Shown here: one piece after another, positions 1-64,000 of the stretch
Layout of the letters: every line of letters begins with the position of its first letter
Position numbering within the stretch: position 1 is the first letter of the stretch
Assembly: GCA_017558145.1 (NCBI GenBank)
Contig: JAFYWF010000116.1
Coordinates: forward strand, 4,415 to 68,414
Reading direction: 5' to 3'
Origin: Lachnospiraceae bacterium
GTDB lineage: Bacteria > Bacillota > Clostridia > Lachnospirales > Lachnospiraceae
Length of the DNA: 64,000 nucleotides
Program-made: the position numbers and the translations under genes
Notes under the pieces: model-generated
Told to the model about the DNA's origin: nothing
Databases searched by the model: none
Seen by the model: only the letters and a program-made list of their open reading frames with translations

Positions 1-530
1 GGTGCAAAAATTATCGCTGTCATACTTGGAACATATTTTTCACCACAATTTTCGCACTCATAAAAACCTGCTTTTTGATTAATTATTGCCACGCAACCAA
101 TAGTAATCACAAGTTCAATTATAGCACTGGTTGCTAAAACGACTGTCCAAATTGAATTAGGTGCATAGACCGACGCAAGAATTTGAACAAAAAAGGCAAT
201 AAAACCTATCACACAAATCACCTTTCTTAAACCTAATAGCCTTTTTGCGTGCAGTTCCTTTTCTCTGTTTAATGTCATCAAGTTTTCTTCTGCTTTTTCT
301 TTGTAATTTTCCATCGTGTTCATCCTTTCTCCCGTTAAAAGTTCATTAATATTGACATCAAGAATTGAACATAATTCCAACATAATACCCGAATCAGGCA
401 TATTCTTACCCGTTTCCCATTTTGAAACAGCTCTGTCTGATATCCCAATTCTTTCTGCCAAAACAGACTGAGTGAGTCCTTTTTCTTTTCGACACTTTGC
501 TATGAATCTACCAACTTTATTTTGATCCAT
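1..530 (-). CDS. XRE/Cro-C1 family HTH regulator with hydrophobic C-terminal region (start complete; 3' end runs off the window)
   Basis: Hand translation of the minus strand from ATG (rc of 528-530), preceded by GGAGG (rc of 538-542), gives MDQNKVGRFIAKCRKEKGLTQSVLAERIGISDRAVSKWETGKNMPDSGIMLELCSILDVNINELL, a Cro/C1 HTH pattern. I checked every codon down to nt 3 and found no stop. The tail has two hydrophobic stretches (VICVIGFIAFFVQILASVY, IWTVVLATSAIIELVITIGCVAII). It is absent from the ORF track because it has no stop in the window. Confidence 0.75.
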   Translation of the reverse strand, partial: MDQNKVGRFIAKCRKEKGLTQSVLAERIGISDRAVSKWETGKNMPDSGIMLELCSILDVNINELLTGERMNTMENYKEKAEENLMTLNREKELHAKRLLGLRKVICVIGFIAFFVQILASVYAPNSIWTVVLATSAIIELVITIGCVAIINQKAGFYECENCGEKYVPSMTAIIFA

Positions 531-659
531 TAGGCAACCTCCTTTCTGTTTGTATGATACTTCAACACAGGAAAAATGAACACGAACCAATGGTTGAGTT
601 TGCATTTTATATTGTTTCTGAACCAATTATATCAAATATCTTTATTTTTACAATCAGAT

Positions 660-1430
660 TTATCGGCTATGTTCCTGCTGATATATCACTTCATAAGCCT
701 TTTCTCTGTTCTTTCGCTCCAATTCGGCTTTATCATCAATGAGTTTATTATATCGGTCTACTAATTCATTATATTCCTTTGCCATATTATCTAACTTTTT
801 GTTAAGTTCTTCTTTTTCCTGTTCCATTTTCTTCTTATACTCCTTTGCAGACAATCCGCCCTGTTTTTTTTCTTCGGTTTCTTCATATTCATCAATGTTA
901 AAACCGTGTTTCTTAAGTATGATAGGCATAATTCGGTGCATTGAAGTTATAAAATCTCTTGTTATAAGTGTTTTGGCTGATAGTCGGTTATCTTCCGTAA
1001 TCATTAAAATATCTAAGTGCAAGTGTGGAAGTCCGCCTTTTCCGTCAGCACTTCCGCCCTCGTCCAAATGACATACTGCACTCACTACATTATTATTAAA
1101 TCTTGCATTCATATATTTTATGATTAAATCGTTGTATTCGTCCAAGCGTTCAAGTGGTAATTCTTCGGGGTATGAAAATACTACCTCACAAATCCAATTA
1201 CTTGCTTTGGTAATTCTGCCACCGCTTGCCACAACTCGCTTTTCTATTTGTTCCTTACAATCTTTATAAAGAGATTGCTTCGGTGCAATATAAATGCGGT
1301 TTTGTCCGCTTCGTTCCGTATCTATGTCGGGATTGCTGATATAATTCTTGTTCAATCTGCGGTTATGCTTATCAATCCCTCCAAGTTGTCCTGCTTTATA
1401 GCATTGACAATGAAAACTGAACTTTGCCAT
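660..1430 (-). CDS. MobV-family relaxase (Mob/Pre plasmid recombination enzyme), short form
   Basis: ORF 660..1448. N-terminus MAKFSFHCQCYKAGQLGGIDKHNRR and CHLDEGGSADGKGGLPHLHLDIL (the HxDE...PHxH metal motif of MobV relaxases), with a coiled-coil C-terminus. ATG at 1430 is preferred because GGAGGGGG lies just upstream; the track start at 1448 is TTG. Confidence 0.8.
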   Translation of the reverse strand: MAKFSFHCQCYKAGQLGGIDKHNRRLNKNYISNPDIDTERSGQNRIYIAPKQSLYKDCKEQIEKRVVASGGRITKASNWICEVVFSYPEELPLERLDEYNDLIIKYMNARFNNNVVSAVCHLDEGGSADGKGGLPHLHLDILMITEDNRLSAKTLITRDFITSMHRIMPIILKKHGFNIDEYEETEEKKQGGLSAKEYKKKMEQEKEELNKKLDNMAKEYNELVDRYNKLIDDKAELERKNREKAYEVIYQQEHSR

Positions 1431-1451
1431 AATTCCCCCTCCTCTCAAATA

Positions 1452-1528
1452 CTTGGAGCAAGAACGTCTAAATTTCTAAATCTTGCCCCAAGGTATAAGC
1501 CCCTTTACTTTGCCAGCAAAGTTGGGGC
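1452..1528. other. Two strong inverted repeats immediately upstream of the relaxase gene (candidate oriT or terminator structures)
   Basis: IR1 is cttggagcaaga (1452-1463) against tcttgccccaag (1481-1492), 11/12 complementary. IR2 is gcccc-ttt-actttgc-ca-gcaaagt-t-ggggc (1499-1528). MobV oriT sites normally lie directly upstream of mob. No nick-site consensus was recognised. Confidence 0.3.
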
Positions 1529-1532
1529 TCGG

Positions 1533-1703
1533 TTATCGTTCCTCTTCGGTCTGCCTTTGATATTTCTCAACCTTTACAAAATCATCCTCTGTATCTGTTG
1601 CAGGTTGTTTATGTTCTTCTGCTTCATCTTGTGCTACTGCTTCAAGTAAAATATCAAGAGAACTCTTATAAAATATTTCATCATCTATGTCTATTTTTGC
1701 CAC
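1533..1703 (-). CDS. Small acidic hypothetical protein (56 aa, GTG start)
   Basis: Hand translation gives (GTG)AKIDIDDEIFYKSSLDILLEAVAQDEAEEHKQPATDTEDDFVKVEKYQRQTEEER*. GGAGG lies 8 nt upstream of the GTG. It is below the ORF-track length cut-off and I recognise no homology. Confidence 0.25.
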   Translation of the reverse strand: MAKIDIDDEIFYKSSLDILLEAVAQDEAEEHKQPATDTEDDFVKVEKYQRQTEEER

Positions 1704-1773
1704 ATCAAACACCTCCCCTCACCCTTAATATGCCTTTTGGCTTGTGGGTAGGGTATAAAATCTATACACTGGA

Positions 1774-1933
1774 AAAAATCAATTTTTGATACGTTTCGGG
1801 CAAAAGAATCTTTAAAAATCAATTTTCTTCTGTATAGCCTTTTTTATTCAAAAATAGCCCCAAAATAACGCTAAAACCGCCAAAATATCACCTTTCAAAA
1901 ATCAATTTTTGATAAAATCGGCACTTCAAAAAT
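1774..1933. repeat. Iterated AAAAATCAATTTT(TGATA) / TTCAAAAAT motif (iteron-like), partly palindromic
   Basis: aaaaatcaatttttgata at 1774-1791, aaaaatcaatttt at 1814-1826, and tcaaaaatcaatttttgataaaatcgg at 1895-1920. The core TCAAAAAT-CA-ATTTTTGA is an 8-bp palindrome. Further ttcaaaaat copies lie at about 1847 and 1925. Copies 1 and 3 share about 27 nt including the flanking gata..tcgg.ca. Confidence 0.6.
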
Positions 1934-2679
1934 TTTTTTAAATTTAATAAAAGTTTTTGCTCCAAACTGTTCTCTATCGGTCATATTGTTTATGACAAGT
2001 AAATAAATTAAAAAAGCCACCGCTTTGGTGGATGTAGTTGGTGAAGCAATTACAAAGACAAAAGACAGTTCTAAACTGTAAAGTTTTTTATATAGAGTTC
2101 TGATGTGCTTCACCACCTCAGGACTTTTTTAATGGGTGTACGATAAGAAAAAACATCACCCAAAGCAAACAAAATGTTAAATGTCCACGGCGGACAACCT
2201 CAAAAATAATGCCGAACCAAGTGAGGGCGACTTGATTATTGAAAGATAATGAACGGCTACGGCATTGGATGACGTGTGCATTATATGAAAAGTGTAATGC
2301 AGTCTGGTACATATGAAAAACAAGGGCACGTTGCGTATAGTAATTAAAAGATCGACTTTGGTGGTATCGCCATATTACTGTTATGTATAGAAAATGAAAC
2401 ATCTCCGAAGTGTGCGGGGTTAAACACACTCACAGGCGAAAATTGTTTTATTACAGACTTGACCATTCGCAATCGTAAAAAGTATAGAATTTTCTATATT
2501 TTTGGTTGTGAGTGGTCAAGACTTTCTCTCATTATTTAACTAGGCGAAAAGGTCGGTTTTACTGGTTCAGAAAAGTTAATTGTTGAAACTGAACTTGTGA
2601 AGTTTCAACGCTGAAAGGGGGCAAGGGGGAAACCGCCAGAGTGTCCCCCCATTTCTTTCTTTTGCTTCTTTTCTTTCTT

Positions 2680-2882
2680 AAAAACTAATTGGAGGGAATT
2701 CGTAAAATCCCCTCCAATTCTCCACATATGCAACTGGAATAATATATTCCCTTCACACATTAACTAATATATGCAATTTTTTATTTTCGTATACAACAAC
2801 TGAGAGAGAGCCCTTCGACTCTCTCTCCTTCAAAAAAATCTTACTGAGCTTTCGCTCCTTCACATTATCACTTTGTGACAAC
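2680..2882 (-). ncRNA. Candidate ~200-nt non-coding transcript directly downstream of the MazF-like gene
   Basis: Minus-strand promoter TTGACA (rc 2912-2917), 17-nt spacer, extended -10 TGgTATTCT (rc 2889-2897). Minus-strand intrinsic terminator AATTGGAGGG/CCCTCCAATT (2687-2696 / 2710-2719) followed by AGUUUUU (rc 2680-2686). Only very short ORFs lie between them, plus an internal GAGAGAGAG/CTCTCTCTC hairpin (2803-2828). Confidence 0.3.
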
Positions 2883-2950
2883 TCGTACAGAATACCAAAA
2901 AACATTTCTTCTGTCAAGCATATTTTATAATATTTTCAACCAAAAATCAA

Positions 2951-3472
2951 CTAGAAAATGTGACACTTTTTAAGAGCCTCATTTATATCATTCAAAACCT
3001 TTCCTTTAACATTTCCAATTGACGCATTAGTATCTATTCTTTGAATACTAACATTCTGTAAAGTAAGTACATTTGTCCAACGCACCATATTCTTAAATCC
3101 ATAAACCTTTTCTACTTTTACGTGATAATCTTTCTTTACACTTGGTTCTTGAGATGATAAAGGAACAACAAAAACACTTGTTGGTGTCTTTCTTAAAATC
3201 ACAGCAGGATGGCGTCCACCAAATTCATCCCCAACATTAAAACCAAACTCAATCCACACTACGGCTCCACGTTTTAATTTATCTTCTTTATCACATACAA
3301 AAGAAGGTTCATCCATAACATACTGTGTTTTTGTTGAAATCCATTGTAAATAATTATTGGTTCTTTTACGCTCATCATCACTTTCTTTATTAGTTGATGA
3401 ATATAACTTATCAATCTGGGCATCCAGATTTCCTTTACTTTTCTCTAGTTCTTCTTGCGAAATAATCTTCAT
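2951..3472 (-). CDS. PemK/MazF-fold toxin domain protein with ~65-aa N-terminal coiled extension; no adjacent antitoxin ORF
   Basis: ORF 2951..3535. RGAVVWIEFGFNVGDEFGGRHPAVILRK...VFVVPLSSQ matches the MazF pattern (GDLIWVDFDP..G.EQ.G.RPAVVLS...VP.T.Q). ATG at 3472 (MKIISQEELEKS) follows GGAGGTGAG. Confidence 0.75.
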   Translation of the reverse strand: MKIISQEELEKSKGNLDAQIDKLYSSTNKESDDERKRTNNYLQWISTKTQYVMDEPSFVCDKEDKLKRGAVVWIEFGFNVGDEFGGRHPAVILRKTPTSVFVVPLSSQEPSVKKDYHVKVEKVYGFKNMVRWTNVLTLQNVSIQRIDTNASIGNVKGKVLNDINEALKKCHIF

Positions 3473-3593
3473 TCTAATCTCACCTCCCTTGTATACACGT
3501 GCATTGATTGTATCACATACATACGAATATCTCAAACAAATTATAACATTATTTTACAAATTAAGCAGGAGCTTTTACGCTCCTGCTTGTTTA

Positions 3594-5111
3594 CTATTTG
3601 TATTCAATAAGTATGTCTTCGGGTGGATTGCCTTTTAATCGTTCCGCTTTGGCTTTTTCCAATCGTTGCTGCTTCTGTGCCTGCTTTGTTGCTTTTTCCA
3701 GTTCGGTCATCATTTCCTCTTCAATCTGTCGAACCTCACAAGCAAACCGCCAACATTCTGCAATATCGGTAAAAATAGCCTCGTTCCAAAATCTTGTAAT
3801 ATCCCACCTATCGCCTTTATCTTCATTATAAACAGTATTCGATACATTTTGCATTGCTCTCGGCAAGGTATGACCTGCACTTTCATACACTTGGAAAAAA
3901 GAAGCAGGAGCAATAATACTCTTATCATCCTTTTCAATTCCGTGTAATAGCAAAGTAATGTATGTATGTCTTCCGTCGTGTATTCTGCCATAAGGTAATT
4001 CTTCCTTTTTGGCTTTCACTCGGCATTTATTGAGATAATTATAAATCTCTTTCCACTTGCGAGATACTTTTCCAGTGTGGCATACATAATTTTGCAATAA
4101 ATTGATTTCCCACTGTAAAACAAAGGCTTCGGGTGCTACTGGTCTGCCCAGTATAGCCTCCTGCCATTCCTTATATATCTTTAATGTGGTATAGCCTGCG
4201 TTATGCAGTTCAATCTCTCGAACCTTTTCACGCTTTGGCAATTTCACGGTGTCTTTCGTTACCAACTGCACACGGTTATGACAAATGGTAACTCTTTTAG
4301 TTTCCCAATTTATATCTTTCCACATCAAGCCACACAATTCCCCTCGTCTAAGTCCTTGTGTCATAGACATAACAACAAGATACAGAAAACTCGGGTCTTC
4401 CATTGTGGTGGCTTCATAAATCAATTCATTTAATTGCTTGTAATCAAGTGCCGAGGCTTTATATTCCTTTTTCGGTGCAGAGATTTCAGCACCCTCAACA
4501 ACATTTTCACTTACACCATATCTTACTTTATCTTTCAGCATATACGCCCAAATCTGCTTTAAGTGAGTTTTATATTTCTCGATAGATTTCCTAGAAATTC
4601 CCTGCTTTTCTTCAAATTCAAAATATGCTTCAATCTGTGCGGTCTGTATTGTCTTTACAAAAGTGGTACGCTCACCATTAAAGAACCGTTTGAAATGGTC
4701 TGTCTGTATGCGCAATTGTTCAACATAACTATCTTTGATTTTTCCCTTTTTGGCTTGCTTTCGTTTCAATTCAAGAAATTCATCCGCTACATCAACCAAA
4801 CGAATGCCCTCATTTTTGAAAACTACCTTTTTCTCCTTGGCTTCTGCCTTTTGTACTTCTATTTGATGAAGCCACTTTCTTGCTTCTGCCAATGTCTTAA
4901 AGGTCTTTCTTCGTTTGTCTTGCTTTTTTACAAATTTCTTTAATTCTTCGTCATAAATTTCCACCCTGCCAAAATCGGCAGTAGCCTCATAGGAAAACTT
5001 CTTTCCGTCTTTCAGTTTCCGCCTTATGCCCTTTTCAACTGGTTCATAAGTGATTGCTTCTTTCTTCTTTGGTGCTTCGCTTTCATCAAAATTAAATACT
5101 AATTCTTCCAT
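3594..5111 (-). CDS. Tyrosine site-specific recombinase/integrase (phage integrase family), 505 aa
   Basis: GLRRGELCGLMWKDI (catalytic R box), HDGRHTYITLLL (HxxR box) and AGH...VY near the C-terminus. The N-terminal SAM-like/arm-binding region is long. Confidence 0.85.
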   Translation of the reverse strand: MEELVFNFDESEAPKKKEAITYEPVEKGIRRKLKDGKKFSYEATADFGRVEIYDEELKKFVKKQDKRRKTFKTLAEARKWLHQIEVQKAEAKEKKVVFKNEGIRLVDVADEFLELKRKQAKKGKIKDSYVEQLRIQTDHFKRFFNGERTTFVKTIQTAQIEAYFEFEEKQGISRKSIEKYKTHLKQIWAYMLKDKVRYGVSENVVEGAEISAPKKEYKASALDYKQLNELIYEATTMEDPSFLYLVVMSMTQGLRRGELCGLMWKDINWETKRVTICHNRVQLVTKDTVKLPKREKVREIELHNAGYTTLKIYKEWQEAILGRPVAPEAFVLQWEINLLQNYVCHTGKVSRKWKEIYNYLNKCRVKAKKEELPYGRIHDGRHTYITLLLHGIEKDDKSIIAPASFFQVYESAGHTLPRAMQNVSNTVYNEDKGDRWDITRFWNEAIFTDIAECWRFACEVRQIEEEMMTELEKATKQAQKQQRLEKAKAERLKGNPPEDILIEYK

Positions 5112-5144
5112 AGCGTTCTCCTTTACATCGTGAATTTCAGCCTA

Positions 5145-5182
5145 TGGTAATATTTTTGGTAATATTTTATCATATATTACCA
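5145..5182. repeat. TGGTAATAT repeats next to the integrase start (candidate integrase arm/core binding sites at the element end)
   Basis: A perfect tandem tggtaatatttt x2 (5145-5156, 5157-5168), then an inverted copy atattacca (5174-5182). It lies between the integrase start (5111) and the response-regulator stop (5242). Confidence 0.5.
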
Positions 5183-5241
5183 CATAACAAAAGCGATTTT
5201 CCTTAGTGCTTATGCGGTCTGTAAGACTTTTTATTATTTCC

Positions 5242-5931
5242 TTACAATTTAAAGCGGTATCCTACGCCCCAAATAGTTTCAATGTATTGAGGCTTGCCGG
5301 AACCTCCTTCAATTTTCTCTCTAATTTTTTTAATATGAACTGTGACAGTTGCAATATCACCAATAGAATCCATATCCCAAATTTCTCTAAACAATTCTTC
5401 CTTAGTAAATACATGGTTCGGGTTTTCTGCAAGAAATGTAAGTAAATCAAATTCTTTTGTGGTAAAATTCTTTTCTTCTCCATCGATATAAACTCTTCTC
5501 GCAGTTTTATCAATACGAATTCCTCGAATTTCGATTACATCATTATTTTTCTGATTCGTATTAACCAATCGATTGTATCGAGACATATGAGCTTTTACAC
5601 GAGCCACTAATTCACTGGGACTGAAAGGTTTTGTCATGTAATCGTCTGCCCCTAAACCCAGACCATGAATTTTATCAATATCATCTTTCTTAGCAGAAAC
5701 CATAATGATCGGAATATCTTTGTTTTGTCGAATTTGACGACATACTTCAAATCCATCCACTCCAGGAAGCATTAAATCTAATACTATCAAATCAAAGTCT
5801 TCTGCCAAAGCTTTTGAAAGACCTGTATCACCTGCATTTTCAATCGTTACCTGAAAACCGCTTAATTCTAAATAATCTTTTTCTAAATCTGCAATTGCAA
5901 CTTCATCTTCAATAATTAAAATTTTGCTCAT
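5242..5931 (-). CDS. OmpR/PhoB-family response regulator
   Basis: Receiver domain (MSKILIIEDE...DLIVLDLMLPGVDG...KPF) plus a winged-helix C-terminus (LTTKEFDLLTFL...VTVHIKKIREKI...IETIWGVGYRF). Confidence 0.9.
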   Translation of the reverse strand: MSKILIIEDEVAIADLEKDYLELSGFQVTIENAGDTGLSKALAEDFDLIVLDLMLPGVDGFEVCRQIRQNKDIPIIMVSAKKDDIDKIHGLGLGADDYMTKPFSPSELVARVKAHMSRYNRLVNTNQKNNDVIEIRGIRIDKTARRVYIDGEEKNFTTKEFDLLTFLAENPNHVFTKEELFREIWDMDSIGDIATVTVHIKKIREKIEGGSGKPQYIETIWGVGYRFKL

Positions 5932-6010
5932 AATCTTTATTTCTCCTACATATTTTTATTTGACTTTATTAATCGCTACTATATGCACATCTATATTTTC
6001 TCTTTAAATA

Positions 6011-7498
6011 TTACATACCTTCTTGCTCCCGATATCTTCGAATAACAAAATGCATACAGGTACCAACGCCTTCTTTACTTGTTGCCCATATATATCCGCC
6101 ATGATCTTCAATAATTTTTTTAACAATGGATAGACCAATTCCACTTCCCCCTTGAGAAGAATTCCTGGATGCATCCGTCCGATAGAAACGCTCAAAAATA
6201 TTACCTAAATCCTTGGACGCAATGCCTTTTCCGTTATCTGCAATCTCAACTCGTATAGAATCATTATCTTCCGCCAAACGAATATCGATAATTCCCTTTT
6301 CTTTATCCATATATTTAATACTATTTCCAATAATATTATTGATTACTTTTTTCATTTGTTCCGGATCTGCAATAATTAAAGTATTTGGATCAATTAGGTT
6401 AGTGTAATTTAATTGAATATTTTCTGATTCTAATTCCAAGCCAACTTCCTCTACACAATCGTTAAAATAGTCTGTTACATTTAACTTATGAAAATGATAT
6501 GGAATTCGATTGGTATCAATCCCGGAATAAAAAGTTAGTTCATTAATTAATCGATCCATATCACAAGCTTTTGTATAAATTGTTTTAATATAACGATCTC
6601 TTTTTTCCTCTGTATCTGCCACCCCATCTACCAATCCCTCTACATAACCTTTAATAGAAGTAATTGGTGTTTTCAAATCATGAGTAATATTACTCACTAA
6701 CTCTTTGTTTTGCTTTTCCTTTTCTTTCATCTCCTCAGCTGATTCTTTTAGCTTTAGACGCATGTCCTCATAGCTTTTATACAAATCACCCATTTCATCA
6801 GTACTGTTTTCCTTGCACTGCAATACATAATCAAAATTTCCGCTGGCAATATGATGCATGGCAATATTCATTTCCTGAATTGGTAAAAATACTCCTCTAC
6901 GGATCCATTGTGCCAATACCATACTAGTAAAAGATAATATAATCACAATAGATATAAATAAATAAAGAATTAATGTTTTGGAGATAACACTACTTACCTT
7001 AGTTACAATAAATAAACTTCCTCTTTCTCCATCCGGGAAAATAAAGTCAATCTGTTTAACAAGCTTTTGCATATCATTATAATAATATCCTGCATCTGCC
7101 CCTTCTACAATACTTCCGTATTCCGGTAATCTGCTGGCTATCTGACTAGTTGCCAAATCATTTCCCGAAAAATAAATCTCTTTTTCTTTTCTTACAATAA
7201 TATAAGAAGCTGCTCCCGAAATTTTGTCATTTACTTCTCCTAAATAATTTTTATCTAGAAAACGAGAAGCATCCATATTCGCCTGCACTTGCAACTTGTA
7301 AAATATTTCATCCGTTAATTGACCGAAAGAAGAAATGGAATCTGACCACATAGTATAATCATTGATTTCAATTCCATAATTTAGTCCTTCTTTATGAATT
7401 ACCATATAACTTATAATTCCAAATGCGATTGATGTTAGTACGATTGGCAAAATAATCATCATGATAAAGGTAATCCATAACCTTGTTTTAAATTTCAT
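6011..7498 (-). CDS. Membrane sensor histidine kinase (HAMP-HisKA-HATPase)
   Basis: Two TM segments, an H-box at NITHDLKTPITSIKGY, an N-box at NIIGNSIKY, and G-boxes at DNGKGI and GGSGIGLSIV. Confidence 0.9.
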   Translation of the reverse strand: MKFKTRLWITFIMMIILPIVLTSIAFGIISYMVIHKEGLNYGIEINDYTMWSDSISSFGQLTDEIFYKLQVQANMDASRFLDKNYLGEVNDKISGAASYIIVRKEKEIYFSGNDLATSQIASRLPEYGSIVEGADAGYYYNDMQKLVKQIDFIFPDGERGSLFIVTKVSSVISKTLILYLFISIVIILSFTSMVLAQWIRRGVFLPIQEMNIAMHHIASGNFDYVLQCKENSTDEMGDLYKSYEDMRLKLKESAEEMKEKEKQNKELVSNITHDLKTPITSIKGYVEGLVDGVADTEEKRDRYIKTIYTKACDMDRLINELTFYSGIDTNRIPYHFHKLNVTDYFNDCVEEVGLELESENIQLNYTNLIDPNTLIIADPEQMKKVINNIIGNSIKYMDKEKGIIDIRLAEDNDSIRVEIADNGKGIASKDLGNIFERFYRTDASRNSSQGGSGIGLSIVKKIIEDHGGYIWATSKEGVGTCMHFVIRRYREQEGM

Positions 7499-7649
7499 AA
7501 CCTCATCCTTTTACATCTATATTTAATCGAATCTACTTTCATACAAGAAAAATCTTTTATTTTTCTTATTTTACCATATCTTTTCTTTCTATTTATAAAC
7601 CATATAAAATATTATTATAAAAAAAATCTAAAAAATTTTATGAATACTG

Positions 7650-7698
7650 TTGACAACAGGAATATCATCATGTAATATAATGATATCAGTAATCATTA
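7650..7698 (+). promoter_or_regulatory. Candidate sigma-A promoter and Fur/PerR-type inverted repeat upstream of the Fur-family gene
   Basis: TTGACA at 7650-7655. An A/T-rich -10 region tgtaatataat at 7671-7681; the exact hexamer is ambiguous (spacer 17-20). Inverted repeat TAATGAT (7678-7684) / ATCATTA (7692-7698), 7 nt apart, overlaps and follows the -10. Confidence 0.4.
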
Positions 7699-7719
7699 CT
7701 ATTTCTGAAAGGAGAATAA

Positions 7720-8112
7720 ATGGCACTTAAGTACAGTAGACAACGAGAGGCTATTAAGGAATTTATGATGACTCGTAAAGATCATCCTACAGCAGATGTA
7801 GTTTACATGAATGTCAGACAAGAGTTTCCTAATATAAGCCTAGGAACCGTATATCGTAACTTAACCTTATTGTCCGATATGGGAGAATTATTAAGATTAC
7901 GAGTCGGTGACGGTGTAGATCATTTTGATGCGACAACTACACCCCATTATCACTTCATTTGCAAGGATTGCGGAGCTGTTACTGATTTGGATATTCCAAT
8001 TATGCATTCCATTGACGCAACGGCAAGTGAAGATTTTAACGGCCAAATCGAAGGCCATGTAACTTATTTTTATGGAACTTGCGAACATTGTATAAAAAAA
8101 TTGTCGAACTAA
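7720..8112 (+). CDS. Fur-family metalloregulator, PerR-like
   Basis: 130 aa with a winged helix (ISLGTVYRNLTLL), HYHFICKDCG...CEHC (two CxxC pairs) and a context upstream of rubrerythrin. The PerR versus Fur/Zur subtype is inferred from context only. Confidence 0.8.
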   Translation: MALKYSRQREAIKEFMMTRKDHPTADVVYMNVRQEFPNISLGTVYRNLTLLSDMGELLRLRVGDGVDHFDATTTPHYHFICKDCGAVTDLDIPIMHSIDATASEDFNGQIEGHVTYFYGTCEHCIKKLSN

Positions 8113-8184
8113 TTTGTTTGTATCAAGTTTCCCCCAAATGTAAAATGTATTAAAAGTAATATAAAACGAAAAGGAGAATTAATT

Positions 8185-8724
8185 ATGAAATTTGTATGTT
8201 CAGTATGTGGTTATGTTCATGAAGGAGATGCGGCACCAGAAAGATGCCCACAGTGTAATGTTCCAGCGGACAAGTTTGTTGTTCAGGCAGGAGAAAGAGA
8301 ATGGGCTGCAGAACATGTTGTTGGTGTTGCTCAAGGAGTTAGCGAAGATATTTTAGAAGATTTAAGAGCTAACTATATGGGAGAATGTACTGAAGTCGGT
8401 ATGTATCTTGCTATGGCACGTGTTGCTCATAGAGAAGGTTACCCAGAAATCGGTTTATACTGGGAAAAAGCAGCTTGGGAAGAAGCAGAACATGCTGCAA
8501 AATTTGCTGAATTATTAGGCGAAGTTGTAACAGACTCTACAAAGAAAAACCTTGAAATGAGAGTTGAAGCTGAAAACGGTGCAACAGCTGGTAAATTCGA
8601 CCTTGCAAAACGTGCTAAAGCTGCTAACTTAGACGCTATCCATGACACAGTGCATGAAATGGCACGCGATGAAGCTAGACACGGAAAAGCATTCGAAGGT
8701 TTATTAAACAGATACTTTGGTTAA
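8185..8724 (+). CDS. Reverse rubrerythrin (N-terminal rubredoxin-like CxxC..CxxC, C-terminal diiron ferritin-like domain)
   Basis: [25 protein letters not shown], followed by E..EH / E..RH diiron helices ([18 protein letters not shown]). Confidence 0.9.
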
Positions 8725-8758
8725 TTAGAAAAACCTTGATTTTAAAGGATTCTTACAG

Positions 8759-8824
8759 AGAGGATAGAGAAATCTCAATGTCATTTAGATAAGAATGACA
8801 TTGAGAGAAATCTATTCTCTTTTT
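8759..8824 (+). terminator. Rho-independent terminator with a nested inner hairpin
   Basis: Outer stem agaggatag (8759-8767) / ctattctct (8812-8820) with one G-U pair, then TTTT (8821-8824). Inner perfect 12-bp hairpin ctcaatgtcatt (8774-8785) / aatgacattgag (8794-8805). Confidence 0.65.
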
Positions 8825-8835
8825 GTCTATTAAAA

Positions 8836-9237
8836 CTATTCTACAAGAGTTATTGTTCCAATAACTTTTGTAACTTCAAAATCAAATGACTCTGATACAA
8901 TCGCTTCAAACTTCAATATATTTTCTTCAACAAACTCAAAATTTTTGGAATACTGAATCATACCTAATCCAATCATTAATTCTTTGTCATTTGTTTCTAT
9001 TTCTATAACGCCACTCCTTCTCGCAGCTTCAATTGTTTTTAGCATGACATCATTATATCCCTTCGATGCAGCATTCATAGGCTCCTTTGTTAATTCTTTC
9101 GAATCTAAATTATATGTCACTGCATAAAGGTCCATTTTATCTTTATGATTTACATCAAATGCAATATTACACTTTACAAATCTTTTCGATAAATAATTAT
9201 TCCACAAACTATCCTGCTTTCCAGAGTGAATTTTCAA
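8836..9237 (-). CDS. Hypothetical protein (133 aa, TTG start in track), no recognisable family
   Basis: The evidence is the ORF only. It has a weak RBS and sits where the 5' part of a second rubrerythrin gene would be expected. Confidence 0.35.
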   Translation of the reverse strand: MKIHSGKQDSLWNNYLSKRFVKCNIAFDVNHKDKMDLYAVTYNLDSKELTKEPMNAASKGYNDVMLKTIEAARRSGVIEIETNDKELMIGLGMIQYSKNFEFVEENILKFEAIVSESFDFEVTKVIGTITLVE

Positions 9238-9333
9238 TTGTTTAAAGTTCCTTAAAGTGCTATAATACTCCTAAAGATATGGATTTATTAACCTTTTAGG
9301 ATACTTCCCCACAATCACAAACGATGCGAAGTG

Positions 9334-9408
9334 ATTGATGAAATGGCAAGAGATGAAGCTAAACATGGTAGGGCTTTCGAAGGTTTGTTAAAAAGATACT
9401 TTGCGTAA
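9334..9408 (+). pseudogene. 3'-terminal remnant of a second rubrerythrin gene
   Basis: Hand translation ...VIDEMARDEAKHGRAFEGLLKRYFA* (stop 9406-9408) parallels the end of the intact gene, [24 protein letters not shown] (8650-8724). No upstream rubrerythrin-coding frame remains. Confidence 0.75.
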
Positions 9409-9477
9409 GTCTTTTTATAACATATTTTACGACAACTAATTAAAATTTTTCATTTACAAAAGAAGGAGGCTATTATC

Positions 9478-9864
9478 ATGATTACAAACAGACCATTAGG
9501 ACACATTGGTTTAGGAACAAATGATATTGAAGCAACAGTAAACTGGTATATAAATGTACTTGGTTTTAAATTAATTGGAGATTTTAAAAGTCCAGTAGGT
9601 GAACCTATTAAATTTATTCAAAGCAATGATATTATTTACGAAATTTTCCAACCTATTGGTGGTGTTGCTGCTCCAGGAAAAATAGACCATTTTTGCTTTG
9701 CATCTGATGATATTGAAGCAGATTATCAATATTGTTTAGATAAAGGTTATACTTTTGAAGAAGAAGGCATTCAGGAACTTCCTACTGTATGGGAAAAAGG
9801 CGTAAGATATTTTAAAATCATGAGTCCTTCTGGCGAAGCTGTTGAATTTTGCCAAATTCTTTAA
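9478..9864 (+). CDS. VOC-family (glyoxalase/bleomycin-resistance/dioxygenase fold) protein
   Basis: 128 aa. LGHIGLGTNDIEATVNWYINVLGFKL and IDHFCFASDDIEADY are typical paired beta-alpha-beta-beta-beta modules. The RBS is GAAGGAGG. Confidence 0.75.
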   Translation: MITNRPLGHIGLGTNDIEATVNWYINVLGFKLIGDFKSPVGEPIKFIQSNDIIYEIFQPIGGVAAPGKIDHFCFASDDIEADYQYCLDKGYTFEEEGIQELPTVWEKGVRYFKIMSPSGEAVEFCQIL

Positions 9865-9914
9865 TTATCTTTTTTATAAACTATATATTTCTTAACTTTA
9901 AAAGTAATTTACAA

Positions 9915-9943
9915 AGAGGATAGTGAAATCTATTCTCTTTTTT
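9915..9943 (+). terminator. Rho-independent terminator (same core as 8759-8824 but without the nested insert)
   Basis: agaggatag (9915-9923), loop tgaaat, ctattctct (9930-9938), then TTTTT (9939-9943). Confidence 0.7.
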
Positions 9944-10129
9944 AGTTTAACATCTTCTATAGCAAATATATAAACAGCAAGAAATATCCCCATTACCTAT
10001 TTAATTGCTATAAAAATCTTAAATACATTTTATATTCGACAATTATGTCTGATTAATGTATAATGACTTTATGAATATTCTGTTTATTTAAGCAGAAGAA
10101 AGAATTTGTGTCGAAAAAGGAGAAATACT

Positions 10130-10528
10130 ATGGCAAAGAAAAATGGGGCTCAGACAGTTGATGTTGTAGCTGGTAGAAAAATCGTACTTTCCGCAGGTGT
10201 TGGAAAAACTAATATTGACGAATTAAAATGGCTTACAGAAACAGTTTTAGCGAGTGCAAAAGCTTGGAAGGCAAGTGGATGGGCTTACATCGCAGACTGT
10301 TCTCAAATGGAACCAGTTTCCCCTGCAGAAGGTGGAGAATTAGTTACTATGACAAAGAAATTTGTAGAAGCCGGTTGTAAAGCTTTTGCTTTTGCAGAAG
10401 GAAAATCTGTTTTGTTAAAAGTACAGGCTCAAAAGAATACACAACGTTCTCAGACAGGTATTGCTGAAGGACATTTTGAAACCGTAGAACAAGCTCTTGC
10501 TTGGTTAAAAGACGAAGTTAAAATTTAA
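10130..10528 (+). CDS. Hypothetical protein, possibly STAS/SpoIIAA-like fold
   Basis: ORF 10106..10528, whose track start is TTG. ATG at 10130 follows AAAGGAGA. The only support for the fold is weak pattern similarity (small alpha/beta, ...WAYIADCSQMEPVSPAEGGELV...). Confidence 0.4.
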   Translation: MAKKNGAQTVDVVAGRKIVLSAGVGKTNIDELKWLTETVLASAKAWKASGWAYIADCSQMEPVSPAEGGELVTMTKKFVEAGCKAFAFAEGKSVLLKVQAQKNTQRSQTGIAEGHFETVEQALAWLKDEVKI

Positions 10529-10541
10529 TAATTTACATAAG

Positions 10542-10578
10542 AAGATGTGTTTTGAATTTTCAAGGCACATCTTTTTTT
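10542..10578 (+). terminator. Rho-independent terminator
   Basis: aagatgtg (10542-10549) / cacatctt (10566-10573), followed by a T-run to 10578. Confidence 0.6.
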
Positions 10579-10726
10579 ATCAATTCTTTTTATTTTTAAA
10601 ATACCTTTCTTTTTCATGTAATTTAATATATTGTTAACAGTTTTTTGCACTTTTCATGTTTTTATTTTCTTAAAATTCTAATAATATGATATAATTAAAT
10701 TCGTATTTTCAGTGGGGGTCTATTAC

Positions 10727-11335
10727 ATGGGACATAAATTTTATGACATTAAAGAAGAAGCACCAATCGTTTTATCTATTCATGCCAATGAAAAACATAT
10801 GGATTTGGGTGCTGTTGTAAAGAAGCATTTAAGCCAAAATCTTACATTAATCTCCCTTAATTATAACGGGACTAAACGTTTGGTTTTTGATAATGTCAAA
10901 ATAGATGCACTTCATTGTCCCGAAGACGCTGTTCCCATTTTATGGCATAACGTCAAGATTATAAATCATAAAGATGCATACTTATTACAGACTAATTCCG
11001 ATGGTACCAGAAGTAATCGTAGAAACTCTTATCGCGTACCTATTGCAACTTTGGGTTGGTTAACACAGATAGGAAAACCTCCACGACAGGTTATGATTAA
11101 AGATGTTAGTATGACCGGTTTTGCCATTACAGATCGTAAAAAAGAATTGCATTTATCAGCCGGTGACAGAGTATCCCTTGCTTTTGATGATTTAATTTTT
11201 CAAATAAAATTGGAAGGTAAAGTAGTTCGCATTGAAACACATGACCAATATATTATTTATGGTTTTGTAATTCTCAATATATGTAACGATTTACCTGCCT
11301 ATATAAATTTAAAACAACGAAAAGTTAGAAGGTAA
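10727..11335 (+). CDS. PilZ-domain (c-di-GMP receptor) protein, YcgR/MotI-like size
   Basis: RRNSYRV (RxxxR) and DVSMTGF (DxSxxG) motifs with the right spacing, ~200 aa. ATG at 10727 follows GGGGG; the track start at 10712 is GTG. Confidence 0.7.
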   Translation: MGHKFYDIKEEAPIVLSIHANEKHMDLGAVVKKHLSQNLTLISLNYNGTKRLVFDNVKIDALHCPEDAVPILWHNVKIINHKDAYLLQTNSDGTRSNRRNSYRVPIATLGWLTQIGKPPRQVMIKDVSMTGFAITDRKKELHLSAGDRVSLAFDDLIFQIKLEGKVVRIETHDQYIIYGFVILNICNDLPAYINLKQRKVRR

Positions 11336-11343
11336 AATAGTTT

Positions 11344-12000
11344 ATGAAACGCTCTTTGAAAGAAATCTTAATTAGAATTGTAATTTTATTTATTGGATTA
11401 ACCATAGCACACTTAGGTGTTACTTTGTTTTTACTTGCAAACTTAGGTGCGGATCCTTTTAATGTATTTGTTCAGGGAATTTTTAGAACCACAAGTGCAA
11501 TTCCTGGATGGCCATTGCAAACTCACGGTAATACTCATATCGCGATTTGCTTTATTATTATTATTGCTTTGCTATTGATTGATCGAACTTACATAAAAAT
11601 TGGAACTGTTCTTTGTATGATTTTTGGTGGTCCTATTATTGATTTCTTTACACTAATTCTTACAGCACCTTTTGCAAATATGAATTCATTACTTCCAAAA
11701 ATTATCGTCAATGGATTAGGTTGTGTAATCTTAGCATTTGGTATGACAATCGTAATGAAATCCGATGCCGGGACAGGCCCTAATGATTTAGTAGGAATCG
11801 TGTTATCAGATAAGCTTAAGAAAAATTTCGGTGTCATTCGAATTATTGTTGATGTTTCCTTTGTAGCCATTGGTTTCTTCTTAGGAGGTTCCCTTGGAAT
11901 CGGAACATTAATTTGTGCATTTTTAGTTGGACCGGTAGCTAATATATTCCTTCCATTTAATGAAAAATGGATTAGTAATGTTGTAAAAAAATTCAACTAA
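11344..12000 (+). CDS. Polytopic membrane protein (YczE/YitT-like)
   Basis: 218 aa with about six hydrophobic helices. The N-terminus ...RIVILFIGLTIAHLGVTLFLLANLGADPFNVFVQGI is typical of that family. Confidence 0.55.
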   Translation: MKRSLKEILIRIVILFIGLTIAHLGVTLFLLANLGADPFNVFVQGIFRTTSAIPGWPLQTHGNTHIAICFIIIIALLLIDRTYIKIGTVLCMIFGGPIIDFFTLILTAPFANMNSLLPKIIVNGLGCVILAFGMTIVMKSDAGTGPNDLVGIVLSDKLKKNFGVIRIIVDVSFVAIGFFLGGSLGIGTLICAFLVGPVANIFLPFNEKWISNVVKKFN

Positions 12001-12033
12001 GTATTTCCAAAAATATAAGTATCATAAAATAAT

Positions 12034-12076
12034 AACCCCGGAAAGTAATAGCTTTGTACTATAACTTTTCGGGGTT
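12034..12076. terminator. Bidirectional terminator between convergent genes
   Basis: aaccccggaaagt (12034-12046) / acttttcggggtt (12064-12076), flanked by A-runs and T-runs. Confidence 0.65.
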
Positions 12077-12138
12077 TTACTATTGCTTTTGCAGTTATTT
12101 CTTGATAAAAAATTACTTTCTTTTACAAAACAATTAGG

Positions 12139-13668
12139 CTACATCGGTATATTTTTATGAGGAAGCTTATCTGCACATACTTCCTGATCCTGATACAAAG
12201 ATAAAATGTTTATAATCTTCTTTCTAGTATCCGATGGTATAATCACTTCGTCAACATATCCATTATGGGCTGCTTCAAAAGGAGTCATAAATTGTTTCTT
12301 ATATTCCTCTCGATATTTTTCTTTACTCTCTTCGGAGGCATCTCTATACAATACGTCAATAGCAGCTTCTGCACTCATAACAGCTATTTCTGCATTGGGC
12401 CATGCAAAAACCATATCTGCTCCTAACTCTTTACTGCACATAGCAAGATAAGAACCGCCATAAGCCTTTCTTAAAATAACAGTAATCTTTAATACTTCCG
12501 CTTCGCTATAAGCAAATAACATTTTTGCTCCGTGACGAATAATACCTCTCTGCTCCTGTTCCATTCCCGGATAAAATCCTGACACGTCTACAAGATTAAT
12601 TAAAGGAATATTGAAGCTATCACAAATACGAATAAATCCGGCTGCCTTGTCTGCCGCGTCAATATCTATACAACCTGCTTTTTGGGAGGATTGGTTTGCT
12701 ACAATCCCTACCGGATGTCCACCTATTCTAGCTAAAGTAGTAATAATATTTGGTGCATATTTTGCCTTCATTTCCATAATACTTCCTTCGTCAGTAAGAC
12801 ACTTAATTACTTCCATAGTGTCAAAGGCCTGACGATTAGAAAACGGTACAATATCATTTATTTTCTCATTTTTAATCATATTAAAAGGAGCTAATTTATG
12901 AGAACTCGGTCGCTTTTTGTAATTATCAGGAAGATATGTTAATAATTTTTTTATGTAAGCAATACACATTTTGTCATCAGAGGCCACATAATCCGCCATT
13001 CCACTCATCATGGAATGTGTCTCGGTACCACCCAACTCATCCATACTCACTACCTGACCAATAGCTTCCTTTACTACTCTTGGGCCCGTAATAAACATAT
13101 TGCTGGTACCTTCTACCATAAGAATAAAATCCGTAAGTGCCGGCGAATAAGATGCACCACCTGCACACGGTCCCATAATAGCTGAAATCTGTGGAATGAT
13201 ACCGGAAGTTTTCACATTATTGAAAAAAATATTTCCATGACCGGATAAGCTTTGAATCCCTTCTTGTACCCTGGCTCCACCGGAGTCAAATAATCCAATA
13301 ATAGGTACCTTCATTTGTAATGCTTTATTCTGAATATCTGCTATTTTTTTCGCATTCATTTTACTAATGGATCCACCAAATACCGTAAAATCCTGGGCAT
13401 AAACACAAACTGTTCTACCATCTACTTTTCCATAGCCGGTAATGACACCGTCGCCCTCCTGCTTTTTGTTCTGCATACTAAAGTAGGTACAACGATGTTC
13501 TATAAATGCATTTGTTTCTACAAAGGTTCCCTCATCTACCAGTAAGTGAATTCTTTCCCATGCTGTTAGCTTTCCTGCATTATGCTGCTTTTCTTTTCTA
13601 TTTTCTCCATGAACATTTTCTAATCGGGATTTTAACTCCTGATCCGATATCTTCAAATTTGTTCCCAT
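12139..13668 (-). CDS. Acyl-CoA carboxyltransferase subunit (propionyl-CoA carboxylase beta / methylmalonyl-CoA decarboxylase alpha family)
   Basis: 509 aa. HNAGKLTAWERI..., GGSISKMNAKKI, GLFDSGGARVQEG, MGPCAGGASYSPALTDF and RKAYGGSYLAM are typical carboxyl_trans domain blocks. Confidence 0.85.
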   Translation of the reverse strand: MGTNLKISDQELKSRLENVHGENRKEKQHNAGKLTAWERIHLLVDEGTFVETNAFIEHRCTYFSMQNKKQEGDGVITGYGKVDGRTVCVYAQDFTVFGGSISKMNAKKIADIQNKALQMKVPIIGLFDSGGARVQEGIQSLSGHGNIFFNNVKTSGIIPQISAIMGPCAGGASYSPALTDFILMVEGTSNMFITGPRVVKEAIGQVVSMDELGGTETHSMMSGMADYVASDDKMCIAYIKKLLTYLPDNYKKRPSSHKLAPFNMIKNEKINDIVPFSNRQAFDTMEVIKCLTDEGSIMEMKAKYAPNIITTLARIGGHPVGIVANQSSQKAGCIDIDAADKAAGFIRICDSFNIPLINLVDVSGFYPGMEQEQRGIIRHGAKMLFAYSEAEVLKITVILRKAYGGSYLAMCSKELGADMVFAWPNAEIAVMSAEAAIDVLYRDASEESKEKYREEYKKQFMTPFEAAHNGYVDEVIIPSDTRKKIINILSLYQDQEVCADKLPHKNIPM

Positions 13669-13789
13669 TTTATATCTCCAAAATCTTTTAACTTTTTAAG
13701 TATATTTTATAATCAAATAGCTTTATTCTTTATAAAAATTCTTTTGTAATATTTATATCATCTTTTATTACTAAATGACCATCGACAAA

Positions 13790-14689
13790 TTACCAGTTAA
13801 TTTTACCTTCGGCTTTAAATTCCTCAATCAAATCCACCAATGCCATCACCTTCATGGCACGCTTTAACATCGGAGGACCTATCATTTTTCCATTTAATAC
13901 CGCTACACTGCCACCTGCTGCCTGAATCTTATTTACTTCTGCAATCATATCTTTAGCATGCTGAATCTCTTCTTCCGAAGGCGTAAATACTTTATTACAC
14001 CAAGGAAGCTGTATGGGATTAACTATTAAACAACCTGCAAATCCCATGGCTACAGAAGCGTATTCTTCTTCTAAAAAACCTTCTTCATTTTTCAAATCCA
14101 AATACGGCGTATCAATAGGCAAAAGCCCATGGGTTCTGGCTGCCATAACAATCATCGTTCGAGGCATTTCAAAAGCTCTTCTTGGACAATCGTTAATTCC
14201 CGAAACACTATCCAGATAATCCTCTCCACCAAAAAGAATGGCAATATTTCGCTTACTACCGGAGGCAATAGAATCCACATTGATTACTGCTTGCGCATTT
14301 TCAATCAAAGGTAATATTTTTAAGCTTCCACGCTCTAACCCTTCCCGATTCTCTACAAAATCTAAAAGTGCTTCAAAGGCTTTAATATTCCCTACATCCG
14401 TAATTTTTGGAACCACTATGCCTGTAATCTGATCATCTGTAATTAACTTTAAATCCTCCGGCAAATCATCTGTTCCTAACTGGTTCACACGAATAAATAA
14501 TTGTTTTCCACGAAAAACACCTTTATCCAAATATTTTTTTAGCATTGCACGAGCTTCCGGACGCTTTCCCTTCGGTACCGCATCTTCCATATCAAAAATA
14601 ATAGCGTCTGCTTCGCAGGTGATTGCTTTATTTAAGAATTTTTCATTATATGATGGTACAAATAACATGCTTCTGAGTAAGTATTTCAT
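13790..14689 (-). CDS. HpcH/HpaI aldolase - citrate lyase beta (CitE)-like acyl-CoA lyase
   Basis: ORF 13790..14755, whose track start is TTG. LRSMLFVPSYNEKFLNKAITCEADAIIFDMEDAV matches the CitE N-terminal pattern. ATG at 14689 (MKYLLRS) follows GAAGGG. Confidence 0.75.
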   Translation of the reverse strand: MKYLLRSMLFVPSYNEKFLNKAITCEADAIIFDMEDAVPKGKRPEARAMLKKYLDKGVFRGKQLFIRVNQLGTDDLPEDLKLITDDQITGIVVPKITDVGNIKAFEALLDFVENREGLERGSLKILPLIENAQAVINVDSIASGSKRNIAILFGGEDYLDSVSGINDCPRRAFEMPRTMIVMAARTHGLLPIDTPYLDLKNEEGFLEEEYASVAMGFAGCLIVNPIQLPWCNKVFTPSEEEIQHAKDMIAEVNKIQAAGGSVAVLNGKMIGPPMLKRAMKVMALVDLIEEFKAEGKINW

Positions 14690-14841
14690 ATATTTTGCCC
14701 TTCTTTTTATAGGATATTTAGTTACAGTATAGCAAATAAGAGAAAACTTAAGCAACTAAAGGATTTGAAAATATCTATTGACCATAGAAAAAAAAAAGTT
14801 ATGATAAATATAATAATATCTAAGGTGGTTTAAAAAAGATA

Positions 14842-15954
14842 ATGGATAGAAAAATTGAACCTTATGAACTAAACAATCTAAATAATAAAAATACAAACTT
14901 TTCTCTACCCATCTCTGTATGTATTATCACTAAAAACGAGGAAAAATATATAGAAACCTGCTTAAATAAACTAAAAAAATATAATTGGGAAATCATTGTA
15001 ACCGATACCGGCTCTACAGATCGTACTGTAGATATCTGCAAGAAATATACAAACAAAATTTTTCATTTTGATTGGATTAACGATTTTGCTGCTGCCAGAA
15101 ACTTTTGTATTTCTAAAGCAAGCAACAATTGGATTTTATCCGTCGACAGTGATGAGTATTTGATCAATGAACAATCAGAGCAGGAATTATTAAAAATACT
15201 GACACCCTGCTTTTCTCATCCGGAATCTGCAGGTATGGTAGATATTCTTAATCCACAAACAAGTTCCGGACAATTAACCACAAGTAATGATCCTGTGGCA
15301 AGATTTTTCCACAAACAATATTACTCTTATGTTGGGAAAGTTCATGAACAACCTATGCCTGTCACAGAGCAAAAACCTTCCTATTTTAAATCACCTTTCA
15401 GACTTTACCATGAAGGTTATGCTAACCCGGAAATTTTACATAAAAAGGCTACACGTAACATTTCATTATTAAAAAATGAATTGGAAAAAATAACAAATGA
15501 TCCTTATTTATATTTTCAATTAGGACAAAGCTATCTATCATTAAACGATTATGAAAATGCCTATCTCATTTTCCAAAAAGGTCTTGAATTGGATGTAGAT
15601 CCAAACCTACAATATGTTAAAACTATGGTAACCTCCTATGGTTACACCATGCTTCATTTAAAAAAATACAACGAGGCTCTTTCTTTCGACTCTATCTACG
15701 ATACTTTTTCTAATTATGCAGACTTTGTCTTCCTTATGGGGCTTATTTATATGAATAATGCATTTTTTGATGAAGCAATACACCAATTTCTACATGCTAC
15801 CAAGTGTAATGAGTATTCCGTAGAAGGTATTAATAGCTATCTTGCTTACCATAATATCGGCGTTATTTATGAATGTGCTGGAATGGTTGATGAAGCAAAA
15901 AAATATTATGATATGAGCAAACTTGCTAAAGATAATGATAACTATGACAAATGA
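14842..15954 (+). CDS. GT2 glycosyltransferase with C-terminal TPR-like region
   Basis: ISVCIITKNEEKYIETCL...VTDTGSTDRT...DFAAARN...SVDSDE, then YFQLGQSYLSLNDYENAYLIFQKGLELD. It is a paralog of 50226..51302. Confidence 0.8.
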   Translation: MDRKIEPYELNNLNNKNTNFSLPISVCIITKNEEKYIETCLNKLKKYNWEIIVTDTGSTDRTVDICKKYTNKIFHFDWINDFAAARNFCISKASNNWILSVDSDEYLINEQSEQELLKILTPCFSHPESAGMVDILNPQTSSGQLTTSNDPVARFFHKQYYSYVGKVHEQPMPVTEQKPSYFKSPFRLYHEGYANPEILHKKATRNISLLKNELEKITNDPYLYFQLGQSYLSLNDYENAYLIFQKGLELDVDPNLQYVKTMVTSYGYTMLHLKKYNEALSFDSIYDTFSNYADFVFLMGLIYMNNAFFDEAIHQFLHATKCNEYSVEGINSYLAYHNIGVIYECAGMVDEAKKYYDMSKLAKDNDNYDK

Positions 15955-15967
15955 AGGGAATAAAACT

Positions 15968-17143
15968 ATGAAAATTCTAATGATGGAATGGCAAAGTTTC
16001 GGAAACGAAGATATGATTGCCGGATTTAAAGAATTAGGACATGAAGTTGTCACTATGCCTTTTACTAATGAAGAAATGCATCATAATAAAGAAATTGAAG
16101 AAAATATTGTAGGTAAAATCAAGGAATTTTCTCCTGACTTTGTTTTCTCGTTTAATTATTTTCCTATAATATCTCTTGCCTGCAAGCAAGTAGATATGAA
16201 ATATGTTTCCTGGATCTACGACAATCCTCTCGTATTACTTTATTCTTATACTGTTATTTATCCCGGAAACTACATTTTTCTTTTTGATAAAGAATTATAT
16301 ATGGAATTTCATAATTCCGGTATCCAAACCATATATTATATGCCTTTGGCAGCAAATACAGAACGTTTAAAACTTATGGAAAGTTCTGCAAAAGCAGATT
16401 TTTTTGAAAAAAGTAAATGGATGAACCAAGCAGACATCGCTTTTATCGGGTCACTCTACACCGAAAAACATCAATTTTATCAAAGACTAACAGGGATTAC
16501 ACCTTATACCAGAGGTTATTTGGAAGGAATTATGGCTGCTCAAAAACATGTTTATGGCTATAACTTTATTCAGGAAATGATGACTGCAGAAATTATGGAA
16601 GATATGTCAAAATTCCTACCTATGGAACCGGATCCCAGAAGCGTGGCTACGAAGGAATATCTTTTTGCCCAATATGTCATTAACCGACAAATTACTGCCA
16701 TGGAAAGAACAGAAATGCTAACTGCTATCGGCGAAAAATACCAATTTGACCTCTATACACCGGAAGAATCCTTAACACTTCCCGGTTGTATTAATCACGG
16801 AAAAGTTGACTATTATGACATGGCTCCCTTTGTATTTAAACATGCAAAAATCAATTTAAACATTACTCTTAGAAGTATTAAAAGCGGAATTCCTCTTCGA
16901 GCCTTTGATATCTTAGGTGCCGGTGGATTTTTACTTACCAATTATCAAACAGATTTTATGGACTGTTATATTCCGGGGGAAGATTTTGTTTACTACGAAA
17001 GCAAACAAGATTTATTAGATAAAATTGATTACTATTTAAATCATGATGATGAAAGAATTGCCATTGCAAAAAATGGTTTTGAAAGAACTGCCGCTAATCA
17101 TACCTATAAACATAGAATTGAAGAAATGCTGAGTTATTTTTAA
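15968..17143 (+). CDS. CgeB-family (DUF3880 + Glyco_trans_1_2-like) glycosyltransferase, copy 1
   Basis: ORF 15923..17143; ATG at 15968 follows GAAGGGA. Blocks shared with 17140..18357 and 61319..62497 are PLAANTER, DIAFIGSLY, KINLNITL, GIPLRAFDILGAGGF and DERIAIAKNG. Confidence 0.6.
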   Translation: MKILMMEWQSFGNEDMIAGFKELGHEVVTMPFTNEEMHHNKEIEENIVGKIKEFSPDFVFSFNYFPIISLACKQVDMKYVSWIYDNPLVLLYSYTVIYPGNYIFLFDKELYMEFHNSGIQTIYYMPLAANTERLKLMESSAKADFFEKSKWMNQADIAFIGSLYTEKHQFYQRLTGITPYTRGYLEGIMAAQKHVYGYNFIQEMMTAEIMEDMSKFLPMEPDPRSVATKEYLFAQYVINRQITAMERTEMLTAIGEKYQFDLYTPEESLTLPGCINHGKVDYYDMAPFVFKHAKINLNITLRSIKSGIPLRAFDILGAGGFLLTNYQTDFMDCYIPGEDFVYYESKQDLLDKIDYYLNHDDERIAIAKNGFERTAANHTYKHRIEEMLSYF

Positions 17144-18357
17144 ACATAACTCAGCATCTCTTTTATTATCATCCCTAAATCATAATTTCTTTTTAACTTT
17201 TCATAGCCATTTTGGGCAATCTGTTTTCGCTCCTCTTCATGCTCCAAATAATAAGCTACTTTTTCCACTAAATCCTCCATGGAGGAATACATAACCAAAT
17301 CTTCTCCATCCGTAAAATATTCTGCTATCTCCGGCTGATAATTGGTGATACAAAAACCACCACAGCTTAAAATATCAAATACACGTAAGGGAATCCCTGA
17401 TTCAATCGTTTTAGAGGTAATATTTAGATTAATTTTGCTATTGTGAAAAACATATGGCATCTCTTTTTCATAATTTACAAATCCTTTTTCTCGGATATTT
17501 AAACCATGCAAAAAAACTGGTAACGTGGAGCCGGAATATAAATCCACCTCAAAATGTTCTCCTAATACTCTTAATACCTTTTCTCTTTCTCTTGCAGACA
17601 CTTCCATACCCACAGTATCTGCGGCCATCTGAGCTAGATCCTGGTGATACATATCACCCAAACTAAGCTTGCATTTTTCTATGATTTCATTCATGATATC
17701 GTCGGGCAAAGCCTCTTTAATAAAATTATAACCATATACCTTTAGCTGAGATTCTACAAGACCGTCCGTAAATCCTTTGCAATAATCCGACAATACCACA
17801 TTCCGTAATCGATTCTTCTTTTCACTGTATAAATTACCTACAAATGAGATATCACTTTCATACTTCTTTTGAATTTCATCCTTTATCATTTTAGGATTAA
17901 TTTTTTCATTACTTAAATCTATACTTGTATTACTAAGGATTGTCACCAATCTTTCTGCATCTGCTGCCAAAGGAAAATGGATACAGTGCTTTGCTCCTAA
18001 CTGTTGCAAATACAAATTATACTTTCTGTCAAAACAGAAAATATAATTCATTTCGTTTCCAATTGTCTTAGAATATAAGGTATACATAGGACAATCATAT
18101 ATCCAGGACAAATAGGGAATTTGATTCATCTCACATAACATAGAGACCAAAGGAAAATAATCGAAACTAAATACTGCTTGAAACTTTTCTGCATGCAATA
18201 CTTGTAAAAATTCAAAAGCAAATTCTGCATCCGCATGATAGTCTTTTATTTTCTTTGCAAAAACACAATATTCTATTTTATTTTGCTTTAATATTTTTTC
18301 CAACCCGGGCTCACTATTGGAACCGAATTGGTAGAATAGTATTTTCTTCAAAATCAT
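17140..18357 (-). CDS. CgeB-family glycosyltransferase, copy 2 (convergent with copy 1, 4-nt overlap)
   Basis: It has the same conserved blocks: PLAADAER, DISFVGNLY, KINLNITS and GIPLRVFDILSCGGF. The C-terminus EMLSYV* compares with copy 1's EMLSYF*. Confidence 0.6.
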   Translation of the reverse strand: MILKKILFYQFGSNSEPGLEKILKQNKIEYCVFAKKIKDYHADAEFAFEFLQVLHAEKFQAVFSFDYFPLVSMLCEMNQIPYLSWIYDCPMYTLYSKTIGNEMNYIFCFDRKYNLYLQQLGAKHCIHFPLAADAERLVTILSNTSIDLSNEKINPKMIKDEIQKKYESDISFVGNLYSEKKNRLRNVVLSDYCKGFTDGLVESQLKVYGYNFIKEALPDDIMNEIIEKCKLSLGDMYHQDLAQMAADTVGMEVSAREREKVLRVLGEHFEVDLYSGSTLPVFLHGLNIREKGFVNYEKEMPYVFHNSKINLNITSKTIESGIPLRVFDILSCGGFCITNYQPEIAEYFTDGEDLVMYSSMEDLVEKVAYYLEHEEERKQIAQNGYEKLKRNYDLGMIIKEMLSYV

Positions 18358-18513
18358 TTTTCGCTCTTTTATTAATTTATCTTTTTATTAGAAAGAATTA
18401 TTTGAATGAGTAGAATTCCTCTGTTCTAATATTGATAATTAATTGATTTGTTTATTTAAGTATAATTGTCATACTTATTTTATATTTGCTTAAAATTTGC
18501 CAAATAGACAATA

Positions 18514-19521
18514 CTATAAATTATTGATTTGTTCTTGGAATTGTTCTATACTTCCTGCTTCAATCGCAATTCTATGGAAGGATACTAAGACATTATCATC
18601 TTTCTCTTCGCTAATTCGTTCTGCAATATATTTTGGTAGTACGCCAAATTTTTCACATACTTCAAAAACCATAGCTTTTAGAGTTTCTGTCATTTGTGTA
18701 TCCTTTTTCTGCAGCTCGGCATCCAGGCTCTGCAGCTCAGCATCCTTACTCTGCAGCTCGGCATCCAAACTCTGCAGCTCAGCATTTAAACCCTGCAATT
18801 TTGAGTCTTTCTTCTGTAATTCATCAATCATATTCTTTAATTCTTCATCTTTTGCTTTTACCAGCTTATCGACAGACAGATAATGCATATATCTCGCCTC
18901 CACATCCCGATCTTTTTTTAAGATCTTAATTCGATTATGAATTTCTTTTAATTTTTCATTTGTGTTTTGTGCCACATATTCATCGGTAGAATTATTCAAA
19001 TAACCTAAAAAATCTACTAAAATTTTAGGAACTTCTTGCGTATTCTTACCTTTTGTGCTCAAAAAAATTCTTTTTGCACCATCATTTAAATGAATTTTTC
19101 TTTCCTCGCATTGCATTGTAAAAGTATATCGATATAATTCCTCATCAAAAGGATCAAAATTACAAATAAAAATAACATAAACCGGTTTTAAACTCTTATA
19201 ATCTTCACCTTTTTTCAAATTCCCAATATCAATTTGGGCTTGATAAAATCGACTTCTAAGAGGTAAATTATGCTCATTCTTGTTTTGCATTTCCAAATTA
19301 TAAGAAAGTTTGGTTACAGAATCTTTTGCATATACATCCAATCGAATATATTTTAATTCTGAGTTATACTTTTTTGTATACTCGACTTTTATATCCAACT
19401 CACCAATCTTTTCTTCAATGATACATTCCAACACCAATCGACATGTAACAGGATCCTCCAATGCCGCCGGAAAAAGAAACTCATCACTTAAATTAAGTTG
19501 CTGAATATTACTATTACTCAT
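18514..19521 (-). CDS. Rpn-family recombination-promoting nuclease / PD-(D/E)XK 'putative transposase', copy 1
   Basis: The N-terminal half (...IRLDVYAKDSVTKLSYNLEMQN...PLRSRFYQAQ...PVYVIFICNF) fits the PD-(D/E)XK transposase-like family. The C-terminal region is a coiled coil with heptad tandem repeats. Confidence 0.7.
   Translation of the reverse strand: MSNSNIQQLNLSDEFLFPAALEDPVTCRLVLECIIEEKIGELDIKVEYTKKYNSELKYIRLDVYAKDSVTKLSYNLEMQNKNEHNLPLRSRFYQAQIDIGNLKKGEDYKSLKPVYVIFICNFDPFDEELYRYTFTMQCEERKIHLNDGAKRIFLSTKGKNTQEVPKILVDFLGYLNNSTDEYVAQNTNEKLKEIHNRIKILKKDRDVEARYMHYLSVDKLVKAKDEELKNMIDELQKKDSKLQGLNAELQSLDAELQSKDAELQSLDAELQKKDTQMTETLKAMVFEVCEKFGVLPKYIAERISEEKDDNVLVSFHRIAIEAGSIEQFQEQINNL
18709..18798. 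repeat. 21-bp tandem repeat (4 full copies plus a partial one) inside the Rpn copy-1 coding region
   Basis: ctgcagctcRgcatccNNNct units at 18709, 18730, 18751 and 18772, with a partial copy at 18793. They encode (L/K)DAELQS heptads (LNAELQSLDAELQSKDAELQSLDAELQKKD). Confidence 0.9.
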
Positions 19522-19671
19522 TCAAAATCCTCCATAACAGAGGAATTCTATATTCAAATTAGCACAAAATATCGTTCATTTCAACGCTATATCCAAATAA
19601 TTCAACACACATTTCTATTAATGTGAATTGTATTTTTATATTGCACCCTTAAATGGAATTCTAAATTAATT

Positions 19672-20550
19672 CTACACCAATCCTCTTTCCCGATAATATT
19701 CCAAATAAGATCTATCCGGATCCATGAAAATCTCATTATGTGCAGAAGCCCCTTGTACCGGTGTCATATAATCACCATACAATAGCTCTAACACTTTCGT
19801 ATACTCTGCCGGTGCCGGTATCCTTAAATGCTCAAACGGAAGCTCGACAGTCTTTTCATACCATGACTTACTATATTTCCTGTTCATACCGTAAATGGCC
19901 GGTAAAATTAACCCTATTTCCGTAGCTTTATCATAACTGCTTACCAACAAAGCCTCAAACTGTCGAAAGCGATCCCTAATTGGCTTCTCCAATAAAGAAA
20001 TTAGCATATCATACGGTAAGAAAAACGGTGTATTTTTTTCCATTGCCTCTATTACTACTTCCGGACTGGAAATGGTCATCCAGATTTCTCTTTCCATTCG
20101 TTCATAAGGCGCATTCTCTTCCAGAAAAACACCATCTAATGGGAAAATGTCTATATAAATTCCCTGATGAGGTGCATCTTCTGTACAATATACTTCCTCA
20201 ATCGCTGTGGTATTTGTATTTCGAATCTTAGCAAAAGGAAACATCAAACTATCCGTGTATGCAGTCTGAAAAAAGAACGGTTCCCTGATTTCCGTTTCCA
20301 TAATTACTTTTAATTTTTCATAATCAGGTCTTGGCATACCAACATCCAAGTCATCATCCCAAGGAATAAATCCCTGATGACGAGCTGCACCTAGAAGAGT
20401 ACCATGTTCCAGATAATATCTCAAACCATGCTTTTTACAGATTTCATCTAAAAATTCTAATATCTCTAATTCCAAAGCCCATATTTTCTTTTGTTTTTTT
20501 GTAATAAGATAATCCCATCGTGTCTCTTCTTCAAAAAACTTCTTATCCAT
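19672..20550 (-). CDS. LicD-family phosphotransferase (CDP-alcohol/phosphocholine-type), copy 1
   Basis: LEHGTLLGAARHQGFIPWDDDLDVGMPRPDYEKL is the LicD signature. Confidence 0.85.
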   Translation of the reverse strand: MDKKFFEEETRWDYLITKKQKKIWALELEILEFLDEICKKHGLRYYLEHGTLLGAARHQGFIPWDDDLDVGMPRPDYEKLKVIMETEIREPFFFQTAYTDSLMFPFAKIRNTNTTAIEEVYCTEDAPHQGIYIDIFPLDGVFLEENAPYERMEREIWMTISSPEVVIEAMEKNTPFFLPYDMLISLLEKPIRDRFRQFEALLVSSYDKATEIGLILPAIYGMNRKYSKSWYEKTVELPFEHLRIPAPAEYTKVLELLYGDYMTPVQGASAHNEIFMDPDRSYLEYYRERGLV

Positions 20551-20636
20551 TTGTATTTCCTTTTACTAAAAAACTTTATTTTTCCAACAAAATCTCTTCT
20601 TCCACAAAAAATAATGTCAAAAATTTTCTATCATTT

Positions 20637-23210
20637 TTAACTTTCCTTCTTTAGTACATTCATCATAAATTCATGCACCTTCTGTCCACAGGTACCATCT
20701 AAATTAACGGCAATATCAGACAATTCTGTTAACTGCCTTTCTCTCACGTGTTCCAATCGACCCGACACAAAATCATCCATAAAACCTTCCATAGAAAATA
20801 CCCTGCTTTCTCTTCTGGCAAAAGCAGAATAACCTCGATTGATTCGTTCAAAACCATCTTCATTCTCTAACATTTTCTCCATGGATGTTTCAGATAACAT
20901 TGGATATTGAATATTATACTCTTCCGAATCCACTTTTAATTCTATCAACACATCATCAAAGGTACGCTGTATCCATAAAGTATTTTTATCTATCTGCTTT
21001 GCAAATCCGCTAACCATATAGTAGCTTGGATGATAATCATTGCAAGGTAAGTTTGCATCTACCCAAAGTTCTTTTGCACATAAAGAAACATTTCCTGTTA
21101 ACTTATCCACCTTTACCATTCCATTTGCAAATGCAGGTGTGGATATAATCCAATCTCCCATATCAAATAGTCTGTTATGAACCATACGCAAGCCGTCATA
21201 TCTGACATATAATCCTAATTCTGATGGCATTCTTATTTCCCACTCCTGATTGGAGCGACTATCCCATTTGATTATATTACCACTAGCACTTTCTGCAAGC
21301 CAGAAAACTCCATTGGAGCCGGTGATCGCTGAATAGGTATACTCCTGCTCTCCTACAGAGTATATCTTATGTTCTTTGCTACGCATATTAAAACATAAGA
21401 TACGATTCGTATAACAGGAAACCATATACAACATATTCTCATCTTGAACAAAACCACAAACATCCCACAAATACATATATTTTTCTTTTGGAATTTGCTG
21501 GCGCCAATCTTCTAAACATTTTGTATAAGCAGTCCACTGTTTTGTAATAGAACCATATTCCCAAATAGCCTCATTTTTATTTGGTAAAAAGAACCGACTT
21601 TCTTCATAAGAAACCATATCCTTAAATCGCAATAATTTCTTATTTTCTACATATTCTTTTGGTCCATAAGGTCTGAAAAATTCTTGTCTTTTGCAATCAT
21701 AACTAACTGATTGCCAAGCAATCTCCGGTATCATGTGTATTTGATTCTCAACGCTTGCCAAAGAACTATGACTAGTATTCCAATAGGGTGCTCCTTCATC
21801 TCTTCCCTCAAAGCAGATATCATTCCATTCCACTGATTTGGCATTTGTTCTTTCACCATTTACGGAAAAAAGTCCGTTGTAAGAAGACGAAACCATATAC
21901 CATTTTTCATTTACAAATTCCATATCTGCAATGCGTACTTTTCGCTTCCACAATTCATCCAATTCTCTATAAATAAAATTATTCATAAGAAAAATCGGTT
22001 TGCCCACAGCTCCAAATAAATTGATTACTGAGGTCCCTTCTTCTCCGATATATCCATCTACCACAGCTATGGTTCTCTCAATCTCCGGTGTATTGTCAAA
22101 AATTCCTATTTTTTCTTGTTCAAAATATGCTTTTAATATTTGATACTTTTCCAGCAATTGAGGCCGTAAAGAATGCATAGTAGCTTCCAATAAGGGATGC
22201 GGACGCCATACAATTGCAACTTCTTTGTGCTCCTTCACCCATTGAAATAAGACATAAAGCTTTTGTAAATACTGTGCTCCCTGTTGTAAAAAACAATTTA
22301 GACTGGTATTTAGCATCAAAGACTTCTTCCCTTGCAACGTAGCTTTCCACTCTTCGGGTATCCATACTTCTTTTCCTTGCTGACACATTCGAATGGCCTT
22401 ATCTAACTTAGGAGACCCTAAGGCTACAACTTTATCATAATAAAACATATCTTTGCAGCCTTCTTTAAACATAGGAGATTGTGCCACCATATAATCCATA
22501 TGAAAATAAGCCGACAACAACTTATGATCTTGCGCAATTGCTCCTGTCGTCACATAGTAAGGTACATATACCAATTTTCCTACATGCTTCTTCAACTCTG
22601 CAGAATAAAAATACGGATGTACACTAGTTACCAAATTTCTATTATCGTATGGGTTATGTATGTATGCCACATCCGGCTTTTCGTTTTCTAATGAATAATT
22701 CAAATAAGAAACGATTGGTACATGCGATGGAAATTTATCTCCATCATAGCAAACCACTGTTTCTTTCGTCTTGCCTTCATACCTATAATATGGAATCGGA
22801 ACTACCACGGCTTCGCAACATTCATCCCGATTGGCTTCCTGCCAGATACTTTCCAAACTATCCCACATCTCTGCTTTATAGGGAAAAAAGGCTATTTGAT
22901 AAGTTGCCGAAATATTCTCTACAAAATTCTTCACTTGAATGATGAATTCATCTAATACTCGCACTCTTGTTTCTAACACATACTCTTCCTGGCTGATCAA
23001 AAACAATTCTTCGCAATATTGCTCTAATAAGGAAACAGGTTGTTTTGTTAAAACTTGTTTTTCTAAAGTTTCACCCACAACAACAGCAGCCTGCTGGGAA
23101 TCCTGCAGGCTGTCCATCACGTCCAAAGTATTTTTTCCTAATAATTCACTATGCAACATTAACAAAGACTCTAAGATCTCTGTTAACTGCTTTTTCACAT
23201 GTTTTCTCAT
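20637..23210 (-). CDS. Large (857 aa) two-part protein: N-terminal TagB/TagF-like (weak) half plus unknown C-terminal ~430 aa (repeat/beta-rich)
   Basis: VALGSPKLD, SLMLNTS, IVWRPHPLL and VDGYIGEEGTSVINLFGAVGKPIF resemble the Glyphos_transf layout. The C-terminal half has recurring hydrophobic-G/N-x-hydrophobic strands (YNGLFSV, NRILCFN, GNIIKWD). The match is at pattern level only. Confidence 0.35.
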   Translation of the reverse strand: MRKHVKKQLTEILESLLMLHSELLGKNTLDVMDSLQDSQQAAVVVGETLEKQVLTKQPVSLLEQYCEELFLISQEEYVLETRVRVLDEFIIQVKNFVENISATYQIAFFPYKAEMWDSLESIWQEANRDECCEAVVVPIPYYRYEGKTKETVVCYDGDKFPSHVPIVSYLNYSLENEKPDVAYIHNPYDNRNLVTSVHPYFYSAELKKHVGKLVYVPYYVTTGAIAQDHKLLSAYFHMDYMVAQSPMFKEGCKDMFYYDKVVALGSPKLDKAIRMCQQGKEVWIPEEWKATLQGKKSLMLNTSLNCFLQQGAQYLQKLYVLFQWVKEHKEVAIVWRPHPLLEATMHSLRPQLLEKYQILKAYFEQEKIGIFDNTPEIERTIAVVDGYIGEEGTSVINLFGAVGKPIFLMNNFIYRELDELWKRKVRIADMEFVNEKWYMVSSSYNGLFSVNGERTNAKSVEWNDICFEGRDEGAPYWNTSHSSLASVENQIHMIPEIAWQSVSYDCKRQEFFRPYGPKEYVENKKLLRFKDMVSYEESRFFLPNKNEAIWEYGSITKQWTAYTKCLEDWRQQIPKEKYMYLWDVCGFVQDENMLYMVSCYTNRILCFNMRSKEHKIYSVGEQEYTYSAITGSNGVFWLAESASGNIIKWDSRSNQEWEIRMPSELGLYVRYDGLRMVHNRLFDMGDWIISTPAFANGMVKVDKLTGNVSLCAKELWVDANLPCNDYHPSYYMVSGFAKQIDKNTLWIQRTFDDVLIELKVDSEEYNIQYPMLSETSMEKMLENEDGFERINRGYSAFARRESRVFSMEGFMDDFVSGRLEHVRERQLTELSDIAVNLDGTCGQKVHEFMMNVLKKES

Positions 23211-23259
23211 AAGTAAAATTTATTCCCCAACTGTCTTTTGTCATTGTAAAATCTTGTTC

Positions 23260-24339
23260 TCATATCGTTGTTTTCACTTTATATTTGTGTCGCAATGTTT
23301 TCATTGTCCAATCATCAAAACTTACAATTCCATCATTTTGTAATCTACCAAGAACAATTCCCGGATCTCTTTCTATTTGATTCGCAAACCGTTGTATTGA
23401 TTGCAAATTAAAATTTCTCTCATTTATATATTCTTCATATTCTTCCGGTGGAATTAAATTATCTTCTGCATACCTATTTGCTGCTTCTTCCTGTTCTCCG
23501 TCCTCTCTTTCAAAAGAAATACCATAATCTCCATTTATTATATGACCAATTTCATGAAACAGAGTAAACCAGAAAGAATCTGCATTTAGTCTTCTATCAT
23601 TTACCATTAGCATAATATTATCGCCAATTTTTTTTGTTGCTCCGTTTGTTTTTGAACCTGATATGTTTGGCAATATAACAAATACAACCCCTGCTTCTAA
23701 AAATGCTTTGTAAATCAAAGGATAAAAATTATCATGATTTCGGGTCAACGTCAATGCATACTTTACGGCCTCTTCAAACTTCCTTTTATTAAATTTAGGT
23801 GCTTCTGTTTTCAGCACCTTATTTATTGCAATTTGGACCATAACGTTTGCTTTTACAATGCTTCCCTCTGTTATATCTTTGATTGAACTCCTAAAACTAA
23901 CAGCCATATCTCGCTTTGTAAATACTGATAAAGTTGCAACATTAAGAAACTCCCTAACACACTTTATCTGTTCATCTTTTTTTCTAGGCAAATCCGGCAA
24001 ACCAAAATTCTCTCTAAAATACTTATAATTTAAATATTCAAATACATTTCTTTCTTCAATTAATTCCTCTTCTGATTTAAACATTGCAATTAAAGTATCA
24101 TATGAATTCTGTATATTTAACCAGTAAGTAACACTTGTTCCCATCATTCTGGATAATCTTAATGCCATATCTATTGACAGACTTTGCTCTCCTCTTATCA
24201 ACAAACTTAAGTTTTTAGGTGTTGTATCAAGCCTTTTAGCAAAATCCTCCTGAGTCAATCCGCTTTCATCAACAACTTCTTTTATATAATATCCCGGGTG
24301 AAACGCAATCGTATCATTAAATTCTATATAATTACTCAT
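23260..24339 (-). CDS. HigA-type HTH antitoxin fused to an ImmA/IrrE (HEXXH) metallopeptidase domain
   Basis: HPGYYIKEVVDESGLTQEDFAKRLDTTPKNLSLLIRGEQSLSIDMALRLSRMMGTSVTYWLNIQ (HigA/VapI HTH), and FTLFHEIGHIINGD (ImmA/IrrE zinc motif). Confidence 0.75.
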   Translation of the reverse strand: MSNYIEFNDTIAFHPGYYIKEVVDESGLTQEDFAKRLDTTPKNLSLLIRGEQSLSIDMALRLSRMMGTSVTYWLNIQNSYDTLIAMFKSEEELIEERNVFEYLNYKYFRENFGLPDLPRKKDEQIKCVREFLNVATLSVFTKRDMAVSFRSSIKDITEGSIVKANVMVQIAINKVLKTEAPKFNKRKFEEAVKYALTLTRNHDNFYPLIYKAFLEAGVVFVILPNISGSKTNGATKKIGDNIMLMVNDRRLNADSFWFTLFHEIGHIINGDYGISFEREDGEQEEAANRYAEDNLIPPEEYEEYINERNFNLQSIQRFANQIERDPGIVLGRLQNDGIVSFDDWTMKTLRHKYKVKTTI

Positions 24340-24703
24340 AATGTTTGCTCACCTCCGTAATCTCTACTATCTTAACTATTCCTGAAATTTGATCAATGTT
24401 ACATGGCTCATATGGATTCTTATTTTCATCTAAAGGTTGCATAATAATTCGCCAAGGATCTTTTCTTGATTTAACATCAATAGCAAAATAACCTTCCAAA
24501 TCTCTTCCATTTTTATTCTTTAATTTATGAAAATGAAACATTGGTTGCACAATAATATCTTTTATACTATCTGCACTTTTTAATGCATTAATACGAGCCA
24601 GCAAACTTCTTGCTAAAAGTTCATTTCCATCAAATAATCTCTTGGCTGCTTTCATATTTGTGCATTGTGTCTCTGTTTTTTCTGATGTGTATTCAAGCTC
24701 CAA
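24332..24703 (-). CDS. HigB/RelE-superfamily toxin-like protein (TTG start), overlapping the downstream antitoxin by 8 nt
   Basis: The order is toxin first. The pattern ...LLARINALKSADSIKDI...FHKLKNKNGRDLEGYFAIDVKSRKDPWRIIM resembles HigB-like killer proteins (L..a....d....LkG...g.ysi.i...wRi.f). GAGG lies upstream of the TTG. Confidence 0.55.
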   Translation of the reverse strand: MELEYTSEKTETQCTNMKAAKRLFDGNELLARSLLARINALKSADSIKDIIVQPMFHFHKLKNKNGRDLEGYFAIDVKSRKDPWRIIMQPLDENKNPYEPCNIDQISGIVKIVEITEVSKHYE

Positions 24704-24716
24704 ACTCTCTACCTCT

Positions 24717-24773
24717 ACAATAAAATTACCTGTCAGGTAATTTTATTGTAAGCATTTTTGCATCTTTTGTCAA
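24717..24773 (-). promoter_or_regulatory. Sigma-A promoter with a 33-bp perfect palindromic operator for the HigB/HigA cassette
   Basis: Minus strand: TTGACA (rc 24768-24773), 17-nt spacer, TACAAT (rc 24745-24750). The palindrome is acaataaaattacctg-t-caggtaattttattgt (24717-24749), with 16-bp perfect arms that overlap the -10 and the transcription start. Confidence 0.7.
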
Positions 24774-24843
24774 TATAAGCGAATTATTTTTAACGTTTTA
24801 TCATAAAGATTTGGATCCCTATTCCCTTCTTTCTTAGTTATGA

Positions 24844-27183
24844 TTATCTTCTACTAATCTTCTCCTTAATCTTCGTAGAACTGGTACTCTGGGTATATGG
24901 GAAAAATACCAAATCTGCCCCCTGACTCTGTAAATATCTTTTCTTTGCTAACCAATCCGGATCATTCTCATAATCACTGCCGGAAAACTGTACATCAAAA
25001 TGATATTTGCTATATGCAGTCTCCGTATCTCCATAGTTTGGGCCTATTTTTACTGCTTCATCCACATAACGACAGGAACGCACAATCTCAATTCTTTCTT
25101 CAAAAGGTATATATGGATTTGTCTTCTTGTTTTTACGAACACTCTCATCAGATACCACACCCACAATTAGATAATCACACTGCTCTTTTGCCCGCTTGAA
25201 CATATTCAAATGACCTACATGAAACAGATCAAATACTCCTGCAATATATCCCACATGATACTTCTTCGGTGCAGCTACCTCTTCTCCTGAAACACTGACC
25301 AGTACTTTGGGTATCACTTTCTTCCTTGGATACTTTATACTCCAATCATATACTCCGTAATGCTTTACCCCTAATTCCCTCAGCTGTCTCATGACACCTA
25401 CATAATTCTTAATACAGATAATTACCTTATAACTATCCGCCTCCATATTTTTCAAAATATCCGGACTGAAAATAGGAATATCATACATCCGGGTTCCCCA
25501 CTTCTCCGAACTGTTATCCAGAATCCCCTCTACTTCCACTTCTCCTTCAAACTGTTCCAGGAAACGCATAGTAAATCTTCCGGAACCGAATAAATACAGC
25601 TTTTTATCTTCCAAGTTTTCTAAAATATCCTTAAAAATTGCTTGATATTCACTCTCTGAATAATTCATTCTCTGTCGGTTGGAATGAACAATACCGTCAT
25701 TACGTTTATAGGCTACATAAAAACTACCTAACTCTTTCTTGTTACGTAAGACATCTATAAATTTTGTAGAGTACCTTTTCCATAATTGTTCATATTCACC
25801 TAGACCATACCTATCCATCAAAGTCCTTCTCGACAATGCGGATTCCAGACCTGCATCTCCACCATAAATCATATTTATAGAACGATATAGAATCACATTA
25901 GCAGGAAGTTCTTCATAATAAAACTCCTGATCATAGAAAAGAAACCTATCCTCTGTTTTAAAACAGTTTAAGGAAACAAGATCTATGTATCCTCTCTTTA
26001 AAACAGGACCAAAATACTCTGCCTTTTCTGAAAAAGCAACTTTTTTCCATTGCTCCCTGTTTGGATCATCCGGTTTTCTTCTTTCCCAATCCGGATCCAT
26101 CTTGTCCCAATCTACTTCATCATAGGAAATAATATCTGAAGAATGAAAAATAATATCTCTGAAAGCATCTAACTCCTTCAAAAAAACTTCCGTATCTTCT
26201 TTTATTATCCGTCGGAAATAATTCGTTACAATTTCACCCTTTATATACGGCATTATAAACATATCTTGTTCTATATGACCTTCTACTACAGCCACACCAT
26301 GAGCTTTCAAATCCTCATTGTGTTCTACAAGTTTTTTCAGTCGCTCTTTTCCTTCTTCATATAACGCTTTCTTTATTACAGTATCTTTTCCTGTAATAAT
26401 AGTTGCCAAAGCAAACTCTTTTCCTCTATCTATAGAGAGAGTAACATGTTTTACATCCATAAACTCATTATTTAAGGAATATTCTATAAAATAAGAATTA
26501 GCCATAATATGAAACAAACCGTTTTGTACAAGAGTATTATACAATTTCTCTTCTTCCAGAAAAATAGTATCCGGTGTCCTATAGCCTGGAAAAAATCTAA
26601 CTTCTAACTCCTCTTCCGGTAAATAATCTTCCGCATAAATTAATTGCGGCATAGATAGGTTTGGTAATACAGAATAAAATTTTCTGCTGCTAAATCCGGC
26701 TTTGTCCAAAATATTCTCTATTTCTGCTTTGGAATACGCTCTCCCTTTTAACTGATCATAATCTGCTTTGTTAATTTTATAATAATTTTCTATACCATCA
26801 AAATTACGATTAGTAAAAGCATCCCTATCACCACAGAAATAACGGATTCCCAGACGATTATCCATTCCAAGAAGTAATTTCCCATCACTTGCCAAATGTC
26901 TTCTTAGAATAGCCAGCAACTTCTCCGGCTCCTTACAATATTCTAAACAACCTAACAAAATAATATATTCATATCTCTCTAACTTATTCTCTAAGTCAAA
27001 AACTCTTTCTATATCCATACAAGAAACAGCAAGACCTGTTTCCTGAAGCCCTTCTAGAAGAGCTTCATAATTCATTTCTTGCTGTAAACTGTGTGTAATA
27101 AGAAGTGCTGTGGCTCCTTTATTAAATTTGTACCATTTGATGATTCCCTTGGGAAGTTCGCGGATTAGTTGTTGTGTATGCAT
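24844..27183 (-). CDS. Four-domain fusion: class I SAM methyltransferase - kinase-like (APH/ChoK-like) - Rossmann-like FGxG...DN..WG module - HxGH cytidylyltransferase
   Basis: N-terminus LLLGMDNRLGIRYFCG (MTase family common in clostridial glycan loci). Middle YIDLVSLNCF...FYDQEF (HxDxxxxN / D-x-E-like kinase core). Then KKLYLFGSGRF...ILDNSSEKWGT...IPIFSP. C-terminus GYIAGVFDLFHVGHLNMFKRAKEQCDYLIVGVVSDE (TagD-type CTase). Confidence 0.65.
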   Translation of the reverse strand: MHTQQLIRELPKGIIKWYKFNKGATALLITHSLQQEMNYEALLEGLQETGLAVSCMDIERVFDLENKLERYEYIILLGCLEYCKEPEKLLAILRRHLASDGKLLLGMDNRLGIRYFCGDRDAFTNRNFDGIENYYKINKADYDQLKGRAYSKAEIENILDKAGFSSRKFYSVLPNLSMPQLIYAEDYLPEEELEVRFFPGYRTPDTIFLEEEKLYNTLVQNGLFHIMANSYFIEYSLNNEFMDVKHVTLSIDRGKEFALATIITGKDTVIKKALYEEGKERLKKLVEHNEDLKAHGVAVVEGHIEQDMFIMPYIKGEIVTNYFRRIIKEDTEVFLKELDAFRDIIFHSSDIISYDEVDWDKMDPDWERRKPDDPNREQWKKVAFSEKAEYFGPVLKRGYIDLVSLNCFKTEDRFLFYDQEFYYEELPANVILYRSINMIYGGDAGLESALSRRTLMDRYGLGEYEQLWKRYSTKFIDVLRNKKELGSFYVAYKRNDGIVHSNRQRMNYSESEYQAIFKDILENLEDKKLYLFGSGRFTMRFLEQFEGEVEVEGILDNSSEKWGTRMYDIPIFSPDILKNMEADSYKVIICIKNYVGVMRQLRELGVKHYGVYDWSIKYPRKKVIPKVLVSVSGEEVAAPKKYHVGYIAGVFDLFHVGHLNMFKRAKEQCDYLIVGVVSDESVRKNKKTNPYIPFEERIEIVRSCRYVDEAVKIGPNYGDTETAYSKYHFDVQFSGSDYENDPDWLAKKRYLQSQGADLVFFPYTQSTSSTKIKEKISRR

Positions 27184-27203
27184 ATTTATTACCTCTCAAA
27201 TTT

Positions 27204-28532
27204 TTACTTTTTATAAATAAATATATTCTCGTCGCTTACATTTACATTTATTAACTGTTCCTTTATGTCCTTTGCATGTTTTTGATTAGCTATAGCAAAG
27301 CATGCATTGGGATATTTTCTTATACAATTCATCGGCGACTCAATAACATGCTCCCCATACTTAATTCCCCATTTTTTATTATCATTATCACAAACAGCAA
27401 CAATTGAAAAGCATTTTTTCTCTAATAACAAATATAAATCTCGTCCATATTTTCCACATCCAAATATAATAATTTGCTTATTCTGTATTCCCCTTAAGAA
27501 CAAATCCTTATTAAGGCTTACCCTCTTATCTCTATTCTTTAAATATTCAATAAAATTATTGGAAGATTCCAACAAGCTACTTAACAAAAACCAGGTTTCT
27601 TCGCTGTAATCATCTTTTGATAATATCCCCTGATGTATAGCTTTATTCAATTTTTCTTTAAACCAATCATAATATTCATCCCATTCGTTCAACTTAGTAT
27701 AATTATTCATTTGAGATATTTTCACATATTGTCTCAAAAACGAATAACTCATTCGTCTATAAAAACCTTTAGCATATCTCTCTGTTAAATGATTGGATAA
27801 TACATTTTCTTCCAATAGCCAACGAAATTCTTGAAAAGAATATTTCAACACATTTTTAGTATTAGAAGATGCTCCATCTCGATCCATACAATAACAATAA
27901 CAACATTTTTGAAGGTATACTGCCCGTTTTGCATGATACATCACCTGCATAGAAAAACCTATATCTTGAAATGCAGCACCAGGAGTTTCATGAAATCTGA
28001 TACTATTACTAGTCAAAAAATCCTTATTATATATTCCTTTCCAAATACTGTGATCACGTTCAAGAACATCTATTATATTTTGTGGTTTCACAACAGTTTC
28101 ATAGTCATTTTTGCTCTGGAAAAGATGCTCTTCACTAAATAAACGTTCTCCACTTAGCAAAGTAAAAAAAGATTTATAATCCGCTTTCACATAATCGACA
28201 TTTTCTTTCTCTGCACAATTATAAAGAGTTTCATACATATCAGAAACAACAAAATCATCCGTTTCAACAATTCCAATATATTTACCTTTTGCAACATCCA
28301 ACCCCATATTTAGTTGATAACCATAACTCTTAATTTCACTATGTAATAACTTTACTCTACTATCTATATCAGCATATTTTTGAAGAATCTCCTTGGTTCC
28401 ATCTGTGGACCCCGCGTCAATACAGATTATCTCCAACTCCTTTAATGTCTGTTTGAGTACACTATTAATACATTCTCCAATATATGACTTTACATTTAAA
28501 GATGGTAAAATAACTGATACTGCTGGTTTCAT
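27204..28532 (-). CDS. GT2 glycosyltransferase with C-terminal Rossmann-like FGxG...DN..WG module
   Basis: VSVILPSLNVKSYIGECINSVLKQTLKELEIICIDAGSTDGT...ETDD. The C-terminus is KQIIIFGCGKYGRDL...VCDNDNKKWGIKYGEHVIESP. Confidence 0.8.
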   Translation of the reverse strand: MKPAVSVILPSLNVKSYIGECINSVLKQTLKELEIICIDAGSTDGTKEILQKYADIDSRVKLLHSEIKSYGYQLNMGLDVAKGKYIGIVETDDFVVSDMYETLYNCAEKENVDYVKADYKSFFTLLSGERLFSEEHLFQSKNDYETVVKPQNIIDVLERDHSIWKGIYNKDFLTSNSIRFHETPGAAFQDIGFSMQVMYHAKRAVYLQKCCYCYCMDRDGASSNTKNVLKYSFQEFRWLLEENVLSNHLTERYAKGFYRRMSYSFLRQYVKISQMNNYTKLNEWDEYYDWFKEKLNKAIHQGILSKDDYSEETWFLLSSLLESSNNFIEYLKNRDKRVSLNKDLFLRGIQNKQIIIFGCGKYGRDLYLLLEKKCFSIVAVCDNDNKKWGIKYGEHVIESPMNCIRKYPNACFAIANQKHAKDIKEQLINVNVSDENIFIYKK

Positions 28533-28651
28533 CTAATTTTCCTCGTTTACTCTCTATTTTTCTGTTTCTGACCATACATGCTCTAAATTATTAGCAAACA
28601 ATTCCCACGTGTAACATTTCTTATCTTTTCTCACTTATTCCTTGGTGTCTC

Positions 28652-30124
28652 CTATTCCCAAATACAATACCAACGCTCTGCTATCTTATCCCATGATGAA
28701 TGCTCCCATACTAATTCTCTATTTCCCATACATCTATACTTATATTCATCTACATGCTTTACAATATCTTCTATTACTTCTGTAAGCTCTTTTATCTCAT
28801 TCACACCAACAAAATAAATTCCTTTATCTTGTAAATTCTGATAGGGCAACCATTTTCCTGCAATAATAATACTTCCGGCATACATTTCTTCAAGCATCGT
28901 AGAGCTTAATTGATCCGTCGTCTGTACATGAATCATGATATCTGATATTAATGCATATTCAGCCATATCCTCAAAAGTCATATATTCCTTCAAAATAATA
29001 CCTTCAATACTACCATCACTCAATCTTTGTATAATTTCTTTTTCATATTCTTTATCTTTCACACCATAAGTCATTGGAAATACACATACTATTTGCTCTT
29101 TTATTTCATCGGATAGTTGAAGCAACGCATCTACCATTTTCAAATGTTGATGTTCTTTATTTGCATTATGACCACAAGTTACAATCAACTTGTCATTATC
29201 TATGTGAAATTTCTTTCGTATTTCCTCTTTTGAACATTTCCTTTTGCTTTTAATATAATCCAAAACCTCCACCCCATAAGGAAGAGCTCTTATTTTGTTT
29301 CTATCAATTTCTTGAAAATATGCAAGAAAATTATTAACTGTACATTCTGTATCAGCTGTAATTATATCTGCACATGAAATAAGCTTTTTCTTGTATTCTT
29401 TCTCAGCCACAATAGAGCGATAGAAATCACTACCACCCACTTTAATATTCAAACGTTTTGATTTCTTTCTGATTAATTTTGTAAAAAATACCCATTCTCG
29501 TTCTATCCACAATAATTGTATTACGTCATATACTGGTATTTTTTCCAATATAGACTTTATGTCCTCCATAGTATTATAACAATAAATATGTATCAGCTTA
29601 TCTGACTGTATCAAATTTTTACTTTCATATGCATTTGTTAATAATGACAGTTCAATATCTTCATACCTTTTTGACATATTTTCAATTAACTGTTTAACAT
29701 AAGGAGTAAAAAAAGAGCAGCAAAGCAAAATCTTTTTCTTGTCATTTTCCTGCACTTTTCTTTGCAATAAATCATACTGTTTTAATGGAATGTCCGTACT
29801 GTCTAATTTCTCCTCTATAACGGAATAAATTCCACAAACCATCCCTTCCTTTGTTCTATTTAGATAACACATATATATTCGTTCTTCTTTTACGCCCATA
29901 TTAAGTAATTGATTTACTATTTCCATAGCATACTTTGAAGATGTAATAACAATAGCGCATTCCGTATTTATAATTATAGATGGGGCTTCTATTACATAAG
30001 CCCCTATCCTTGTTCCCCATAACTTCTCATTATTATCTATTACAGCTTGAATTTGATACTGTTCTTCTAAAAAAGGCAAGCATTTTTTACCAACTGCACC
30101 TGTTCCAAACACAATTATATTCAT
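28652..30124 (-). CDS. N-terminal Rossmann-like FGxG...DN..WG module fused to a GT-B-like glycosyltransferase (WecF/GT56-like pattern, weak)
   Basis: MNIIVFGTGAVGKKCL...VIDNNEKLWGTRIGAYVIEAPS. Later CGHNANKEHQHLKMVDAL, FPMTYGV..KEYEKEI and VQTTDQLSSTMLEEMYAGSIII. Confidence 0.45.
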   Translation of the reverse strand: MNIIVFGTGAVGKKCLPFLEEQYQIQAVIDNNEKLWGTRIGAYVIEAPSIIINTECAIVITSSKYAMEIVNQLLNMGVKEERIYMCYLNRTKEGMVCGIYSVIEEKLDSTDIPLKQYDLLQRKVQENDKKKILLCCSFFTPYVKQLIENMSKRYEDIELSLLTNAYESKNLIQSDKLIHIYCYNTMEDIKSILEKIPVYDVIQLLWIEREWVFFTKLIRKKSKRLNIKVGGSDFYRSIVAEKEYKKKLISCADIITADTECTVNNFLAYFQEIDRNKIRALPYGVEVLDYIKSKRKCSKEEIRKKFHIDNDKLIVTCGHNANKEHQHLKMVDALLQLSDEIKEQIVCVFPMTYGVKDKEYEKEIIQRLSDGSIEGIILKEYMTFEDMAEYALISDIMIHVQTTDQLSSTMLEEMYAGSIIIAGKWLPYQNLQDKGIYFVGVNEIKELTEVIEDIVKHVDEYKYRCMGNRELVWEHSSWDKIAERWYCIWE

Positions 30125-30141
30125 TTTTATCCAAATCTCCT

Positions 30142-30708
30142 TTACCCTTTCTCACATAACTCCTTATCTTTTTCAAAATACTCTCTGCCACAAGACGAAC
30201 ATATCTTTTTTTTATTCAAGCGTTCTCCACACTTACATACCCATCCTATCTGTTTTGCCGGAACTCCTGCCATCAAGGCATAATCTGGTACATTCATTGT
30301 AACAACAGCTCCCGCCGCAATGAACGCCCACTTACCAATTATATGACCACATACTATTGTTGCATTTGCTCCTATGCTTGCTCCTTGCTTAACCAGCGTC
30401 TTTTTATATCCAACTGTACCTTTCGGAAATGGTGCTCGCGGTGTTAAATCATTTGTAAATACACATGAAGGACCACAGAACACCTCATCTTCTATCTCTA
30501 CACCTTCATAAATAGAAACATTATTCTGTATCTTTACACCATTTCCAATTTTTACATGATTTGAAACATTGACATTCTGCCCTAAAGAACAATTCTTCCC
30601 AATATGAGCACCTTTCTGAATATGGCAAAAATACCATATTTTTGTATTCTCCCCTATTTCTACCCCCTCATCAATGTAACTACTCTCATGCACAAAATAA
30701 TTCTTCAT
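30142..30708 (-). CDS. Hexapeptide-repeat (left-handed beta-helix) amino-sugar N-acetyltransferase, WbpD/WlbB-like, with a C-terminal Cys4 ribbon
   Basis: VHESSYIDEGVEIGENTKIWYFCHIQKGAHIGKNCSLGQNVNVSNHVKIGNGVKIQNNVSIYEGVEIEDEVFCGPS, with the tail CKCG...CSSCG. Confidence 0.75.
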   Translation of the reverse strand: MKNYFVHESSYIDEGVEIGENTKIWYFCHIQKGAHIGKNCSLGQNVNVSNHVKIGNGVKIQNNVSIYEGVEIEDEVFCGPSCVFTNDLTPRAPFPKGTVGYKKTLVKQGASIGANATIVCGHIIGKWAFIAAGAVVTMNVPDYALMAGVPAKQIGWVCKCGERLNKKKICSSCGREYFEKDKELCEKG

Positions 30709-30710
30709 TC

Positions 30711-31841
30711 TTAGCGCTCCATATACTCTACAATTTTTTCTATTACTTTATCCGCATCCTTCATATCCATATAAGGATGAAATGGCAAAGACAACACCGT
30801 CTGACTTAAATGAATCGTATTCTGATAATTTTCATCTGCATATTCATATTTCTCAAATGCCTTCTGCTGATGCATTGGCTTCTGATAATACACTGCTGTT
30901 GGAATCCCATTATCTTTCAAAAACTGTTGTAACTCATCTCTATCATTCTGATTTTCTACTTGTATGGTATATTGTGCCCAACTTGAACGATATCCCTCTT
31001 TTACACTCGGAATCTTTACATAAGCACTTAATTTCTCATTATAATACTGTGCTAGTTTCTCCACCTCTATTAGTTCTTTCTGTTCAAATATCGGTAATTT
31101 TGCTAATAGAACTGATGCTTGAATAGTATCTAATCTGGAGTTCATTCCTATACGAATATTATCATATTTTGATTCACCTTTTCCATGAACTCTCAATGAT
31201 TTAATTACTTCTGCCCACTCATCACAATTCGTAAAAATTGCACCACCATCACCATAACAACCTAATGGTTTTGCCGGAAAAAAGCTAGTGGTTGCTACAT
31301 CACCAAAAGAACAGGCTCTTGCCTCTCCAATTCTACCACCAAACCCTTGTGCGCCATCCTCCAAAATGTACATATGATATTTTTCAGCAAGTTTTCTTAT
31401 TGCTTCATATTCTGCCGGTTGTCCAAACAAATCTACAGAAATAATCACTTTAGGGGTTAATTTTCCTTCTGCTATAACCTTCTCAATCATATATTGCAAG
31501 CTATCTATACTGATATTGCAGGTATCTTTATCAACATCTACAAATATTGGTGTTGCTCCTACTGCCGCAACTACTTCTCCGCTAGAAAAAAATGTAAAAT
31601 CGGGCACAAATACCGCATCCATAACACCTACATTCCATGCTATCAATGATAACTGTAACGCATCTGTACCATTTGCACATGTAATGCAATGCTTTACACC
31701 TACATACTCCGCCAAAGCATTCTCGAGTTCCACTACCTGACTTCCCATAATGAAATTTGCATCATTCAGTACCTTTTGTATGTTTTGATCAATTTGCATT
31801 TTCATACTAGCATATTGTTTTCTTAAGTCCCTAAACTCCAC
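30711..31841 (-). CDS. DegT/DnrJ/EryC1/StrS-family PLP sugar aminotransferase (WbpE-like); GTG start
   Basis: 376 aa. ...CANGTDALQL..., DVATTSFFPAKPLGCYGDGGAIFT (PLP-lysine region) and SLPFHPYM. Confidence 0.85.
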   Translation of the reverse strand: MEFRDLRKQYASMKMQIDQNIQKVLNDANFIMGSQVVELENALAEYVGVKHCITCANGTDALQLSLIAWNVGVMDAVFVPDFTFFSSGEVVAAVGATPIFVDVDKDTCNISIDSLQYMIEKVIAEGKLTPKVIISVDLFGQPAEYEAIRKLAEKYHMYILEDGAQGFGGRIGEARACSFGDVATTSFFPAKPLGCYGDGGAIFTNCDEWAEVIKSLRVHGKGESKYDNIRIGMNSRLDTIQASVLLAKLPIFEQKELIEVEKLAQYYNEKLSAYVKIPSVKEGYRSSWAQYTIQVENQNDRDELQQFLKDNGIPTAVYYQKPMHQQKAFEKYEYADENYQNTIHLSQTVLSLPFHPYMDMKDADKVIEKIVEYMER

Positions 31842-31852
31842 GTATTTTACCT

Positions 31853-32929
31853 CTACTTATTAAATCTACCTACAAAATCCATTGTCGAACAATCTGTTAA
31901 TGGAAGTTTAATACTTTTACCTTCCGCTGCTGACTTATAAATTGCTAATACCAATTCCATTGCTTTCTTACCATCCATCGCAGTAATATATGGCTGTCTA
32001 TCATTTTCTATGGCATTTATCATATCTGCATATAGCGGTGTATGACCATAGCCATATACATTCGGTGGATTCTCGTGGAATCTCTCCTTCACTACCTCCG
32101 GATCATCTAGTAAATCTGAAAATCTCCATTCTTCAATTATATTTACCGATTGTCCTCCTGCCTTCACGGTACCTTTCTCCCCAAATATATATAATGTCTC
32201 TTCTAAGTTTTTAGGATAAACATTTGTGGTCCCATCAATCATCCCATAACTTCCATTTTTAAACTTTACTAAAGCAATTCCTAAATCTTCCGCTTCTATG
32301 TAGTCATGATTTAATTTGTCTGTCATACCCACTACTTCTACAATTTCACTTCCCATCATCCAACGAAGCAAGTCAATATTATGAATACATTGATTCATTA
32401 ATGCACCACCATCCTGTGCCCACGTACCACGCCAATCTGCTCTATCATAGTACTCATGGTCTCTGCACCATCTGATATGTGCTGTTCCATAAAAAAGTCT
32501 ACCAAAACGATTCATATCTATCGCTTCTCTGATAATCTGTACTGACTTATTAAATCGATTCTGATGACATGCACTAACCTTCACATGATACTTTATAGCA
32601 GCTGCAATAATTGCATCCGCATCCTTTATAGATAAAGCAATCGGTTTCTCTATAATGCAATGACAACCATGTTCAATACAATATAGTGCAATTTCTGCAT
32701 GCTTACCACTTTCCGTGCATATTGCAACTAACTCCGGTTTTTCTTTATCCAACATTTCCTTATAATCAGTATGGCTTTTTACTTCCTCCCCAAGTTTAAA
32801 TTTCAATCTTTTGTCTTCCATACATGCTTCTACCACATCACAAATCGCTACTATTTCTAACTTATTATTCTGTGCTGCCACTATATGATTTGGTGAGATT
32901 CTGCCACATCCAATTAATGCATATCTCAT
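31853..32929 (-). CDS. Gfo/Idh/MocA-family NAD sugar oxidoreductase (WbpB-like)
   Basis: MRYALIGCGRISPNH..., EKPIALS, and a C-terminal alpha/beta dimerisation domain. It sits next to the aminotransferase and acetyltransferase. Confidence 0.75.
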   Translation of the reverse strand: MRYALIGCGRISPNHIVAAQNNKLEIVAICDVVEACMEDKRLKFKLGEEVKSHTDYKEMLDKEKPELVAICTESGKHAEIALYCIEHGCHCIIEKPIALSIKDADAIIAAAIKYHVKVSACHQNRFNKSVQIIREAIDMNRFGRLFYGTAHIRWCRDHEYYDRADWRGTWAQDGGALMNQCIHNIDLLRWMMGSEIVEVVGMTDKLNHDYIEAEDLGIALVKFKNGSYGMIDGTTNVYPKNLEETLYIFGEKGTVKAGGQSVNIIEEWRFSDLLDDPEVVKERFHENPPNVYGYGHTPLYADMINAIENDRQPYITAMDGKKAMELVLAIYKSAAEGKSIKLPLTDCSTMDFVGRFNK

Positions 32930-32951
32930 ATTATTCCCTCCTATTCGTAAA

Positions 32952-33893
32952 TTACTTAAAATAATAATTTTGATTCTTAGTTGCTCTTACCCATAAAACT
33001 CCCCGTCTATCCTCTTCAATCTTTTCTATTAGTCTATTGTTCTTTACATTCAAATAAGCATCTTTTTCATCTGCATATGCTAAACGATATGTACTAATAT
33101 TAAAATATTTTAATAGCATATCTTCTAATAACGATACTGTTAAAGTATATGGCACCGTTTCCGTTTTAGGCTCATTTATATTAAAACTAGCTAATAATGT
33201 TCCATTGTGTTTTAATATTCTTATTAATTCCTTACACATACTTTCCAAATCCCTTACATGATCTAAAGCATTAGTTGTCACCAAAACATCTACACTTTCA
33301 TCAGGTAAAGGTATGTATTGCTCACTTGATGTTACATATACCATTTCATGTGTTATCATATTATCACCAAACTTCTTTAAGTATTCCGGAACTAATACAT
33401 CTATCCCTATTTTCATCGTTGGAGTGTTCGTCCATTTCAAACTACCTCTTGGTCCACATCCAAAGTCTGCTACAATTTTATTCTTCCAAAATTCATCACT
33501 CGATTCTTCTGCTATTGAAAGCATGAAATCTTTGTAAAAATCATTCTTAAACTCCAATTTTTCTTCCTGATATCTTACTTTCCAAAAATCCAATTCAGCT
33601 TCATATTTATTTTCCGGAATTGCAATTGTAATAATTTTATCAATAGGAATCGCATATAACTTCACTAATTGTTCTTTAATTTCCAAATTATATTTTTTCG
33701 TACATAATAAAATTTCATCAAACTGATAATCCATCAAATTCTGGGGAGCGATAATTTCTACACCATTATAAGTGCTTCCCCATTTATTTTTGTCATTATC
33801 ACAGAATGCAATTATATCATATTCTGCAAGCATATCTCTCATAATTACTCTTTTTAAATATTGCCCTACCCCGAATACAACAACTTTCTTCAC
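32952..33893 (-). CDS. N-terminal Rossmann-like FGxG...DN..WG module fused to a class I SAM methyltransferase; GTG start
   Basis: KKVVVFGVGQYLKR...FCDNDKNKWGSTYNGVEIIAPQ, then IVADFGCGPRG and LVTTNALDHVRDLESMCKELIRILKHNGTLL. Confidence 0.75.
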   Translation of the reverse strand: MKKVVVFGVGQYLKRVIMRDMLAEYDIIAFCDNDKNKWGSTYNGVEIIAPQNLMDYQFDEILLCTKKYNLEIKEQLVKLYAIPIDKIITIAIPENKYEAELDFWKVRYQEEKLEFKNDFYKDFMLSIAEESSDEFWKNKIVADFGCGPRGSLKWTNTPTMKIGIDVLVPEYLKKFGDNMITHEMVYVTSSEQYIPLPDESVDVLVTTNALDHVRDLESMCKELIRILKHNGTLLASFNINEPKTETVPYTLTVSLLEDMLLKYFNISTYRLAYADEKDAYLNVKNNRLIEKIEEDRRGVLWVRATKNQNYYFK

Positions 33894-33925
33894 CTTAACA
33901 TATCCTCCTTCTAAATCATATTACC

Positions 33926-35296
33926 TTAATTATCTCTATCTAACGATTCAATTATTGTCAACAGATTATTCCCTATATATTCATAGTCAAATTTCAAAAG
34001 TACTTCCTCGTTAGGATTATGTTCTAATCTCCCTTTACCTATAAACTCTTTATACTTTCCTTTCAAATATTCATATAATTCTTTTGTATCTGTTTCTGCA
34101 TGTGACTCTTCATATGCACATCCTAGATTCCCACTTCGTATAATCTCCGCCAATTCACTATGTTCTATATCACCATTTATAATGGCTATGATCGGTTTGT
34201 TTGCAGACATATATTCCAATGCTTTTCCCGTGATAACTCCACCTACTTCTGTCTGATAATCAAAAGAGGACACCAATAATACATCCGACTCCATTTGCAA
34301 TTGCAATGAATCTTTTCGGGTTAACATTCCGCAATATACACAGTTATTTTCTAATTCATATTTCTTTGCCTGTGCTCTAAACACTTCATATGCCGATTGC
34401 TTTCCTGCATACAGAAATTCTACTCTATCGACATCTATTACGTTTTCGTCTATCAGAACTCTTATATTACAAAAAAATGAAGATAAATCCTGTAGTCCGC
34501 CATACATCCCTCCTGTATAGGCAAATCTCAATTTACCATTTATTCTTTCTTTTACATGTATACCTAACCTATCTCGTTTATCATATCCATTGGTTACACA
34601 ATATGCCTTATGCCGATATTTATGAGAAACTCTTTCACATATTCCTTTTGATACAGCCGTAATACAATCTGCTTCTCTCCATACATATCGTTCTTGATTT
34701 TTCGCAATCCATCTCACATATTTAGGTGTAAATTTATACCGACAAATAGAATCTCTTATATCAAATATCCAAATAATACTTTTATTCTTTTTATGAATAT
34801 ATTTACCAATAAAATATCCAAATAAGCCTCCATACGATGTAAACAAAAAATTTTGTTCCCAATGCCCTTCCAACTGTTTTCTCGCCATTTTTGCCAAATC
34901 ATATTGACGCAATAATTCCACTAAATAATCTAAGCTTCCAATTACCGGATATGCCACTTCAAAAGGAAAAAATTCATACTTTCCAGTCTTTCGATTAATT
35001 TTAATTCGATTATCCAAATTATCATATCTTTTATTTTTTATTGGCGTCATTATTTTTTTATACATTGAAACTATATTTTTTCCTTTACAAGAATTTTCAA
35101 TCCAAATAACTTCTATCCCCTCTGCATCTCTTTCTAAAATCTCATCTTTTATTTCACTATATTTTTTTTCCGCCAAAATAGTCACTTTATATCCTTGCAA
35201 ATGCAAATACCTTGCTATCTTCGTAAGTCGCACGGCAGCAATAGTATTATCCGGTGCAAAGTAATTACAAGCAATCAATATTTTTTTTCCCTGCAT
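33926..35296 (-). CDS. GT-B fold glycosyltransferase (GT4-like)
   Basis: KKILIACNYFAPDNTIAAVRLTKIARYLHLQGYKVTIL and, in the C-terminal domain, GGVITGKALEYMSANKPIIA. Confidence 0.6.
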   Translation of the reverse strand: MQGKKILIACNYFAPDNTIAAVRLTKIARYLHLQGYKVTILAEKKYSEIKDEILERDAEGIEVIWIENSCKGKNIVSMYKKIMTPIKNKRYDNLDNRIKINRKTGKYEFFPFEVAYPVIGSLDYLVELLRQYDLAKMARKQLEGHWEQNFLFTSYGGLFGYFIGKYIHKKNKSIIWIFDIRDSICRYKFTPKYVRWIAKNQERYVWREADCITAVSKGICERVSHKYRHKAYCVTNGYDKRDRLGIHVKERINGKLRFAYTGGMYGGLQDLSSFFCNIRVLIDENVIDVDRVEFLYAGKQSAYEVFRAQAKKYELENNCVYCGMLTRKDSLQLQMESDVLLVSSFDYQTEVGGVITGKALEYMSANKPIIAIINGDIEHSELAEIIRSGNLGCAYEESHAETDTKELYEYLKGKYKEFIGKGRLEHNPNEEVLLKFDYEYIGNNLLTIIESLDRDN

Positions 35297-35402
35297 TTTC
35301 GCTCCTCGTTCTATTCATTTGATTCTAACATCGCTGCATCTAAATAAGTTATTTTCTCATCTTCAATTTCTTTATTTTCGAATTTTGTCAAATAATTTCT
35401 TT

Positions 35403-36530
35403 TTACTTACCTAAATACTCTTTTTCAATTATTTTCACTTGATCGCGCAGATTATATCCTGCATTAACAAGCTTCTCTGGAGTTTTCTCTCTCTTATTTT
35501 CATCTAAGCTGTATTCACTATATAGTGACATAATCTTCTCTTTCCATTTACATTGTTCCAAGGGCAAAAATGAAACATTATCACATATCTTAACTTCTTC
35601 TGTAATCTCTGAACTCGCAATACAACATACACCCGATGCTTGTGCTTCTATCATTGATAATGGTAATCCTTCAAATCGCGATGGCAAACAAAAAATATCC
35701 ATAGCAGAATACCAATTATAAATATCATCTCTATGTCCCAAAAACAAAACATCATTTTCTAATTTAAGTTCTTTAACCTTTCTCTTGACTTCTGGTAATA
35801 ATTCTCCATCTCCCAAAAGTACCAATTTTATATTGTCTACTTCTTTAGTAAGTTCATAAAACACATTTATTAAAAAATCATGGTTTTTTTGATAAACGAA
35901 TCTTCCAATGTGTCCTATAACAAAATAATCTTCCATTTCATTTGCTCTTCTATATTCTTTGCGTACTTCAGAATTAAAAGCAAATTTATCCAATTCAATA
36001 GCATTAGGCATTACTTTTATTTTCTTTTTATCTATCTGTTCTCCAAACAAAAATTCCCCGGCTTTTTTAGAGCATGCCCAATAATCTGTTGCCATTTTTT
36101 CAGTAAAATTACGTTTTGTTTCCTCATGCAATTTTATTTCCAAATCTCTTTTTTTACTATCCAGTGTATCAATACCAGCATTATGTGCATGTACAATTAT
36201 TTTTTTTACTCCTTTTTCTTTACAGATTTGTTCTACTAAGAAACTCTTCCACTGTTTTGTGTGCAAATGAACTATATCGTATCTTTCATCTAGAATTTTT
36301 TCAAATTCATATCTAAACTGTTCCTTATTATCTTCAGCATAACAAGATATATAATGAATTTTGCTACCTGTTTGTATAATTTCATTTTCAAAATCAATTT
36401 TTTTACTCATAGTTGCAAAATCACAATGGAAACAATCTTTATCCATAAATTTCCAGTTATTTAGTGCATAATGCGTAATTCCCCCGTTTGAATTAGCTAT
36501 CGGAAATTGTAAAATTTTTATTTTATTCAT
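35403..36530 (-). CDS. GT4 (glycosyl transferase group 1) glycosyltransferase
   Basis: ORF 35403..36548 with FCLPSRFEGLPLSMIEAQASGVCCIAS (the E-x7-E region). The start is uncertain. ATG 36548 lies inside a leader hairpin. ATG 36530 (MNKIKILQFP) follows the U-tract but has no clear SD. Confidence 0.8.
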   Translation of the reverse strand: MNKIKILQFPIANSNGGITHYALNNWKFMDKDCFHCDFATMSKKIDFENEIIQTGSKIHYISCYAEDNKEQFRYEFEKILDERYDIVHLHTKQWKSFLVEQICKEKGVKKIIVHAHNAGIDTLDSKKRDLEIKLHEETKRNFTEKMATDYWACSKKAGEFLFGEQIDKKKIKVMPNAIELDKFAFNSEVRKEYRRANEMEDYFVIGHIGRFVYQKNHDFLINVFYELTKEVDNIKLVLLGDGELLPEVKRKVKELKLENDVLFLGHRDDIYNWYSAMDIFCLPSRFEGLPLSMIEAQASGVCCIASSEITEEVKICDNVSFLPLEQCKWKEKIMSLYSEYSLDENKREKTPEKLVNAGYNLRDQVKIIEKEYLGK

Positions 36531-36646
36531 AAAACATCGAAAAGGCATCGAAACCGAAGCCTTTTTTCCCCTTTCAACAATATTAAATCACTTCCTTGTG
36601 ACAACTTATCTCAAAGTTTTGCTTCCTTGCATCTATTCTACTTTTT
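36528..36646 (-). ncRNA. Conserved 5' leader, copy L1 (twin GGA-loop hairpins plus a terminator-like hairpin)
   Basis: In RNA sense: UGC-AAGGAA-GCA (rc 36620-36631), UCAC-AAGGAA-GUGA (rc 36588-36601), and GGCUUCG-GUUU-CGAUGCC followed by UUUU (rc 36540-36561). It is homologous block-by-block to 41455-41618. Confidence 0.5.
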
Positions 36647-36674
36647 ATATCGGAAAGTTTTTATTAATTCTTTA
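36647..36674 (-). promoter_or_regulatory. Sigma-D/sigma-28-type promoter (TAAA-N17-CCGATAT), copy L1
   Basis: Minus strand: TAAA (rc 36671-36674), 17-nt spacer, CCGATAT (rc 36647-36653). It lies just downstream of a terminator. Confidence 0.6.
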
Positions 36675-36704
36675 CCCTCTATCAATATTCACAAAACCAA
36701 CAAT

Positions 36705-36726
36705 AAGGTGCCTTTTTTGGCACCTT
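36705..36726 (-). terminator. Rho-independent terminator after the TagF-like gene
   Basis: aaggtgcc (36705-36712), loop tttttt, ggcacctt (36719-36726). The minus-strand downstream sequence is auuguugguuuug. Confidence 0.6.
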
Positions 36727-36740
36727 ACTCGTTCTTCTAC

Positions 36741-38003
36741 TTAATTGTTCATATATATACTTTTTATCACTTCTGCAAGATCCTCTGATGCATGTCCCGT
36801 AAAAACTATTCCAAGTTCATCAAATATATCATCAATAGCTATTTCATACTCTTTTTCATTGAATTTAGAAATGATTTGCTCAAGCTCATCATTATTTGTT
36901 GCTATTGCGAATGGAAATTTTGCATCAAATGTAGGAGTAATATCCTTATTGTTTCTAACATTATCCAACGGATCTGTTGCTATATTCCACATAAGCTCTC
37001 CTCTGTCATTTGCATATTTTTGTATGTCATCTGCATAAATAAACACGGGAATCTTTGCATACCCTGCTTCAAAACAGGCACTTGAATAATCTGTTATATA
37101 TCCATCCATTGCCGCCAGTATTTCATACATATCATCAGCCTTACTCTCATTTATGATTCTGTCGTTAACTTCCTCATCCTTATAGTCTTCAAAAGTAGGT
37201 GCAAGCTGTGGATGTACTCTTACGCATATATACCATGTTCCTGTGAATTTCTTTTCCAGGACATTGATAAGTCGTTTAAAATCCAAACTCCAAATTTCCG
37301 AAAACACAAACCTCTTCCCGTCTTTTGCTCCTTCTCTAAAAGTAGGTGCATACATAAGTATCTTTGCATCCAATGGAAGATTATGTTTTTTTCTAAAATT
37401 CTCTTTTTGTACTGTTCTGTCCCCGTACATCACATCCACTCTTGGAGCTCCTGTCATCTGATAGGTTCCACCGTACACAAGACCTTTTGGGGACACTTCT
37501 TCACACCATCTTGAATCTATTACCAAATCATCTATCATATCCGAGTCATTTTTGCTTACCAGATATGCCATTTTAGAAAATCCTTTTCCGCGCCAAAGTC
37601 CGGTACATTTGATTGCTATTGTATAATGATTCACATTTAAATAGTACTGGGCTTTTCTTTTAACAGTGCCATATGGTTTTCTGTAGTTATCTATCCATAC
37701 TTTGGATCTCGTAAGATAATATGCACGATTTAAAAGCGTATTGGGAACTTTTTTTATATAGTTTGGAAATTCTTTATTCATATCATTTACAAACCACACA
37801 AATTCATAATCCGGCTTTTGCTTGTGAAGTGCCTGTACAAGATATTTGGGATTGCACCCAAATCCACCTTTTCCTTCAAAGGTACATACACTGATTAGAT
37901 TTTTCTTTATAGGAAATATTCTGCATGCATAAAAGCATAAGCTATCTCCAAAAGCTTTTATTCTTCTTTTCAATATATACAATTCTGTTTTTATTCTTCC
38001 CAT
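36741..38003 (-). CDS. CDP-glycerol/polyol-phosphate transferase, TagB/TagF family
   Basis: ILMYAPTFREG, ICVRVHPQL and DGYITDYSSACFEAGYAKIPVFIYADD are classic Glyphos_transf blocks. Confidence 0.85.
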   Translation of the reverse strand: MGRIKTELYILKRRIKAFGDSLCFYACRIFPIKKNLISVCTFEGKGGFGCNPKYLVQALHKQKPDYEFVWFVNDMNKEFPNYIKKVPNTLLNRAYYLTRSKVWIDNYRKPYGTVKRKAQYYLNVNHYTIAIKCTGLWRGKGFSKMAYLVSKNDSDMIDDLVIDSRWCEEVSPKGLVYGGTYQMTGAPRVDVMYGDRTVQKENFRKKHNLPLDAKILMYAPTFREGAKDGKRFVFSEIWSLDFKRLINVLEKKFTGTWYICVRVHPQLAPTFEDYKDEEVNDRIINESKADDMYEILAAMDGYITDYSSACFEAGYAKIPVFIYADDIQKYANDRGELMWNIATDPLDNVRNNKDITPTFDAKFPFAIATNNDELEQIISKFNEKEYEIAIDDIFDELGIVFTGHASEDLAEVIKSIYMNN

Positions 38004-38027
38004 TTTTACCTCTTAAGTAAATGCATA

Positions 38028-38762
38028 TCACTTCTCTGATACTAGACTTGTCAAACTTTCCGGTATATTTGCTGCTGCACGCTCATAATCCTCTAAAAAA
38101 TCCACTTCAGCCCAAAAAGCATCTTCTGTAGAAACAGTTTTTATGTCGTAATTTTCTTCATCGATTAATCTTTGTATTGCACTTTCAAAATAAGCTGTAA
38201 ATTCCTTTTCTTTCAAAAGTTGTTTAGTTTTTGCTTTTAATGCAGGCAGCACCTCTTTACGAAAAGAAGCCATCCCTATAAATTCGCCTTCAGCTTCATC
38301 CAATGACATTTGCTTTGTGATTTCGATTACTTTTCCATTTTTACTACGTACCTTCATGGCTTCGTCATCACACTTTTTATAATCCACCGGAAGAATTACA
38401 TCTGCTTCTAATTTAAGCATTTTTTCAAAGATAATTGGCTCGCACAGAGTATCTGCATGCAAATATACAAAATCATCACTTAAGGCTTCCATTCCCATAT
38501 AAAACGATCCCAGCACATTCACCATTTCATAAAAAGGATTATACATTAAACACACATTGTCCATATCTTTTGTCAATTCTTCAAAGGCTTCACACTGATA
38601 TCCTGTGACAATAACTATTTTCTCAATTCCATAATATTGCAATAATTGCAGATTATATTCAATCAATTTTTTACCTGCGATTTCTGCAAAGGATTTTGGT
38701 TTCCCTTCCGTTAATTTCCCTAATCTGCTGCCTTTTCCGGCTGCCATAATAATTGCCTGCAT
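38028..38762 (-). CDS. LicC-like sugar/alcohol-phosphate nucleotidyl(cytidylyl)transferase
   Basis: MQAIIMAAGKGSRLGKLTEGKPKSFAEIAGKKLIEYNLQLL is the NTP_transferase G-rich loop. 244 aa. Confidence 0.8.
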   Translation of the reverse strand: MQAIIMAAGKGSRLGKLTEGKPKSFAEIAGKKLIEYNLQLLQYYGIEKIVIVTGYQCEAFEELTKDMDNVCLMYNPFYEMVNVLGSFYMGMEALSDDFVYLHADTLCEPIIFEKMLKLEADVILPVDYKKCDDEAMKVRSKNGKVIEITKQMSLDEAEGEFIGMASFRKEVLPALKAKTKQLLKEKEFTAYFESAIQRLIDEENYDIKTVSTEDAFWAEVDFLEDYERAAANIPESLTSLVSEK

Positions 38763-38764
38763 AT

Positions 38765-39913
38765 CTAATTCTCCATTGCTTTCTTAAATATTTTTTTAAT
38801 AATATCCGATTCTTCACTTAATTTATCATTAGAAAGATTTCCTGTTACCTGACCGCTCAATTCATCCAGCATTTGCTCTTGTATTCCCAAATCAGATAAT
38901 AAATACAAGATGTCTAATTTATTCAAAAATACCTTAAACATATTTTCTGCCTCTTCTGCAGACTTTACTTTTGAGTATCCTAACCCATTTAATATCTGAT
39001 TTATTTTTTCTTGATTAACTTCATATTCATATTTTATCCATGCGGGGTATAGTGCCAACAATCCTGCTCCGTGACTGGTATCTGTATATGCTCCTATAGA
39101 ATACTGCATACGATGCGGTAAACATGTTCCTACATTTGCAAGATTCATTCCTACTATCATGCTGGCATAACACATCTGACTTCGTGCTTCATGATTATCC
39201 AAATCCTGTTTTAATAACGAAAGATTATGACCTACAATCTGAATTGCTTTTTCTGATATCATCTCAGAAAACGGATTTGCTTTTACAGCTACATAACTCT
39301 CAATAGCATGCGCCAAAACATCAAATCCTGTCTCCATAGTTATTTTTTCCGGAACTGTCCATGTAAACATATCGTCTACAATCGCAATTTTCGGCAAAAT
39401 ATTTTTACCGCGTATTCCTGTTTTAATTCTGTGATATGTGCTGGAAATAATTGCTCCTTTACTTAGTTCAGTGCCGGTTCCTGCTGTTGTAGGAATTGCA
39501 ATAATTGGCAGAGTCTCTTTTCTCGGCTCTTTTCCTTCCAATAAATATGTCTCGATAGGCTCTTCTACAGGTATTCCTACTGCAACTGCTTTGGCAGCAT
39601 CAATAGCACTTCCTCCACCAAATCCAATGACACAATCAATTGATCTTTCTTTTCCAATCTCAATTGCCTGTTTTACTTCTTCTAACTTTGGATTTTGACT
39701 AATCTTATCGTAAATATATATCTTATTATTTCCGATTATCTCAACAATTGCTTGCTGAATTAACTGCTGATATCCATGTTTCACAAGACTTCTTCCGGTA
39801 GTAATAATCATTATATTTCCGATTAATCTCGCTTTTTCTTTTTGCAATGCCTCTTTCCATATATTGGTTCCAAAATAAATCTTAGTAGATAATTCAAAAG
39901 TAAATTCTTTCAT
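38765..39913 (-). CDS. Iron-containing (group III) alcohol dehydrogenase family oxidoreductase
   Basis: VIGFGGGSAIDAAKAVA, with downstream His-rich metal ligands (DVLAHAIE, CLPHRMQYS). Confidence 0.8.
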   Translation of the reverse strand: MKEFTFELSTKIYFGTNIWKEALQKEKARLIGNIMIITTGRSLVKHGYQQLIQQAIVEIIGNNKIYIYDKISQNPKLEEVKQAIEIGKERSIDCVIGFGGGSAIDAAKAVAVGIPVEEPIETYLLEGKEPRKETLPIIAIPTTAGTGTELSKGAIISSTYHRIKTGIRGKNILPKIAIVDDMFTWTVPEKITMETGFDVLAHAIESYVAVKANPFSEMISEKAIQIVGHNLSLLKQDLDNHEARSQMCYASMIVGMNLANVGTCLPHRMQYSIGAYTDTSHGAGLLALYPAWIKYEYEVNQEKINQILNGLGYSKVKSAEEAENMFKVFLNKLDILYLLSDLGIQEQMLDELSGQVTGNLSNDKLSEESDIIKKIFKKAMEN

Positions 39914-39921
39914 ACATTTAT

Positions 39922-41454
39922 TTACAGATTTTCTATCCGTACCTCTCTATCATTTCTTATTTTGTCCAAAATCTCTATTCTTCTGACATATAAGTCTTTT
40001 AATGAATTATAAGTTTCTTTATACAATTCATACATATATATGTATTTACGGTGATTTTCCAAGTTTGGCTTTATAATCATTCTAATTAATGCAAATTTAT
40101 TAGCTGCTTCTTTCATATTCTGATAAACACCCTGACCTGCCAATACCATCATTGCTGCACCTGATGCTGTAGTTTCGAATTCTGCCAATACCATAACATC
40201 TCTTCCCAAAACATCGGCTTTAATTTGAGATATCAGGTTTATTCTCGCCAATCCCCCTGATAAACGTACAGATTCTATGTCCACTCCTGTTTCCTTTATT
40301 GCATCAATAATATCCAAGTCAATAAAGCCTGTACTTTCAAAAACGGCTCTTGTCATATCTTTACGTGTATGCATTCTTTCCAAGCCAAAGAAAACACCTC
40401 TGGCATTATTATCCCATACCGGTGTTCTCTCTCCCAATAAATATGGTAAGAAAATTAGACCTTTGGCTCCTATTTCAGATTCATTTGCATCTTTTTCCAT
40501 GATTTCATATGGATATTGTTCTCCCTGATAATAACATTGCTTTACCCATTCTATCAATCCTCCCCCTAAATTATTGGATCCTCCAACTATATTGGCATCT
40601 TCCTGATAGAATGGAACATTATATATCTTATTACTATTAACTAAACCTTTTTTCTTGCTTAAAGCTCTAAAAACAGTTACTGTGCCGGATACATCACTAG
40701 CTTCTCCTTCTTCTGATACACCACTGCCTATAAATGAACATATTGCATCATACGAAGTTACAACGACTTTAATATCTTGATTTGAATTTATTTTCTCCGC
40801 TGTATTCCGATTAATCTTCCCAATACAAACTCCTGTATCAGTTACTTCCGGTAACTTATTTACAGATATTCCTAATTTTTTTAGAAAAACTTCAGGATAC
40901 ATCTTTTTAGCCAAATCATAATGATACTTTGTTGCATTTAAATAATCTGTAACACATTCTCCGCAAAGTTTATAGATCAAATAATCATTAGGTGTCATAA
41001 AATAACGTGTTTTTTCAAACATTTCCGGTAAATTTCTTTTAACCCATAATATTTTAGGTAACATAAGACTTACAGACATATCTAATCCGGTATTCTTTTT
41101 AACTTCTTCAAATTCTTTCATTTCTGAAATCATTTGAACTTCTTTTTCTGCACGCTTATCTGAAACCATAAACGCTTTTCCTAACGGATTTCCATTAGAA
41201 TCAACACATACCAAACAAGATGCAGATGTTGTAACTGTTATATATTCTATCTTGACATTTCCGGCATCTTTTAATGCTTTTCTCATTACGATTTCAGCCT
41301 TTTCCCACCATTCCGCAGGATCCTGCTCAACCCTTTTATCATTTATTGCTGTATTTATTGCTATAGCTGCACTTCCGAGTTTTAAACCATTCTGATTAAA
41401 AATAATACATCGTATACTTTTTAATCCCATATTAATAACCATGACATTATTCAT
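39922..41454 (-). CDS. FGGY-family carbohydrate/polyol kinase
   Basis: ORF 39922..41472, whose track start is TTG. ATG at 41454 follows AAAAGGA. VMVINMGLKSIRCIIFNQNG...QDPAEWW, and a C-terminal GGLARINLISQIKADVLG. Confidence 0.8.
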   Translation of the reverse strand: MNNVMVINMGLKSIRCIIFNQNGLKLGSAAIAINTAINDKRVEQDPAEWWEKAEIVMRKALKDAGNVKIEYITVTTSASCLVCVDSNGNPLGKAFMVSDKRAEKEVQMISEMKEFEEVKKNTGLDMSVSLMLPKILWVKRNLPEMFEKTRYFMTPNDYLIYKLCGECVTDYLNATKYHYDLAKKMYPEVFLKKLGISVNKLPEVTDTGVCIGKINRNTAEKINSNQDIKVVVTSYDAICSFIGSGVSEEGEASDVSGTVTVFRALSKKKGLVNSNKIYNVPFYQEDANIVGGSNNLGGGLIEWVKQCYYQGEQYPYEIMEKDANESEIGAKGLIFLPYLLGERTPVWDNNARGVFFGLERMHTRKDMTRAVFESTGFIDLDIIDAIKETGVDIESVRLSGGLARINLISQIKADVLGRDVMVLAEFETTASGAAMMVLAGQGVYQNMKEAANKFALIRMIIKPNLENHRKYIYMYELYKETYNSLKDLYVRRIEILDKIRNDREVRIENL

Positions 41455-41618
41455 TGTTAATTTCCTTTTCAATTATAATCAGTCTCTTTTCAAAATTCTA
41501 CTTTTGTAAAAGTAAAAAGACATCGAAAATCGATGCCTTATAAATCATACTAATATTATATCACTTCCTGTGATACTCTTATACGAGTTTTGCTTCCCTG
41601 CATCTTATTCTGATAATA
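41455..41618 (-). ncRNA. Conserved 5' leader, copy L2 (twin GGA-loop hairpins plus an intrinsic-terminator-like hairpin)
   Basis: In RNA sense: UGC-AGGGAA-GCA (rc 41591-41602), AUCAC-AGGAA-GUGAU (rc 41560-41574), and GGCAUCGA-UUU-UCGAUGUC (rc 41519-41537) followed by UUUUUACUUUU (rc 41507-41518). The SD AAAAGGA and the ATG at 41454 follow. Confidence 0.5.
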
Positions 41619-41645
41619 ATATCGGAAATTTTGCGAATTAGCTTA
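41619..41645 (-). promoter_or_regulatory. Sigma-D/sigma-28-type promoter (TAAG-N16-CCGATAT), copy L2
   Basis: Minus strand: TAAG (rc 41642-41645), 16-nt spacer, CCGATAT (rc 41619-41625). Confidence 0.6.
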
Positions 41646-41665
41646 ACCTTTTTGGTAATATTCCT

Positions 41666-43462
41666 TTACTTGCTCTTGGGTAAATACAGCTCTGGTACAT
41701 TAGTAATTATATCTGTCACACCAAACATAGCATATTTTTCAAGATGCTTTTCCTTTAGCTGTCTTGTCTGCCCAAAGAAAGGCTCTTCTCCATTCCATGC
41801 TCTTACAGGAATACCTTCTGTCTGTTTGATTTCTTCTTCATCTACAGACAATCCTCCAATCCATGGATGAATTGCATCTGCTTCGTATTTTAGATAATCC
41901 AATCGACACTGTTCCATATCCACTCCCAAGATTCCGGTTTGAGCATATGGTGCTAACTTCTTAATTAGTCCCATGGATTCTGGTAGGAAGGAAGAATATA
42001 CAATATTCTCTTCCAAACCATAATCAGCTACCAATTGAAGAACTTTTTCTTCCATACCTTCATAGCGGATAATACTGTTCTTCAGCTCAATGTTAATCAG
42101 AAATTTTCCCTCCGGTCTTTCTTCTTCACACACAGAATATAATAAACGGAATACTTCTTCTAAGGTAGGAATTGTTGTATATGTTCCATTTACACTTGCA
42201 ATTTTCAAGTTCTTCAGTTCTTGCAAAGTATAATCACAAACCCTTCCTTTTCCATTGGTGGATCGATCTACAGTTTCATCATGTATTACTACCAATTCTC
42301 CATCTTTGGTCAGCTGAACATCCAATTCGATTCCAGTAATACCTTTGATTTCAGAAGCTGCTTTGAATGCTTCCAATGTATTCTCAGGATAAGCCATACT
42401 GCAACCTCTATGAGCCCAGAATCGAATATTCTTTTTATCTATACTATTGTTTGTATCTTCTTTATCATCTTGAGAATTACTGTTCAATTTCTTAGTCTCT
42501 TGTTTTCGATTTCGATATTTCAGATACTGTTCCATTTTATCTGCCAACCAAATACTCTCTTCCGGTGTTACAATAGGGACCATTCCATCTAATATCTGTT
42601 CCACAAAAGCCTTAACTTCATATCGAAGCCCTTGCCCTTCATACGGGAATTCGTAAATGTCTTTTTTGTTAGGGTTTTCATATCTTACTTCAAATCGTCT
42701 TGTTAACCACCAAGGAGCCTGCACCACAATATAACCTACACTTCCTGCAATTACTAATTGGCCCTCCGACTTTACTTCCAATCCCGTTTTCGCTAACCCT
42801 GTCGCACTACCATATTCAAAACTTGCTTTAGTATAGATATCCGTTCCGTTTATAGCCAAAGCGGAATGAAACTGAAGATCTGTTTCTTCCGTTCCCAATA
42901 GTTTCAAGGAAGGAAGCATGGAATAAGTACCTAATTCTAAGAAACTTCCTCCATGATTAGAATCTAAAATTTCTCTCATATTGGTTGAACCTAATTTAGA
43001 AAAACATGCTTCCACATCATATATTTTTCCTATTTTTCCGCTTTTAATTACCTGTTGCAATGCCTGGAATCCAGGACAATACGCTGTCTTGATACCTTCC
43101 ATTAGTACAAGATTATTTTCTTCTGCTATAGCAAATAACTCTTCCGCTTGTGCTTTAGAAAATACCATAGGCTTTTCACACAATACATGTTTTCCTGCCA
43201 ACAACATCTTTTTGGCATATTCATAATGTGTTTCATGCGGTGTTGCAATATATATAGCATCTACAGCCTCTATAAATTCATCTTTTTTATCGGTATAATT
43301 TGAAATAAACAATTCCGTTGCAAATAATTTTGCACTATTAAGATTAGGATTATAAACTGCACTTACTTCTATTCTTTCCACATATCTTGCTTCAGGTACA
43401 AAACGCTTTGCAATTCGTCCAGTTCCAATGATACCTAATCTTATTTTATAATTATTTTCCAT
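41666..43462 (-). CDS. Fusion: Gfo/Idh/MocA oxidoreductase (N) + glycerophosphodiester phosphodiesterase GDPD (C)
   Basis: N-terminus IRLGIIGTGRIAKRF...EKPMVFS. C-terminus FWAHRGCSMAYPENTLEAFKAA...GIELDVQLTKDGELVVIHDETVDRSTNG (GDPD HR..E..D..H pattern). The N-domain is a paralog of the C-domain of 48834..50177. Confidence 0.75.
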   Translation of the reverse strand: MENNYKIRLGIIGTGRIAKRFVPEARYVERIEVSAVYNPNLNSAKLFATELFISNYTDKKDEFIEAVDAIYIATPHETHYEYAKKMLLAGKHVLCEKPMVFSKAQAEELFAIAEENNLVLMEGIKTAYCPGFQALQQVIKSGKIGKIYDVEACFSKLGSTNMREILDSNHGGSFLELGTYSMLPSLKLLGTEETDLQFHSALAINGTDIYTKASFEYGSATGLAKTGLEVKSEGQLVIAGSVGYIVVQAPWWLTRRFEVRYENPNKKDIYEFPYEGQGLRYEVKAFVEQILDGMVPIVTPEESIWLADKMEQYLKYRNRKQETKKLNSNSQDDKEDTNNSIDKKNIRFWAHRGCSMAYPENTLEAFKAASEIKGITGIELDVQLTKDGELVVIHDETVDRSTNGKGRVCDYTLQELKNLKIASVNGTYTTIPTLEEVFRLLYSVCEEERPEGKFLINIELKNSIIRYEGMEEKVLQLVADYGLEENIVYSSFLPESMGLIKKLAPYAQTGILGVDMEQCRLDYLKYEADAIHPWIGGLSVDEEEIKQTEGIPVRAWNGEEPFFGQTRQLKEKHLEKYAMFGVTDIITNVPELYLPKSK

Positions 43463-43516
43463 ATCTTTTATAAGAATTATTTCTTCCTTTTCTCCTTTTG
43501 TATGAACGGCTTCTGT

Positions 43517-44449
43517 TCATATGTTATCTATTTGTTTGGCCATGGATACTCCGGTATCATAAATTACCTTTAGTACTGCTTCTGATAGTTTATGAGGAAA
43601 ACTATTCATGGCAGGAAATGTTTCAAAACTTAAGGTACCTTTATATCCTATTTCTTTTAATGCCTTTAAAATTCCTTCCCAATCAGCACCTCTATCTTCT
43701 CCCTTACCGAATGTGTATGGTAGCTGATGAGTATCGTCTGTTCCATTATTTTCATGAAGATGTAATACCTTAATTCTTGAACCCATTTTCTTAATAAAAT
43801 CATATGGATCTTTCTTTGCCAATTGAAGATGTCCGGTATCAAGGCAGAAACCAAATAATTCTTCCCCTGCATACTCATTAAGAGTGTCTATATACCAAAT
43901 AGCATCTTCTACATCAGAACATACACCTTCTACAATTCTTCCTCCAACACTTTCGTAAAGATTTTCTAAACAAACTCTAACACCACACTGTTTTAACAAT
44001 GGCACCAACATCTTAAAATATTCCAGATTCGTTTGCTTTTCTGCTTCTTTTCCTTTGCTATATTGTAATTTAAAAGGATGGATTACTACCCACGGTACTC
44101 CCATGGCTTCCGCAATAATAATACTTTTAGGAATTACATTTCCTTGCATATACGCCGTTGCTTTTCCATTTCCCGGTACATACACAGGATATGGTGCATG
44201 CATCTGCGAAGGTAATAAACCATACATATCCATTGCATGTTTATATTTTCCAAAAATAGTTACCAACTCCGGTATCTCTTTGTCAAAAAACTTATTTAAT
44301 TTTCCTGCATATACATTGCTATTGATTAAAAATGCATCTAGATTAAAATCCACCTTGGTAAATCCAGCATTTGCAATTTTTTGAAATCCCTTCGTTATAT
44401 CGCCTTGTTCTGTAACAATTCCTTTTGTTTGTACTCCTATTGTCAACAT
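43517..44449 (-). CDS. Xylose-isomerase-like TIM-barrel sugar(-phosphate) isomerase/epimerase
   Basis: VCLENL...FCLDTGHLQLA...VLHLHENNGTDDTHQLPYTFG...GTLSFETF. Confidence 0.7.
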   Translation of the reverse strand: MLTIGVQTKGIVTEQGDITKGFQKIANAGFTKVDFNLDAFLINSNVYAGKLNKFFDKEIPELVTIFGKYKHAMDMYGLLPSQMHAPYPVYVPGNGKATAYMQGNVIPKSIIIAEAMGVPWVVIHPFKLQYSKGKEAEKQTNLEYFKMLVPLLKQCGVRVCLENLYESVGGRIVEGVCSDVEDAIWYIDTLNEYAGEELFGFCLDTGHLQLAKKDPYDFIKKMGSRIKVLHLHENNGTDDTHQLPYTFGKGEDRGADWEGILKALKEIGYKGTLSFETFPAMNSFPHKLSEAVLKVIYDTGVSMAKQIDNI

Positions 44450-44458
44450 ATTTTTCTC

Positions 44459-46495
44459 CTATACATCATACAAATCATGATAGCATCTATATTTAATTCC
44501 CATACTATCTAATTGTGCTCCAATTGGTCCATAATATTGGTTTGCAATAAACACCAATCTTTCTTTCTCAGGAACTTCTAAAATTGCTTTCGGTGATTTA
44601 ATAATTAATCCAAATCTTGTCGTGTTCCATATGGAAGAATCGTTATCCACTAAAAATTCTGGTCTATATTTAGTACCCCAAATTTCTGTAAAATTATACG
44701 CCATAACTCCAGCCCCAAACAAAATAATCTTTTTATTTGGCTGATTCAAATACTCTTCCAATCGAATAACCTCTTCCCATTCATTTGCTATACTTCCTAA
44801 CAAAGAAATATAGGGCATGTGTAAATCATTTGGTGCTTTATTAAAGATTCCTTCTGTGTTAAATATCAAACGTCCTGCATAATGCTGTCTTCTGAGTTCG
44901 CCGATGATTCTATGCCAATCTGTGGTTTTATTTCCTCGTCCCATAGTATAGGTATATGGTATCTGCCTATCATTATGAATTCCATCATTATCATTTATAT
45001 GTACTAATTTAAGTAAATTGCCTGCCTCCTCTATCATAGTACGAAGGTTCTTGGATAATACATTCCCATTACCAACATCAATACTAATTCCAATACATTC
45101 CTTATCACAGATGCGATTAATCTGCCTTGCTATTCTTTTTAAATTAGTTATCTCTGATGCTTCACTGCAAATATATTCTTGTTGCTTAGAGATCACATAC
45201 CCATTTTCAAGATAGATTTCTATTTCCTTATCTATCAAGAGATCAACAAAACTTTCCAAGATATATGAAATAATACGTGTAGAGGCTACTCCTTCTGTAT
45301 TGATTACAATATAGCTTACACCCATGTCCTCCGCTATCATTACTGCATGAAAAAACTGTTCTTCATCTAAATCAATTCCCTTTAAGATTATCCCTGTTGG
45401 AACCGGCGTGCTATTCTGAGAGATTACTCCATCCTGCCATTGTTTATATTCATCCAAATCTTCATAGTTTATTTCCGTTTCTGTAAATCCCTGTTCACAT
45501 AAGAATGCCGGAACATCTTCCCTCCACACATGTTTCATATAAGGGATTCCTGTTTTAAATTTTCTATCCTTCATTACTCCAATACTTTCTCCTGTCATTA
45601 GTTGTAAATTCTTATCTGCTTTTTCTATGGATTCTGAACCTAAGATAAATTCTCTTCTGAAATCATAATAGAAAGGCGACTCTTTTGCATAATCCCACCA
45701 CAATTGCTCCATTTCAAAATGTCCAATTTTAGGATTCCAAGGTTTTCCCGCCAAAAAATGTACCAGCGTTACTTTTTCTTTCGCTTCTTTGTAACCAACA
45801 CCAAAATTGTGTGCAAATCTGGCATATAAATTATATTTAACAGTTTCTACGAATTTTACATCTTTCCAATGAACATAATTCAACAAATCCTGATCCGGTG
45901 TTTCCAACCGATAATCATACTTTTGGGCTACTTCCATGTATGCCTTTAATCCATATTTTTCTCGAAGTAGCTTTAAGTTCATTAATAATACACCAGAATT
46001 AAAATAGGTGAATCCTTCCCTTACATGTTCTTTGAACATTTCATCACGATATTGAAACACACCAATACCGGAAAATGGTTCCGGACAAGCACACAAAGCA
46101 TTTCCATTAAATTCTGTATGATATAGTTCTTTTAAGGAATGATTTACAACAATATCTACATCCAGATACAAAATTCTCTCTATTTCCTCCGGTAATATTT
46201 CCGGAAGCACCAATCGATAAAAAGACTCCACCGGCCAATTTGCATATTCTGTACATTCTTTTGGAAAATAAGATGGTTCAATCTGCAACCAATGCACATA
46301 TCCCCCATAGGATTGTATCAAGTTTTCTAAACAATGTTTTTCTTTTTCAATCAGTTCGCTTTGCAATAGATAAATATGCATCTGAACATCTTTACCTTGG
46401 TTTTCAAATAAAGACATCAACATTACATAAGTATATCTGACATAATTTCTATCCAATGCAACTGCAATATTCATTCTGCTATCATCCATGTGCAT
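44459..46495 (-). CDS. Triple fusion: GT8 glycosyltransferase - xylose-isomerase-like TIM barrel - Rossmann-like FGxG...DN..W module
   Basis: N-terminus MNIAVALDRNYVRYTYVMLMSL...LYLDVDIVV...FNSGVLLMNL (GT8). Middle LVHINDNDGIHNDRQIPYTYTMGRG...RLIFNTEG, parallel to the 43517 protein. C-terminus KKIILFGAGVMAY...LVDNDSSIWNTTRFGLIIKSP. Confidence 0.7.
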   Translation of the reverse strand: MHMDDSRMNIAVALDRNYVRYTYVMLMSLFENQGKDVQMHIYLLQSELIEKEKHCLENLIQSYGGYVHWLQIEPSYFPKECTEYANWPVESFYRLVLPEILPEEIERILYLDVDIVVNHSLKELYHTEFNGNALCACPEPFSGIGVFQYRDEMFKEHVREGFTYFNSGVLLMNLKLLREKYGLKAYMEVAQKYDYRLETPDQDLLNYVHWKDVKFVETVKYNLYARFAHNFGVGYKEAKEKVTLVHFLAGKPWNPKIGHFEMEQLWWDYAKESPFYYDFRREFILGSESIEKADKNLQLMTGESIGVMKDRKFKTGIPYMKHVWREDVPAFLCEQGFTETEINYEDLDEYKQWQDGVISQNSTPVPTGIILKGIDLDEEQFFHAVMIAEDMGVSYIVINTEGVASTRIISYILESFVDLLIDKEIEIYLENGYVISKQQEYICSEASEITNLKRIARQINRICDKECIGISIDVGNGNVLSKNLRTMIEEAGNLLKLVHINDNDGIHNDRQIPYTYTMGRGNKTTDWHRIIGELRRQHYAGRLIFNTEGIFNKAPNDLHMPYISLLGSIANEWEEVIRLEEYLNQPNKKIILFGAGVMAYNFTEIWGTKYRPEFLVDNDSSIWNTTRFGLIIKSPKAILEVPEKERLVFIANQYYGPIGAQLDSMGIKYRCYHDLYDV

Positions 46496-46523
46496 ATTCT
46501 CCTTGGAACAATCTTTCTAATAT

Positions 46524-46552
46524 ATTATCGTCTATATATCTACTTTTCTCAA
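46524..46552 (-). promoter_or_regulatory. Candidate sigma-A promoter for the 46495<-41666 operon
   Basis: Minus strand: TTGAGA (rc 46547-46552), 17-nt spacer, GATAAT (rc 46524-46529). Confidence 0.3.
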
Positions 46553-46566
46553 CCCTTATCTCTTCC

Positions 46567-46594
46567 TAAAGTTTTATCGTTTTCTTTCCGATAT
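46567..46594 (+). promoter_or_regulatory. Sigma-D/sigma-28-type promoter (TAAA-N17-CCGATAT) for the plus-strand glycan operon
   Basis: TAAA (46567-46570), 17-nt spacer, CCGATAT (46588-46594), 34 nt upstream of the ATG at 46629. Confidence 0.55.
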
Positions 46595-46628
46595 ATTTAA
46601 AAATGTAAGAAAGAAAAAGTATGTATTT

Positions 46629-47660
46629 ATGGCAAAAGTGAGTGTGATTATTCCCTGCTTCAATGCACAGTTTTATATAGACAGATGCCTTACCTCAGTT
46701 ACTTCCCAATCCATCGGAATAGATTCCTTAGAAATCATATGTGTTGATGATGCTTCTACGGATAATACCTGGGAAAAACTGCAGCAATGGGAACAGCGAT
46801 ATCCCAATCAGATTATGATTCTTCATTTTGATACCAATTCCAGACAAGGAACTGCCCGTAATGTAGCATTACAATATGCCACTTCTCCTTGGATAAGCTT
46901 CGTGGATTCCGATGACTGGATTGAGCCTGATTATTACCAAAAGCTACTATATTGTGGAGAACAGACAGCTTCTGATATCGTAATCTGTAAGACTATACGG
47001 GATTCTTCTTTAGAATTATCATTTTTAGATAATACTAAAACAGGTGAACCGAATCGTTTTATGGTGATAGACTCTTTGGAAAAACGCAAACTATTCTTAG
47101 TGCTTCGCAGCATGGATTCTCTTGCTTGTGCAAAGATTGTTCGTAAAGATTTTCTGTTAGAAAATCAGATTTTTTTTCCGGAATACCTTACCTACGAAGA
47201 TACCTATTGGGGCTCTTTGCTTCATCTGTATACAAACAGGGTGTATTTTTTAGAAGAAACTCTTTATCATTATTATATTAATGAACATTCTTCTGTTTTA
47301 CAGTCTAACTCGGAACATCATTTGGATCTTCTTACGGTACAGATGCGGTTATGGAACGAATGGGAAGAACGAGGCTTTCTAGAAAATTTCAGAGAAGAAT
47401 TAGAATATGATTTTCTTCATTCCTGTTATCTTCGCTTTTTGAAGGTTCTGGTTTACCGCTACCAAACACCCCCTTTATCACTGTTTCTTTTATTACAGCA
47501 ATTGATTCAGAAACGAATTCCGGATTTTTTAAATAACTCTTATTTACAACAAATAGAGCAACCGGATTTTTATAAAATATTATTTCAAGCAATAACATTA
47601 CCCATGAATAAGGAATCGTTTATGGAATTTACTACATCTATCCAAAGAATTGGAATGTAG
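46629..47660 (+). CDS. GT2 glycosyltransferase (paralog of 51317..52360)
   Basis: VSVIIPCFNAQFYIDRCLTSVTSQSIGIDSLEIICVDDASTDNT...SFVDSDDW. Confidence 0.85.
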   Translation: MAKVSVIIPCFNAQFYIDRCLTSVTSQSIGIDSLEIICVDDASTDNTWEKLQQWEQRYPNQIMILHFDTNSRQGTARNVALQYATSPWISFVDSDDWIEPDYYQKLLYCGEQTASDIVICKTIRDSSLELSFLDNTKTGEPNRFMVIDSLEKRKLFLVLRSMDSLACAKIVRKDFLLENQIFFPEYLTYEDTYWGSLLHLYTNRVYFLEETLYHYYINEHSSVLQSNSEHHLDLLTVQMRLWNEWEERGFLENFREELEYDFLHSCYLRFLKVLVYRYQTPPLSLFLLLQQLIQKRIPDFLNNSYLQQIEQPDFYKILFQAITLPMNKESFMEFTTSIQRIGM

Positions 47661-47661
47661 T

Positions 47662-47806
47662 TGTAACAGTTCAACCATGACCAATCACTACGCTGATTGG
47701 TCATGAGAGAAAGTGTAAATATAAAGAAAGCAGCACCCAGCTCGCTGAAAGCGACTTTAAATCTGGGTGCTGCCCGTAACAGGAAGCCGGAGGCTGAACT
47801 GTTACA
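47662..47806 (+). other. GC-rich ~145-nt structured insert: three perfect 11-12-bp helices in a three-way-junction layout (MITE-like element or unknown cis-RNA)
   Basis: P1 is tgtaacagttca (47662-47673) / tgaactgttaca (47795-47806). P2 is catgaccaatca (47676-47687) / tgattggtcatg (47694-47705). P3 is gcagcacccag (47730-47740) / ctgggtgctgc (47763-47773), with an inner tcgc-tgaaa-gcga. TGTAG lies on both flanks (47656-47660, 47807-47811). Confidence 0.6.
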
Positions 47807-47831
47807 TGTAGGTATTACAAGGAGGTAAATT

Positions 47832-48812
47832 ATGTTACAATTCGAACCATCTTATTTTAACGCAGAAGACCGCGATGGTTTCCACATCAAATCTATGGTA
47901 AAACGCTGCTGGGCTGTTCAGCTTAAGGTTCTATCAGAAATTGATGCTATCTGCAAACGCCACAATATTATGTATTATGCTGAATGTGGAACTCTTTTAG
48001 GCGCTGTCAGACATGGTGGCTTTATTCCTTGGGATGACGATTTAGATATTGGTATGCGACGCGTGGATTATACCCGCTTTCTTCATTATGCAAAAACAGA
48101 ACTTCCGGAAGGATATTCTATTATTAATGTAAAGGGAAATGGTATCCAATTAATTTGTAGAGTTGTAAATACCCTTTTTATTACCATGAATCCTAAACAA
48201 CTAGAAGAATTCTATGGTTTTCCCTATATTGGCGGTATTGATATTTTTATAACCGATAATATTCCTAAAAACAAAAATGAAGAAAATGTTCAACTGGAAT
48301 TATTGGCCGCCGTTAACAGCTTAGCCATTAATTGGGATAAAAAATTTTCTAATACACAATCTGATAATCTGGATGTAGAATCTGTAGAAAATGCTTCTAT
48401 GGAAGAAAAAATGGAATTAGTCAAACAAATTGAAGAATTATGTAATATAAAATTGGATCCAAACAAATCCATGAAACGTCAGCTACTTATTCTATCAGAT
48501 CAGATTTGTGCCATGTATTGGGATGACGAACCAAACGAAGTTTCCTTAATGCCTGATTTGGTGCTTAAAAGAGAGTTTCGTTTTCCGGTAAGCTATTATG
48601 CCTCTACCATAGATATGCCGTTTGAAAATACTACCATTCCTGTACCGAAAGAATATGATAAAATTTTACGAAAACGATATGGTGACAACTATATGACTCC
48701 AATCCAATGTACAAGTTCTCACAATTATCCTTTTTACTGTCATCAGGAAAAACGTTTATTCGCTGAATTTGAAAAACAGAATCTACCAATTCCTGCTTAT
48801 TTGAAAGAATAG
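47832..48812 (+). CDS. LicD-family phosphotransferase, copy 2
   Basis: AECGTLLGAVRHGGFIPWDDDLDIGMRRVDYTRF. Confidence 0.85.
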   Translation: MLQFEPSYFNAEDRDGFHIKSMVKRCWAVQLKVLSEIDAICKRHNIMYYAECGTLLGAVRHGGFIPWDDDLDIGMRRVDYTRFLHYAKTELPEGYSIINVKGNGIQLICRVVNTLFITMNPKQLEEFYGFPYIGGIDIFITDNIPKNKNEENVQLELLAAVNSLAINWDKKFSNTQSDNLDVESVENASMEEKMELVKQIEELCNIKLDPNKSMKRQLLILSDQICAMYWDDEPNEVSLMPDLVLKREFRFPVSYYASTIDMPFENTTIPVPKEYDKILRKRYGDNYMTPIQCTSSHNYPFYCHQEKRLFAEFEKQNLPIPAYLKE

Positions 48813-48833
48813 TCTCCTACAGGAGGTTTGCTT

Positions 48834-50177
48834 ATGAAAAAAGTTATTACATACGGTACTTATGATTTATTTCATCAAGGTCATTATAATCTGTTAAAAC
48901 GTGCCAAAGAATTAGGCGATTACTTAATTGTTGGTGTTACTACAGAGCATTACGATGAATCCAGGGGAAAGGTTAATGTCATTGATCCTTTACTGGAACG
49001 CATTGAAAATGTCCGAAAAACCGGGTTTGCGGATATGATTATTGTAGAAGACCATGAAGGACAAAAAATTGAAGATATTCAAAAATATAATGTGGATATT
49101 TTTACCTTAGGATCTGATTGGGTTGGTACTTTTGATTATTTAAAACAATTTTGTAAGGTTATTTATTTAGATCGTACGCCCAATATTTCCTCTACTCAAT
49201 TACGTCAAACCAGAAGCCAGATTATTCGTACCGGTATTATCGGCACCGGACGAATCGCACCCCGTTTTCTTTCTGAATCCAAATACGTAAGTGGAATTGA
49301 AATTACTTGTGCATACAATCCGGAAAAAGCAGAAGGAAAATTATTTGAAATCAATCATGATATCAAATGCTTTTCAGATTCCATTGATGAATTTTTATCT
49401 TATGTAGATGCCGTTTATATTGCATCTCCCAACGAAACTCATTATGAATACGCTAAAATTGCTTTAGAACAAGGTAAACACGTATTAAGTGAGAAACCGT
49501 TAGCTTTTACCAAAGAAAAAACTTTAGAGCTACATGATTTAGCAGATGCCAATAACTTAATTTTATTAGAAGGAATTAAAACTGCTTATTGTCCCGGTTT
49601 TCAGCAGCTTCTTAACATTGCCCATAGTGGACGAATTGGCAAAATATACGATGTGGAAGCCACTTTTACACGTCTGGCAAATCCGGAAGCCAGGGAATAC
49701 ACAGATTATAACTATGGTGGTTCTTTTTTGGAATTTGGTGGATATACCATGCTTCCTATTATTAAATTGTTAGGAACCGATTATAAAGAGATACAGTTTA
49801 ATAGTATCTTGAATGAAGATGGTAATGATATCTACACTAAACTTCACATAAAATATAAAGATACTATGGCATCCGCAAAAACCGGTATTGGTATTAAATC
49901 AGAAGGACAATTGGTTATCGCTGGAACCAAAGGATATATTTTAGCCGAATCCCCTTGGTGGCTTACGAAAAAATTTGTAGTTCGCTATGAAGATCCTACC
50001 GTGATAGAAACCTACGAACCTAATTTCCAAGGAGATGGTCTTCGTTATGAAATTGCAGAATTTGTTGCATCTATTAATGGTTACAGCAAAAATAGCTATA
50101 AATTAACCAAAGAAGAATCTCTTGCCATGGCTGCCATTACAGAAGAATTTATGAAACTCCGTAAGGAACAAAAATAA
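48834..50177 (+). CDS. Fusion: TagD-type (HxGH) cytidylyltransferase (N) + Gfo/Idh/MocA oxidoreductase (C)
   Basis: ORF 48828..50177, whose track start is TTG. ATG at 48834 lies 7 nt after AGGAGG. KKVITYGTYDLFHQGHYNLLKRAKELGDYLIVGVTT, then IRTGIIGTGRIAPRF...EKPLAFT. Confidence 0.8.
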   Translation: MKKVITYGTYDLFHQGHYNLLKRAKELGDYLIVGVTTEHYDESRGKVNVIDPLLERIENVRKTGFADMIIVEDHEGQKIEDIQKYNVDIFTLGSDWVGTFDYLKQFCKVIYLDRTPNISSTQLRQTRSQIIRTGIIGTGRIAPRFLSESKYVSGIEITCAYNPEKAEGKLFEINHDIKCFSDSIDEFLSYVDAVYIASPNETHYEYAKIALEQGKHVLSEKPLAFTKEKTLELHDLADANNLILLEGIKTAYCPGFQQLLNIAHSGRIGKIYDVEATFTRLANPEAREYTDYNYGGSFLEFGGYTMLPIIKLLGTDYKEIQFNSILNEDGNDIYTKLHIKYKDTMASAKTGIGIKSEGQLVIAGTKGYILAESPWWLTKKFVVRYEDPTVIETYEPNFQGDGLRYEIAEFVASINGYSKNSYKLTKEESLAMAAITEEFMKLRKEQK

Positions 50178-50225
50178 ATTTTCTAAATTATTTTATTTCT
50201 ATTTTTACATTTATGGAGAAATATT

Positions 50226-51302
50226 ATGTTACCAATTTCTATCTGCATGATTATGAAAAATGAAGAAAAGAATCTGAAGACATGTTTGGAATCTGTCAAA
50301 TGCTTAAATTGTGAATTAATTTTAGTAGATACCGGTTCCACAGATTCTACTCTGGAAATTGCAAAAAAATATACGGATAAAATCTATCATTTTGATTGGA
50401 TTCATGATTTTGCAGCTGCAAGAAATTATTCTCTTTCACTTGCTATCAATGATTGGGTACTTGTTTTAGACTGTGATGAATCCATATCTTCCATAGATAT
50501 GGATTCTCTTTCTATGTTTATGGATATTCACCCTGATAAAATAGGTCTTCTTTCCCGTCGTAACCATTATGAAATGAACCAAAGCGATTCCGTATATACA
50601 GATCAAGTTGAACGTTTTTTTAATCGCAAGCTATATGAATACCGTGGTGAAGTTCATGAACAGGTAGTACCAAAAGCTTCCGCTATTTCTTTAAATCTTG
50701 GAAAAAAAGAATCGATTAATCTGTATTTAGAGCACTTTGGATATGTAGGCTCTCCGGAAGAATTACATGCAAAAGCTATGCGTGATGCTGAGATACTGAA
50801 AATAATGCTTGTAAAAAATCCTAATGATCCCTATCTCTATTTTCAATTAGGACAAAGCTACAATATGCTTCATGATGATGAGAAAGCTTTGTATTATTAT
50901 GATAAAGGACTTTCCTTTGATGTAAATCCCGAAGCAGAATATGTTCAAATGATGGTCATAGGATATGGATATGCCCTACTTCATTTAGAACGATATGAGC
51001 AGGCGCTGGGATTAGCTAATATTTATGATGTCTTTGCCGTATCCGCTGATTTTATTTGCCTTATGGGTTTAATCTATTTACGCACCGGTAATCTACTTAG
51101 TGCTATGGGTGAATTTTTAAAAGCAGCTTCCCATCCGGTTGCTCATATGGAGGGGGCCAACTCTTTTATTCCTTATTACAATATGGGCTGTATCAATGAA
51201 TTGTTGGGGGATTATAATATGGCACTTTCCTTATATAAAAAATGTGGTTCTTTTCCTATGGCTTTATCTAAGATTCAAGAATTAGAATCTAAAATACAAT
51301 AA
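50226..51302 (+). CDS. GT2 glycosyltransferase with C-terminal TPR-like region (paralog of 14842..15954)
   Basis: ISICMIMKNEEKNLKTCL...VDTGSTDST...DFAAARN...LDCDE, and YFQLGQSYNMLHDDEKALYYYDKGLSFD. Confidence 0.8.
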   Translation: MLPISICMIMKNEEKNLKTCLESVKCLNCELILVDTGSTDSTLEIAKKYTDKIYHFDWIHDFAAARNYSLSLAINDWVLVLDCDESISSIDMDSLSMFMDIHPDKIGLLSRRNHYEMNQSDSVYTDQVERFFNRKLYEYRGEVHEQVVPKASAISLNLGKKESINLYLEHFGYVGSPEELHAKAMRDAEILKIMLVKNPNDPYLYFQLGQSYNMLHDDEKALYYYDKGLSFDVNPEAEYVQMMVIGYGYALLHLERYEQALGLANIYDVFAVSADFICLMGLIYLRTGNLLSAMGEFLKAASHPVAHMEGANSFIPYYNMGCINELLGDYNMALSLYKKCGSFPMALSKIQELESKIQ

Positions 51303-51316
51303 AGGAGGATTCTTCT

Positions 51317-52360
51317 ATGGCCGCAATTAGTGTAATCATACCTTGCTACAACGTTTCCTCCTATATCGATAGATGCCTTACTTCCATTACTTCACAAACC
51401 ATAGATCTTTCCCTCCTGGAGATTATTTGTATCGATGATGCATCCACCGATGATACCTGGCAAAAGCTTCAAACATGGGAAGCAAAGTATCCGGATAATA
51501 TTATGATTATCCAATGTAAAGAAAACGGACGGCAGGGAAAAGCCCGCAATATTGGCTTATCCTATGCTTCTGCTAATTGGATTGCTTTTATAGATTCCGA
51601 TGATTGGATAGAACGTGACTATTTTCAAAAAATGTATGCTGCTGCCTGCAGCACTGCTGCTGATTTGATTACCTGTGGAAATGTACGTGATTTTTCTTAC
51701 CAATTACAATATCGACATGATAACAATTATGACTATTCCAAAGATGCTGTTTGTGGCAAATATATTACAATAGACTCTGAAGAAAAGAAAAAACTATATA
51801 TCCGTATGATGAGTTCTGACTTAACCGCTTGGGGAAAACTAATCAAAAAGGATATTTTATTAGACAATGAAATCTTTTTCCCCGAAGGACTGGCTTACGA
51901 AGATAACTATTGGGGAACTTTATTACATTTTTATGTTAATAAAATTTATGAAATAGACCTTCCCTTATATCACTATTTTGTAAATGAGAAATCTACCATT
52001 CTTTCCATGAATGCAGATTATCACGAAGATTTCCTAACTGTCCAATTACTAAAATGGAATACTTTTTTGGAACGTGGATTTTTTGAACAATATTCAGAAG
52101 AAATTATCTTTGATTTTCTTCACGCATGTTATTTAGATTACCTTAAAATCATTTGCTTAAGATTCGATCCACCATCCTTTAGTAGATTCCTACTACTAAA
52201 AGAAATTATATTAACACACATTCCTAATTATTCTCACAATAAATACTTTGAACAAGGCTTCACAGAATTCCAACACATGCTAATAGACATGCTTCGATTA
52301 CCTGTGAACAAAGACCAATTTCTTGAAATTTCCGGATATATTAAACTTCATGGAATTTAA
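51317..52360 (+). CDS. GT2 glycosyltransferase (paralog of 46629..47660)
   Basis: ISVIIPCYNVSSYIDRCLTSITSQTIDLSLLEIICIDDASTDDT...AFIDSDDW. Confidence 0.85.
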   Translation: MAAISVIIPCYNVSSYIDRCLTSITSQTIDLSLLEIICIDDASTDDTWQKLQTWEAKYPDNIMIIQCKENGRQGKARNIGLSYASANWIAFIDSDDWIERDYFQKMYAAACSTAADLITCGNVRDFSYQLQYRHDNNYDYSKDAVCGKYITIDSEEKKKLYIRMMSSDLTAWGKLIKKDILLDNEIFFPEGLAYEDNYWGTLLHFYVNKIYEIDLPLYHYFVNEKSTILSMNADYHEDFLTVQLLKWNTFLERGFFEQYSEEIIFDFLHACYLDYLKIICLRFDPPSFSRFLLLKEIILTHIPNYSHNKYFEQGFTEFQHMLIDMLRLPVNKDQFLEISGYIKLHGI

Positions 52361-52364
52361 TTTA

Positions 52365-52552
52365 GAGGGGCTGATTGCAAATTACTCAGAAATGGATTTT
52401 TTGTATCTAACTTGTACGCATCTGCGAAACATTGTTTGTGAGAAACGAACAAAACTGTTTACAGTTTTTGTACGTTAATCGCAAACAATGTAATGAGCAG
52501 TAAGCGAACAAGAGATACATAAATCCATGACTGATATTTGCAACAGCCCCTC
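52365..52552. repeat. ~188-bp long imperfect palindrome (single extended hairpin; ERIC/MITE-like)
   Basis: The arms pair end to end. gaggggctg-a-ttgcaaat (52365-) pairs with atttgcaa-cagcccctc (-52552). The inner blocks cag..atggattt..gtatct..ttgt..acattgtttg.ga pair with tc.caaacaatgt..acaa..agatac..aaatccat..ctg. The apex is acaaaactgt-tt-acagttttt near 52459. Confidence 0.8.
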
Positions 52553-52565
52553 TCGCTTTATAGAT

Positions 52566-52596
52566 GAAAAAGAGGAAGTCTTGCGACTTCCTCTTC
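52566..52596 (-). terminator. Rho-independent terminator of the flagellin gene
   Basis: Minus-strand RNA AAGAGGAAGUC-GCAA-GACUUCCUCUU followed by UUUU (stem 52570-52580 / 52585-52595). Confidence 0.8.
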
Positions 52597-52634
52597 TTAC
52601 AGCTATTTTTTTAATAAGCTTATTATTATTTTGA

Positions 52635-53495
52635 TTAGCCAAGTAATGCCAATACACCCTGATTAGACTGGTTAGCCTGAGCCAACATAGACTGTCCTGC
52701 CTGAGCAAGAATGTTGTTGTTAGAGAATCTAACCATTTCAGCTGCCATATCTGTATCACGAATCTGGCTTTCTGCTGCTGTTGTATTTTCTACAACGTTG
52801 TCTAAGTTTCTAATTGTGTGTTCAAGACGATTCTGGATAGCACCGAGTTCAGAACGCTGTGTAGAAACTGTTTCAAGCGCTTGCTTAACATAATTGTTAA
52901 GGCTGGAGAATTTACTTGTTGTAAATACTGTTGTAGAAGCTGTAATGCTTGCCTGTGTATAGAATGTAGAAATAGAAGAATAGTAAGATGTAGATAAACT
53001 ACTACAACTCATAGAATCAATAGTAATCTTAATATACTGTCCTGTTTCTGCACCAACCTGAAGACCGATATTAGTGAATTTACCATCTAATAAGCTCTTT
53101 TCGTTGAAAGTTGTTGTAGATTTAACTCTGTCGATTTCGCTCATTAACTGCTGAACTTCCATAGCGATGTAGTTACGGTCTGCTGTTGCAAGAGTTCCGT
53201 TTTCACCTTTAACTGCTAATTCGTTCATACGCTGTAACATATCATGTACTTCAGTTAAAGCACCTTCTGCTGTCTGTACACAAGAGATACCGTCAGATGC
53301 GTTTGCAGAAGCCTGTGTAAGACCTCTAATCTGTCTTCTCATTTTTTCAGAAATAGCTAATCCAGCTGCGTCATCTGCTGCACGGTTAATTTTGTAACCG
53401 GAAGATAATTTTTCTGTGGATTTTGCCTGTGCACCTGTTGTGATGTTAAGCATTCTCTGAGAATTCATTGCTGTAAGATTGTGTTGTACTACCAT
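52635..53495 (-). CDS. fliC: Flagellin (short, 286 aa; D0/D1 core with a minimal Ser/Thr/Tyr-rich central segment)
   Basis: N-terminus MVVQHNLTAMNSQRMLNITTGAQAKSTEKLSSGYKINRAADDAAGLAISEKMRRQIRGLTQA. C-terminus LGAIQNRLEHTIRNLDNVVENTTAAESQIRDTDMAAEMVRFSNNNILAQAGQSMLAQANQ. It has a strong SD (GGAGG). Confidence 0.95.
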   Translation of the reverse strand: MVVQHNLTAMNSQRMLNITTGAQAKSTEKLSSGYKINRAADDAAGLAISEKMRRQIRGLTQASANASDGISCVQTAEGALTEVHDMLQRMNELAVKGENGTLATADRNYIAMEVQQLMSEIDRVKSTTTFNEKSLLDGKFTNIGLQVGAETGQYIKITIDSMSCSSLSTSYYSSISTFYTQASITASTTVFTTSKFSSLNNYVKQALETVSTQRSELGAIQNRLEHTIRNLDNVVENTTAAESQIRDTDMAAEMVRFSNNNILAQAGQSMLAQANQSNQGVLALLG

Positions 53496-53650
53496 AAATT
53501 TACCTCCTTGTATTACTGGACAACTCCTTTTGTCTCAGTTAAAAATTATTTAAATAGTTTTTAATTTATATTAACTACAAGTCAAAAGCTTTAAGTCGGG
53601 CCCTGACGAAAGGCCTATGACTTGTAGTTAGTATCACCTTTGTATATTTT
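53496..53650 (-). ncRNA. Flagellin 5' UTR with CsrA-type sites and a GC-rich palindromic insert
   Basis: In RNA sense: a 10-bp perfect-stem hairpin CUACAAGUCA...UGACUUGUAG (53575-53627), then ACAA-AAGGAG-UUGU with GGA in the loop (rc 53520-53533), and 8 nt later ACAAGGAGGUA overlapping the SD (rc 53501-53511). Confidence 0.55.
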
Positions 53651-53676
53651 ATATCGGAAGGTTTTTTTATTACTTA
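53651..53676 (-). promoter_or_regulatory. Sigma-D/sigma-28-type promoter of the flagellin gene (TAAG-N15-CCGATAT)
   Basis: Minus strand: TAAG (rc 53673-53676), 15-nt spacer, CCGATAT (rc 53651-53657). The -35 context GGTTAAG is the same as in copy L2. Confidence 0.7.
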
Positions 53677-53796
53677 ACCCCTTTTTTTTAATTTTTTAAT
53701 AAATTTTTATTCGGCCTCATTTTTCAAATTAAATGCAACCCCTACTTCATCCAAACTAGAAGTTACTGTTTTATTAGCAAACTTATTTCATCCAAT

Positions 53797-54717
53797 TCAA
53801 TCTATATGATACAATACTCTATCTTCTTCTGGTATCATCAAAGCCTCCATTGCTTTTTCCAATGTAAGATTCATACTTTTCATAAGATTTTCCAGATTTT
53901 CCTTGATTGCCTCTTGTCTTCCTTCTTGCCTTCCACTTTCCTTATGATCATTCCATGCTTTACACATATCAAATCTCTCCCCTTCTTCTGTTTTTACTTT
54001 ATATTTGTTAATGTTTATATTAATACCTAAAACTCCAAAAATAGCTCTCATAGATTCTTTATCCAGCAAATAACCATTCATGTATACACTTATTATCTCA
54101 TTCATTTTGTTTTCGTCTTTTGAATTTAATAATAATTCAAATATAAAGCGATTTTCTGTTTTAAATTGAGAAAAATCTTTATAATCATGATAGTCAAAAA
54201 GATTTAGTCTGTAATTTGTTACAAATGGTTGCAACCTTTCATCCATCTCCAATAACTCATATAACGATCGTGCTCCATCCCAAGCTTCATTTTTTCCTAA
54301 ATATAAGATTAATGTGATTATTGGTTGAAATTTTTCATTTTTTCTCATTTGACTTAAAAATTCATTCTTAGTAAATTTATATCTAGCATTAATCCATTTC
54401 CTATAAGAATGTTTTTGCTGCTTTAGATAGCCAACCGCTTCTTCCAGCATGACTCTTAACACCATTCTGTAATCTACATAAGATTGATTTTCTAAAATAC
54501 AAATTGAAATTTTCTGTCCTTTCCACCTATAAACCTTGTCTCTTATCACCTTTATAGCTTCTTCATTTTTTTCATGATGCACCAGTTGAGAATCTAATTC
54601 TTCCAATTCCTCTTCCCTGATAATTTGTTCGCCATGAAACATAACTCCATTAATCATATCCGCAAAACGTCTTTTATCATCAAAATAGTCGCTTTGCCAC
54701 AAATCTTTTTTTCCCAA
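53797..54717 (-). CDS. Rpn-family recombination-promoting nuclease / putative transposase (YhgA-like), copy 2; TTG start
   Basis: DYFDDKRRFADMINGVMFHGEQII..., ISICILENQSYVDYRMVLRVM, and a C-terminal GRQEGRQEA repeat followed by a helix. These are typical of this family. Confidence 0.7.
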   Translation of the reverse strand: MGKKDLWQSDYFDDKRRFADMINGVMFHGEQIIREEELEELDSQLVHHEKNEEAIKVIRDKVYRWKGQKISICILENQSYVDYRMVLRVMLEEAVGYLKQQKHSYRKWINARYKFTKNEFLSQMRKNEKFQPIITLILYLGKNEAWDGARSLYELLEMDERLQPFVTNYRLNLFDYHDYKDFSQFKTENRFIFELLLNSKDENKMNEIISVYMNGYLLDKESMRAIFGVLGINININKYKVKTEEGERFDMCKAWNDHKESGRQEGRQEAIKENLENLMKSMNLTLEKAMEALMIPEEDRVLYHID

Positions 54718-55010
54718 TTTGCCTTCCTTCCCTATTTAATTTTTTAAAAAAGGGAATTTCTGATGCGATAGGATTTAGATTTGCCCTTAAGATATGCGAT
54801 AGAATCCCTTGTGTTAAATTAAATATATTATAATTTTTTATTATATTATCACAGTTTTACGTTTCCTCATATGTGCAATATTCACAAACTTTCTGCAATG
54901 TAAAATAAGGTATCATTTTGACACCTTATTTTACTATCATCACTATTTATAAATCTTGTTGGATATTAATCACTACCTTTTATTAATTCAAATTCTACAA
55001 AACATGAAGA

Positions 55011-56069
55011 TTATTTCATTCCTAAAACATTTTTATTCCAAAGAATCTTACATCCATCTTGATATAAAGAATAATCTTCTAAGTGCAAGGCTTTTTCTAA
55101 TATACTATAATATTTTGAGGATGTAGAAAATCCGGTTGCATACTTTCTATACAACTCAACAGTCAAAAAGAATATAGCAGTTTTAACCATTTCTTCCATT
55201 TGATTTGTTCGAATGTAATTTAGTGCAATTTGATCTAATAATTTTTCATATATTTTTATGTCCATAGGAAGATTTAATTTTTCTCTCTCTTCCATCATTA
55301 ACTCCGTAATCCAATAGGTATCAATACACTTAATATTCCTTCCCGCATTTGCCGTGATTCCCTTTGCATTTTGGCGGTACCAATATACGGTATTATCATA
55401 TTTGATCACTTTATGACACCTGGGAGCAATCAAATAACCCATAATAGAATCTTCATACCAGTATCCTTCCGGAAAATCTACATGTTGCAATAAGTGACTC
55501 TTTATTATCTTTCCCCATACATAACCGGATACTTGATTTTGATCTATTTCATTCATTGTTTTTGTATCATCTGATTTTAATTCCATGATTTCTGTTATAT
55601 CAGAAAATGTTTTAAAATCACCTTCCACCATGTCTGCATCGTATTCCATTGCAATCTGTAGCATTTCTTCTATGGCATTTTCTGCCAGAATATCGTCCGC
55701 ATCTACAAACATATAATATCTGCAATCCATTTTCTGCATTCCACGATTACGGGATCCGGAAAACCCTTTGTTTTCCTGATGGATAATTTTTATATTATCA
55801 TATTTTGTATATGATTCTAATATCTCTCCTGTTCGGTCTGTAGATCCATCATTGATACATACCACTTCCCATTGATACCTCGTCTTTTGATTCACAAGAG
55901 ATTGCAGGCACTCTTCCAGATATTTTTCTTCGTTATAACAGGGAACCACTACTCGCAAATCTATTGCTACTTCTTCCATTTTTTTACTTGTTATGGAAGA
56001 GGATTGAGGTTTAGGGGATAGTGTATTCAGAAAATTTCTTACAAACAACAAATCATTTTCATTTAACAT
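55011..56069 (-). CDS. GT2 glycosyltransferase
   Basis: LRVVVPCYNEEKYLEECLQSLVNQKTRYQWEVVCINDGSTDRT...FVDADD. Confidence 0.85.
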   Translation of the reverse strand: MLNENDLLFVRNFLNTLSPKPQSSSITSKKMEEVAIDLRVVVPCYNEEKYLEECLQSLVNQKTRYQWEVVCINDGSTDRTGEILESYTKYDNIKIIHQENKGFSGSRNRGMQKMDCRYYMFVDADDILAENAIEEMLQIAMEYDADMVEGDFKTFSDITEIMELKSDDTKTMNEIDQNQVSGYVWGKIIKSHLLQHVDFPEGYWYEDSIMGYLIAPRCHKVIKYDNTVYWYRQNAKGITANAGRNIKCIDTYWITELMMEEREKLNLPMDIKIYEKLLDQIALNYIRTNQMEEMVKTAIFFLTVELYRKYATGFSTSSKYYSILEKALHLEDYSLYQDGCKILWNKNVLGMK

Positions 56070-56070
56070 A

Positions 56071-57033
56071 TCAAATACCCAACTTCTTTAGTATCTCCAT
56101 ACATTTTTCCAGAGTCATACTTAATTCCAATTTTTCTTGATTCAGCTTTTCAATAGTGTCATTCATAAATCCACTGTCCACTTCATTTAACACCACATCT
56201 TCTAATAATTGTATATAAAATGGAGTCAGCTTGGCATACTGCCACCAGAATTTCTCCGTATTGAAATGCAATGCTTCATGCTGCCATGGTTTTCTTCCTG
56301 CAAAATGAATGATAGAAGTATTTTCTTTTACCCAATCGTAATCAAGTCCTTCATTAAAGGCAAGTTTTGCGAAAAGATTATATTTTTTTTCATCCAAATA
56401 ACGTACATCACCATGATATACATAATTTAATAAATCTTGATCTTGTGCTCCTATATTTAATTTTAGACCCATTTGAACAAAAAATTCCAAATTTACATTT
56501 TCTCTCATCTTATCCAAATTCATCAAAAGAATTCCGGCATTAAAGTATTGAAAATTCTCTTGTTTCATATGTTCTTGGAATAATTCATACTGCTTCTGCA
56601 TTAATCCTCCGGTTAATACACTCATATCCGGACAAACACACAAAGATTTTCCCTGAAAATCCGTATGATAGAAATCCCAAATAGACTCCTTCACAATCAC
56701 ATCTACATCCAGGTATAAAATTCGATTTATTTCTTTTGGCAATATATCCGTTAATGCCAAACGATAATATACTTCCAACGGCCATTCCTCTGTGTGAGGA
56801 AGCTCTTGTGGAAACCATTCTTTTTCCATTTTCACCAAATATATTATTTGCTTATATTTTTCTGCCAAATCATGAAAGTGCTGTAACTCTTTCTCTGCTA
56901 CTTGTCCATACAGTACAAAAACCTGTACCTCTCTATCTTTATGATTTTCAAATACCGATGTCAGCATAACGCATGCATATTTTACAAATTTTTCGTTTAC
57001 CGCAATGGCAATATTCATTCTCTTTTGTTCCAT
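56071..57033 (-). CDS. GT8 glycosyltransferase (paralog of the N-domain of 44459..46495)
   Basis: MNIAIAVNEKFVKYACVMLTSVFENH...LYLDVDVIV...FNAGILLMNL. Confidence 0.85.
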   Translation of the reverse strand: MEQKRMNIAIAVNEKFVKYACVMLTSVFENHKDREVQVFVLYGQVAEKELQHFHDLAEKYKQIIYLVKMEKEWFPQELPHTEEWPLEVYYRLALTDILPKEINRILYLDVDVIVKESIWDFYHTDFQGKSLCVCPDMSVLTGGLMQKQYELFQEHMKQENFQYFNAGILLMNLDKMRENVNLEFFVQMGLKLNIGAQDQDLLNYVYHGDVRYLDEKKYNLFAKLAFNEGLDYDWVKENTSIIHFAGRKPWQHEALHFNTEKFWWQYAKLTPFYIQLLEDVVLNEVDSGFMNDTIEKLNQEKLELSMTLEKCMEILKKLGI

Positions 57034-57088
57034 TTTTTATCCCGCTTTTTTATAATTTGTATTTTATGTCAGCCAAATTATAATTTCT

Positions 57089-58216
57089 TTATATTATTAT
57101 ATCTTTCAACTGTTCTGTTATCACTTGGGTACTGAAATGATCTTCATAGACATATCTTCCTGCCTGAGCAATAGCAGATAAATTATTTTTTTCTGCAATT
57201 ACAAGTAAAATTCTTTTTAACAGTTCCTGCACATTTTCACTTGGGAAAACAAAGCCATTCACACAATCTTGCATGAACTTGGAAATACCCGTAGCATCTG
57301 ATACAATACACAACTTTTGAAACATCATTGCTTCCACAATTGTGGTTGGTGTTGCGTCTACTCTGGAAGGCGCCAAAACACAATCGCAAATCTCGTACCA
57401 TTCATACACCTGTGATTTATCTATACTTCCTAAAAATTCTGCATTAGGTAACATTTCTATGGCTTTACAAATAGTTTCTCCATATTCTTTTTGTCCCGGC
57501 AAGGAATAACCACAAAAATAAAATTTGGATTTTTTCTGAAATTCTTCCGGTAACATCGTAATAGCTTTAATCAGAAGATCCTGTCCCTTAATACTGGTTA
57601 GTGCTGCCGGGATAAAAAATATAACCTGCTCATTTTCTTTTACTATAAATTCTTTCTTTCTTTTATCCTGAATTGGCATAGAAAGGAGTTTTATATTTTT
57701 ACCATACAGTTCCTGAACTCCTTCTTGTACCGCTGGTGTAACACCTGCAATTTGTATGTTGGAACTTAACAAACTCAGATTTAAAAAATCCTTCTGCATT
57801 ATTTCCAACTGTGTTTTTGTTTCATGAAACCACCATAACACTTTCGTTTTAGTATTTAAAAAATAATACACATAATAATAACAGCCTGCAGAATTAACAA
57901 ATATTAAATCAAAGGATTCTCTTAAAACCTCTCGATATTCCTCAGAGCAATATACATATGGGCGGATAATAATATTGACACCCATTTGTAACATTTTTTC
58001 TCTATATTCACCATCCTCAGAAGAAATCATATATATTTCATACTTCTCCCAAAGAGCCAGCTCTAACAATTCTTTCATTACTGTCATAGCTCCGCTTAAT
58101 CTTAAGTCAGGAACAATAACCAGCATTTTCTTTTCCTTTTCCGGTAATTTTGAATCATAGATTTGACTTGCTTCTTTGGAAAGCTTTACCATCAAGTCTT
58201 CTCTTGGAATGCTCAT
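57089..58216 (-). CDS. GT4 (group 1) glycosyltransferase
   Basis: GT-B layout. The C-terminal domain has LAPSRVDATPTTIVEAMMFQKLCIVSD (the E-x7-E-like region). Confidence 0.7.
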   Translation of the reverse strand: MSIPREDLMVKLSKEASQIYDSKLPEKEKKMLVIVPDLRLSGAMTVMKELLELALWEKYEIYMISSEDGEYREKMLQMGVNIIIRPYVYCSEEYREVLRESFDLIFVNSAGCYYYVYYFLNTKTKVLWWFHETKTQLEIMQKDFLNLSLLSSNIQIAGVTPAVQEGVQELYGKNIKLLSMPIQDKRKKEFIVKENEQVIFFIPAALTSIKGQDLLIKAITMLPEEFQKKSKFYFCGYSLPGQKEYGETICKAIEMLPNAEFLGSIDKSQVYEWYEICDCVLAPSRVDATPTTIVEAMMFQKLCIVSDATGISKFMQDCVNGFVFPSENVQELLKRILLVIAEKNNLSAIAQAGRYVYEDHFSTQVITEQLKDIII

Positions 58217-58374
58217 GAAATCTTACTCCTTATGATATCGTAAAGATATACTCTTAATTTCCTTTATTTTATCATTCATTGTCTTTATTAACAATTGTGC
58301 ATATTGTACATACATACGTATAAAAATGTGTTAAAATAATTCCAACATTTGACAGTATCAATTGGAGTATTCTT

Positions 58375-60126
58375 ATGAAAATACAAAAGTTAAAGAATCA
58401 AATATTGGATTCTATAAATGAGCAAAATTATGTAAAGGCATTAGAATATTATCTTCACTACGAAAAGGAAGGGTATCCCTTTGATGATTCCATTGCCATT
58501 TTAGCCGGTAGTATTTTTCATTATTTTGGAGAACGTGAAAATGCCTGGGATGCTATTTCTAAAGGACTTTCCTATAACCATGCCAACTATGAATTATATG
58601 TTATGTTGGGAAATTACTACTTAGAGCAAAATTTAATACAGGCCTATTTGTGCTTTGAAAATGCTTTGTTTTTTTGCGACAACGAAGACGATAAAAATGT
58701 AATTCGCTCTTTAATGGAACAGTTATCCACAGAATATCAGGTACCTGTCCCTAAAACATCCTTCGTGATTCTTTCCTATAATTTATTAGAATACACAAAA
58801 AAATGTATTGAAAGTATTCGTTCCTCTACACCTGAAAGTGCCAGAGAAATTATTGTTGTTGATAACGCTTCTCTAGATGGCAGTGTAGAATGGCTTCGCA
58901 TGCAATCGGATATCATCCTGATTGAAAATAAGGATAATGTTGGCTTTCCGGCCGGCTGCAACCAGGGAATAACAGCATCCTCTCCGAATACTGATATTTT
59001 CTTATTAAACAATGATACAATTGTTACTCCCAATTCTCTTTTTTGGCTTCGTATGGGATTATATGAAAATGATAATGTTGGTTCCACAGGAAGTGTTTCC
59101 AATTACGTTGCTAACGGTCAGCAAATAGAAAAAGATTTTACGTCCATAGAAGATTGGCTTTCTTTTTCAGATACCAATAATATTCCTATGAAATCTCCTT
59201 ACGAAGAAAAATTATGCTTAGTAGGATTTGCTTTATTGATAAAAAGAAGTGCTCTAAATGAAATTGGTCTTTTGGATGAAATCTTTACTCCGGGCAATTG
59301 TGAAGATGTAGATTATGGACTTCGTATGTTAAAAGCCGGTTATCACAATATTTTGTGTAAGAACAGCTTTATACTGCATTTCGGAAGTAAATCCTTTAGA
59401 AAAGATGATCAGAAGTATTTTAATCTTTTAGAAAATAATATTTTAAAACTAAATTCAAAATGGAATATGGATATTTCTAAATATATGCATCCATCTGTTG
59501 AACTATTAGATATGATATCTTGTAAACAAGATACGCCCATAAATATTTTAGATATTAATTGTGGATGTGGTGCTCTCATGGCCAAAATAAAAAGTTGGTA
59601 TCCTAATTCTACTATTTATGGTATTGAAGTTGATTCCGAAGCTACCGCTATTGCTAGGGCTTTTGGACAGGTGATTTGCAATGATATAGAAGAATTGGAA
59701 TTATCGTGCCCGGAAAATTATTTTGATTATTGTATCATAGGAGATGCTTTAGAACATTTACCTAATCCCAAAAAATTCTTAGAAATTTTACGTAGATACA
59801 TAAAACAAAATGGACATATCATTTTATCCATACAAAATGTAAAGCATTGGTCTGTATTACTTCCTTTACTGACAGAAGATGCATTTTCATATTCTAATAA
59901 TGGACTTACAGATGATACACCTTCTAATATTTTTACTCTTCGAGAAGTATTAAAGCTCCTTTTATTGTGTGGGTACGAAGTTGAAAATTATAATTTTACT
60001 ACTTTAGGTGAACCAACTGTAAAAGAACAGGAAATGATTCAGAATCTTGTTACGTATATGAAGCAACCAAATATTTCCACTTTTATGGCTCATAAATATG
60101 TGATACTTGCAAAAGTAGTCGATTAG
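58375..60126 (+). CDS. Triple fusion: N-terminal TPR - GT2 glycosyltransferase - C-terminal class I SAM methyltransferase
   Basis: TPR-like YVKALEYYLHYEK...YELYVMLGNYYLEQNLIQAYLCFENAL. GT2: SFVILSYNLLEYTKKCIESI...VVDNASLDGS...LLNNDT. MTase: ILDINCGCGALM...IIGDALEHLPNPKKFLEILRRYIKQNGHIILS. Confidence 0.8.
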   Translation: MKIQKLKNQILDSINEQNYVKALEYYLHYEKEGYPFDDSIAILAGSIFHYFGERENAWDAISKGLSYNHANYELYVMLGNYYLEQNLIQAYLCFENALFFCDNEDDKNVIRSLMEQLSTEYQVPVPKTSFVILSYNLLEYTKKCIESIRSSTPESAREIIVVDNASLDGSVEWLRMQSDIILIENKDNVGFPAGCNQGITASSPNTDIFLLNNDTIVTPNSLFWLRMGLYENDNVGSTGSVSNYVANGQQIEKDFTSIEDWLSFSDTNNIPMKSPYEEKLCLVGFALLIKRSALNEIGLLDEIFTPGNCEDVDYGLRMLKAGYHNILCKNSFILHFGSKSFRKDDQKYFNLLENNILKLNSKWNMDISKYMHPSVELLDMISCKQDTPINILDINCGCGALMAKIKSWYPNSTIYGIEVDSEATAIARAFGQVICNDIEELELSCPENYFDYCIIGDALEHLPNPKKFLEILRRYIKQNGHIILSIQNVKHWSVLLPLLTEDAFSYSNNGLTDDTPSNIFTLREVLKLLLLCGYEVENYNFTTLGEPTVKEQEMIQNLVTYMKQPNISTFMAHKYVILAKVVD

Positions 60127-60238
60127 AAATATGTTTTTTACAATATTAAAATTCTTTGGTAGTTTCAATTTATAAAATCAAGAATAAGGCTTTTATGAAC
60201 CTTATAAATCGTAAATATCTTATTTCGAGGTCAATGTT

Positions 60239-61057
60239 ATGATTAGTGTTATTATACCTACCTATAATAGAGCCGGTACCATATTAAGATCTGTAAACAG
60301 TGTTTTAAATCAAACTTATAAAGATTTGGAACTTATTATTATTGATGATGGTTCTACAGACAATACAAAAAAATTAATAGAGGAAATGGAAGACGATAGA
60401 ATCCGTTATATTTATCTTGGAGCCAATGGCGGTGCTTCCAATGCTCGTAACATTGGTGCTTCTTATGCTTTAGGAGATTGGATTGCTTTTCAGGATAGTG
60501 ATGATGCATGGCGTCCTGAAAAACTGGAAAAACAAATGATATTGGCCAATGAACATCCGGAGTATTCTTTAATTTATTCCTCTTTTGAGTATCATGATTT
60601 AGATGGAACATCTACCGGTTTTCCCGCAAGACCATACACCGGTATTATGGAAAATGATATGTATTCTTCTCTTCTTCTTTGTAATGTGATTGGTTGTCCA
60701 ACGATGCTAATCAAAAGAGATGCTTTTTCACAATCGGGAGGATTTGATACCAATTACCATAGTTTGGAAGATTGGGAATTTGTCATTCGATTTTCTAAAA
60801 ATAATTTGATTGGTTTTGTACCGGATTATCTTATGGATGTTTATTTATTAAACAACGGTGTATCCTCTCGTGTAGCACCTTATTATGAAAGTCGATGTCG
60901 TATGCTTGCAGAATATCGAGAGGATATTATGAAATTAGGCTTATTTGATACTATTGTTTTAGATATTTTTAATCGAGCCAAAGATTCCGGCGTTCAAAAA
61001 CAGGTACAGGACATGATGATGCTTTACCTTCAAACAATTTCTCCGAAGAATATATAA
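60239..61057 (+). CDS. GT2 glycosyltransferase
   Basis: MISVIIPTYNRAGTILRSVNSVLNQTYKDLELIIIDDGSTDNT...FQDSDD. Confidence 0.85.
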   Translation: MISVIIPTYNRAGTILRSVNSVLNQTYKDLELIIIDDGSTDNTKKLIEEMEDDRIRYIYLGANGGASNARNIGASYALGDWIAFQDSDDAWRPEKLEKQMILANEHPEYSLIYSSFEYHDLDGTSTGFPARPYTGIMENDMYSSLLLCNVIGCPTMLIKRDAFSQSGGFDTNYHSLEDWEFVIRFSKNNLIGFVPDYLMDVYLLNNGVSSRVAPYYESRCRMLAEYREDIMKLGLFDTIVLDIFNRAKDSGVQKQVQDMMMLYLQTISPKNI

Positions 61058-61234
61058 TATAATCATAGATTTTTTATGTTTGATTAACAAAACTCCTCGA
61101 TTTATTAATCTAATGCCTTATTTTAATGACATTGATTTCTAAACCGAGGAGTTTTTGTTTTCATTATTATTTCATAATCCTTATCATTATGGCATGATTC
61201 TACATCTTTACTTTAATTCTCTTTAATATTATAT

Positions 61235-61330
61235 GATTTGATGATTATACCTTAATTTTTTTACTATAACCCGATTCGATGACTCTACCCTAATTCATTT
61301 TACTATTACACAATTTGATTACTCTACCAC
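61235..61330. repeat. ~38-bp tandem repeat (2.5 copies) reiterating the stop-codon region of the CgeB-like gene
   Basis: R1 gatttgatgattataccttaattttttt actataac (61235-61270). R2 gattcgatgactctaccctaattcatttt actattac (61273-61309). R3 atttgattactctaccac (61313-61330) contains the real stop (61319-61321). Confidence 0.75.
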
Positions 61331-62497
61331 TCTTCGTATCATATCCACCATTCGATTGACATAACCATGGTATTCTTTTACTTTTTTATAACCATTCAAC
61401 GCAATTTTTACTCTCTCATCCTCATGGGTCAAATAGTAAAAACATTTATCCACCAATTCTTCTAAACTACTATAAGCTTCCAAATCTACTCCAATATCAA
61501 ATAATTCCGGAAGCTCTGCTTGAAAATTCGTCATACAAAATCCACCACAACCCATAATATCAAAGATACGAAGTGGTAAACCTGTCTGGATTGGTTTGAT
61601 GGTCATGTTTAAATTTATTTTACTTAAGTGAAATATTTTAGGCATTTCTGTCAGAGTTTTCACTCCTTCATGAACATGTACATTTTTTAACTTAGAAGTA
61701 TCACTTCTGGTGTACAAATCTACATTAAAATATTGCGCCAATGTATTCAGTGTTCGAATACGGTCCTTTTCTGCTGCCTCCATCCCAAGATAAGAATGGG
61801 CTACTATAAATTTATCGGTATCTAATAGACTATCTTTTGGAGAATAAAAGTTAGAATCTGCCTTTTTTATGTCTTTAACTATTTCTTGTGTTATGGTTTC
61901 TTCCATAAAGTTATATCCCATAACCTTTAAAGATGCTTCTACCACACCGTCAATATAGCCTATCGTAAATTCTGATAATTTATCACCCATTTTTCTCAAT
62001 GGATTTTTTTCGATATAAAGAGAACCTACAAAAGAAATATCACTACTAAATTTTTCTTTCTCACTTTTTTTAATCTCTGCAATTACTTTGTCAAATCTTT
62101 CTGTAGCTGCTGCCAAAGGTAAATAAAAAACACCATCCGGATTCAAGGGATGAATTGCTTCATATTGTGCCCGATCAAAAAGAAAAATTCGATTGGTACT
62201 ATGTTGTACTGATCTGGAAAATAATTCCGGAACCGGACAGTCCACTGTCCAACAAAGGTATTTCGTTCCATAAATCTGACAGATATCTGCAATAGATGGG
62301 AAAAAATTGATACTAAAAACAAACATTGGATGGTATTGATCCAATGCCTGTTTTACTAATTTTACTTGATCGGAAGGTAGGAGACCCTTCTGATCAATTT
62401 CTGTTGTTTCTTCTATCACATTTAGCCCCATTTTTTGAAAAGCTTCTACAATATCGGGCTCACAAATACTGCCATAACGGTAAATTAATATGTTCAC
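61319..62497 (-). CDS. CgeB-family glycosyltransferase, copy 3; GTG start
   Basis: PLAAATER, DISFVGSLY, KINLNMTI, GLPLRIFDIMGCGGF and DERVKIALNG. Confidence 0.6.
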   Translation of the reverse strand: MNILIYRYGSICEPDIVEAFQKMGLNVIEETTEIDQKGLLPSDQVKLVKQALDQYHPMFVFSINFFPSIADICQIYGTKYLCWTVDCPVPELFSRSVQHSTNRIFLFDRAQYEAIHPLNPDGVFYLPLAAATERFDKVIAEIKKSEKEKFSSDISFVGSLYIEKNPLRKMGDKLSEFTIGYIDGVVEASLKVMGYNFMEETITQEIVKDIKKADSNFYSPKDSLLDTDKFIVAHSYLGMEAAEKDRIRTLNTLAQYFNVDLYTRSDTSKLKNVHVHEGVKTLTEMPKIFHLSKINLNMTIKPIQTGLPLRIFDIMGCGGFCMTNFQAELPELFDIGVDLEAYSSLEELVDKCFYYLTHEDERVKIALNGYKKVKEYHGYVNRMVDMIRRVVE

Positions 62498-62554
62498 CTT
62501 AATCTTTTTTAGCTCCTTTTAATTCTCGATACTTTATTGACAATATAATATTAT

Positions 62555-62860
62555 TTAGTTAACTTCAAAATCCAAACACATTCTTATCTTAGTATAAGGT
62601 CTTACTTTTCCATCTGCCACAGCTACATGCTCTGGATGAGTTGCATATAATTTTAATGCTTCTTCATTTTCAAAAGTAGAATCTAACATTACTTCTGCAT
62701 TGGAAGAAGCCAGTCCTTCAATCTGTACTTTAATTTCTGTCAGTCCTGGAATTTTTCCTGCCAAACCTTCTAAACCTTCTTTGATTCCTTTTTTTACTTC
62801 CTGTTTTTCTTTCGCAGTTAATTCATCCTTCAATTGCCATAAAATAATGTGTTTTACCAT
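62555..62860 (-). CDS. Dabb (stress-responsive alpha/beta barrel) domain protein
   Basis: 101 aa. MVKHIILWQLKDELT...FENEEALKLYATHPEHVAV. Confidence 0.75.
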   Translation of the reverse strand: MVKHIILWQLKDELTAKEKQEVKKGIKEGLEGLAGKIPGLTEIKVQIEGLASSNAEVMLDSTFENEEALKLYATHPEHVAVADGKVRPYTKIRMCLDFEVN

Positions 62861-62934
62861 GTTTTTCCCTCTCTTTACTTTTTAAATTTATTTATGAAAT
62901 TAATATAAGTATATTTTCTTAGTCTATCTATTTT

Positions 62935-63810
62935 TTATTCCATTCCATACATTTTTAACATCTCGTCAATGACATACGCTACTCCGTCTTCTTCGTTAGA
63001 CTTAGTAATATATTTCGCTAATTTTTTTATTTCTTCATCAGCGTTAGCCATAGCTATAGTAGCGCCAAAATCCATTTCCATCATGGAATAATCGTTTAAG
63101 CTATCCCCTAATACCATGACTTCATCCATGGTATATCCTAATGACTCGATATATTTTTTTAATATGGGTCCCTTTTGCGCTCTAATGTCAGTTACCTCTA
63201 AATTATTTTTAAAAGAAGAACTAACGGCAATATCTCCTTTTTCTTCCAATTCTATTTTTATAGTTTGAAGCATATCTACATCATCCGAAACCAGAAACAT
63301 TTTCGTGATTGGGATATCATTTTTTCTTAATGCTTCAAAATCTTTTACTTCCTTTGTTTTGTCCCACATCATTTTATACAGTGGTGATTTTCTTAATTCA
63401 TCTCTGTCTTTTGTATCATGAAAATATTTAATATAATCTAAGATTCCTTGATCCGCTTCTTCAAATGATCCAATAATATAATTTTTTTCTTCACTACAAA
63501 ACATAATTCCTAAAGGATATTTTTTTATCTTTTCATACAAATACTCACATTGATCAAAAGAAAGTGCAAGTGACAACCAAACCTCTTGCTTTGGATTACG
63601 GATTTCTGCTCCACTACTTAAGATATAATCACAAACCAAATCTGTTTTCCCAAGGGGTTCCAAAGCGCTGACATAGTTTCGTCCTGTTACTACCATAAAT
63701 CGAATTCCTTGTTTACAAGCTCTTTTTAAGCTTTCTATTGTTTTTTCACTGAATACATGATTGTTATTTAATAGTGTTCCATCCATATCACTGGCAATTA
63801 CTTTAATCAT
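62935..63810 (-). CDS. Cof-type HAD-IIB phosphatase
   Basis: VIASDMDGTLLNNNH...VVTGRNY...LGDSLNDYSMMEM. Confidence 0.85.
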   Translation of the reverse strand: MIKVIASDMDGTLLNNNHVFSEKTIESLKRACKQGIRFMVVTGRNYVSALEPLGKTDLVCDYILSSGAEIRNPKQEVWLSLALSFDQCEYLYEKIKKYPLGIMFCSEEKNYIIGSFEEADQGILDYIKYFHDTKDRDELRKSPLYKMMWDKTKEVKDFEALRKNDIPITKMFLVSDDVDMLQTIKIELEEKGDIAVSSSFKNNLEVTDIRAQKGPILKKYIESLGYTMDEVMVLGDSLNDYSMMEMDFGATIAMANADEEIKKLAKYITKSNEEDGVAYVIDEMLKMYGME

Positions 63811-63846
63811 CCATTTATCCTCTTTTTCATTACTATCTATTTTTAA

Positions 63847-64000
63847 TTATTCCATAATACCAAATTCAAGATAAAGTTTTTTTCTTACTTCTTCATCCTT
63901 CGTGGCTAATTCTATATCTGATAATCTATTTTCCACAAGTAAACGGAAAATTAATTCCGATAATTTTATTTCTCCTTCGGCTCTTCCTTCGGCTCTTCCT
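63847..64000 (-). CDS. C-terminal fragment (gene start outside the window) of a probable third Rpn-family protein
   Basis: Hand translation gives ...GRAEGRAEGEIKLSELIFRLLVENRLSDIELATKDEEVRKKLYLEFGIME* (stop rc 63847-63849). The EGRAEG x2 is encoded by a 12-bp tandem repeat (63973-63996). Compare GRQEGRQEA in copy 2. Confidence 0.45.
   Translation of the reverse strand, partial: GRAEGRAEGEIKLSELIFRLLVENRLSDIELATKDEEVRKKLYLEFGIME

Follow-up and report, generated by a model that had tools for sequence, protein, structure and literature searches.

The window analysed here, a stretch of 64,000 nucleotides from a gut Lachnospiraceae bacterium (assembly GCA_017558145.1, contig JAFYWF010000116.1), carries a SigD-driven operon that probably makes CDP-X, the CDP-activated form of a small alcohol phosphate, and links X-phosphate to the flagellin O-glycan as a phosphodiester. 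The operon encodes an FGGY-family kinase, a group III iron alcohol dehydrogenase (Fe-ADH), a LicC-like nucleotidyltransferase (NTase) and a TagF-like phosphotransferase. The grouping of kinase, Fe-ADH and NTase is not a chance juxtaposition, since the triad was found again in 63 species-representative genomes. We infer which of the reductase and the kinase acts first, that CTP is the nucleotide used, that the acceptor is the flagellin glycan, and what X is.

Organization and control region of the operon

The four genes are intact, close-packed open reading frames on the minus strand, with gaps of 8, 2 and 24 nt between them, flanked by a SigD-type promoter and leader on one side and an intrinsic terminator on the other:

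41619-41646, minus strand: SigD/sigma-28-type promoter L2, TTAAG-N15-TTCCGATAT
41455-41618, minus strand: 5' leader with hairpins and Shine-Dalgarno GAAAAGGAAA
39922-41454, minus strand: FGGY-family kinase, 510 aa (Pfam FGGY_N, FGGY_C)
38765-39913, minus strand: group III Fe-ADH of FucO/DhaT/butanol-dehydrogenase type, 382 aa (Pfam Fe-ADH, ADH_Fe_C)
38028-38762, minus strand: LicC-like NTase, 244 aa (Pfam NTP_transf_3, NTP_transferase, IspD; PDB matches)
36741-38003, minus strand: predicted TagF-like CDP-alcohol phosphotransferase, 420 aa (Pfam Glyphos_transf)
36702-36729, minus strand: intrinsic terminator, hairpin and T-run directly 3' of the last gene

L2 and the terminator had been named as the bounds of the unit in the original prediction, and the promoter sequence and the hairpin with its T-run bear this out. 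The promoter fits the SigD consensus TAAA-N13-16-GCCGATAW (PMC3865298). Its TTCCGATAT element occurs in four exact copies in the window (0.65 expected), all intergenic and correctly oriented, one of them ahead of the flagellin gene, and the four SigD-type promoters align with one another. The terminator comprises an 11-pair stem (5 G-C) and a 6-nt loop, followed by GTTGGTTTTG.

The leader is predicted to fold stably (MFE -30.1 kcal/mol, z = -3.0) and contains two small hairpins with GGA loops (approximately 41602-41591 and 41575-41559), a terminator-like hairpin with a U-run (41539-41517) and the Shine-Dalgarno GAAAAGGAAA (41470-41461). About 110 nt of it are duplicated at 36646-36540, and comparison with Rfam gave no match. 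The leader may act as a CsrA site or as an attenuator. Its U-run hairpin could halt most L2 transcripts, which counts against our main reading. The kinase start was placed at the ATG at 41454, 6 nt downstream of GAAAAGGAAA; this placement and the orthologues, which are also of 510 aa, led us to reject the extension to a TTG at 41472 proposed by the open reading frame program.

Enzyme families and proposed pathway

All four proteins scored far above the Pfam gathering scores, and their family assignments can be regarded as secure. The domains originally predicted were thus confirmed, including the LicC-like character of the NTase, whose best solved relatives are PntC (6pd1, E 7e-16) and LicC (1jyk, E 5e-15). 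This protein matched NTP_transf_3 (51.7 bits), NTP_transferase (47.4 bits) and, over its N-terminal part only, IspD; with its N-terminal motif MAAGKGSRLG it is presumably a CTP:alcohol-phosphate cytidylyltransferase.

The kinase matched FGGY_N (148.6 bits) and FGGY_C (103.8 bits) but passed no NCBIfam equivalog cut-off: the best model, XylB, gave 267 bits against a cut-off of 380, and GlpK 190 against 590. Its nearest annotated relatives are xylulokinases of approximately 30% identity, and its orthologues are publicly annotated as 'xylulokinase' or 'FGGY-family carbohydrate kinase'. The subfamily is sharply bounded: orthologues from at least 63 species share 53-88% identity, and the closest FGGY proteins outside it reach 30% at most. 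Invariant residues include D236, G257-T258 and G400-G401. N8 occupies what we take to be the site of the phosphate-1 Asp of other FGGY kinases; given this Asn, the kinase chemistry may be unusual.

The Fe-ADH (Pfam Fe-ADH 134.1 bits, ADH_Fe_C 140 bits) carries a GGGSAID motif and D-x3-H and H...H metal-ligand motifs, and its PDB matches were 1vlj, 1o2d, 3bfj and FucO. Its best NCBIfam model was lactaldehyde reductase (202 bits), with ErcA at 202 and SarD at 183 bits, whereas glycerol dehydrogenase gave just 33 and glycerol-1-phosphate (G1P) dehydrogenase 31 bits; all these scores lie below the respective cut-offs. The difference between some 200 bits for aldehyde-reducing models and some 30 for glycerol/G1P dehydrogenases is in keeping with the reduction of a free aldehyde preceding the phosphorylation.

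The TagF-like protein (Glyphos_transf, 157 bits) aligned with TagF (3l7i, E 3e-19) across TagF residues 354-651. Its His126 and His264 align with the catalytic His444 and His584 of TagF, positions read from the mutant entries 3l7j and 3l7m. It consists of the catalytic GT-B domain only and has no transmembrane segment. A short poly(polyol-phosphate) chain had been suggested as its product; since the protein is a catalytic domain of only 420 aa with TarF as its best NCBIfam model, the transfer of one unit or a few appears more likely than such a chain.

In the pathway we propose, the FucO-type Fe-ADH would form the alcohol by reducing a small free aldehyde or ketone, this carbonyl compound being supplied by a dedicated DHAP-dependent class II aldolase in most relatives and by general metabolism in the genome of the window. 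The atypical kinase would phosphorylate the alcohol, the NTase would convert X-phosphate and CTP to CDP-X, and the TagF-like enzyme would, in one or a few rounds, pass X-phosphate on to a hydroxyl group of a sugar and release CMP. Flagellin would be decorated in the cytoplasm, ahead of its export. That the operon makes a CDP-activated donor and passes it to its own TagF-like transferase, as foreseen in the original prediction, is the simplest reading of the domain families and the shared operon.

Conservation of the cassette and its likely acceptor

Relatives were gathered by a kinase profile scan built on close-relative peptide patterns. The 63 genomes recovered, a lower bound, are mostly from Lachnospiraceae and Selenomonadaceae. 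Carriers include Selenomonas ruminantium HD4, Lachnospiraceae bacterium A4 and Kineothrix sp. MB12-C1. The hosts (Lachnospiraceae, Selenomonas, Treponema, Paenibacillaceae) belong mostly to flagellated groups, which we count in favor of flagellin as target. Beside the kinase we found the Fe-ADH in 59 genomes, the NTase in 58, an aldolase in 52 and the TagF-like gene in 41, the missing neighbors being explained mostly by contig ends. The aldolase, a class II ketose-phosphate aldolase of the FBA/tagatose-bisphosphate fold (PF01116), lies directly upstream of the kinase and is part of the cassette. It is absent from the window, one of approximately ten lineages that lost it independently, and it is therefore doubtful that the operon is self-contained, as had been claimed. 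Based on this repeated loss, we would guess X to be a C3 unit, for example a non-canonical glycerol phosphate isomer; otherwise X may be a tetritol, a pentitol or a diol.

In the 41 loci with a TagF-like gene, this gene directly adjoins the NTase or the kinase in the same operon. In nine others a LicD gene takes its place, directly upstream, and the longer of these are Wzx/Wzy polysaccharide loci; the cassette is thus not confined to flagellin loci, where the pathway had originally been set. The occurrence of the same supply genes with LicD in Wzx/Wzy loci indicates that what the cassette makes serves as donor when phosphate groups are transferred to glycans. Proteins with at least seven transmembrane segments were found in 2 of 33 long TagF-type loci versus 5 of 7 LicD-type loci. 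Long TagF-type loci also carry a TagD-like/GFO fusion (30 of 33) and a GDPD gene (25 of 33). Further genes that turn up repeatedly near the cassette in TagF-type loci, with homologues upstream in L004, L008, L009, L018 and L019, lie next to the operon in the window, on its upstream side. The window also encodes the flagellin presumed to bear the modified glycan:

41666-43462, minus strand: GFO/IDH/MocA and GDPD fusion (Pfam)
43517-44449, minus strand: AP_endonuc_2 protein (Pfam)
44459-46495, minus strand: GT8 and AP_endonuc_2 fusion (Pfam)
52635-53495, minus strand: flagellin, 286 aa (Pfam Flagellin_N, Flagellin_C)

The flagellin gene has its own SigD-type promoter (TTCCGATAT at 53651-53659), and the central 60 residues of the protein are 42% Ser/Thr. 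Two GT2-TPR genes are present in the window. Within a 49-kb island (window 14.8-63.8 kb) we found no membrane protein; a flippase, a polymerase, an ABC exporter, a polyprenyl-phosphate transferase and any other multi-transmembrane protein are all missing. Together with the four SigD-type promoters and the Ser/Thr-rich flagellin, this makes a cytoplasmic flagellin glycan the likely target. Among the relatives, L005/L006, L016, L017 and L063 have a flagellin gene 1-5 kb upstream of the cassette block; at the level of genome loci, one is present within 10 kb in only 3 of 63, and for most relatives the flagellar tie consists of indirect markers. The predicted phosphate decoration of a flagellin glycan thus gains from the promoters, the membrane-protein-free island and the flagellin proximity in relatives, while its polymeric form loses ground.

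Alternative readings and comparison with known systems

The enzymes could also work in a TarJ/TarI-like order, which we consider possible rather than likely. The kinase would then act on an uncommon ketose (a tetrulose, pentulose or hexulose, possibly derived from the aldolase or from the AP_endonuc_2 isomerase/epimerase-like neighbors), the Fe-ADH would reduce the ketose phosphate or CDP-ketose, and the TagF-like enzyme would transfer from a CDP-tetritol, -pentitol or -hexitol. The XylB score and xylulokinase relatives of the kinase fit a ketose substrate and this order no less than they fit our own, and AP_endonuc_2 proteins with weak psicose-epimerase-type matches recur upstream. Moreover, CDP-ribitol is made from ketose phosphate via polyol phosphate, and CDP-arabinitol and CDP-6-glucitol from ketose phosphate via CDP-ketose. 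However, the Fe-ADH is of the primary-alcohol/aldehyde type rather than the ketone-reducing glycerol/G1P dehydrogenase type, LicC-like NTases are known to handle small head groups, LicD-type loci contain no AP_endonuc_2 genes, and some ten aldolase losses are easier to understand if the aldolase product is a common triose. Repeated loss is also compatible with a C3 precursor, as would apply if the operon were truly homologous to the pneumococcal CDP-2-glycerol pathway (Gtp1, Gtp3, Gtp2 and WchX) and added glycerol-2-phosphate. The pneumococcal genes, in the order wchX-gtp1-gtp2-gtp3 and with cps23FK/WchX listed as TagF-like, offer the same four functional classes, but this reading seems improbable: for Gtp3 the annotation goes no further than 'putative phosphotransferase', and Gtp1 is called 'glycerol-2-phosphate dehydrogenase', whereas the operon has a 510-aa FGGY kinase and an Fe-ADH that reaches only 31-33 bits against glycerol/G1P dehydrogenase models, and the kinase scan, within the reach of its close-relative patterns, recovered no Streptococcus locus.

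Concerning donor and acceptor, it is improbable that the TagF-like enzyme uses the CDP-compound of the TagD-like/GFO fusion while the product of the three supply enzymes goes to a LicD of the island. The fusion does accompany TagF-like genes and never occurs in LicD-type loci, where the supply cassette clearly serves LicD, and the window holds two LicD genes. Yet the TagF-like gene shares an operon with the supply genes in 41 loci, the long loci L010 and L066 have it with no TagD-GFO gene within 10 kb, and directly after one LicD gene of the window (47832-48812) comes the TagD-GFO gene, on the opposite strand, so that these two appear to pair instead. Still less probable is a teichoic-acid-like or capsular envelope polymer as target, with the proximity of flagellin incidental. 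TagF-like enzymes classically make wall teichoic acids and capsules, one subclade has the supply cassette in Wzx/Wzy loci, and few relatives have flagellin within 10 kb; against this stand the lack of multi-transmembrane proteins in the island and in 31 of 33 long TagF-type loci, the SigD-type promoters ahead of the operon, its neighbors and flagellin, the GT2-TPR genes and the precedent of FtaD. An operon for sugar or polyol catabolism, with a xylulokinase and an alcohol dehydrogenase, that merely happens to lie beside glycosylation genes would match the public annotation of the kinase orthologues, but is very hard to reconcile with the invariable coupling, across the 63 genomes, to an NTase and a CDP-alcohol transferase, the lack of a transporter or regulator, the constant location within glycan-biosynthesis loci and scores below every equivalog cut-off.

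FucK/FucA/FucO deoxyhexose catabolism combines an FGGY kinase, a DHAP aldolase and an Fe-ADH, the three classes also combined in relatives of the operon, whose Fe-ADH has lactaldehyde reductase as best model. The cassette differs in that its aldolase lacks the fuculose-phosphate aldolase fold and its genes are joined to a nucleotide-activation and transfer module in biosynthetic loci. With the wall teichoic acid systems TagD/TagB/TagF and TarI/TarJ/TarL and TagF-like capsule polymerases, the operon shares the Glyphos_transf GT-B domain, the two catalytic histidines and the use of CDP-polyol donors. In contrast to these, it has no polymerase-type N-terminal domain, lipid-linked acceptor machinery or exporter, its NTase is LicC-like rather than TagD-like or IspD/TarI-like, and its reductase is an Fe-ADH, whereas TarJ is a medium-chain Zn-ADH.

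The Gtp1/Gtp3/Gtp2 and WchX system of S. pneumoniae serotypes 15 and 23 likewise combines reductase, kinase, cytidylyltransferase and TagF-like transferase in a single uninterrupted gene block, and its outcome is a glycan with an alcohol phosphate as side group. The acceptor is a Wzx/Wzy capsule repeat unit there and presumably a protein glycan here, the kinase and reductase families probably differ, to judge by annotation, and the relatives' aldolase has no pneumococcal counterpart. Of the Gtp-type logic originally proposed, the parallel therefore holds as logic and extends no further, the Fe-ADH being of FucO/DhaT type and the kinase matching no equivalog.

Compared by description, the operon most resembles C. 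difficile FtaABCD (CD0241-CD0244), a type A flagellin post-glycosylation modification system, alongside which P. aeruginosa b-type PA1088-1091 is listed. There, the LicC-like NTase FtaB makes a CDP-activated small molecule, and FtaD, a TagF-like CDP-N-methylthreonine:GlcNAc phosphotransferase acting on FliC, attaches it through a phosphodiester to the flagellin O-glycan. Both sets of genes are SigD-dependent, lie in a flagellin locus and encode only cytoplasmic proteins, without export machinery. As the last two steps of our pathway mirror FtaB and FtaD, a TagF-like enzyme acting on flagellin has a biochemically demonstrated precedent, and the novelty implied by the original prediction was overstated. 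The two systems differ in supply, which in Fta relies on an HAD/ThrH-like phosphotransferase acting on threonine and a methyltransferase, whereas the FGGY kinase and Fe-ADH, with the class II aldolase of relatives, point to a sugar-derived alcohol rather than an amino acid. If our main reading is true, the operon represents a variant, present in at least 63 species, of the C. difficile flagellin-decorating system.

Architecture and promoters of the operon

The four-gene operon predicted for the minus strand of the window was confirmed in every part, including gene order, coordinates and delimitation by a promoter and a terminator. The four intact open reading frames (ORFs) are separated by gaps of 8, 2 and 24 nt, and the Pfam scores of all four proteins lie far above the curated thresholds.

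Features of the operon, its promoter set and its leaders (window coordinates)
39922-41454, minus strand: FGGY kinase, 510 aa (ORF and Pfam)
38765-39913, minus strand: group III iron alcohol dehydrogenase (Fe-ADH), 382 aa (ORF and Pfam)
38028-38762, minus strand: nucleotidyltransferase, 244 aa (ORF and Pfam)
36741-38003, minus strand: Glyphos_transf/TagF-like protein, 420 aa (ORF and Pfam)
36729-36702, minus strand: terminator hairpin of 11 pairs plus T-run, directly 3' of the last operon gene
41646-41619, minus strand: SigD-type promoter TTAAG-N15-TTCCGATAT, fitting the SigD/sigma-28 consensus
53651-53659: copy of TTCCGATAT directed toward the flagellin gene
46586-46594: copy of TTCCGATAT directed toward the plus-strand GT2 operon
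41619-41627: copy of TTCCGATAT directed toward the cassette operon
36647-36655: copy of TTCCGATAT directed toward the next glycosyltransferase gene
41618-41517 and 36646-36540, minus strand: two copies of a duplicated leader, each following a SigD-type promoter

The ORF listing places the kinase start at TTG 41472, with an alternative ATG at 41454. Given that the Shine-Dalgarno sequence GAAAAGGAAA precedes this ATG and that the orthologues are 510 aa long, the start at 41454, as originally predicted, is the correct one. The promoter motif of the operon matches both the flagellin promoter of the window and the SigD/sigma-28 consensus TAAA-N13-16-GCCGATAW (PMC3865298). The downstream element TTCCGATAT occurs exactly four times in the 64 kb (0.65 expected), and each copy is intergenic, aimed at a gene and preceded by TAAG or TAAAG. 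By motif and position, the four sites appear to form a set of SigD-type promoters serving flagellin and three glycosylation units on both strands. Scanning the relatives for the SigD motif produced only scattered matches, which were left out of the evidence.

The kinase is preceded by a 164-nt leader, and about 110 nt of it are common to the second copy upstream of the next gene. Each copy folds into two small hairpins with GGA loops, followed by a terminator-like hairpin and a U-run. This arrangement resembles the CsrA-binding leaders of flagellin mRNAs. At gathering thresholds, Rfam assigned no RNA family anywhere in the window, leaders included, and one 18-nt core motif, sought in 79 loci, was found only in the same-lineage contigs L001-L003. 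The leader might act as a transcription attenuator or specify a short RNA driven by SigD, and it bears on whether L2, the promoter and leader of the operon, really expresses the operon. The listed ATG (36548) of the GT4 gene at 35403-36548 (minus strand) falls within the leader hairpin, and ATG 36530 (MNKIKILQF...) is its likelier start. In contig L002 this gene is broken into ORFs of 78 and 287 aa.

Enzyme families of the four proteins

Both FGGY domains of the kinase scored above the Pfam threshold (148.6 and 103.8 bits), and public annotation names the cassette genes 'xylulokinase' or FGGY kinase. Among the NCBIfam models for XylB, GlpK, GntK, AraB, FucK, RhaB and LsrK, none was matched at its equivalog cut-off; the best score was for XylB (267 against a cut-off of 380), and annotated xylulokinases are about 30% identical to the protein. 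A role as canonical glycerol kinase was dropped on the GlpK score (190 against 590), and a catabolic xylulose operon was considered and rejected. Orthologues within the subfamily share 53-88% identity, the next FGGY proteins at most 30%, and when plasmids were searched by tblastn with the kinase, every match was XylB-like, with about 30% identity, and the cassette did not turn up. D236, G257-T258 and G400-G401 show no variation among the orthologues. Set against the motifs of GlpK and XylB, Asp236 is taken as the catalytic residue and the ATP motifs as present; the strand that presumably corresponds to the substrate-binding strand of glycerol kinase reads TTSASC. The phosphate-1 motif is N8-M-G-L-K-S with an invariant Asn, at a position usually occupied by Asp in FGGY kinases. 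As judged from these sequences, the kinase probably represents a distinct FGGY specificity group.

The Fe-ADH protein matched the Pfam families Fe-ADH (134 bits) and ADH_Fe_C (140 bits), and its translation contains the NAD motif GGGSAID and the metal-ligand motifs FDVLAH and H...H. It reached no NCBIfam equivalog cut-off; the lactaldehyde reductase model and those of ErcA type gave about 200 bits, the models for sulfoacetaldehyde, 4-hydroxybutyrate, choline and phosphonoacetaldehyde reductases 170-183, and those for glycerol dehydrogenase and G1P dehydrogenase only 31-33 bits. The protein belongs to the branch whose members convert primary alcohols into aldehydes and back. The best solved relatives of the nucleotidyltransferase, aligned over nearly its full length, are the phosphonate cytidylyltransferase PntC (6pd1, E = 6.9e-16) and pneumococcal LicC (1jyk, E = 5.3e-15), and the IspD profile covers only residues 1-72 (32 bits). 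By homology we class the enzyme as LicC-like; its presumed nucleotide is CTP, judging from these relatives and from its CDP-dependent partner enzyme.

The TagF-like protein matched PF04464 (Glyphos_transf) with 157 bits against a cut-off of 22.1 over residues 28-359, and S. epidermidis TagF (3l7i) with E = 3.4e-19. Its His126 (NVNH) and His264 (VRVH) align with the TagF positions mutated in 3l7j (H444N) and 3l7m (H584A), so that both catalytic histidines of TagF (His444 and His584) are kept. As a family member it is predicted to use a CDP-activated donor and to release CMP. The alignment spans only TagF residues 354-651, the catalytic GT-B domain; the extra N-terminal domain of the polymerase subclass (TagF/TarL) is absent from the 420-aa protein, and the best NCBIfam model is that of the non-polymerising TarF (65.9 bits, far below the TarF cut-off). 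For these two reasons one or a few transfers would be expected over a long chain, and the short poly(polyol-phosphate) chain that had been envisaged becomes less likely.

Distribution of the cassette and its genomic settings

The window locus recurs with identical proteins on contigs of several metagenome assemblies. When one genome per species was scanned with a kinase profile, orthologues were recovered in 63 loci. Many of the hosts are Lachnospiraceae (Lachnospiraceae bacterium A4, Acetatifactor, Hungatella, Eisenbergiella, Butyrivibrio); others are Selenomonas ruminantium HD4, S. caprae, further Selenomonadales and Massilibacillus, and metagenome-assembled genomes (MAGs) add one Paenibacillaceae, one rumen Treponema and one Oscillospiraceae. 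The Fe-ADH is a neighbour of the kinase in 59 and the nucleotidyltransferase in 58 of the 63 loci, absences falling mostly at contig ends, and a TagF-like gene is adjacent in 41. In 52 of the 63 the gene immediately upstream of the kinase encodes a class II aldolase of the FBA/tagatose-bisphosphate fold; the window lacks this gene, as do about ten further loci dispersed over the kinase tree. The module thus normally comprises five genes, which makes it doubtful that the operon of the window is self-contained, as had been proposed. The repeated loss of the aldolase suggests that its product may be a common compound, available to aldolase-less lineages from general metabolism. The Zn- and DHAP-binding motifs of the aldolase are conserved; its alignment with bisphosphate aldolases stops at residue 237 and leaves the C-terminal 35 residues unmatched, a weak hint that its aldehyde partner may be unphosphorylated.

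Loci longer than 15 kb were compared for context, comprising 33 with the TagF-like gene and seven with LicD in its place. Of the 33 long TagF-type loci, 30 encode a fusion of a TagD-like cytidylyltransferase with a GFO/IDH/MocA oxidoreductase (TagD-GFO), 25 a GDPD protein and only two a protein with at least seven transmembrane segments. In the seven long loci lacking the TagF-like gene, LicD lies directly upstream of the aldolase, TagD-GFO is absent throughout (0/7), and five encode large membrane proteins. One of these loci, from a Hungatella MAG (L022, 1-21521), encodes a Wzy_C polymerase/ligase-like protein and a Polysacc_synt flippase (Pfam) together with glycosyltransferases and an MBOAT protein, and is a Wzx/Wzy polysaccharide locus; a flippase was also found by Pfam in locus L046. 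The kinases of LicD-type loci form a subclade nested among the TagF-type kinases (neighbour-joining tree, no bootstrap). One set of supply genes thus serves CDP-alcohol phosphotransferases of two unrelated families, and no other observation argues as strongly that these genes yield a CDP-activated alcohol phosphate. The occurrence of the supply module with LicD in polysaccharide loci means that donor modules and transferases shuffle between protein and polysaccharide glycosylation.

Cassette and aldolase were seen together in the membrane-protein-rich polysaccharide loci L022, L025, L027, L036, L038, L046, L048 and L052, in all of which except L046 LicD replaces the TagF-like gene. In Selenomonas ruminantium HD4 (locus L029, 474-4199) a class V aminotransferase and a TPP-dependent decarboxylase lie beside the cassette; they resemble genes of 2-aminoethylphosphonate biosynthesis, which suggests phosphonate decoration in the same island.

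In the window, the region from 14.8 to 63.8 kb (about 49 kb) holds more than 25 glycosylation genes and no real ORF with two or more predicted transmembrane segments. Its transferases are of the GT2, GT4, GT8, GT2-TPR and CgeB/DUF3880-like types, and it further encodes an aminotransferase, an acetyltransferase, methyltransferases, two LicD proteins and three cytidylyltransferases. Production of a polymer for the wall or capsule would depend on a flippase, an exporter or a lipid-linked primer, and the lack of membrane proteins across the island suggests an entirely cytoplasmic protein glycosylation. The flagellin encoded within it (52635-53495, 286 aa) has 42% Ser/Thr in its central 60 residues, and its gene has a SigD-type promoter in common with three glycosylation operons. 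Among relatives, flagellin and an adjoining GT2-TPR gene lie 1-5 kb upstream of the cassette block in Lacrimispora (L005/L006) and in L016, L017 and L063. When the 10-kb flanks of the 63 genome loci were searched for flagellin under relaxed criteria, only three gave a match; given that the islands exceed these flanks, the count neither proves nor refutes the link, which is indirect for most relatives. For these, absence of membrane proteins and co-occurring genes were used as markers of a flagellar link.

Further CDP-dependent modules are present in the island, and the flagellin glycan may bear several different phosphodiester-linked groups: LicD followed by a TagD-GFO fusion (47832-50177, plus strand), a 779-aa fusion of methyltransferase and CTP_transf_like domains (24844-27183, minus strand) and a second LicD (19672-20550, minus strand). 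The stretch 41666-46495 (minus strand) encodes a GFO/IDH/MocA-GDPD fusion, an AP_endonuc_2 protein and a GT8-AP_endonuc_2 fusion; in TagF-type loci these genes are found repeatedly on the upstream side of the cassette, and the best, weak NCBIfam match of the AP_endonuc_2 proteins is the cobamide-remodelling phosphodiesterase CbiR. The island also harbours two transposase-like genes of the PD-(D/E)XK/YhgA type (18514-19521, with four tandem 21-nt repeats at 18700-18804, and 53797-54717, minus strand). At mid-island (20637-24339, minus strand) an 857-aa protein matching nothing in Pfam or NCBIfam adjoins an HTH plus M78 peptidase (IrrE-like) regulator. The left end of the window (660-7498) carries hallmarks of mobile elements, namely genes for a Mob_Pre relaxase, a MazF-like toxin and a tyrosine integrase, followed by a two-component system.

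Proposed product and comparison with known systems

In the proposed pathway the aldolase, where present in relatives, would release a free aldehyde, which the Fe-ADH would reduce to an alcohol; the kinase would phosphorylate the alcohol, the nucleotidyltransferase would activate the alcohol phosphate, and the TagF-like enzyme would transfer it. An FGGY kinase, an aldehyde-type Fe-ADH and, in relatives, a DHAP aldolase point to a sugar-derived alcohol. Since the aldolase is dispensable we favour a C3 unit; as these islands already encode a TagD-like enzyme, an isomer of glycerol phosphate different from the sn-3 form is an attractive candidate. Such a C3 unit has a serious rival in a diol, tetritol or pentitol produced by a TarJ/TarI-like sequence of steps, and the proximity of the kinase to xylulokinase speaks for this alternative. 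The donor of the TagF-like enzyme could also be the product of the TagD-GFO fusion, whereas adjacency favours the product of the cassette.

Synthesis of a CDP-alcohol followed by phosphotransfer onto the flagellin glycan is the best-supported reading, and we consider the whole chain fairly probable. It retains the core of the original prediction, CDP-polyol synthesis and transfer onto a flagellin glycan, which domains, promoters and the membrane-protein-free island sustain, whereas the self-contained character and the poly-chain do not hold up as well. More speculative, and in our view rather doubtful as a whole, is the proposal that the kinase/Fe-ADH/LicC-like cassette (with aldolase) makes a CDP-alcohol undescribed from these enzyme families (a glycerol phosphate isomer by a route not homologous to Gtp, a CDP-diol or a CDP-tetritol) and is a portable donor module of gut and rumen anaerobes, plugged into flagellin glycosylation through the TagF-like enzyme or into Wzx/Wzy polysaccharides through LicD, and expressed in the lineage of the window by SigD via a duplicated leader with CsrA-type GGA hairpins. 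If this is true, the SigD promoter and GGA-hairpin leader would couple the modification to the flagellin synthesis checkpoint.

Lachnospiraceae flagellins are dominant immune targets of the gut microbiota, and to our knowledge their glycans are essentially uncharted. The cassette predicts a phosphodiester-linked, negatively charged substituent on flagellin and thereby offers a chemical hypothesis for glycoproteomics; it may also serve as an annotation marker for such islands in thousands of MAGs, in which the genes now read 'xylulokinase' and 'alcohol dehydrogenase'. In full-text literature searches, the enzyme combination or phospho-polyols on flagellin led only to the systems of C. difficile and P. 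aeruginosa, flagellin glycosylation in Lachnospiraceae and Selenomonas yielded nothing useful, and no description of the cassette was found in the open literature searched.

CDP-ribitol-type synthases (TarI/TarJ, Bcs1) pair an IspD-type cytidylyltransferase with a Zn-ADH or SDR reductase; the window differs in that the IspD match is partial (residues 1-72) and the reductase is an Fe-ADH. The pneumococcal CDP-2-glycerol pathway reportedly runs in the order reductase, kinase, cytidylyltransferase. Its genes form the block wchX-gtp1-gtp2-gtp3, and the transferase cps23FK/WchX is listed as TagF-like. As originally predicted, all these functional classes, assigned on the pneumococcal side by annotation, are found by Pfam in one block in the window, and the operon thus appears analogous to the pneumococcal Gro-2-P side chain system. 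The Fe-ADH scores (31-33 bits on glycerol/G1P dehydrogenase against about 200 on FucO-type models) are an indirect hint against a Gtp1-type reductase.

In C. difficile, where the type A flagellin modification (fta) genes are SigD-dependent, CDP-threonine is the proposed product of FtaB (CD0242), a nucleotidyltransferase that resembles CTP:phosphocholine cytidylyltransferase, and in vitro the TagF-like FtaD (CD0244) takes N-methyl-phosphothreonine from its CDP donor and attaches it to the GlcNAc of FliC. The last two genes of the window operon belong to the LicC-like nucleotidyltransferase and TagF-like families and are likewise adjacent, with flagellin in the same island; going by the family descriptions of FtaB and FtaD, the operon would resemble the Fta system functionally in its last two steps. 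It is not a member of the Fta type, because an FGGY kinase and an Fe-ADH replace FtaA (a ThrH/HAD-like phosphotransferase) and FtaC (the CDP-threonine N-methyltransferase). Beside Fta, the cassette would be a second case, with different chemistry, in which flagellin is modified after glycosylation by a CDP-dependent route. On this reading the operon is a widespread, uncharacterised variant of this modification known from C. difficile flagellin rather than a categorically new system.

Follow-up and report, generated by a model that had tools for sequence, protein, structure and literature searches.

How is a glycan-biosynthesis operon expressed when a structure resembling an intrinsic terminator stands between its promoter and its first gene? 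The question is raised by two leaders, L2 and L1, in a 64-kb stretch of DNA (hereafter the window), which represents a very large flagellin glycosylation island of a Lachnospiraceae metagenome-assembled genome (MAG). Around the flagellin gene (52635-53495, minus strand) cluster dozens of glycosyltransferases, LicD, cytidylyltransferases, methyltransferases and enzymes of sugar modification, and the left end of the window carries mobile-element genes. The L2 operon (41454-36741, minus strand) encodes an FGGY kinase (protein identical to NCBI IKW30_12795, a hypothetical protein, and to one on an ENA contig), an Fe-alcohol dehydrogenase, an IspD/TarI-like nucleotidyltransferase and a TagF-like glycerophosphotransferase, while the L1 operon comprises two GT1/GT4 enzymes, a methyltransferase, a GFO/IDH/MocA oxidoreductase, a DegT aminotransferase and a hexapeptide acyltransferase. 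The gene annotation of the window thus agrees with the CDP-polyol set after L2 and the GT/amino-sugar set after L1 that had been named in a first-pass annotation. Flagellin glycosylation must keep pace with flagellin synthesis, which lends interest to the regulation of large, variable glycan islands in gut Clostridia.

Architecture of the L2 and L1 leaders

Re-read on the minus strand, L2 contains the hairpin (reverse complement of 41519-41537) and the following U-tract with the sequence and at the position originally claimed. The core stem GGCAUCGA/UCGAUGUC (41537-41519) extends to ten pairs, four of them G-C (AAGGCAUCGA-UUU-UCGAUGUCUU, 41539-41517), and the U-tract UUUACUUUU (41516-41508) lies directly 3' of this ten-pair stem; counted from the core stem, the U-tract reads UUUUUACUUUU. 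The hairpin begins about 20 nt past GGA hairpin 2 (about 23 nt had been proposed), and its 3' end is located 64 nt from the ATG and, as stated before, about 50 nt from the Shine-Dalgarno sequence (SD). The presence of a promoter and two GGA hairpins upstream of it is likewise borne out by sequence inspection and folding (Table 1).

Table 1. Positions of leader elements and neighbouring features in the window
Feature	Coordinates	Strand	Details
L2 SigD/sigma-28-type promoter	41619..41645	-	-35 TAAG 41645-41642, 16-nt spacer, -10 CCGATAT 41625-41619
L2 predicted start site	~41611	-	~7 nt past CCGATAT
L2 GGA hairpin 1	41591..41602	-	UGC-AGGGAA-GCA; ~10 nt from predicted transcript 5' end
L2 GGA hairpin 2	41558..41576	-	G-UAUCAC-AGGAA-GUGAUA-U, 7 pairs; UAUCAC/GUGAUA arms 41575-41559
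L2 intrinsic-terminator-like hairpin + U-tract	41508..41539	-	from scans, folding energy, pair probabilities
FGGY kinase SD AAAGGA + ATG	41452..41468	-	SD 41468-41463, ATG 41454-41452
Strong terminator of gene upstream of L1	36729-36702	-	-18.3 kcal/mol; just before L1 promoter
L1 SigD-type promoter	36647..36674	-	TAAA 36674-36671, 17-nt spacer, CCGATAT 36653-36647
L1 GGA hairpin 1	36620..36631	-	UGC-AAGGAA-GCA; covariance model 71.2 bits
L1 GGA hairpin 2	36587..36602	-	GUCAC-AAGGAA-GUGAU
L1 SD-like GGGGA	~36570-36566	-	upstream of L1 hairpin
L1 terminator-like hairpin region	36531..36564	-	AAAGGC-U-UCG-GUUU-CGA-U-GCCUUU (36564-36541), then UCGAUGUUUU
L1 first-gene start ATG	36530-36528	-	NCBI call + homologue N-termini
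LicD leader	47781-47832	+	covariance-model match 24 bits, E 0.003

In gene orientation, the promoters of the leaders follow the pattern TAAA-N15-17-(G/M)CCGATA(T/A), with TAAG as the -35 element in L2 and a deviant form in one of the two leaders from other genomes discussed below (L022). The sigma-28 consensus of Lachnospiraceae is TAAA-N16-17-MCGATAa (PMC3720852), and the flagellin gene of the window is preceded by the same promoter type (53677-53651). From this resemblance we infer that the leader promoters are used by SigD. The loops of the GGA hairpins (AGGGAA, AGGAA, AAGGAA, AUGGAA and AUGGAG, on stems of 3-7 bp) display the A(N)GGA motif of a CsrA site, and the GGA-to-GGA spacing (29 nt in L2, 31 nt in L1 and 21-31 nt over four leaders) falls within the distance that one CsrA dimer can bridge, for which the optimum is about 18 nt (PMC4894983). 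To judge from motif resemblance, the hairpin pair may represent a bipartite CsrA-type binding site. Hairpin 2, (C)ACA(A)GGAAGUG in general form and ACAGGAAGU in L2, resembles site BS1 of Clostridium difficile fliC, TGACAAGGATGT, a site that was itself predicted from the consensus for CsrA binding (PMC8523840).

A classical CsrA site overlapping the SD or start codon was not found in the L1 and L2 leaders, and both GGA hairpins of L2 lie at least 100 nt upstream of the SD. The flagellin and LicD leaders of the window possess a hag-type GGA hairpin plus ACAAGGAGGUAAAUU over the SD, which makes CsrA control of the island plausible. Neither csrA nor fliW was found within the 64-kb window; motile Lachnospiraceae usually possess flgM-csrA clusters (PMC3720852). 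A scan of the whole window with Rfam models at gathering score yielded no hits, and permissive scans of both leaders returned noise only, the best score being 10.9 bits for PrrB_RsmZ against a gathering score of 44.

L1 is 76% identical to L2 across about 120 nt. The first-pass annotation had regarded its hairpin (core GGCUUCG-GUUU-CGAUGCC, 36561-44; UUUU, 36543-40) as equivalent to that of L2, and the order of elements is indeed the same, with the hairpin at the stated coordinates. The likeness as a terminator is poorer: the stem contains a U.U mismatch (-11.6 kcal/mol when the A/U extension is included, with a z of only -2.7), an interruption breaks the U-tract (UUUUCGAUGUUUU), and neither the consensus scan nor the terminator criteria of our own scans call it. 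As a terminator the L1 hairpin is marginal. It was also said to swallow the first in-frame ATG (36548). That ATG does lie inside the hairpin, but the 375-aa NCBI product and the N-termini of homologues, which open with MNK/MKK..ILQFPIANS, point to ATG 36530 as the true start. This ATG has no SD within 35 nt, and the hairpin sits between the GGGGA, the sole SD-like sequence, and the AUG, so that the L1 hairpin may be more relevant to translation than to termination.

Termination potential of the L2 hairpin

A stable G+C-containing stem with a U-tract immediately 3' of it is the hallmark of an intrinsic terminator, and L2 offers both; a consensus terminator scan calls the hairpin independently. 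Folded alone, it attains -11.5 kcal/mol (z -6.1), a value that none of 200 dinucleotide shuffles equalled. The two bona fide gene-end terminators of the window reach -20.6 kcal/mol (after flagellin) and -18.3 kcal/mol (after the glycerophosphotransferase), and the L2 hairpin, being about half as stable, fits partial termination. A terminator of only moderate strength is thus a credible assignment for it.

The background of such structures deserves consideration, because a simple scan finds many of them (6 sites in 12 kb where 3.5 are expected, and 14 in 18 kb where 7.6 are expected), and in an AT-rich leader the hairpin might represent nothing but a chance palindrome followed by Ts. We regard this as exceedingly improbable. 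Our own terminator scan of both strands of the window (128 kb), which demanded a hairpin of <= -8 kcal/mol and a U-rich tail, gave 30 comparable sites per 128 kb of strand, i.e. about 0.02 expected per 100-nt leader, and the hairpin holds the same relative position in three lineages, one of which has a non-homologous stem.

The hairpin has the placement of an attenuator, between the promoter and the first gene and without a second promoter downstream. The one candidate for such a promoter between the L2 terminator and the ATG, a solitary TATAAT located 17 nt upstream of the ATG, was rejected: its -35 box agrees at 3/6 positions, it has no TG extension and it is unlisted by the consensus scan. 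A convincing promoter between hairpin and start codon was seen in none of the four leaders (L2, L1, and those from the Acetatifactor MAG and L022 treated below), and the operons must consequently be transcribed through the hairpin. For L1 the strong terminator just upstream, together with the lack of room for another promoter, likewise implies that the operon is expressed only via read-through.

These observations lead us to a tentative reading, to which we give somewhat less than an even chance: L2, and more weakly L1, would be a promoter-proximal leaky intrinsic terminator within a SigD/sigma-28-driven leader. Transcription would start about 7 nt past CCGATAT, and the first 65 nt or so would fold as two short hairpins that expose A(N)GGA(A/G) in their loops at a spacing of 21-31 nt, the geometry of a bipartite site to which a single CsrA dimer binds with high affinity. 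Some 20 nt further on, the moderately stable hairpin with its U-tract would halt part of the polymerases. Two products could result: a leader RNA of about 100 nt with a CsrA-type site, and the read-through mRNA of the flagellin-glycan operon, the level of which would be scaled down by the terminator. Judged by the sequence, both the short CsrA-binding RNA and the throttled operon transcript are probably made. What the analysis shows is the elements themselves, the stability of their folds, their non-randomness and their recurrence; termination at the leaders and any regulatory consequence are inferred from these. The counterpoint to this reading is that the hairpins of L1 and Acetatifactor are weak (z -2.7 and -2.3, respectively) and that the U-tract of L1 is poor.

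Recurrence in other flagellin glycosylation islands

Exact-pattern scans for hairpin 1 followed by hairpin 2 were run against public genome-contig and metagenome-contig collections. The genome contigs yielded one true match, in an Acetatifactor MAG, and one spurious match, and all four matches among the metagenome contigs were spurious; no true leader copy beyond that of Acetatifactor was found in these scans. The Acetatifactor leader is located upstream of cysQ and consists of TAAA-N16-CCGATAT, UGC-AGGGAA-GCA, CAC-AGGGAA-GUG and a terminator (AAAGG-C-AUCC-GUAG-GGAU-A-CCUUU, then UUUCGUU; -9.6 kcal/mol, z -2.3) with the U-tract UUUUUUCGUU, which stands about 35 nt before a GGAGG SD that is followed by a 29-codon ORF and then by cysQ. 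A second additional instance was recovered via cysQ homologues on a Logan contig (L022), where an SD and cysQ likewise follow the leader. Its promoter deviates (TAAT-N16-TCGATAC), its GGA hairpins are AGC-AUGGAA-GCU and UGC-AUGGAG-GCA, and its terminator is long (AACCUUUUA...UAAAAGGUU, then UUUUUAUAU; U-tract UUUUUUAUAU). At -17.6 kcal/mol it is on a par with gene-end terminators and shares no sequence with the terminators of the other leaders. Because the L022 stem is unrelated, it is the position and function of the terminator that are conserved, not its sequence. The terminator loops elsewhere are UUU, GUUU and GUAG. The GGA-to-GGA spacing is 22 nt in Acetatifactor and 21 nt in L022, and both leader-bearing cysQ loci are situated inside Lachnospiraceae flagellin glycosylation islands with MptE/Maf-type and C2185-like proteins. 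The order of promoter, two GGA-loop hairpins, terminator-like hairpin and first gene, as it had been described for L2, is therefore real and recurs in two other lineages.

A covariance model (R1) was built from L1, L2 and Acetatifactor only, as a four-way MAFFT alignment had placed hairpin 2 of L022 on hairpin 1 of the others; hairpin 1 of L2 scores 70.3 bits against it. The stems of hairpin 1 are UGC/GCA in L1, L2 and Acetatifactor and AGC/GCU in L022, and those of hairpin 2 differ by compensatory change (CAC/GUG vs UGC/GCA). As the instances number no more than four and three of these are homologous, the covariation is suggestive rather than statistically strong. A descriptor that combined two GGA-loop hairpins 12-45 nt apart with a terminator within <=60 nt was applied to both strands of 227 kb (454 kb of strand). 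It matched five times. Three of the matches, namely L2, Acetatifactor and L022, have a SigD -10 box upstream; the remaining two lie within coding regions without a promoter. Pairs of GGA hairpins occurred in <=0.05% of dinucleotide-shuffled leaders, and the background contains one such pair per 6.2 kb.

The distribution of the element is patchy. The nearest relative of the window, with a kinase 88% identical, has a 42-nt gap and no leader where L2 would sit, and short gaps instead of L2 were found next to FGGY-kinase homologues at 88%, 73% and 70% identity; around GT1 homologues at 57-62% identity the genes run together without a leader. Among the cysQ loci examined, two of four carry the leader (Acetatifactor L002/L021, and L022), and it is absent from L023 and L024. 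The absence of L2 from the nearest relative indicates that the element is modular and dispensable for the operon, and the leader module seems to have been gained, lost and copied within flagellin glycosylation islands.

The comparison of the four leaders also bears on the alternative that the hairpin does not terminate in vivo but constitutes a structural element of the 5'-UTR, such as a stabiliser or a processing site. In L1, the hairpin could bring the distant GGGGA near the SD-less start, and the GGA hairpins could stabilise the mRNA from its 5' end, in the manner in which CsrA bound at two sites near the 5' end stabilises flhDC mRNA (PMC7652899). The weak U-tract of L1, the lack of an SD within 35 nt of its ATG 36530, the position of its hairpin between GGGGA and AUG and the modest stability of the hairpins (-9.6 to -11.6 kcal/mol) would all be in line with such a role. 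However, good U-tracts of 5-6 U directly follow the stem in L2, Acetatifactor and L022, canonical SDs are present 35-60 nt further in the same three leaders, to which the spacer idea is thus inapplicable, and the L022 hairpin has the strength of gene-end terminators. We consider a purely structural role unlikely.

Constitutive leakage or regulated read-through

The first-pass annotation had taken the succession of promoter, protein- or ligand-binding hairpins and terminator as the layout of an attenuation switch. The architecture is present and recurs in two lineages; the switch itself fares less well. The equilibrium folds of the leaders are modular (hairpin 1, hairpin 2, terminator), with a terminator helix probability of 0.96-1.0 in L2, L1 and L022 and of 0.67 in Acetatifactor. 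When the 3' arm is withheld, as in the nascent RNA, the minimum free energy structure pairs the 5' arm of the terminator with a part of a GGA hairpin in all four leaders (GAUGC:GCAUC in L2, GAAGC:GCUUC in L1, GGAUGC:GCAUCC in Acetatifactor and GGAGG:CCUUU in L022), a pattern that an antiterminator sensitive to CsrA would be expected to show. The gain from this pairing was not above that of shuffled upstream sequence (p 0.10, 0.64, 0.09 and 0.44 for the four leaders), and since the pairings are no better than shuffles, an antiterminator encoded in the RNA is unsupported. A leader peptide that would begin at the AUG flanking hairpin 1 on its 5' side was rejected as well: it has no SD, and its lengths and stops are inconsistent (MQGSKTRIRVSQEVI in L2, MQGSKTLR in L1 and about 70 codons running through the terminator in Acetatifactor). 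The conserved 'MQGS' is the hairpin 1 sequence itself and thus lends no support to such a peptide.

Regulated read-through, if there is any, would depend on a protein on or beside the hairpins, for which CsrA would be the first choice; this regulator is in turn under the control of FliW and of flagellin export. In a CsrA attenuation switch, CsrA on the GGA hairpins would decide on the formation or action of the terminator and so couple the operon to the FliW-CsrA-flagellin checkpoint, either through refolding of the RNA (hairpin 1 or 2 against the 5' arm of the terminator) or through a protein acting directly on the paused polymerase, for which ribosomal protein L4 at the S10 leader provides a precedent. 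Such a switch is possible, albeit doubtful. The layout is conserved; CsrA could in principle free the 5' arm that pairs with a GGA-hairpin element in 4/4 nascent leaders; the alternative fold of Acetatifactor costs only 2.7 kcal/mol; the terminator of L022 is strong enough to require relief; and elongation of the pgaA transcript is known to be under CsrA control, by way of Rho (PMC7652899, PMC4052769). On the other hand, the pairings comprise 5-6 bp, stabilise no more than shuffled upstream sequence and involve a partner that differs among leaders, and the terminator is favoured over the alternative fold by 7.4-10 kcal/mol in L2, L1 and L022. The mechanisms covered in a review of CsrA are SD occlusion, Rho termination at pgaA, 5'-end protection at flhDC and translational activation, and none of these involves an intrinsic terminator (PMC7652899). 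With RNA refolding unsupported, any control of read-through by CsrA would work via action of the protein.

The sequence data are served equally well by a 5'-UTR-derived CsrA-binding sRNA with constitutive partial read-through as by an attenuator switch. The leaky-terminator reading that we prefer combines two precedents, read-through as in MotR and CsrA titration by a flagellar leader. MotR of Escherichia coli is an sRNA from a sigma-28-dependent 5'-UTR, and polymerases that pass its terminator continue into motAB-cheAW, so that here, too, one flagellar-sigma promoter serves a short terminated RNA and a downstream operon; unlike the leaders, it is an Hfq-dependent base-pairing sRNA of a gammaproteobacterium, without GGA hairpins and without sequence relation to them (PMC10578931). 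CsrB, RsmY and RsmZ similarly unite their own promoter, hairpins with GGA loops and an intrinsic terminator, but they carry 5-22 such hairpins against only two in the leaders, which moreover are not free-standing genes. To our knowledge, the sRNAs of this type are confined to Gammaproteobacteria.

The closest counterpart in promoter and hairpins is the flaA leader of Campylobacter jejuni, which has a sigma-28 promoter and two GGA motifs in adjacent hairpin hexaloops; the motifs are about 21 nt apart, probably bind one CsrA dimer, and the leader titrates CsrA in a Csr system that is of the FliW type and lacks CsrB-like sRNAs (PMC4894983). In flaA, however, the sites flank the flagellin ribosome-binding site (RBS) and there is no terminator, whereas in L2 both sites are at least 100 nt away from the SD, with a terminator and then glycan-biosynthesis genes downstream of them. 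In Bacillus subtilis hag and C. difficile fliC, a SigD promoter is followed by a GGA hairpin of the ACAAGGA(U/A)GU type (BS1) and by BS2 over the SD (PMC8523840, PMC7652899), a layout shared by the flagellin and LicD leaders of the window. In comparison, L1 and L2 are without the SD-overlapping site and have an added terminator, and simple occlusion of the RBS can therefore not be their mechanism. The pgaA leader of E. coli resembles them in that CsrA on two leader sites controls elongation into a polysaccharide operon (PMC4052769, PMC7652899), but pgaA unmasks Rho rut sites, while the leaders here feature an intrinsic hairpin with U-tract for which refolding is unsupported. The leaders thus appear to combine known kinds of elements, namely leader terminators, 5'-UTR sRNAs and CsrA leaders.

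Under the leaky-terminator reading, the short leader RNA could in turn titrate CsrA. A bolder and rather unlikely extension is that this RNA of about 100 nt represents the first dedicated RNA partner of CsrA in a FliW-type (Firmicute) Csr system, which titrates CsrA, or is read through only when FliW sequesters CsrA, or both. If true, flagellin glycan synthesis would be coupled to flagellin export at the level of transcription elongation, and CsrA would for the first time be known to act at an intrinsic terminator. The combination of SigD promoter, bipartite CsrA-type site and terminator would place glycan operons under the FliW-CsrA export checkpoint of flagellin by a mechanism not described for CsrA, and would add an RNA component to FliW-type Csr, which so far has been demonstrated in Campylobacter alone, with its flaA mRNA. 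Being short, modular and seemingly mobile between operons, the element lends itself to reporter fusions.

In L022, the strength of the terminator argues for regulated, not merely leaky, read-through. Relief might come from a dedicated processive antiterminator, a NusG paralogue similar to LoaP, UpxY or RfaH or another factor, recruited by the upstream hairpins. The dfn leader of Bacillus velezensis, on which LoaP acts, is the paradigm within Bacillota: a small protein-binding hairpin precedes a NusA-dependent intrinsic terminator in the leader of a long biosynthetic operon, much as in the leaders here, but its hairpin is of the UNCG type and the loaP gene is adjacent (PMC12691694). Neither feature is present in the window, the leaders of which have GGA hexaloops and the ORFs of which (>=150 aa) include no NusG-like domain, and on these grounds we reject a LoaP-type system; a dedicated antiterminator of any kind appears very unlikely. 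What speaks for it is a leader in the nearest relative of the window (L019, 18140-18300), a SigD leader without GGA hairpins but with a terminator as strong as that of L022, which suggests that leader terminators are general in these islands. Together, L022 and L019 provide a hint that such terminators may need active relief.

A flagellin-type leader in front of LicD

The flagellin leader (coordinates of all features are collected in the table) shows the classical arrangement of the hag/fliC leaders of B. subtilis and C. difficile: its 5' part forms a long hairpin (ACUACAAGUC...GACUUGUAGU), there is a second hairpin, GACAA-AAGGAG-UUGUC, and a GGA site covers the Shine-Dalgarno (SD) sequence. 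The leader of the LicD gene is likewise highly structured, with an AGCC-GGA-GGCU hairpin enclosed by a GUAACAG/CUGUUAC stem. Over 15 nt its SD region, ACAAGGAGGUAAAUU, matches the flagellin SD region exactly. The LicD leader is also matched by CM R1, the covariance model built from the operon leaders L1 and L2 and the Acetatifactor leader (24 bits, E 0.003). Judged by its sequence, this leader has a hag-type bipartite layout of putative CsrA sites, here on a glycosylation gene.

Features of the island and of related loci
Feature	Locus	Position	Strand	Remarks
Flagellin leader	window	53495-53677	-	SigD-type promoter TAAG-N15-CCGATAT
LicD leader, 172 nt	window	47660-47832	+	LicD gene 47832-48812
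Fourth SigD-type promoter, TAAA-N17-CCGATAT	window	46567-46630	+	
Equivalent divergent region	L019	5623-5767		
SigD-type promoter TAAA-N16-TCCGATAT and leader	L019	18140-18340		nearest relative; ENA ERZ1767473 NODE_791
Surroundings of true GT1 start, ATG 36530	window	36528-36575	-	
Mini-ORF, L2	window	41604-41557	-	AUG in 5' flank of hairpin 1
Mini-ORF, L1	window	36633-36607	-	as L2
Mini-ORF, Acetatifactor	L002	7121-7336		as L2
29-codon ORF MKVVASVPSMVILLMEYIWLRKEGRTLWK	L021	9921-10010		Acetatifactor; between leader terminator and cysQ
Mobile-element genes	window	18514-19521; 53797-54717; 660-5111	-; -; 	
PD-(D/E)XK transposase	window			mobile-element gene; 21-nt tandem repeat at 18700-18804
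YhgA-like transposase	window			directly upstream of flagellin promoter
Mob_Pre relaxase, integrase, MazF-like toxin	window	left end		
Direct repeat pair	window	14983-15155 vs 50307-50479		diverged (~71%)
Direct repeat pair	window	46080-46237 vs 56627-56784		diverged (~71%)
Direct repeat pair	window	46628-46714 vs 51316-51402		diverged (~71%)

Leaders behind further SigD-type promoters

The predicted fourth SigD-type promoter of the window would drive the divergent GT2-LicD operon and is followed by a short leader (~35 nt) without hairpins. In L019, the nearest relative, a leader of ~100 nt contains no GGA and is followed by a strong terminator, AAAGCUUUGCAC-UUG-GUGCAAAGCUUU followed by AUUUUAU (-18.9 kcal/mol), ~40 nt downstream of which a GT2/RgpF gene pair starts. 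It may be common in these islands for a SigD promoter to be followed by a leader terminator.

Translation starts and small ORFs

No SD sequence is present at the GT1 start ATG. The sole purine-rich stretch nearby, AAAGGGGAAAAAAGG, precedes the ATG by about 35-45 nt, with the L1 hairpin in the interval; the two could be the halves of a split ribosome binding site joined via this hairpin.

Mini-ORFs beginning with MQGS are common to all three homologous leaders. Their lengths are 15 codons (L2), 8 codons (L1) and about 70 codons (Acetatifactor), the last of them extending through the leader terminator; they are probably incidental, because none of the three has an SD. The 29-codon ORF of the Acetatifactor locus has a good SD and shares 10 nt with the beginning of cysQ, an overlap through which the two may be translationally coupled.

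Mobile elements and duplications

The island both contains and is flanked by mobile-element genes. The diverged direct repeats stem from paralogous glycosyltransferase genes (GT2-TPR, GT8, GT2), duplicated inside the island.

Follow-up and report, generated by a model that had tools for sequence, protein, structure and literature searches.

The segment that separates a GT2 glycosyltransferase gene from a LicD-family gene in the window (the whole 64-kb stretch of DNA that was analyzed) is very probably a 143-bp non-autonomous DNA transposon (MITE) that has terminal repeats of the ISBst12 group (IS66 family) and carries no gene. Insertion of the segment at this site, duplication of its target, the existence of a wider family and a match of its ends to insertion sequences (ISs) of the ISBst12 type were demonstrated, and we infer that the element was mobilized in trans. 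The features by which MITEs are recognized were found together: a small and non-coding element, terminal inverted repeats, a duplication of fixed length, an empty site, and ends held in common with autonomous ISs. The initial annotation, made from the sequence of the window, had left two readings side by side, an unknown cis-RNA or a miniature inverted-repeat insertion; the latter was borne out by empty sites, by many copies at unrelated sites and by the target-site duplication. Its placement of the segment between GT2 and LicD genes also held, both open reading frames (ORFs) being confirmed by Pfam. The features of the locus, in window coordinates, are as follows.

46629-47660, + strand: GT2 glycosyltransferase gene (Pfam PF00535, E = 1.5e-31)
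47655-47662, strand not applicable: left 8-bp copy of the target duplication, ATGTAGTT (octamer present once in empty sites)
47663-47805, + strand: MITE proper, 143 bp, class A, GTAAC...GTTAC (103 bits with covariance model R1; an insertion when compared with relatives)
47663-47676, + strand: left terminal inverted repeat, GTAACAGTTCAACC (inverted-repeat search)
47676-47705, + strand: hairpin 1, perfect 12-bp stem (47676-47687 / 47694-47705) with a 6-nt loop (inverted repeat)
47706-47729, + strand: unpaired A-rich (purine-rich) spacer (unpaired in folds, variable in alignments)
47730-47773, + strand: hairpin 2, 11-bp outer stem (47730-47740 / 47763-47773; inverted repeat)
47776-47788, + strand: internal copy of the left end, GTAACAGGAAGCC, able to pair with the right end (paired in this way in the DNA fold)
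47792-47805, + strand: right terminal inverted repeat, GGCTGAACTGTTAC (inverted-repeat search; terminus common to the family and the ISs)
47806-47813, strand not applicable: right 8-bp copy of the target duplication, ATGTAGGT (octamer present once in empty sites)
47819-47834, + strand: LicD Shine-Dalgarno sequence AAGGAGG (47819-47825) and start codon ATG (47832-47834), unaltered by the insertion
47832-48812, + strand: LicD-family gene, intact, 3' of the insertion (Pfam PF04991, E = 1.3e-36)

Four syntenic relatives (L004, L005, L006 and L008) supplied the empty site. In these, the gene order GT8-GT2-LicD-cytidylyltransferase is kept, LicD is 72 to 76% identical, the octamer ATGTAGGT is present once, and the GT2 stop codon is separated from the LicD ATG by 20 nt, against 171 nt in the window. 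The aligned empty sites read ...ATTGG-T-ATGTAGGT-ATTACAAGGAGG..., and the window reads ...ATTGG-A-ATGTAGTT-[GTAAC...GTTAC]-ATGTAGGT-ATTACAAGGAGG..., with duplication copies that are identical at 7/8 positions and a mismatch that lies in the left copy. Both genes are intact, because the GT2 stop codon TAG (47658-47660) falls within the left copy of the octamer and the ribosome-binding site of LicD comes after the right one. The GT2 C terminus (...IGM*) is common to the window and the empty-site relatives, and the stretch that holds the LicD Shine-Dalgarno sequence and start, GTATTACAAGGAGGTA, is the same in the three nearest of them (L008 has it minus two bases). All nine contigs with an identical GT2 carry the insertion, its sequence identical wherever it was covered (two short-read assemblies break inside it). 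A LicD protein of identical sequence is encoded on seven metagenomic contigs, and those that cover the junction all have the 171-nt gap and an identical element. It is also worth noting that three short-read (Logan) contigs start or stop inside the element (L003:1 and the 3' ends of L177 and L178; window 47676-47745); palindromic repeats of this type break assemblies of the window's species.

A perfect 8-bp direct repeat flanks 75 of the 105 copies of class A, the class of the window's element, and a repeat matching at 7/8 positions flanks a further 11, among them the window's copy. The length of 8 bp was set by copies with flanks other than those that start in A and finish in T (GTAATAAG, CATTAACA, CTGCCAGA, CCAAGAAC and ACATTTTC, all 8/8). 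Duplicated octamers were 81% A+T, a value that derives partly from the sampling bias of the search pattern, which has T before and A after the ends. A 6-bp duplication with a preference for A-N6-T targets, based on a perfect 6-bp repeat at 88 of 122 elements and on A before and T after in 93 to 97%, was rejected because the pattern had forced the outer T and A; a parent of the IS481, IS3 or IS21 type with TGT...ACA ends fell with that reading. The initial annotation had likened the flanking TGTAG motifs to a target-site duplication; the duplication is real, but it is 8 bp and not 5 bp long. Similarly, the 12-bp closing helix described there is perfect, but its outermost T/A pair is part of the duplicated target, and the element proper is therefore 47663-47805.

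The three perfect helices reported from the sequence were all recovered. The closing helix (47662-47673 / 47795-47806) pairs at 12/12 positions and extends to 15 nt (15 bp) if one mismatch is allowed; hairpin 1 pairs at 12/12 and the outer stem of hairpin 2 at 11/11, the latter enclosing an inner 5-bp stem, TCGCT/AGCGA (47742-47746 / 47750-47754), with a GAA loop and a T-rich asymmetric bulge on its 3' side. The terminal repeats GTAACAGTTCAACC and GGCTGAACTGTTAC are complementary at 13 of 14 positions. Also as first observed, the element is richer in GC than its surroundings (46.2%, against 33.3% for the window and 33 to 35% for the flanks). The minimum free energy of the + strand folded as RNA was -64.7 kcal/mol, compared with -35.6 ± 3.8 kcal/mol for 200 dinucleotide shuffles, none of which was as good (z = -7.7), and folding of the minus strand and with DNA parameters gave z-scores of -8.3 and -8.0, respectively. 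No credible ORF was found in the element; ORFs of just 28 to 43 aa overlap it, without support. The + strand of the element has neither a promoter-like site nor a hairpin followed by a U-tract, the mark of an intrinsic terminator, and because of this the GT2-LicD transcript should read through the insertion, carrying a very stable 143-nt fold. Such a fold could loosen translational coupling or provide a site for RNA processing or stabilization. Read on the minus strand (47731-47747), hairpin 2 is followed by TTTCTTTAT / TTTCTTTATATTT, a terminator-like arrangement that could halt antisense transcription into GT2.

To establish the distribution of the family, representative genomes were scanned with a pattern made of the two ends only (TGTAACAGTTC N{100,130} GAACTGTTACA). 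At least 119 loci were recovered, mostly from Lachnospiraceae, at unrelated sites, in both orientations and with several per genome. Sources were metagenome-assembled genomes (MAGs) and isolates of Lachnospiraceae from mouse, pig, chicken, rabbit, ruminant and human gut, with Muricomes intestini, Blautia hominis, Sporofaciens musculi, Otoolea muris and Eisenbergiella porci among the named carriers. A few matches fell outside Lachnospiraceae, in MAGs assigned to Armatimonadota, Planctomycetes, Zixiibacteriota, Omnitrophota, Nitrospinae and Saccharibacteria, and may reflect either true spread or binning error. Elements in MAGs of these phyla (L010, L026, L034, L095, L101 and L122) combine the same 12-nt ends with G/C-rich or simple-repeat interiors. 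Element length ranged from 127 to 152 nt among the matches listed. Interiors fell into at least three classes that share the ends alone, and class A made up 87 of the 122 pattern matches listed, by our own sorting.

A covariance model (R1) built from 28 class-A copies, with copies counted at ≥64 bits, identified 105 class-A copies in 94 sources, 19 of them without exact ends and up to four per 8-kb locus, in a family sample that is biased by the exact-end pattern. The window's element, at 103 bits, is the single copy in the 64 kb. Counting copies and looking for empty sites had been proposed as a check on the initial annotation, and it returned copies in other genomes at unrelated sites as well as the empty sites of the four relatives; at least seven to eight dispersed loci were found in each of CAMWUK01 and JAAVHR01. 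These two MAGs are dense in class A (L048 in JAAVHR01; L091, L064, L069, L038 and L058 in CAMWUK01), with up to four copies per 8 kb. Some copies in them have the variant ends GTAACTATTCAG and GTTACTGTTCAC, which suggests that several subfamilies may be active. Where flanking genes were co-directional, the element had their orientation in 17 cases and the opposite one in 10. An exact search with the 30-mer of hairpin 1 gave zero matches in the collection of representative genomes, and the window's species is therefore probably absent from that collection; a blastn search of plasmids and phages with the element as query gave nothing relevant. A literature search, with ISfinder outside its scope, turned up no account of MITEs that have ISBst12/IS66 ends, no earlier link between MITEs and the ISBst12 group of IS66, and no MITEs in Lachnospiraceae. 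The family is large in gut Lachnospiraceae and apparently undescribed, while its kind (MITE) is already known.

The closest sampled copy (L021, from a sheep-rectum Lachnospiraceae MAG) occupies a different site and differs from the window's copy at many positions; between the two there is one compensated pair in hairpin 1, three in hairpin 2, and no change that breaks a stem. The suggestion that the insertion is young was not established, given this divergence and the presence of the insertion in all nine contigs with an identical GT2. The family also includes mini-elements of 30 to 33 bp that consist of the left repeat, a loop of 4 to 6 nt and the right repeat alone (L080:2725-2755, L083:844-875, L039:2944-2976 and L092:4540-4569). 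Two of these (L080:2725-2755 and L083:844-875, 31 to 32 bp) are flanked by perfect 8-bp duplications, TTTTGGCG and GATTATAG. Such mini-elements may be the smallest mobile units of the family, and the ends alone would seem to be sufficient for mobility. Since copies that have only ends also carry duplications, the hairpins are probably not needed for it.

Ends that start with GTAA and a direct repeat of 8 to 9 bp are a hallmark of the IS66 family, and the element has GTAA-starting ends and an 8-bp repeat, as in its ISBst12 group. ISDge4 of Deinococcus geothermalis, a single-ORF member of this group, encodes a transposase of 449 aa, is bounded by the ends GTGACTACTCAGCA and GTAACTGCTCAGCA and has an 8-bp repeat; the transposition mechanism of the group is poorly known (PMC12898284). 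An IS66-like IS of the Geobacillus plasmid pHTA426 is listed as ISBst12-group (PMC8024623); its ends were found to be GTAACTATTCAGCCCG and GTATCTATTCAGCCCA and its repeat AACTCGTC. Relatives on plasmids of Bacillus thuringiensis, Geobacillus stearothermophilus and Acaryochloris have 8-bp repeats and ends of the type GT(A/T)ACT(A/G)(C/T)(C/T)CAG, and relatives on viral contigs have 8-bp repeats and GTAACT[AG]TTCAG ends. The homologue P0208 ("IS66 family transposase [Lachnospiraceae bacterium]", 491 aa), with index entries in 184 blocks of the assembly collection, is encoded by an IS of 1826 bp that terminates on either side in GTAACTGTTCAGAACC and is flanked by the repeat AAAAAGAT. The P0208-type end variant was found exactly, at one end, in four class-A copies. 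In the sampled contigs of this IS (L145-L152), an unusually long leader of 330 nt runs from the left repeat to the transposase start, and several contigs place the IS beside a HEPN/nucleotidyltransferase pair.

A scan of metagenomes for GTAACAGTTCAG followed 172 to 202 nt later by the reverse complement of a conserved DNNQAE motif identified 21 loci at which a gene for an ISBst12-type transposase ends in exactly GTAACAGTTCAG. These loci include complete low-GC ISs of 1.49 to 1.50 kb: that of L161 begins and ends with GTAACAGTTCAGCCGT and is flanked by the repeat GATTTCAT, that of L172 encodes an ORF of 477 aa, and that of L169 has an ORF of 476 aa and the end GTAACAGTTCAGCCAT. The stop codon of the transposase lies inside the right repeat in L172, L161 and L169 (...AAT GGC TGA ACTGTTAC) and in L142 (GAA TAG TTAC), an arrangement that probably helps to explain the conservation of the terminus from Deinococcus to Clostridia. 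Taken across the group (ISBst12, ISDge4, the IS66-like ISs of the Geobacillus plasmids pHTA426 and pGS18, and the P0208 IS), the element and the ISs share the terminus GTAAC(A/T)(G/A)TTCAG and the 8-bp duplication. Agreement at the terminus is 12/12 to 16/16 for the metagenomic ISs, 11/12 for the P0208 IS (which differs at position 6) and 12/14 for the pHTA426 IS. In contrast to these ISs, the element is 143 bp rather than 1.5 to 1.8 kb long, lacks a transposase gene, has an extra internal copy of its end, and has an interior unrelated to the sampled IS ends.

These differences bear on how the element stands to its presumed parents. With the Geobacillus transposase as query, tblastn detected no ISBst12-type transposase in the element, in the 64-kb window or at the at least 119 MITE loci. 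The element, which has no DDE_Tnp_IS66 transposase ORF, is thus not itself an IS and can only be a derivative of one or a hitch-hiker. No IS-sized elements with the same ends and no recurrent transposase-like ORFs were present among those loci, and a scan of viral contigs with the final IS-end pattern found nothing. The MITE interior showed no similarity to the sampled IS ends, apart from a terminal stretch of about 30 nt in another class; the element is therefore not a simple deletion derivative of those ISs. MITEs in general depend on a transposase supplied in trans (PMC3189936). In the most likely sequence of events, a DDE transposase of the ISBst12 type, made elsewhere in the cell, would have bound both GTAACAGTTCAG ends, and the element would have inserted through cuts staggered by 8 bp within the octamer ATGTAGGT, which overlaps the GT2 stop codon. 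Repair of the cuts would then have duplicated the octamer. The only change to the junction is the lengthening of the gap from 20 to 171 nt, which now holds a very stable fold of three hairpins.

The point of interest in this family is that a hairpin architecture has been conserved though the ends alone appear to suffice. Class-A copies keep one order of parts. The left repeat is followed by hairpin 1, a purine-rich spacer and hairpin 2; next come an internal copy of the left end (GTAACAG being near-invariant at this position across the class), a short loop and, last, the right repeat. Within hairpin 2, the outer stem encloses an inner one of 4 to 6 bp, which is usually closed by a loop of 3 nt, and a bulge on the 3' side conforms to TTTnnAAT. 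Stem sequences diverge strongly between subfamilies and the pairing is kept. In an alignment of 100 distinct copies, which was fitted to the model and hence leans towards it, 97.2% of pairing cells were paired, compared with 81.5% in column shuffles and 24 to 36% with slid partners. The same model-fitted alignment had changes on both sides in 25 of 32 pairs, and covariation was seen in all modeled pairs of hairpin 1 (7/7) and of the outer (7/7) and inner (4/4) stems of hairpin 2. An independent alignment of 28 copies (MAFFT/RNAalifold) supported compensatory changes in 18 of 32 pairs. The rule advanced at the outset, that covariation would favor an RNA over a MITE, proved non-discriminating, the family being multi-copy with empty sites and strongly covarying at once.

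The hairpins may be retained through selection on the element, through host selection in favor of inserts that do no harm or are useful, or through templated correction of one arm by the other. Templated correction between the arms of a palindrome is a mutational process known for quasi-palindromes, and can keep palindromes perfect without selection. It is conceivable, if unlikely, that the class-A interior is a selected structured module (RNA or single-stranded DNA) riding on a minimal vehicle of the ISBst12 type, and used by hosts or by the element to insulate, process or stabilize flanking cistrons or to tune transposition. Were this so, the family would represent a mobile structured nucleic-acid element and not inert filler.

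How far the insertion affects its present neighbors is a related question, and one answer would add to the transposon explanation without excluding it: the segment would be a MITE by origin whose hairpins now act on the GT2-LicD transcript, where they might block 3'-5' exonucleases, offer a processing site for RNase III or RNase Y, act as a partial terminator or break translational coupling. The element does sit between two same-strand genes that are 20 nt apart in relatives, its RNA fold is very stable compared with shuffles, and Correia, REP and ERIC elements have transcript effects of this sort. The family-wide retention of hairpins with covariation points the same way, as do the duplications around mini-copies, given which the hairpins may be dispensable for mobility, and the identity of the insertion, wherever covered, in all nine contigs with the same GT2. 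However, the + strand has no U-tract after its hairpins and no promoter-like site, the orientation of copies relative to flanking genes is unbiased, which speaks against any general strand-specific role as RNA, and arm correction could maintain the palindromes by itself. On balance, co-option at this junction is a minority possibility.

Readings that deny the transposon origin fare much worse. A dedicated cis-regulatory RNA controlling LicD (a riboswitch, an attenuator or a protein-binding leader) would fit a position just 5' of the LicD ribosome-binding site, a fold of several helices and a covarying structure, but it is already contradicted and extremely improbable: the same junction is without the element in four relatives that keep the operon, the same element stands beside unrelated genes in both orientations, and a target duplication and transposon ends are present. 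Moreover, unpaired regions are variable, with no conserved core resembling a ligand pocket, and a search against Rfam 15 gave no match for the whole window at the gathering score and only noise for the local region at E ≤ 10. That search agrees with the initial annotation in finding no known riboswitch; the alternative offered there of an unknown cis-RNA, taken as a gene-specific regulator, was not supported by these observations. A RAYT-mobilized REP/REPIN sequence, or an IS200/IS605-type palindrome-associated element, would likewise be rich in hairpins, intergenic and multi-copy. To our knowledge, neither kind has target-site duplications or terminal inverted repeats, whereas the present family has a perfect 8-bp duplication in most class-A copies and ends that match DDE-type ISs of the ISBst12 group, leaving this origin with scarcely any probability. 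Integron attC sites, retron ncRNAs, IS110 bridge RNAs and CRISPR repeats were also considered, and do not fit a fixed 8-bp duplication combined with IS-type ends.

With the segment taken as a MITE, its nearest counterparts are Correia (Neisseria), RUP (Streptococcus pneumoniae), MITEPsy1 (Pseudomonas syringae), ERIC and bcr1, all of which are small and non-coding, with terminal repeats and a duplication of fixed length. Classical bacterial MITEs are intergenic, multi-copy, co-transcribed with their neighbors and form stable hairpins. The family described here resembles them in these properties; it differs in having a parent in IS66/ISBst12, a duplication of 8 bp against their 2 to 5 bp, and an interior of three hairpins that is conserved in shape and not in sequence. 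REP/BIME sequences and REPINs are intergenic GC-rich palindromes in operons that are moved by RAYTs and can stabilize upstream mRNA. They have the intergenic, GC-rich palindromes within operons in common with the present element, which alone has the duplication and the IS-type terminal repeats.

For annotation, the result means that a tempting candidate for an orphan riboswitch is mobile DNA, and with the 12-nt ends or model R1, false leads of this sort can be flagged by the hundred in genomes of gut Clostridia and assembly breaks explained. Natural substrates of 31 to 143 bp with defined ends could also be simple tools for the study of ISBst12-type transposases. For the host, the insertion could, if polar, change the relative amounts of the enzymes decorating a surface antigen, as it lies in a flagellin-glycosylation operon.

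The neighborhood of GT2 and LicD is a cluster of glycosyltransferase, cytidylyltransferase and flagellin genes. Within the LicD start region, 8 nt (ATGTTACAA, 47833-47840) are complementary to the left end of the element (TTGTAACA, 47661-47668). This complementarity looks like coincidence, since the LicD sequence is unchanged in the three closest empty-site relatives; in the carrier, the LicD start region could compete with the closing helix. The cluster itself forms part of a large flagellin-glycosylation island (window 36741-58216) with GT8, several GT2, a GT2-TPR gene, LicD, and a cytidylyltransferase-oxidoreductase fusion adjoining a flagellin gene (52635-53495). On a matching contig the island additionally contains Glyphos_transf, IspD-like, Fe-ADH, FGGY kinase and GDPD genes.
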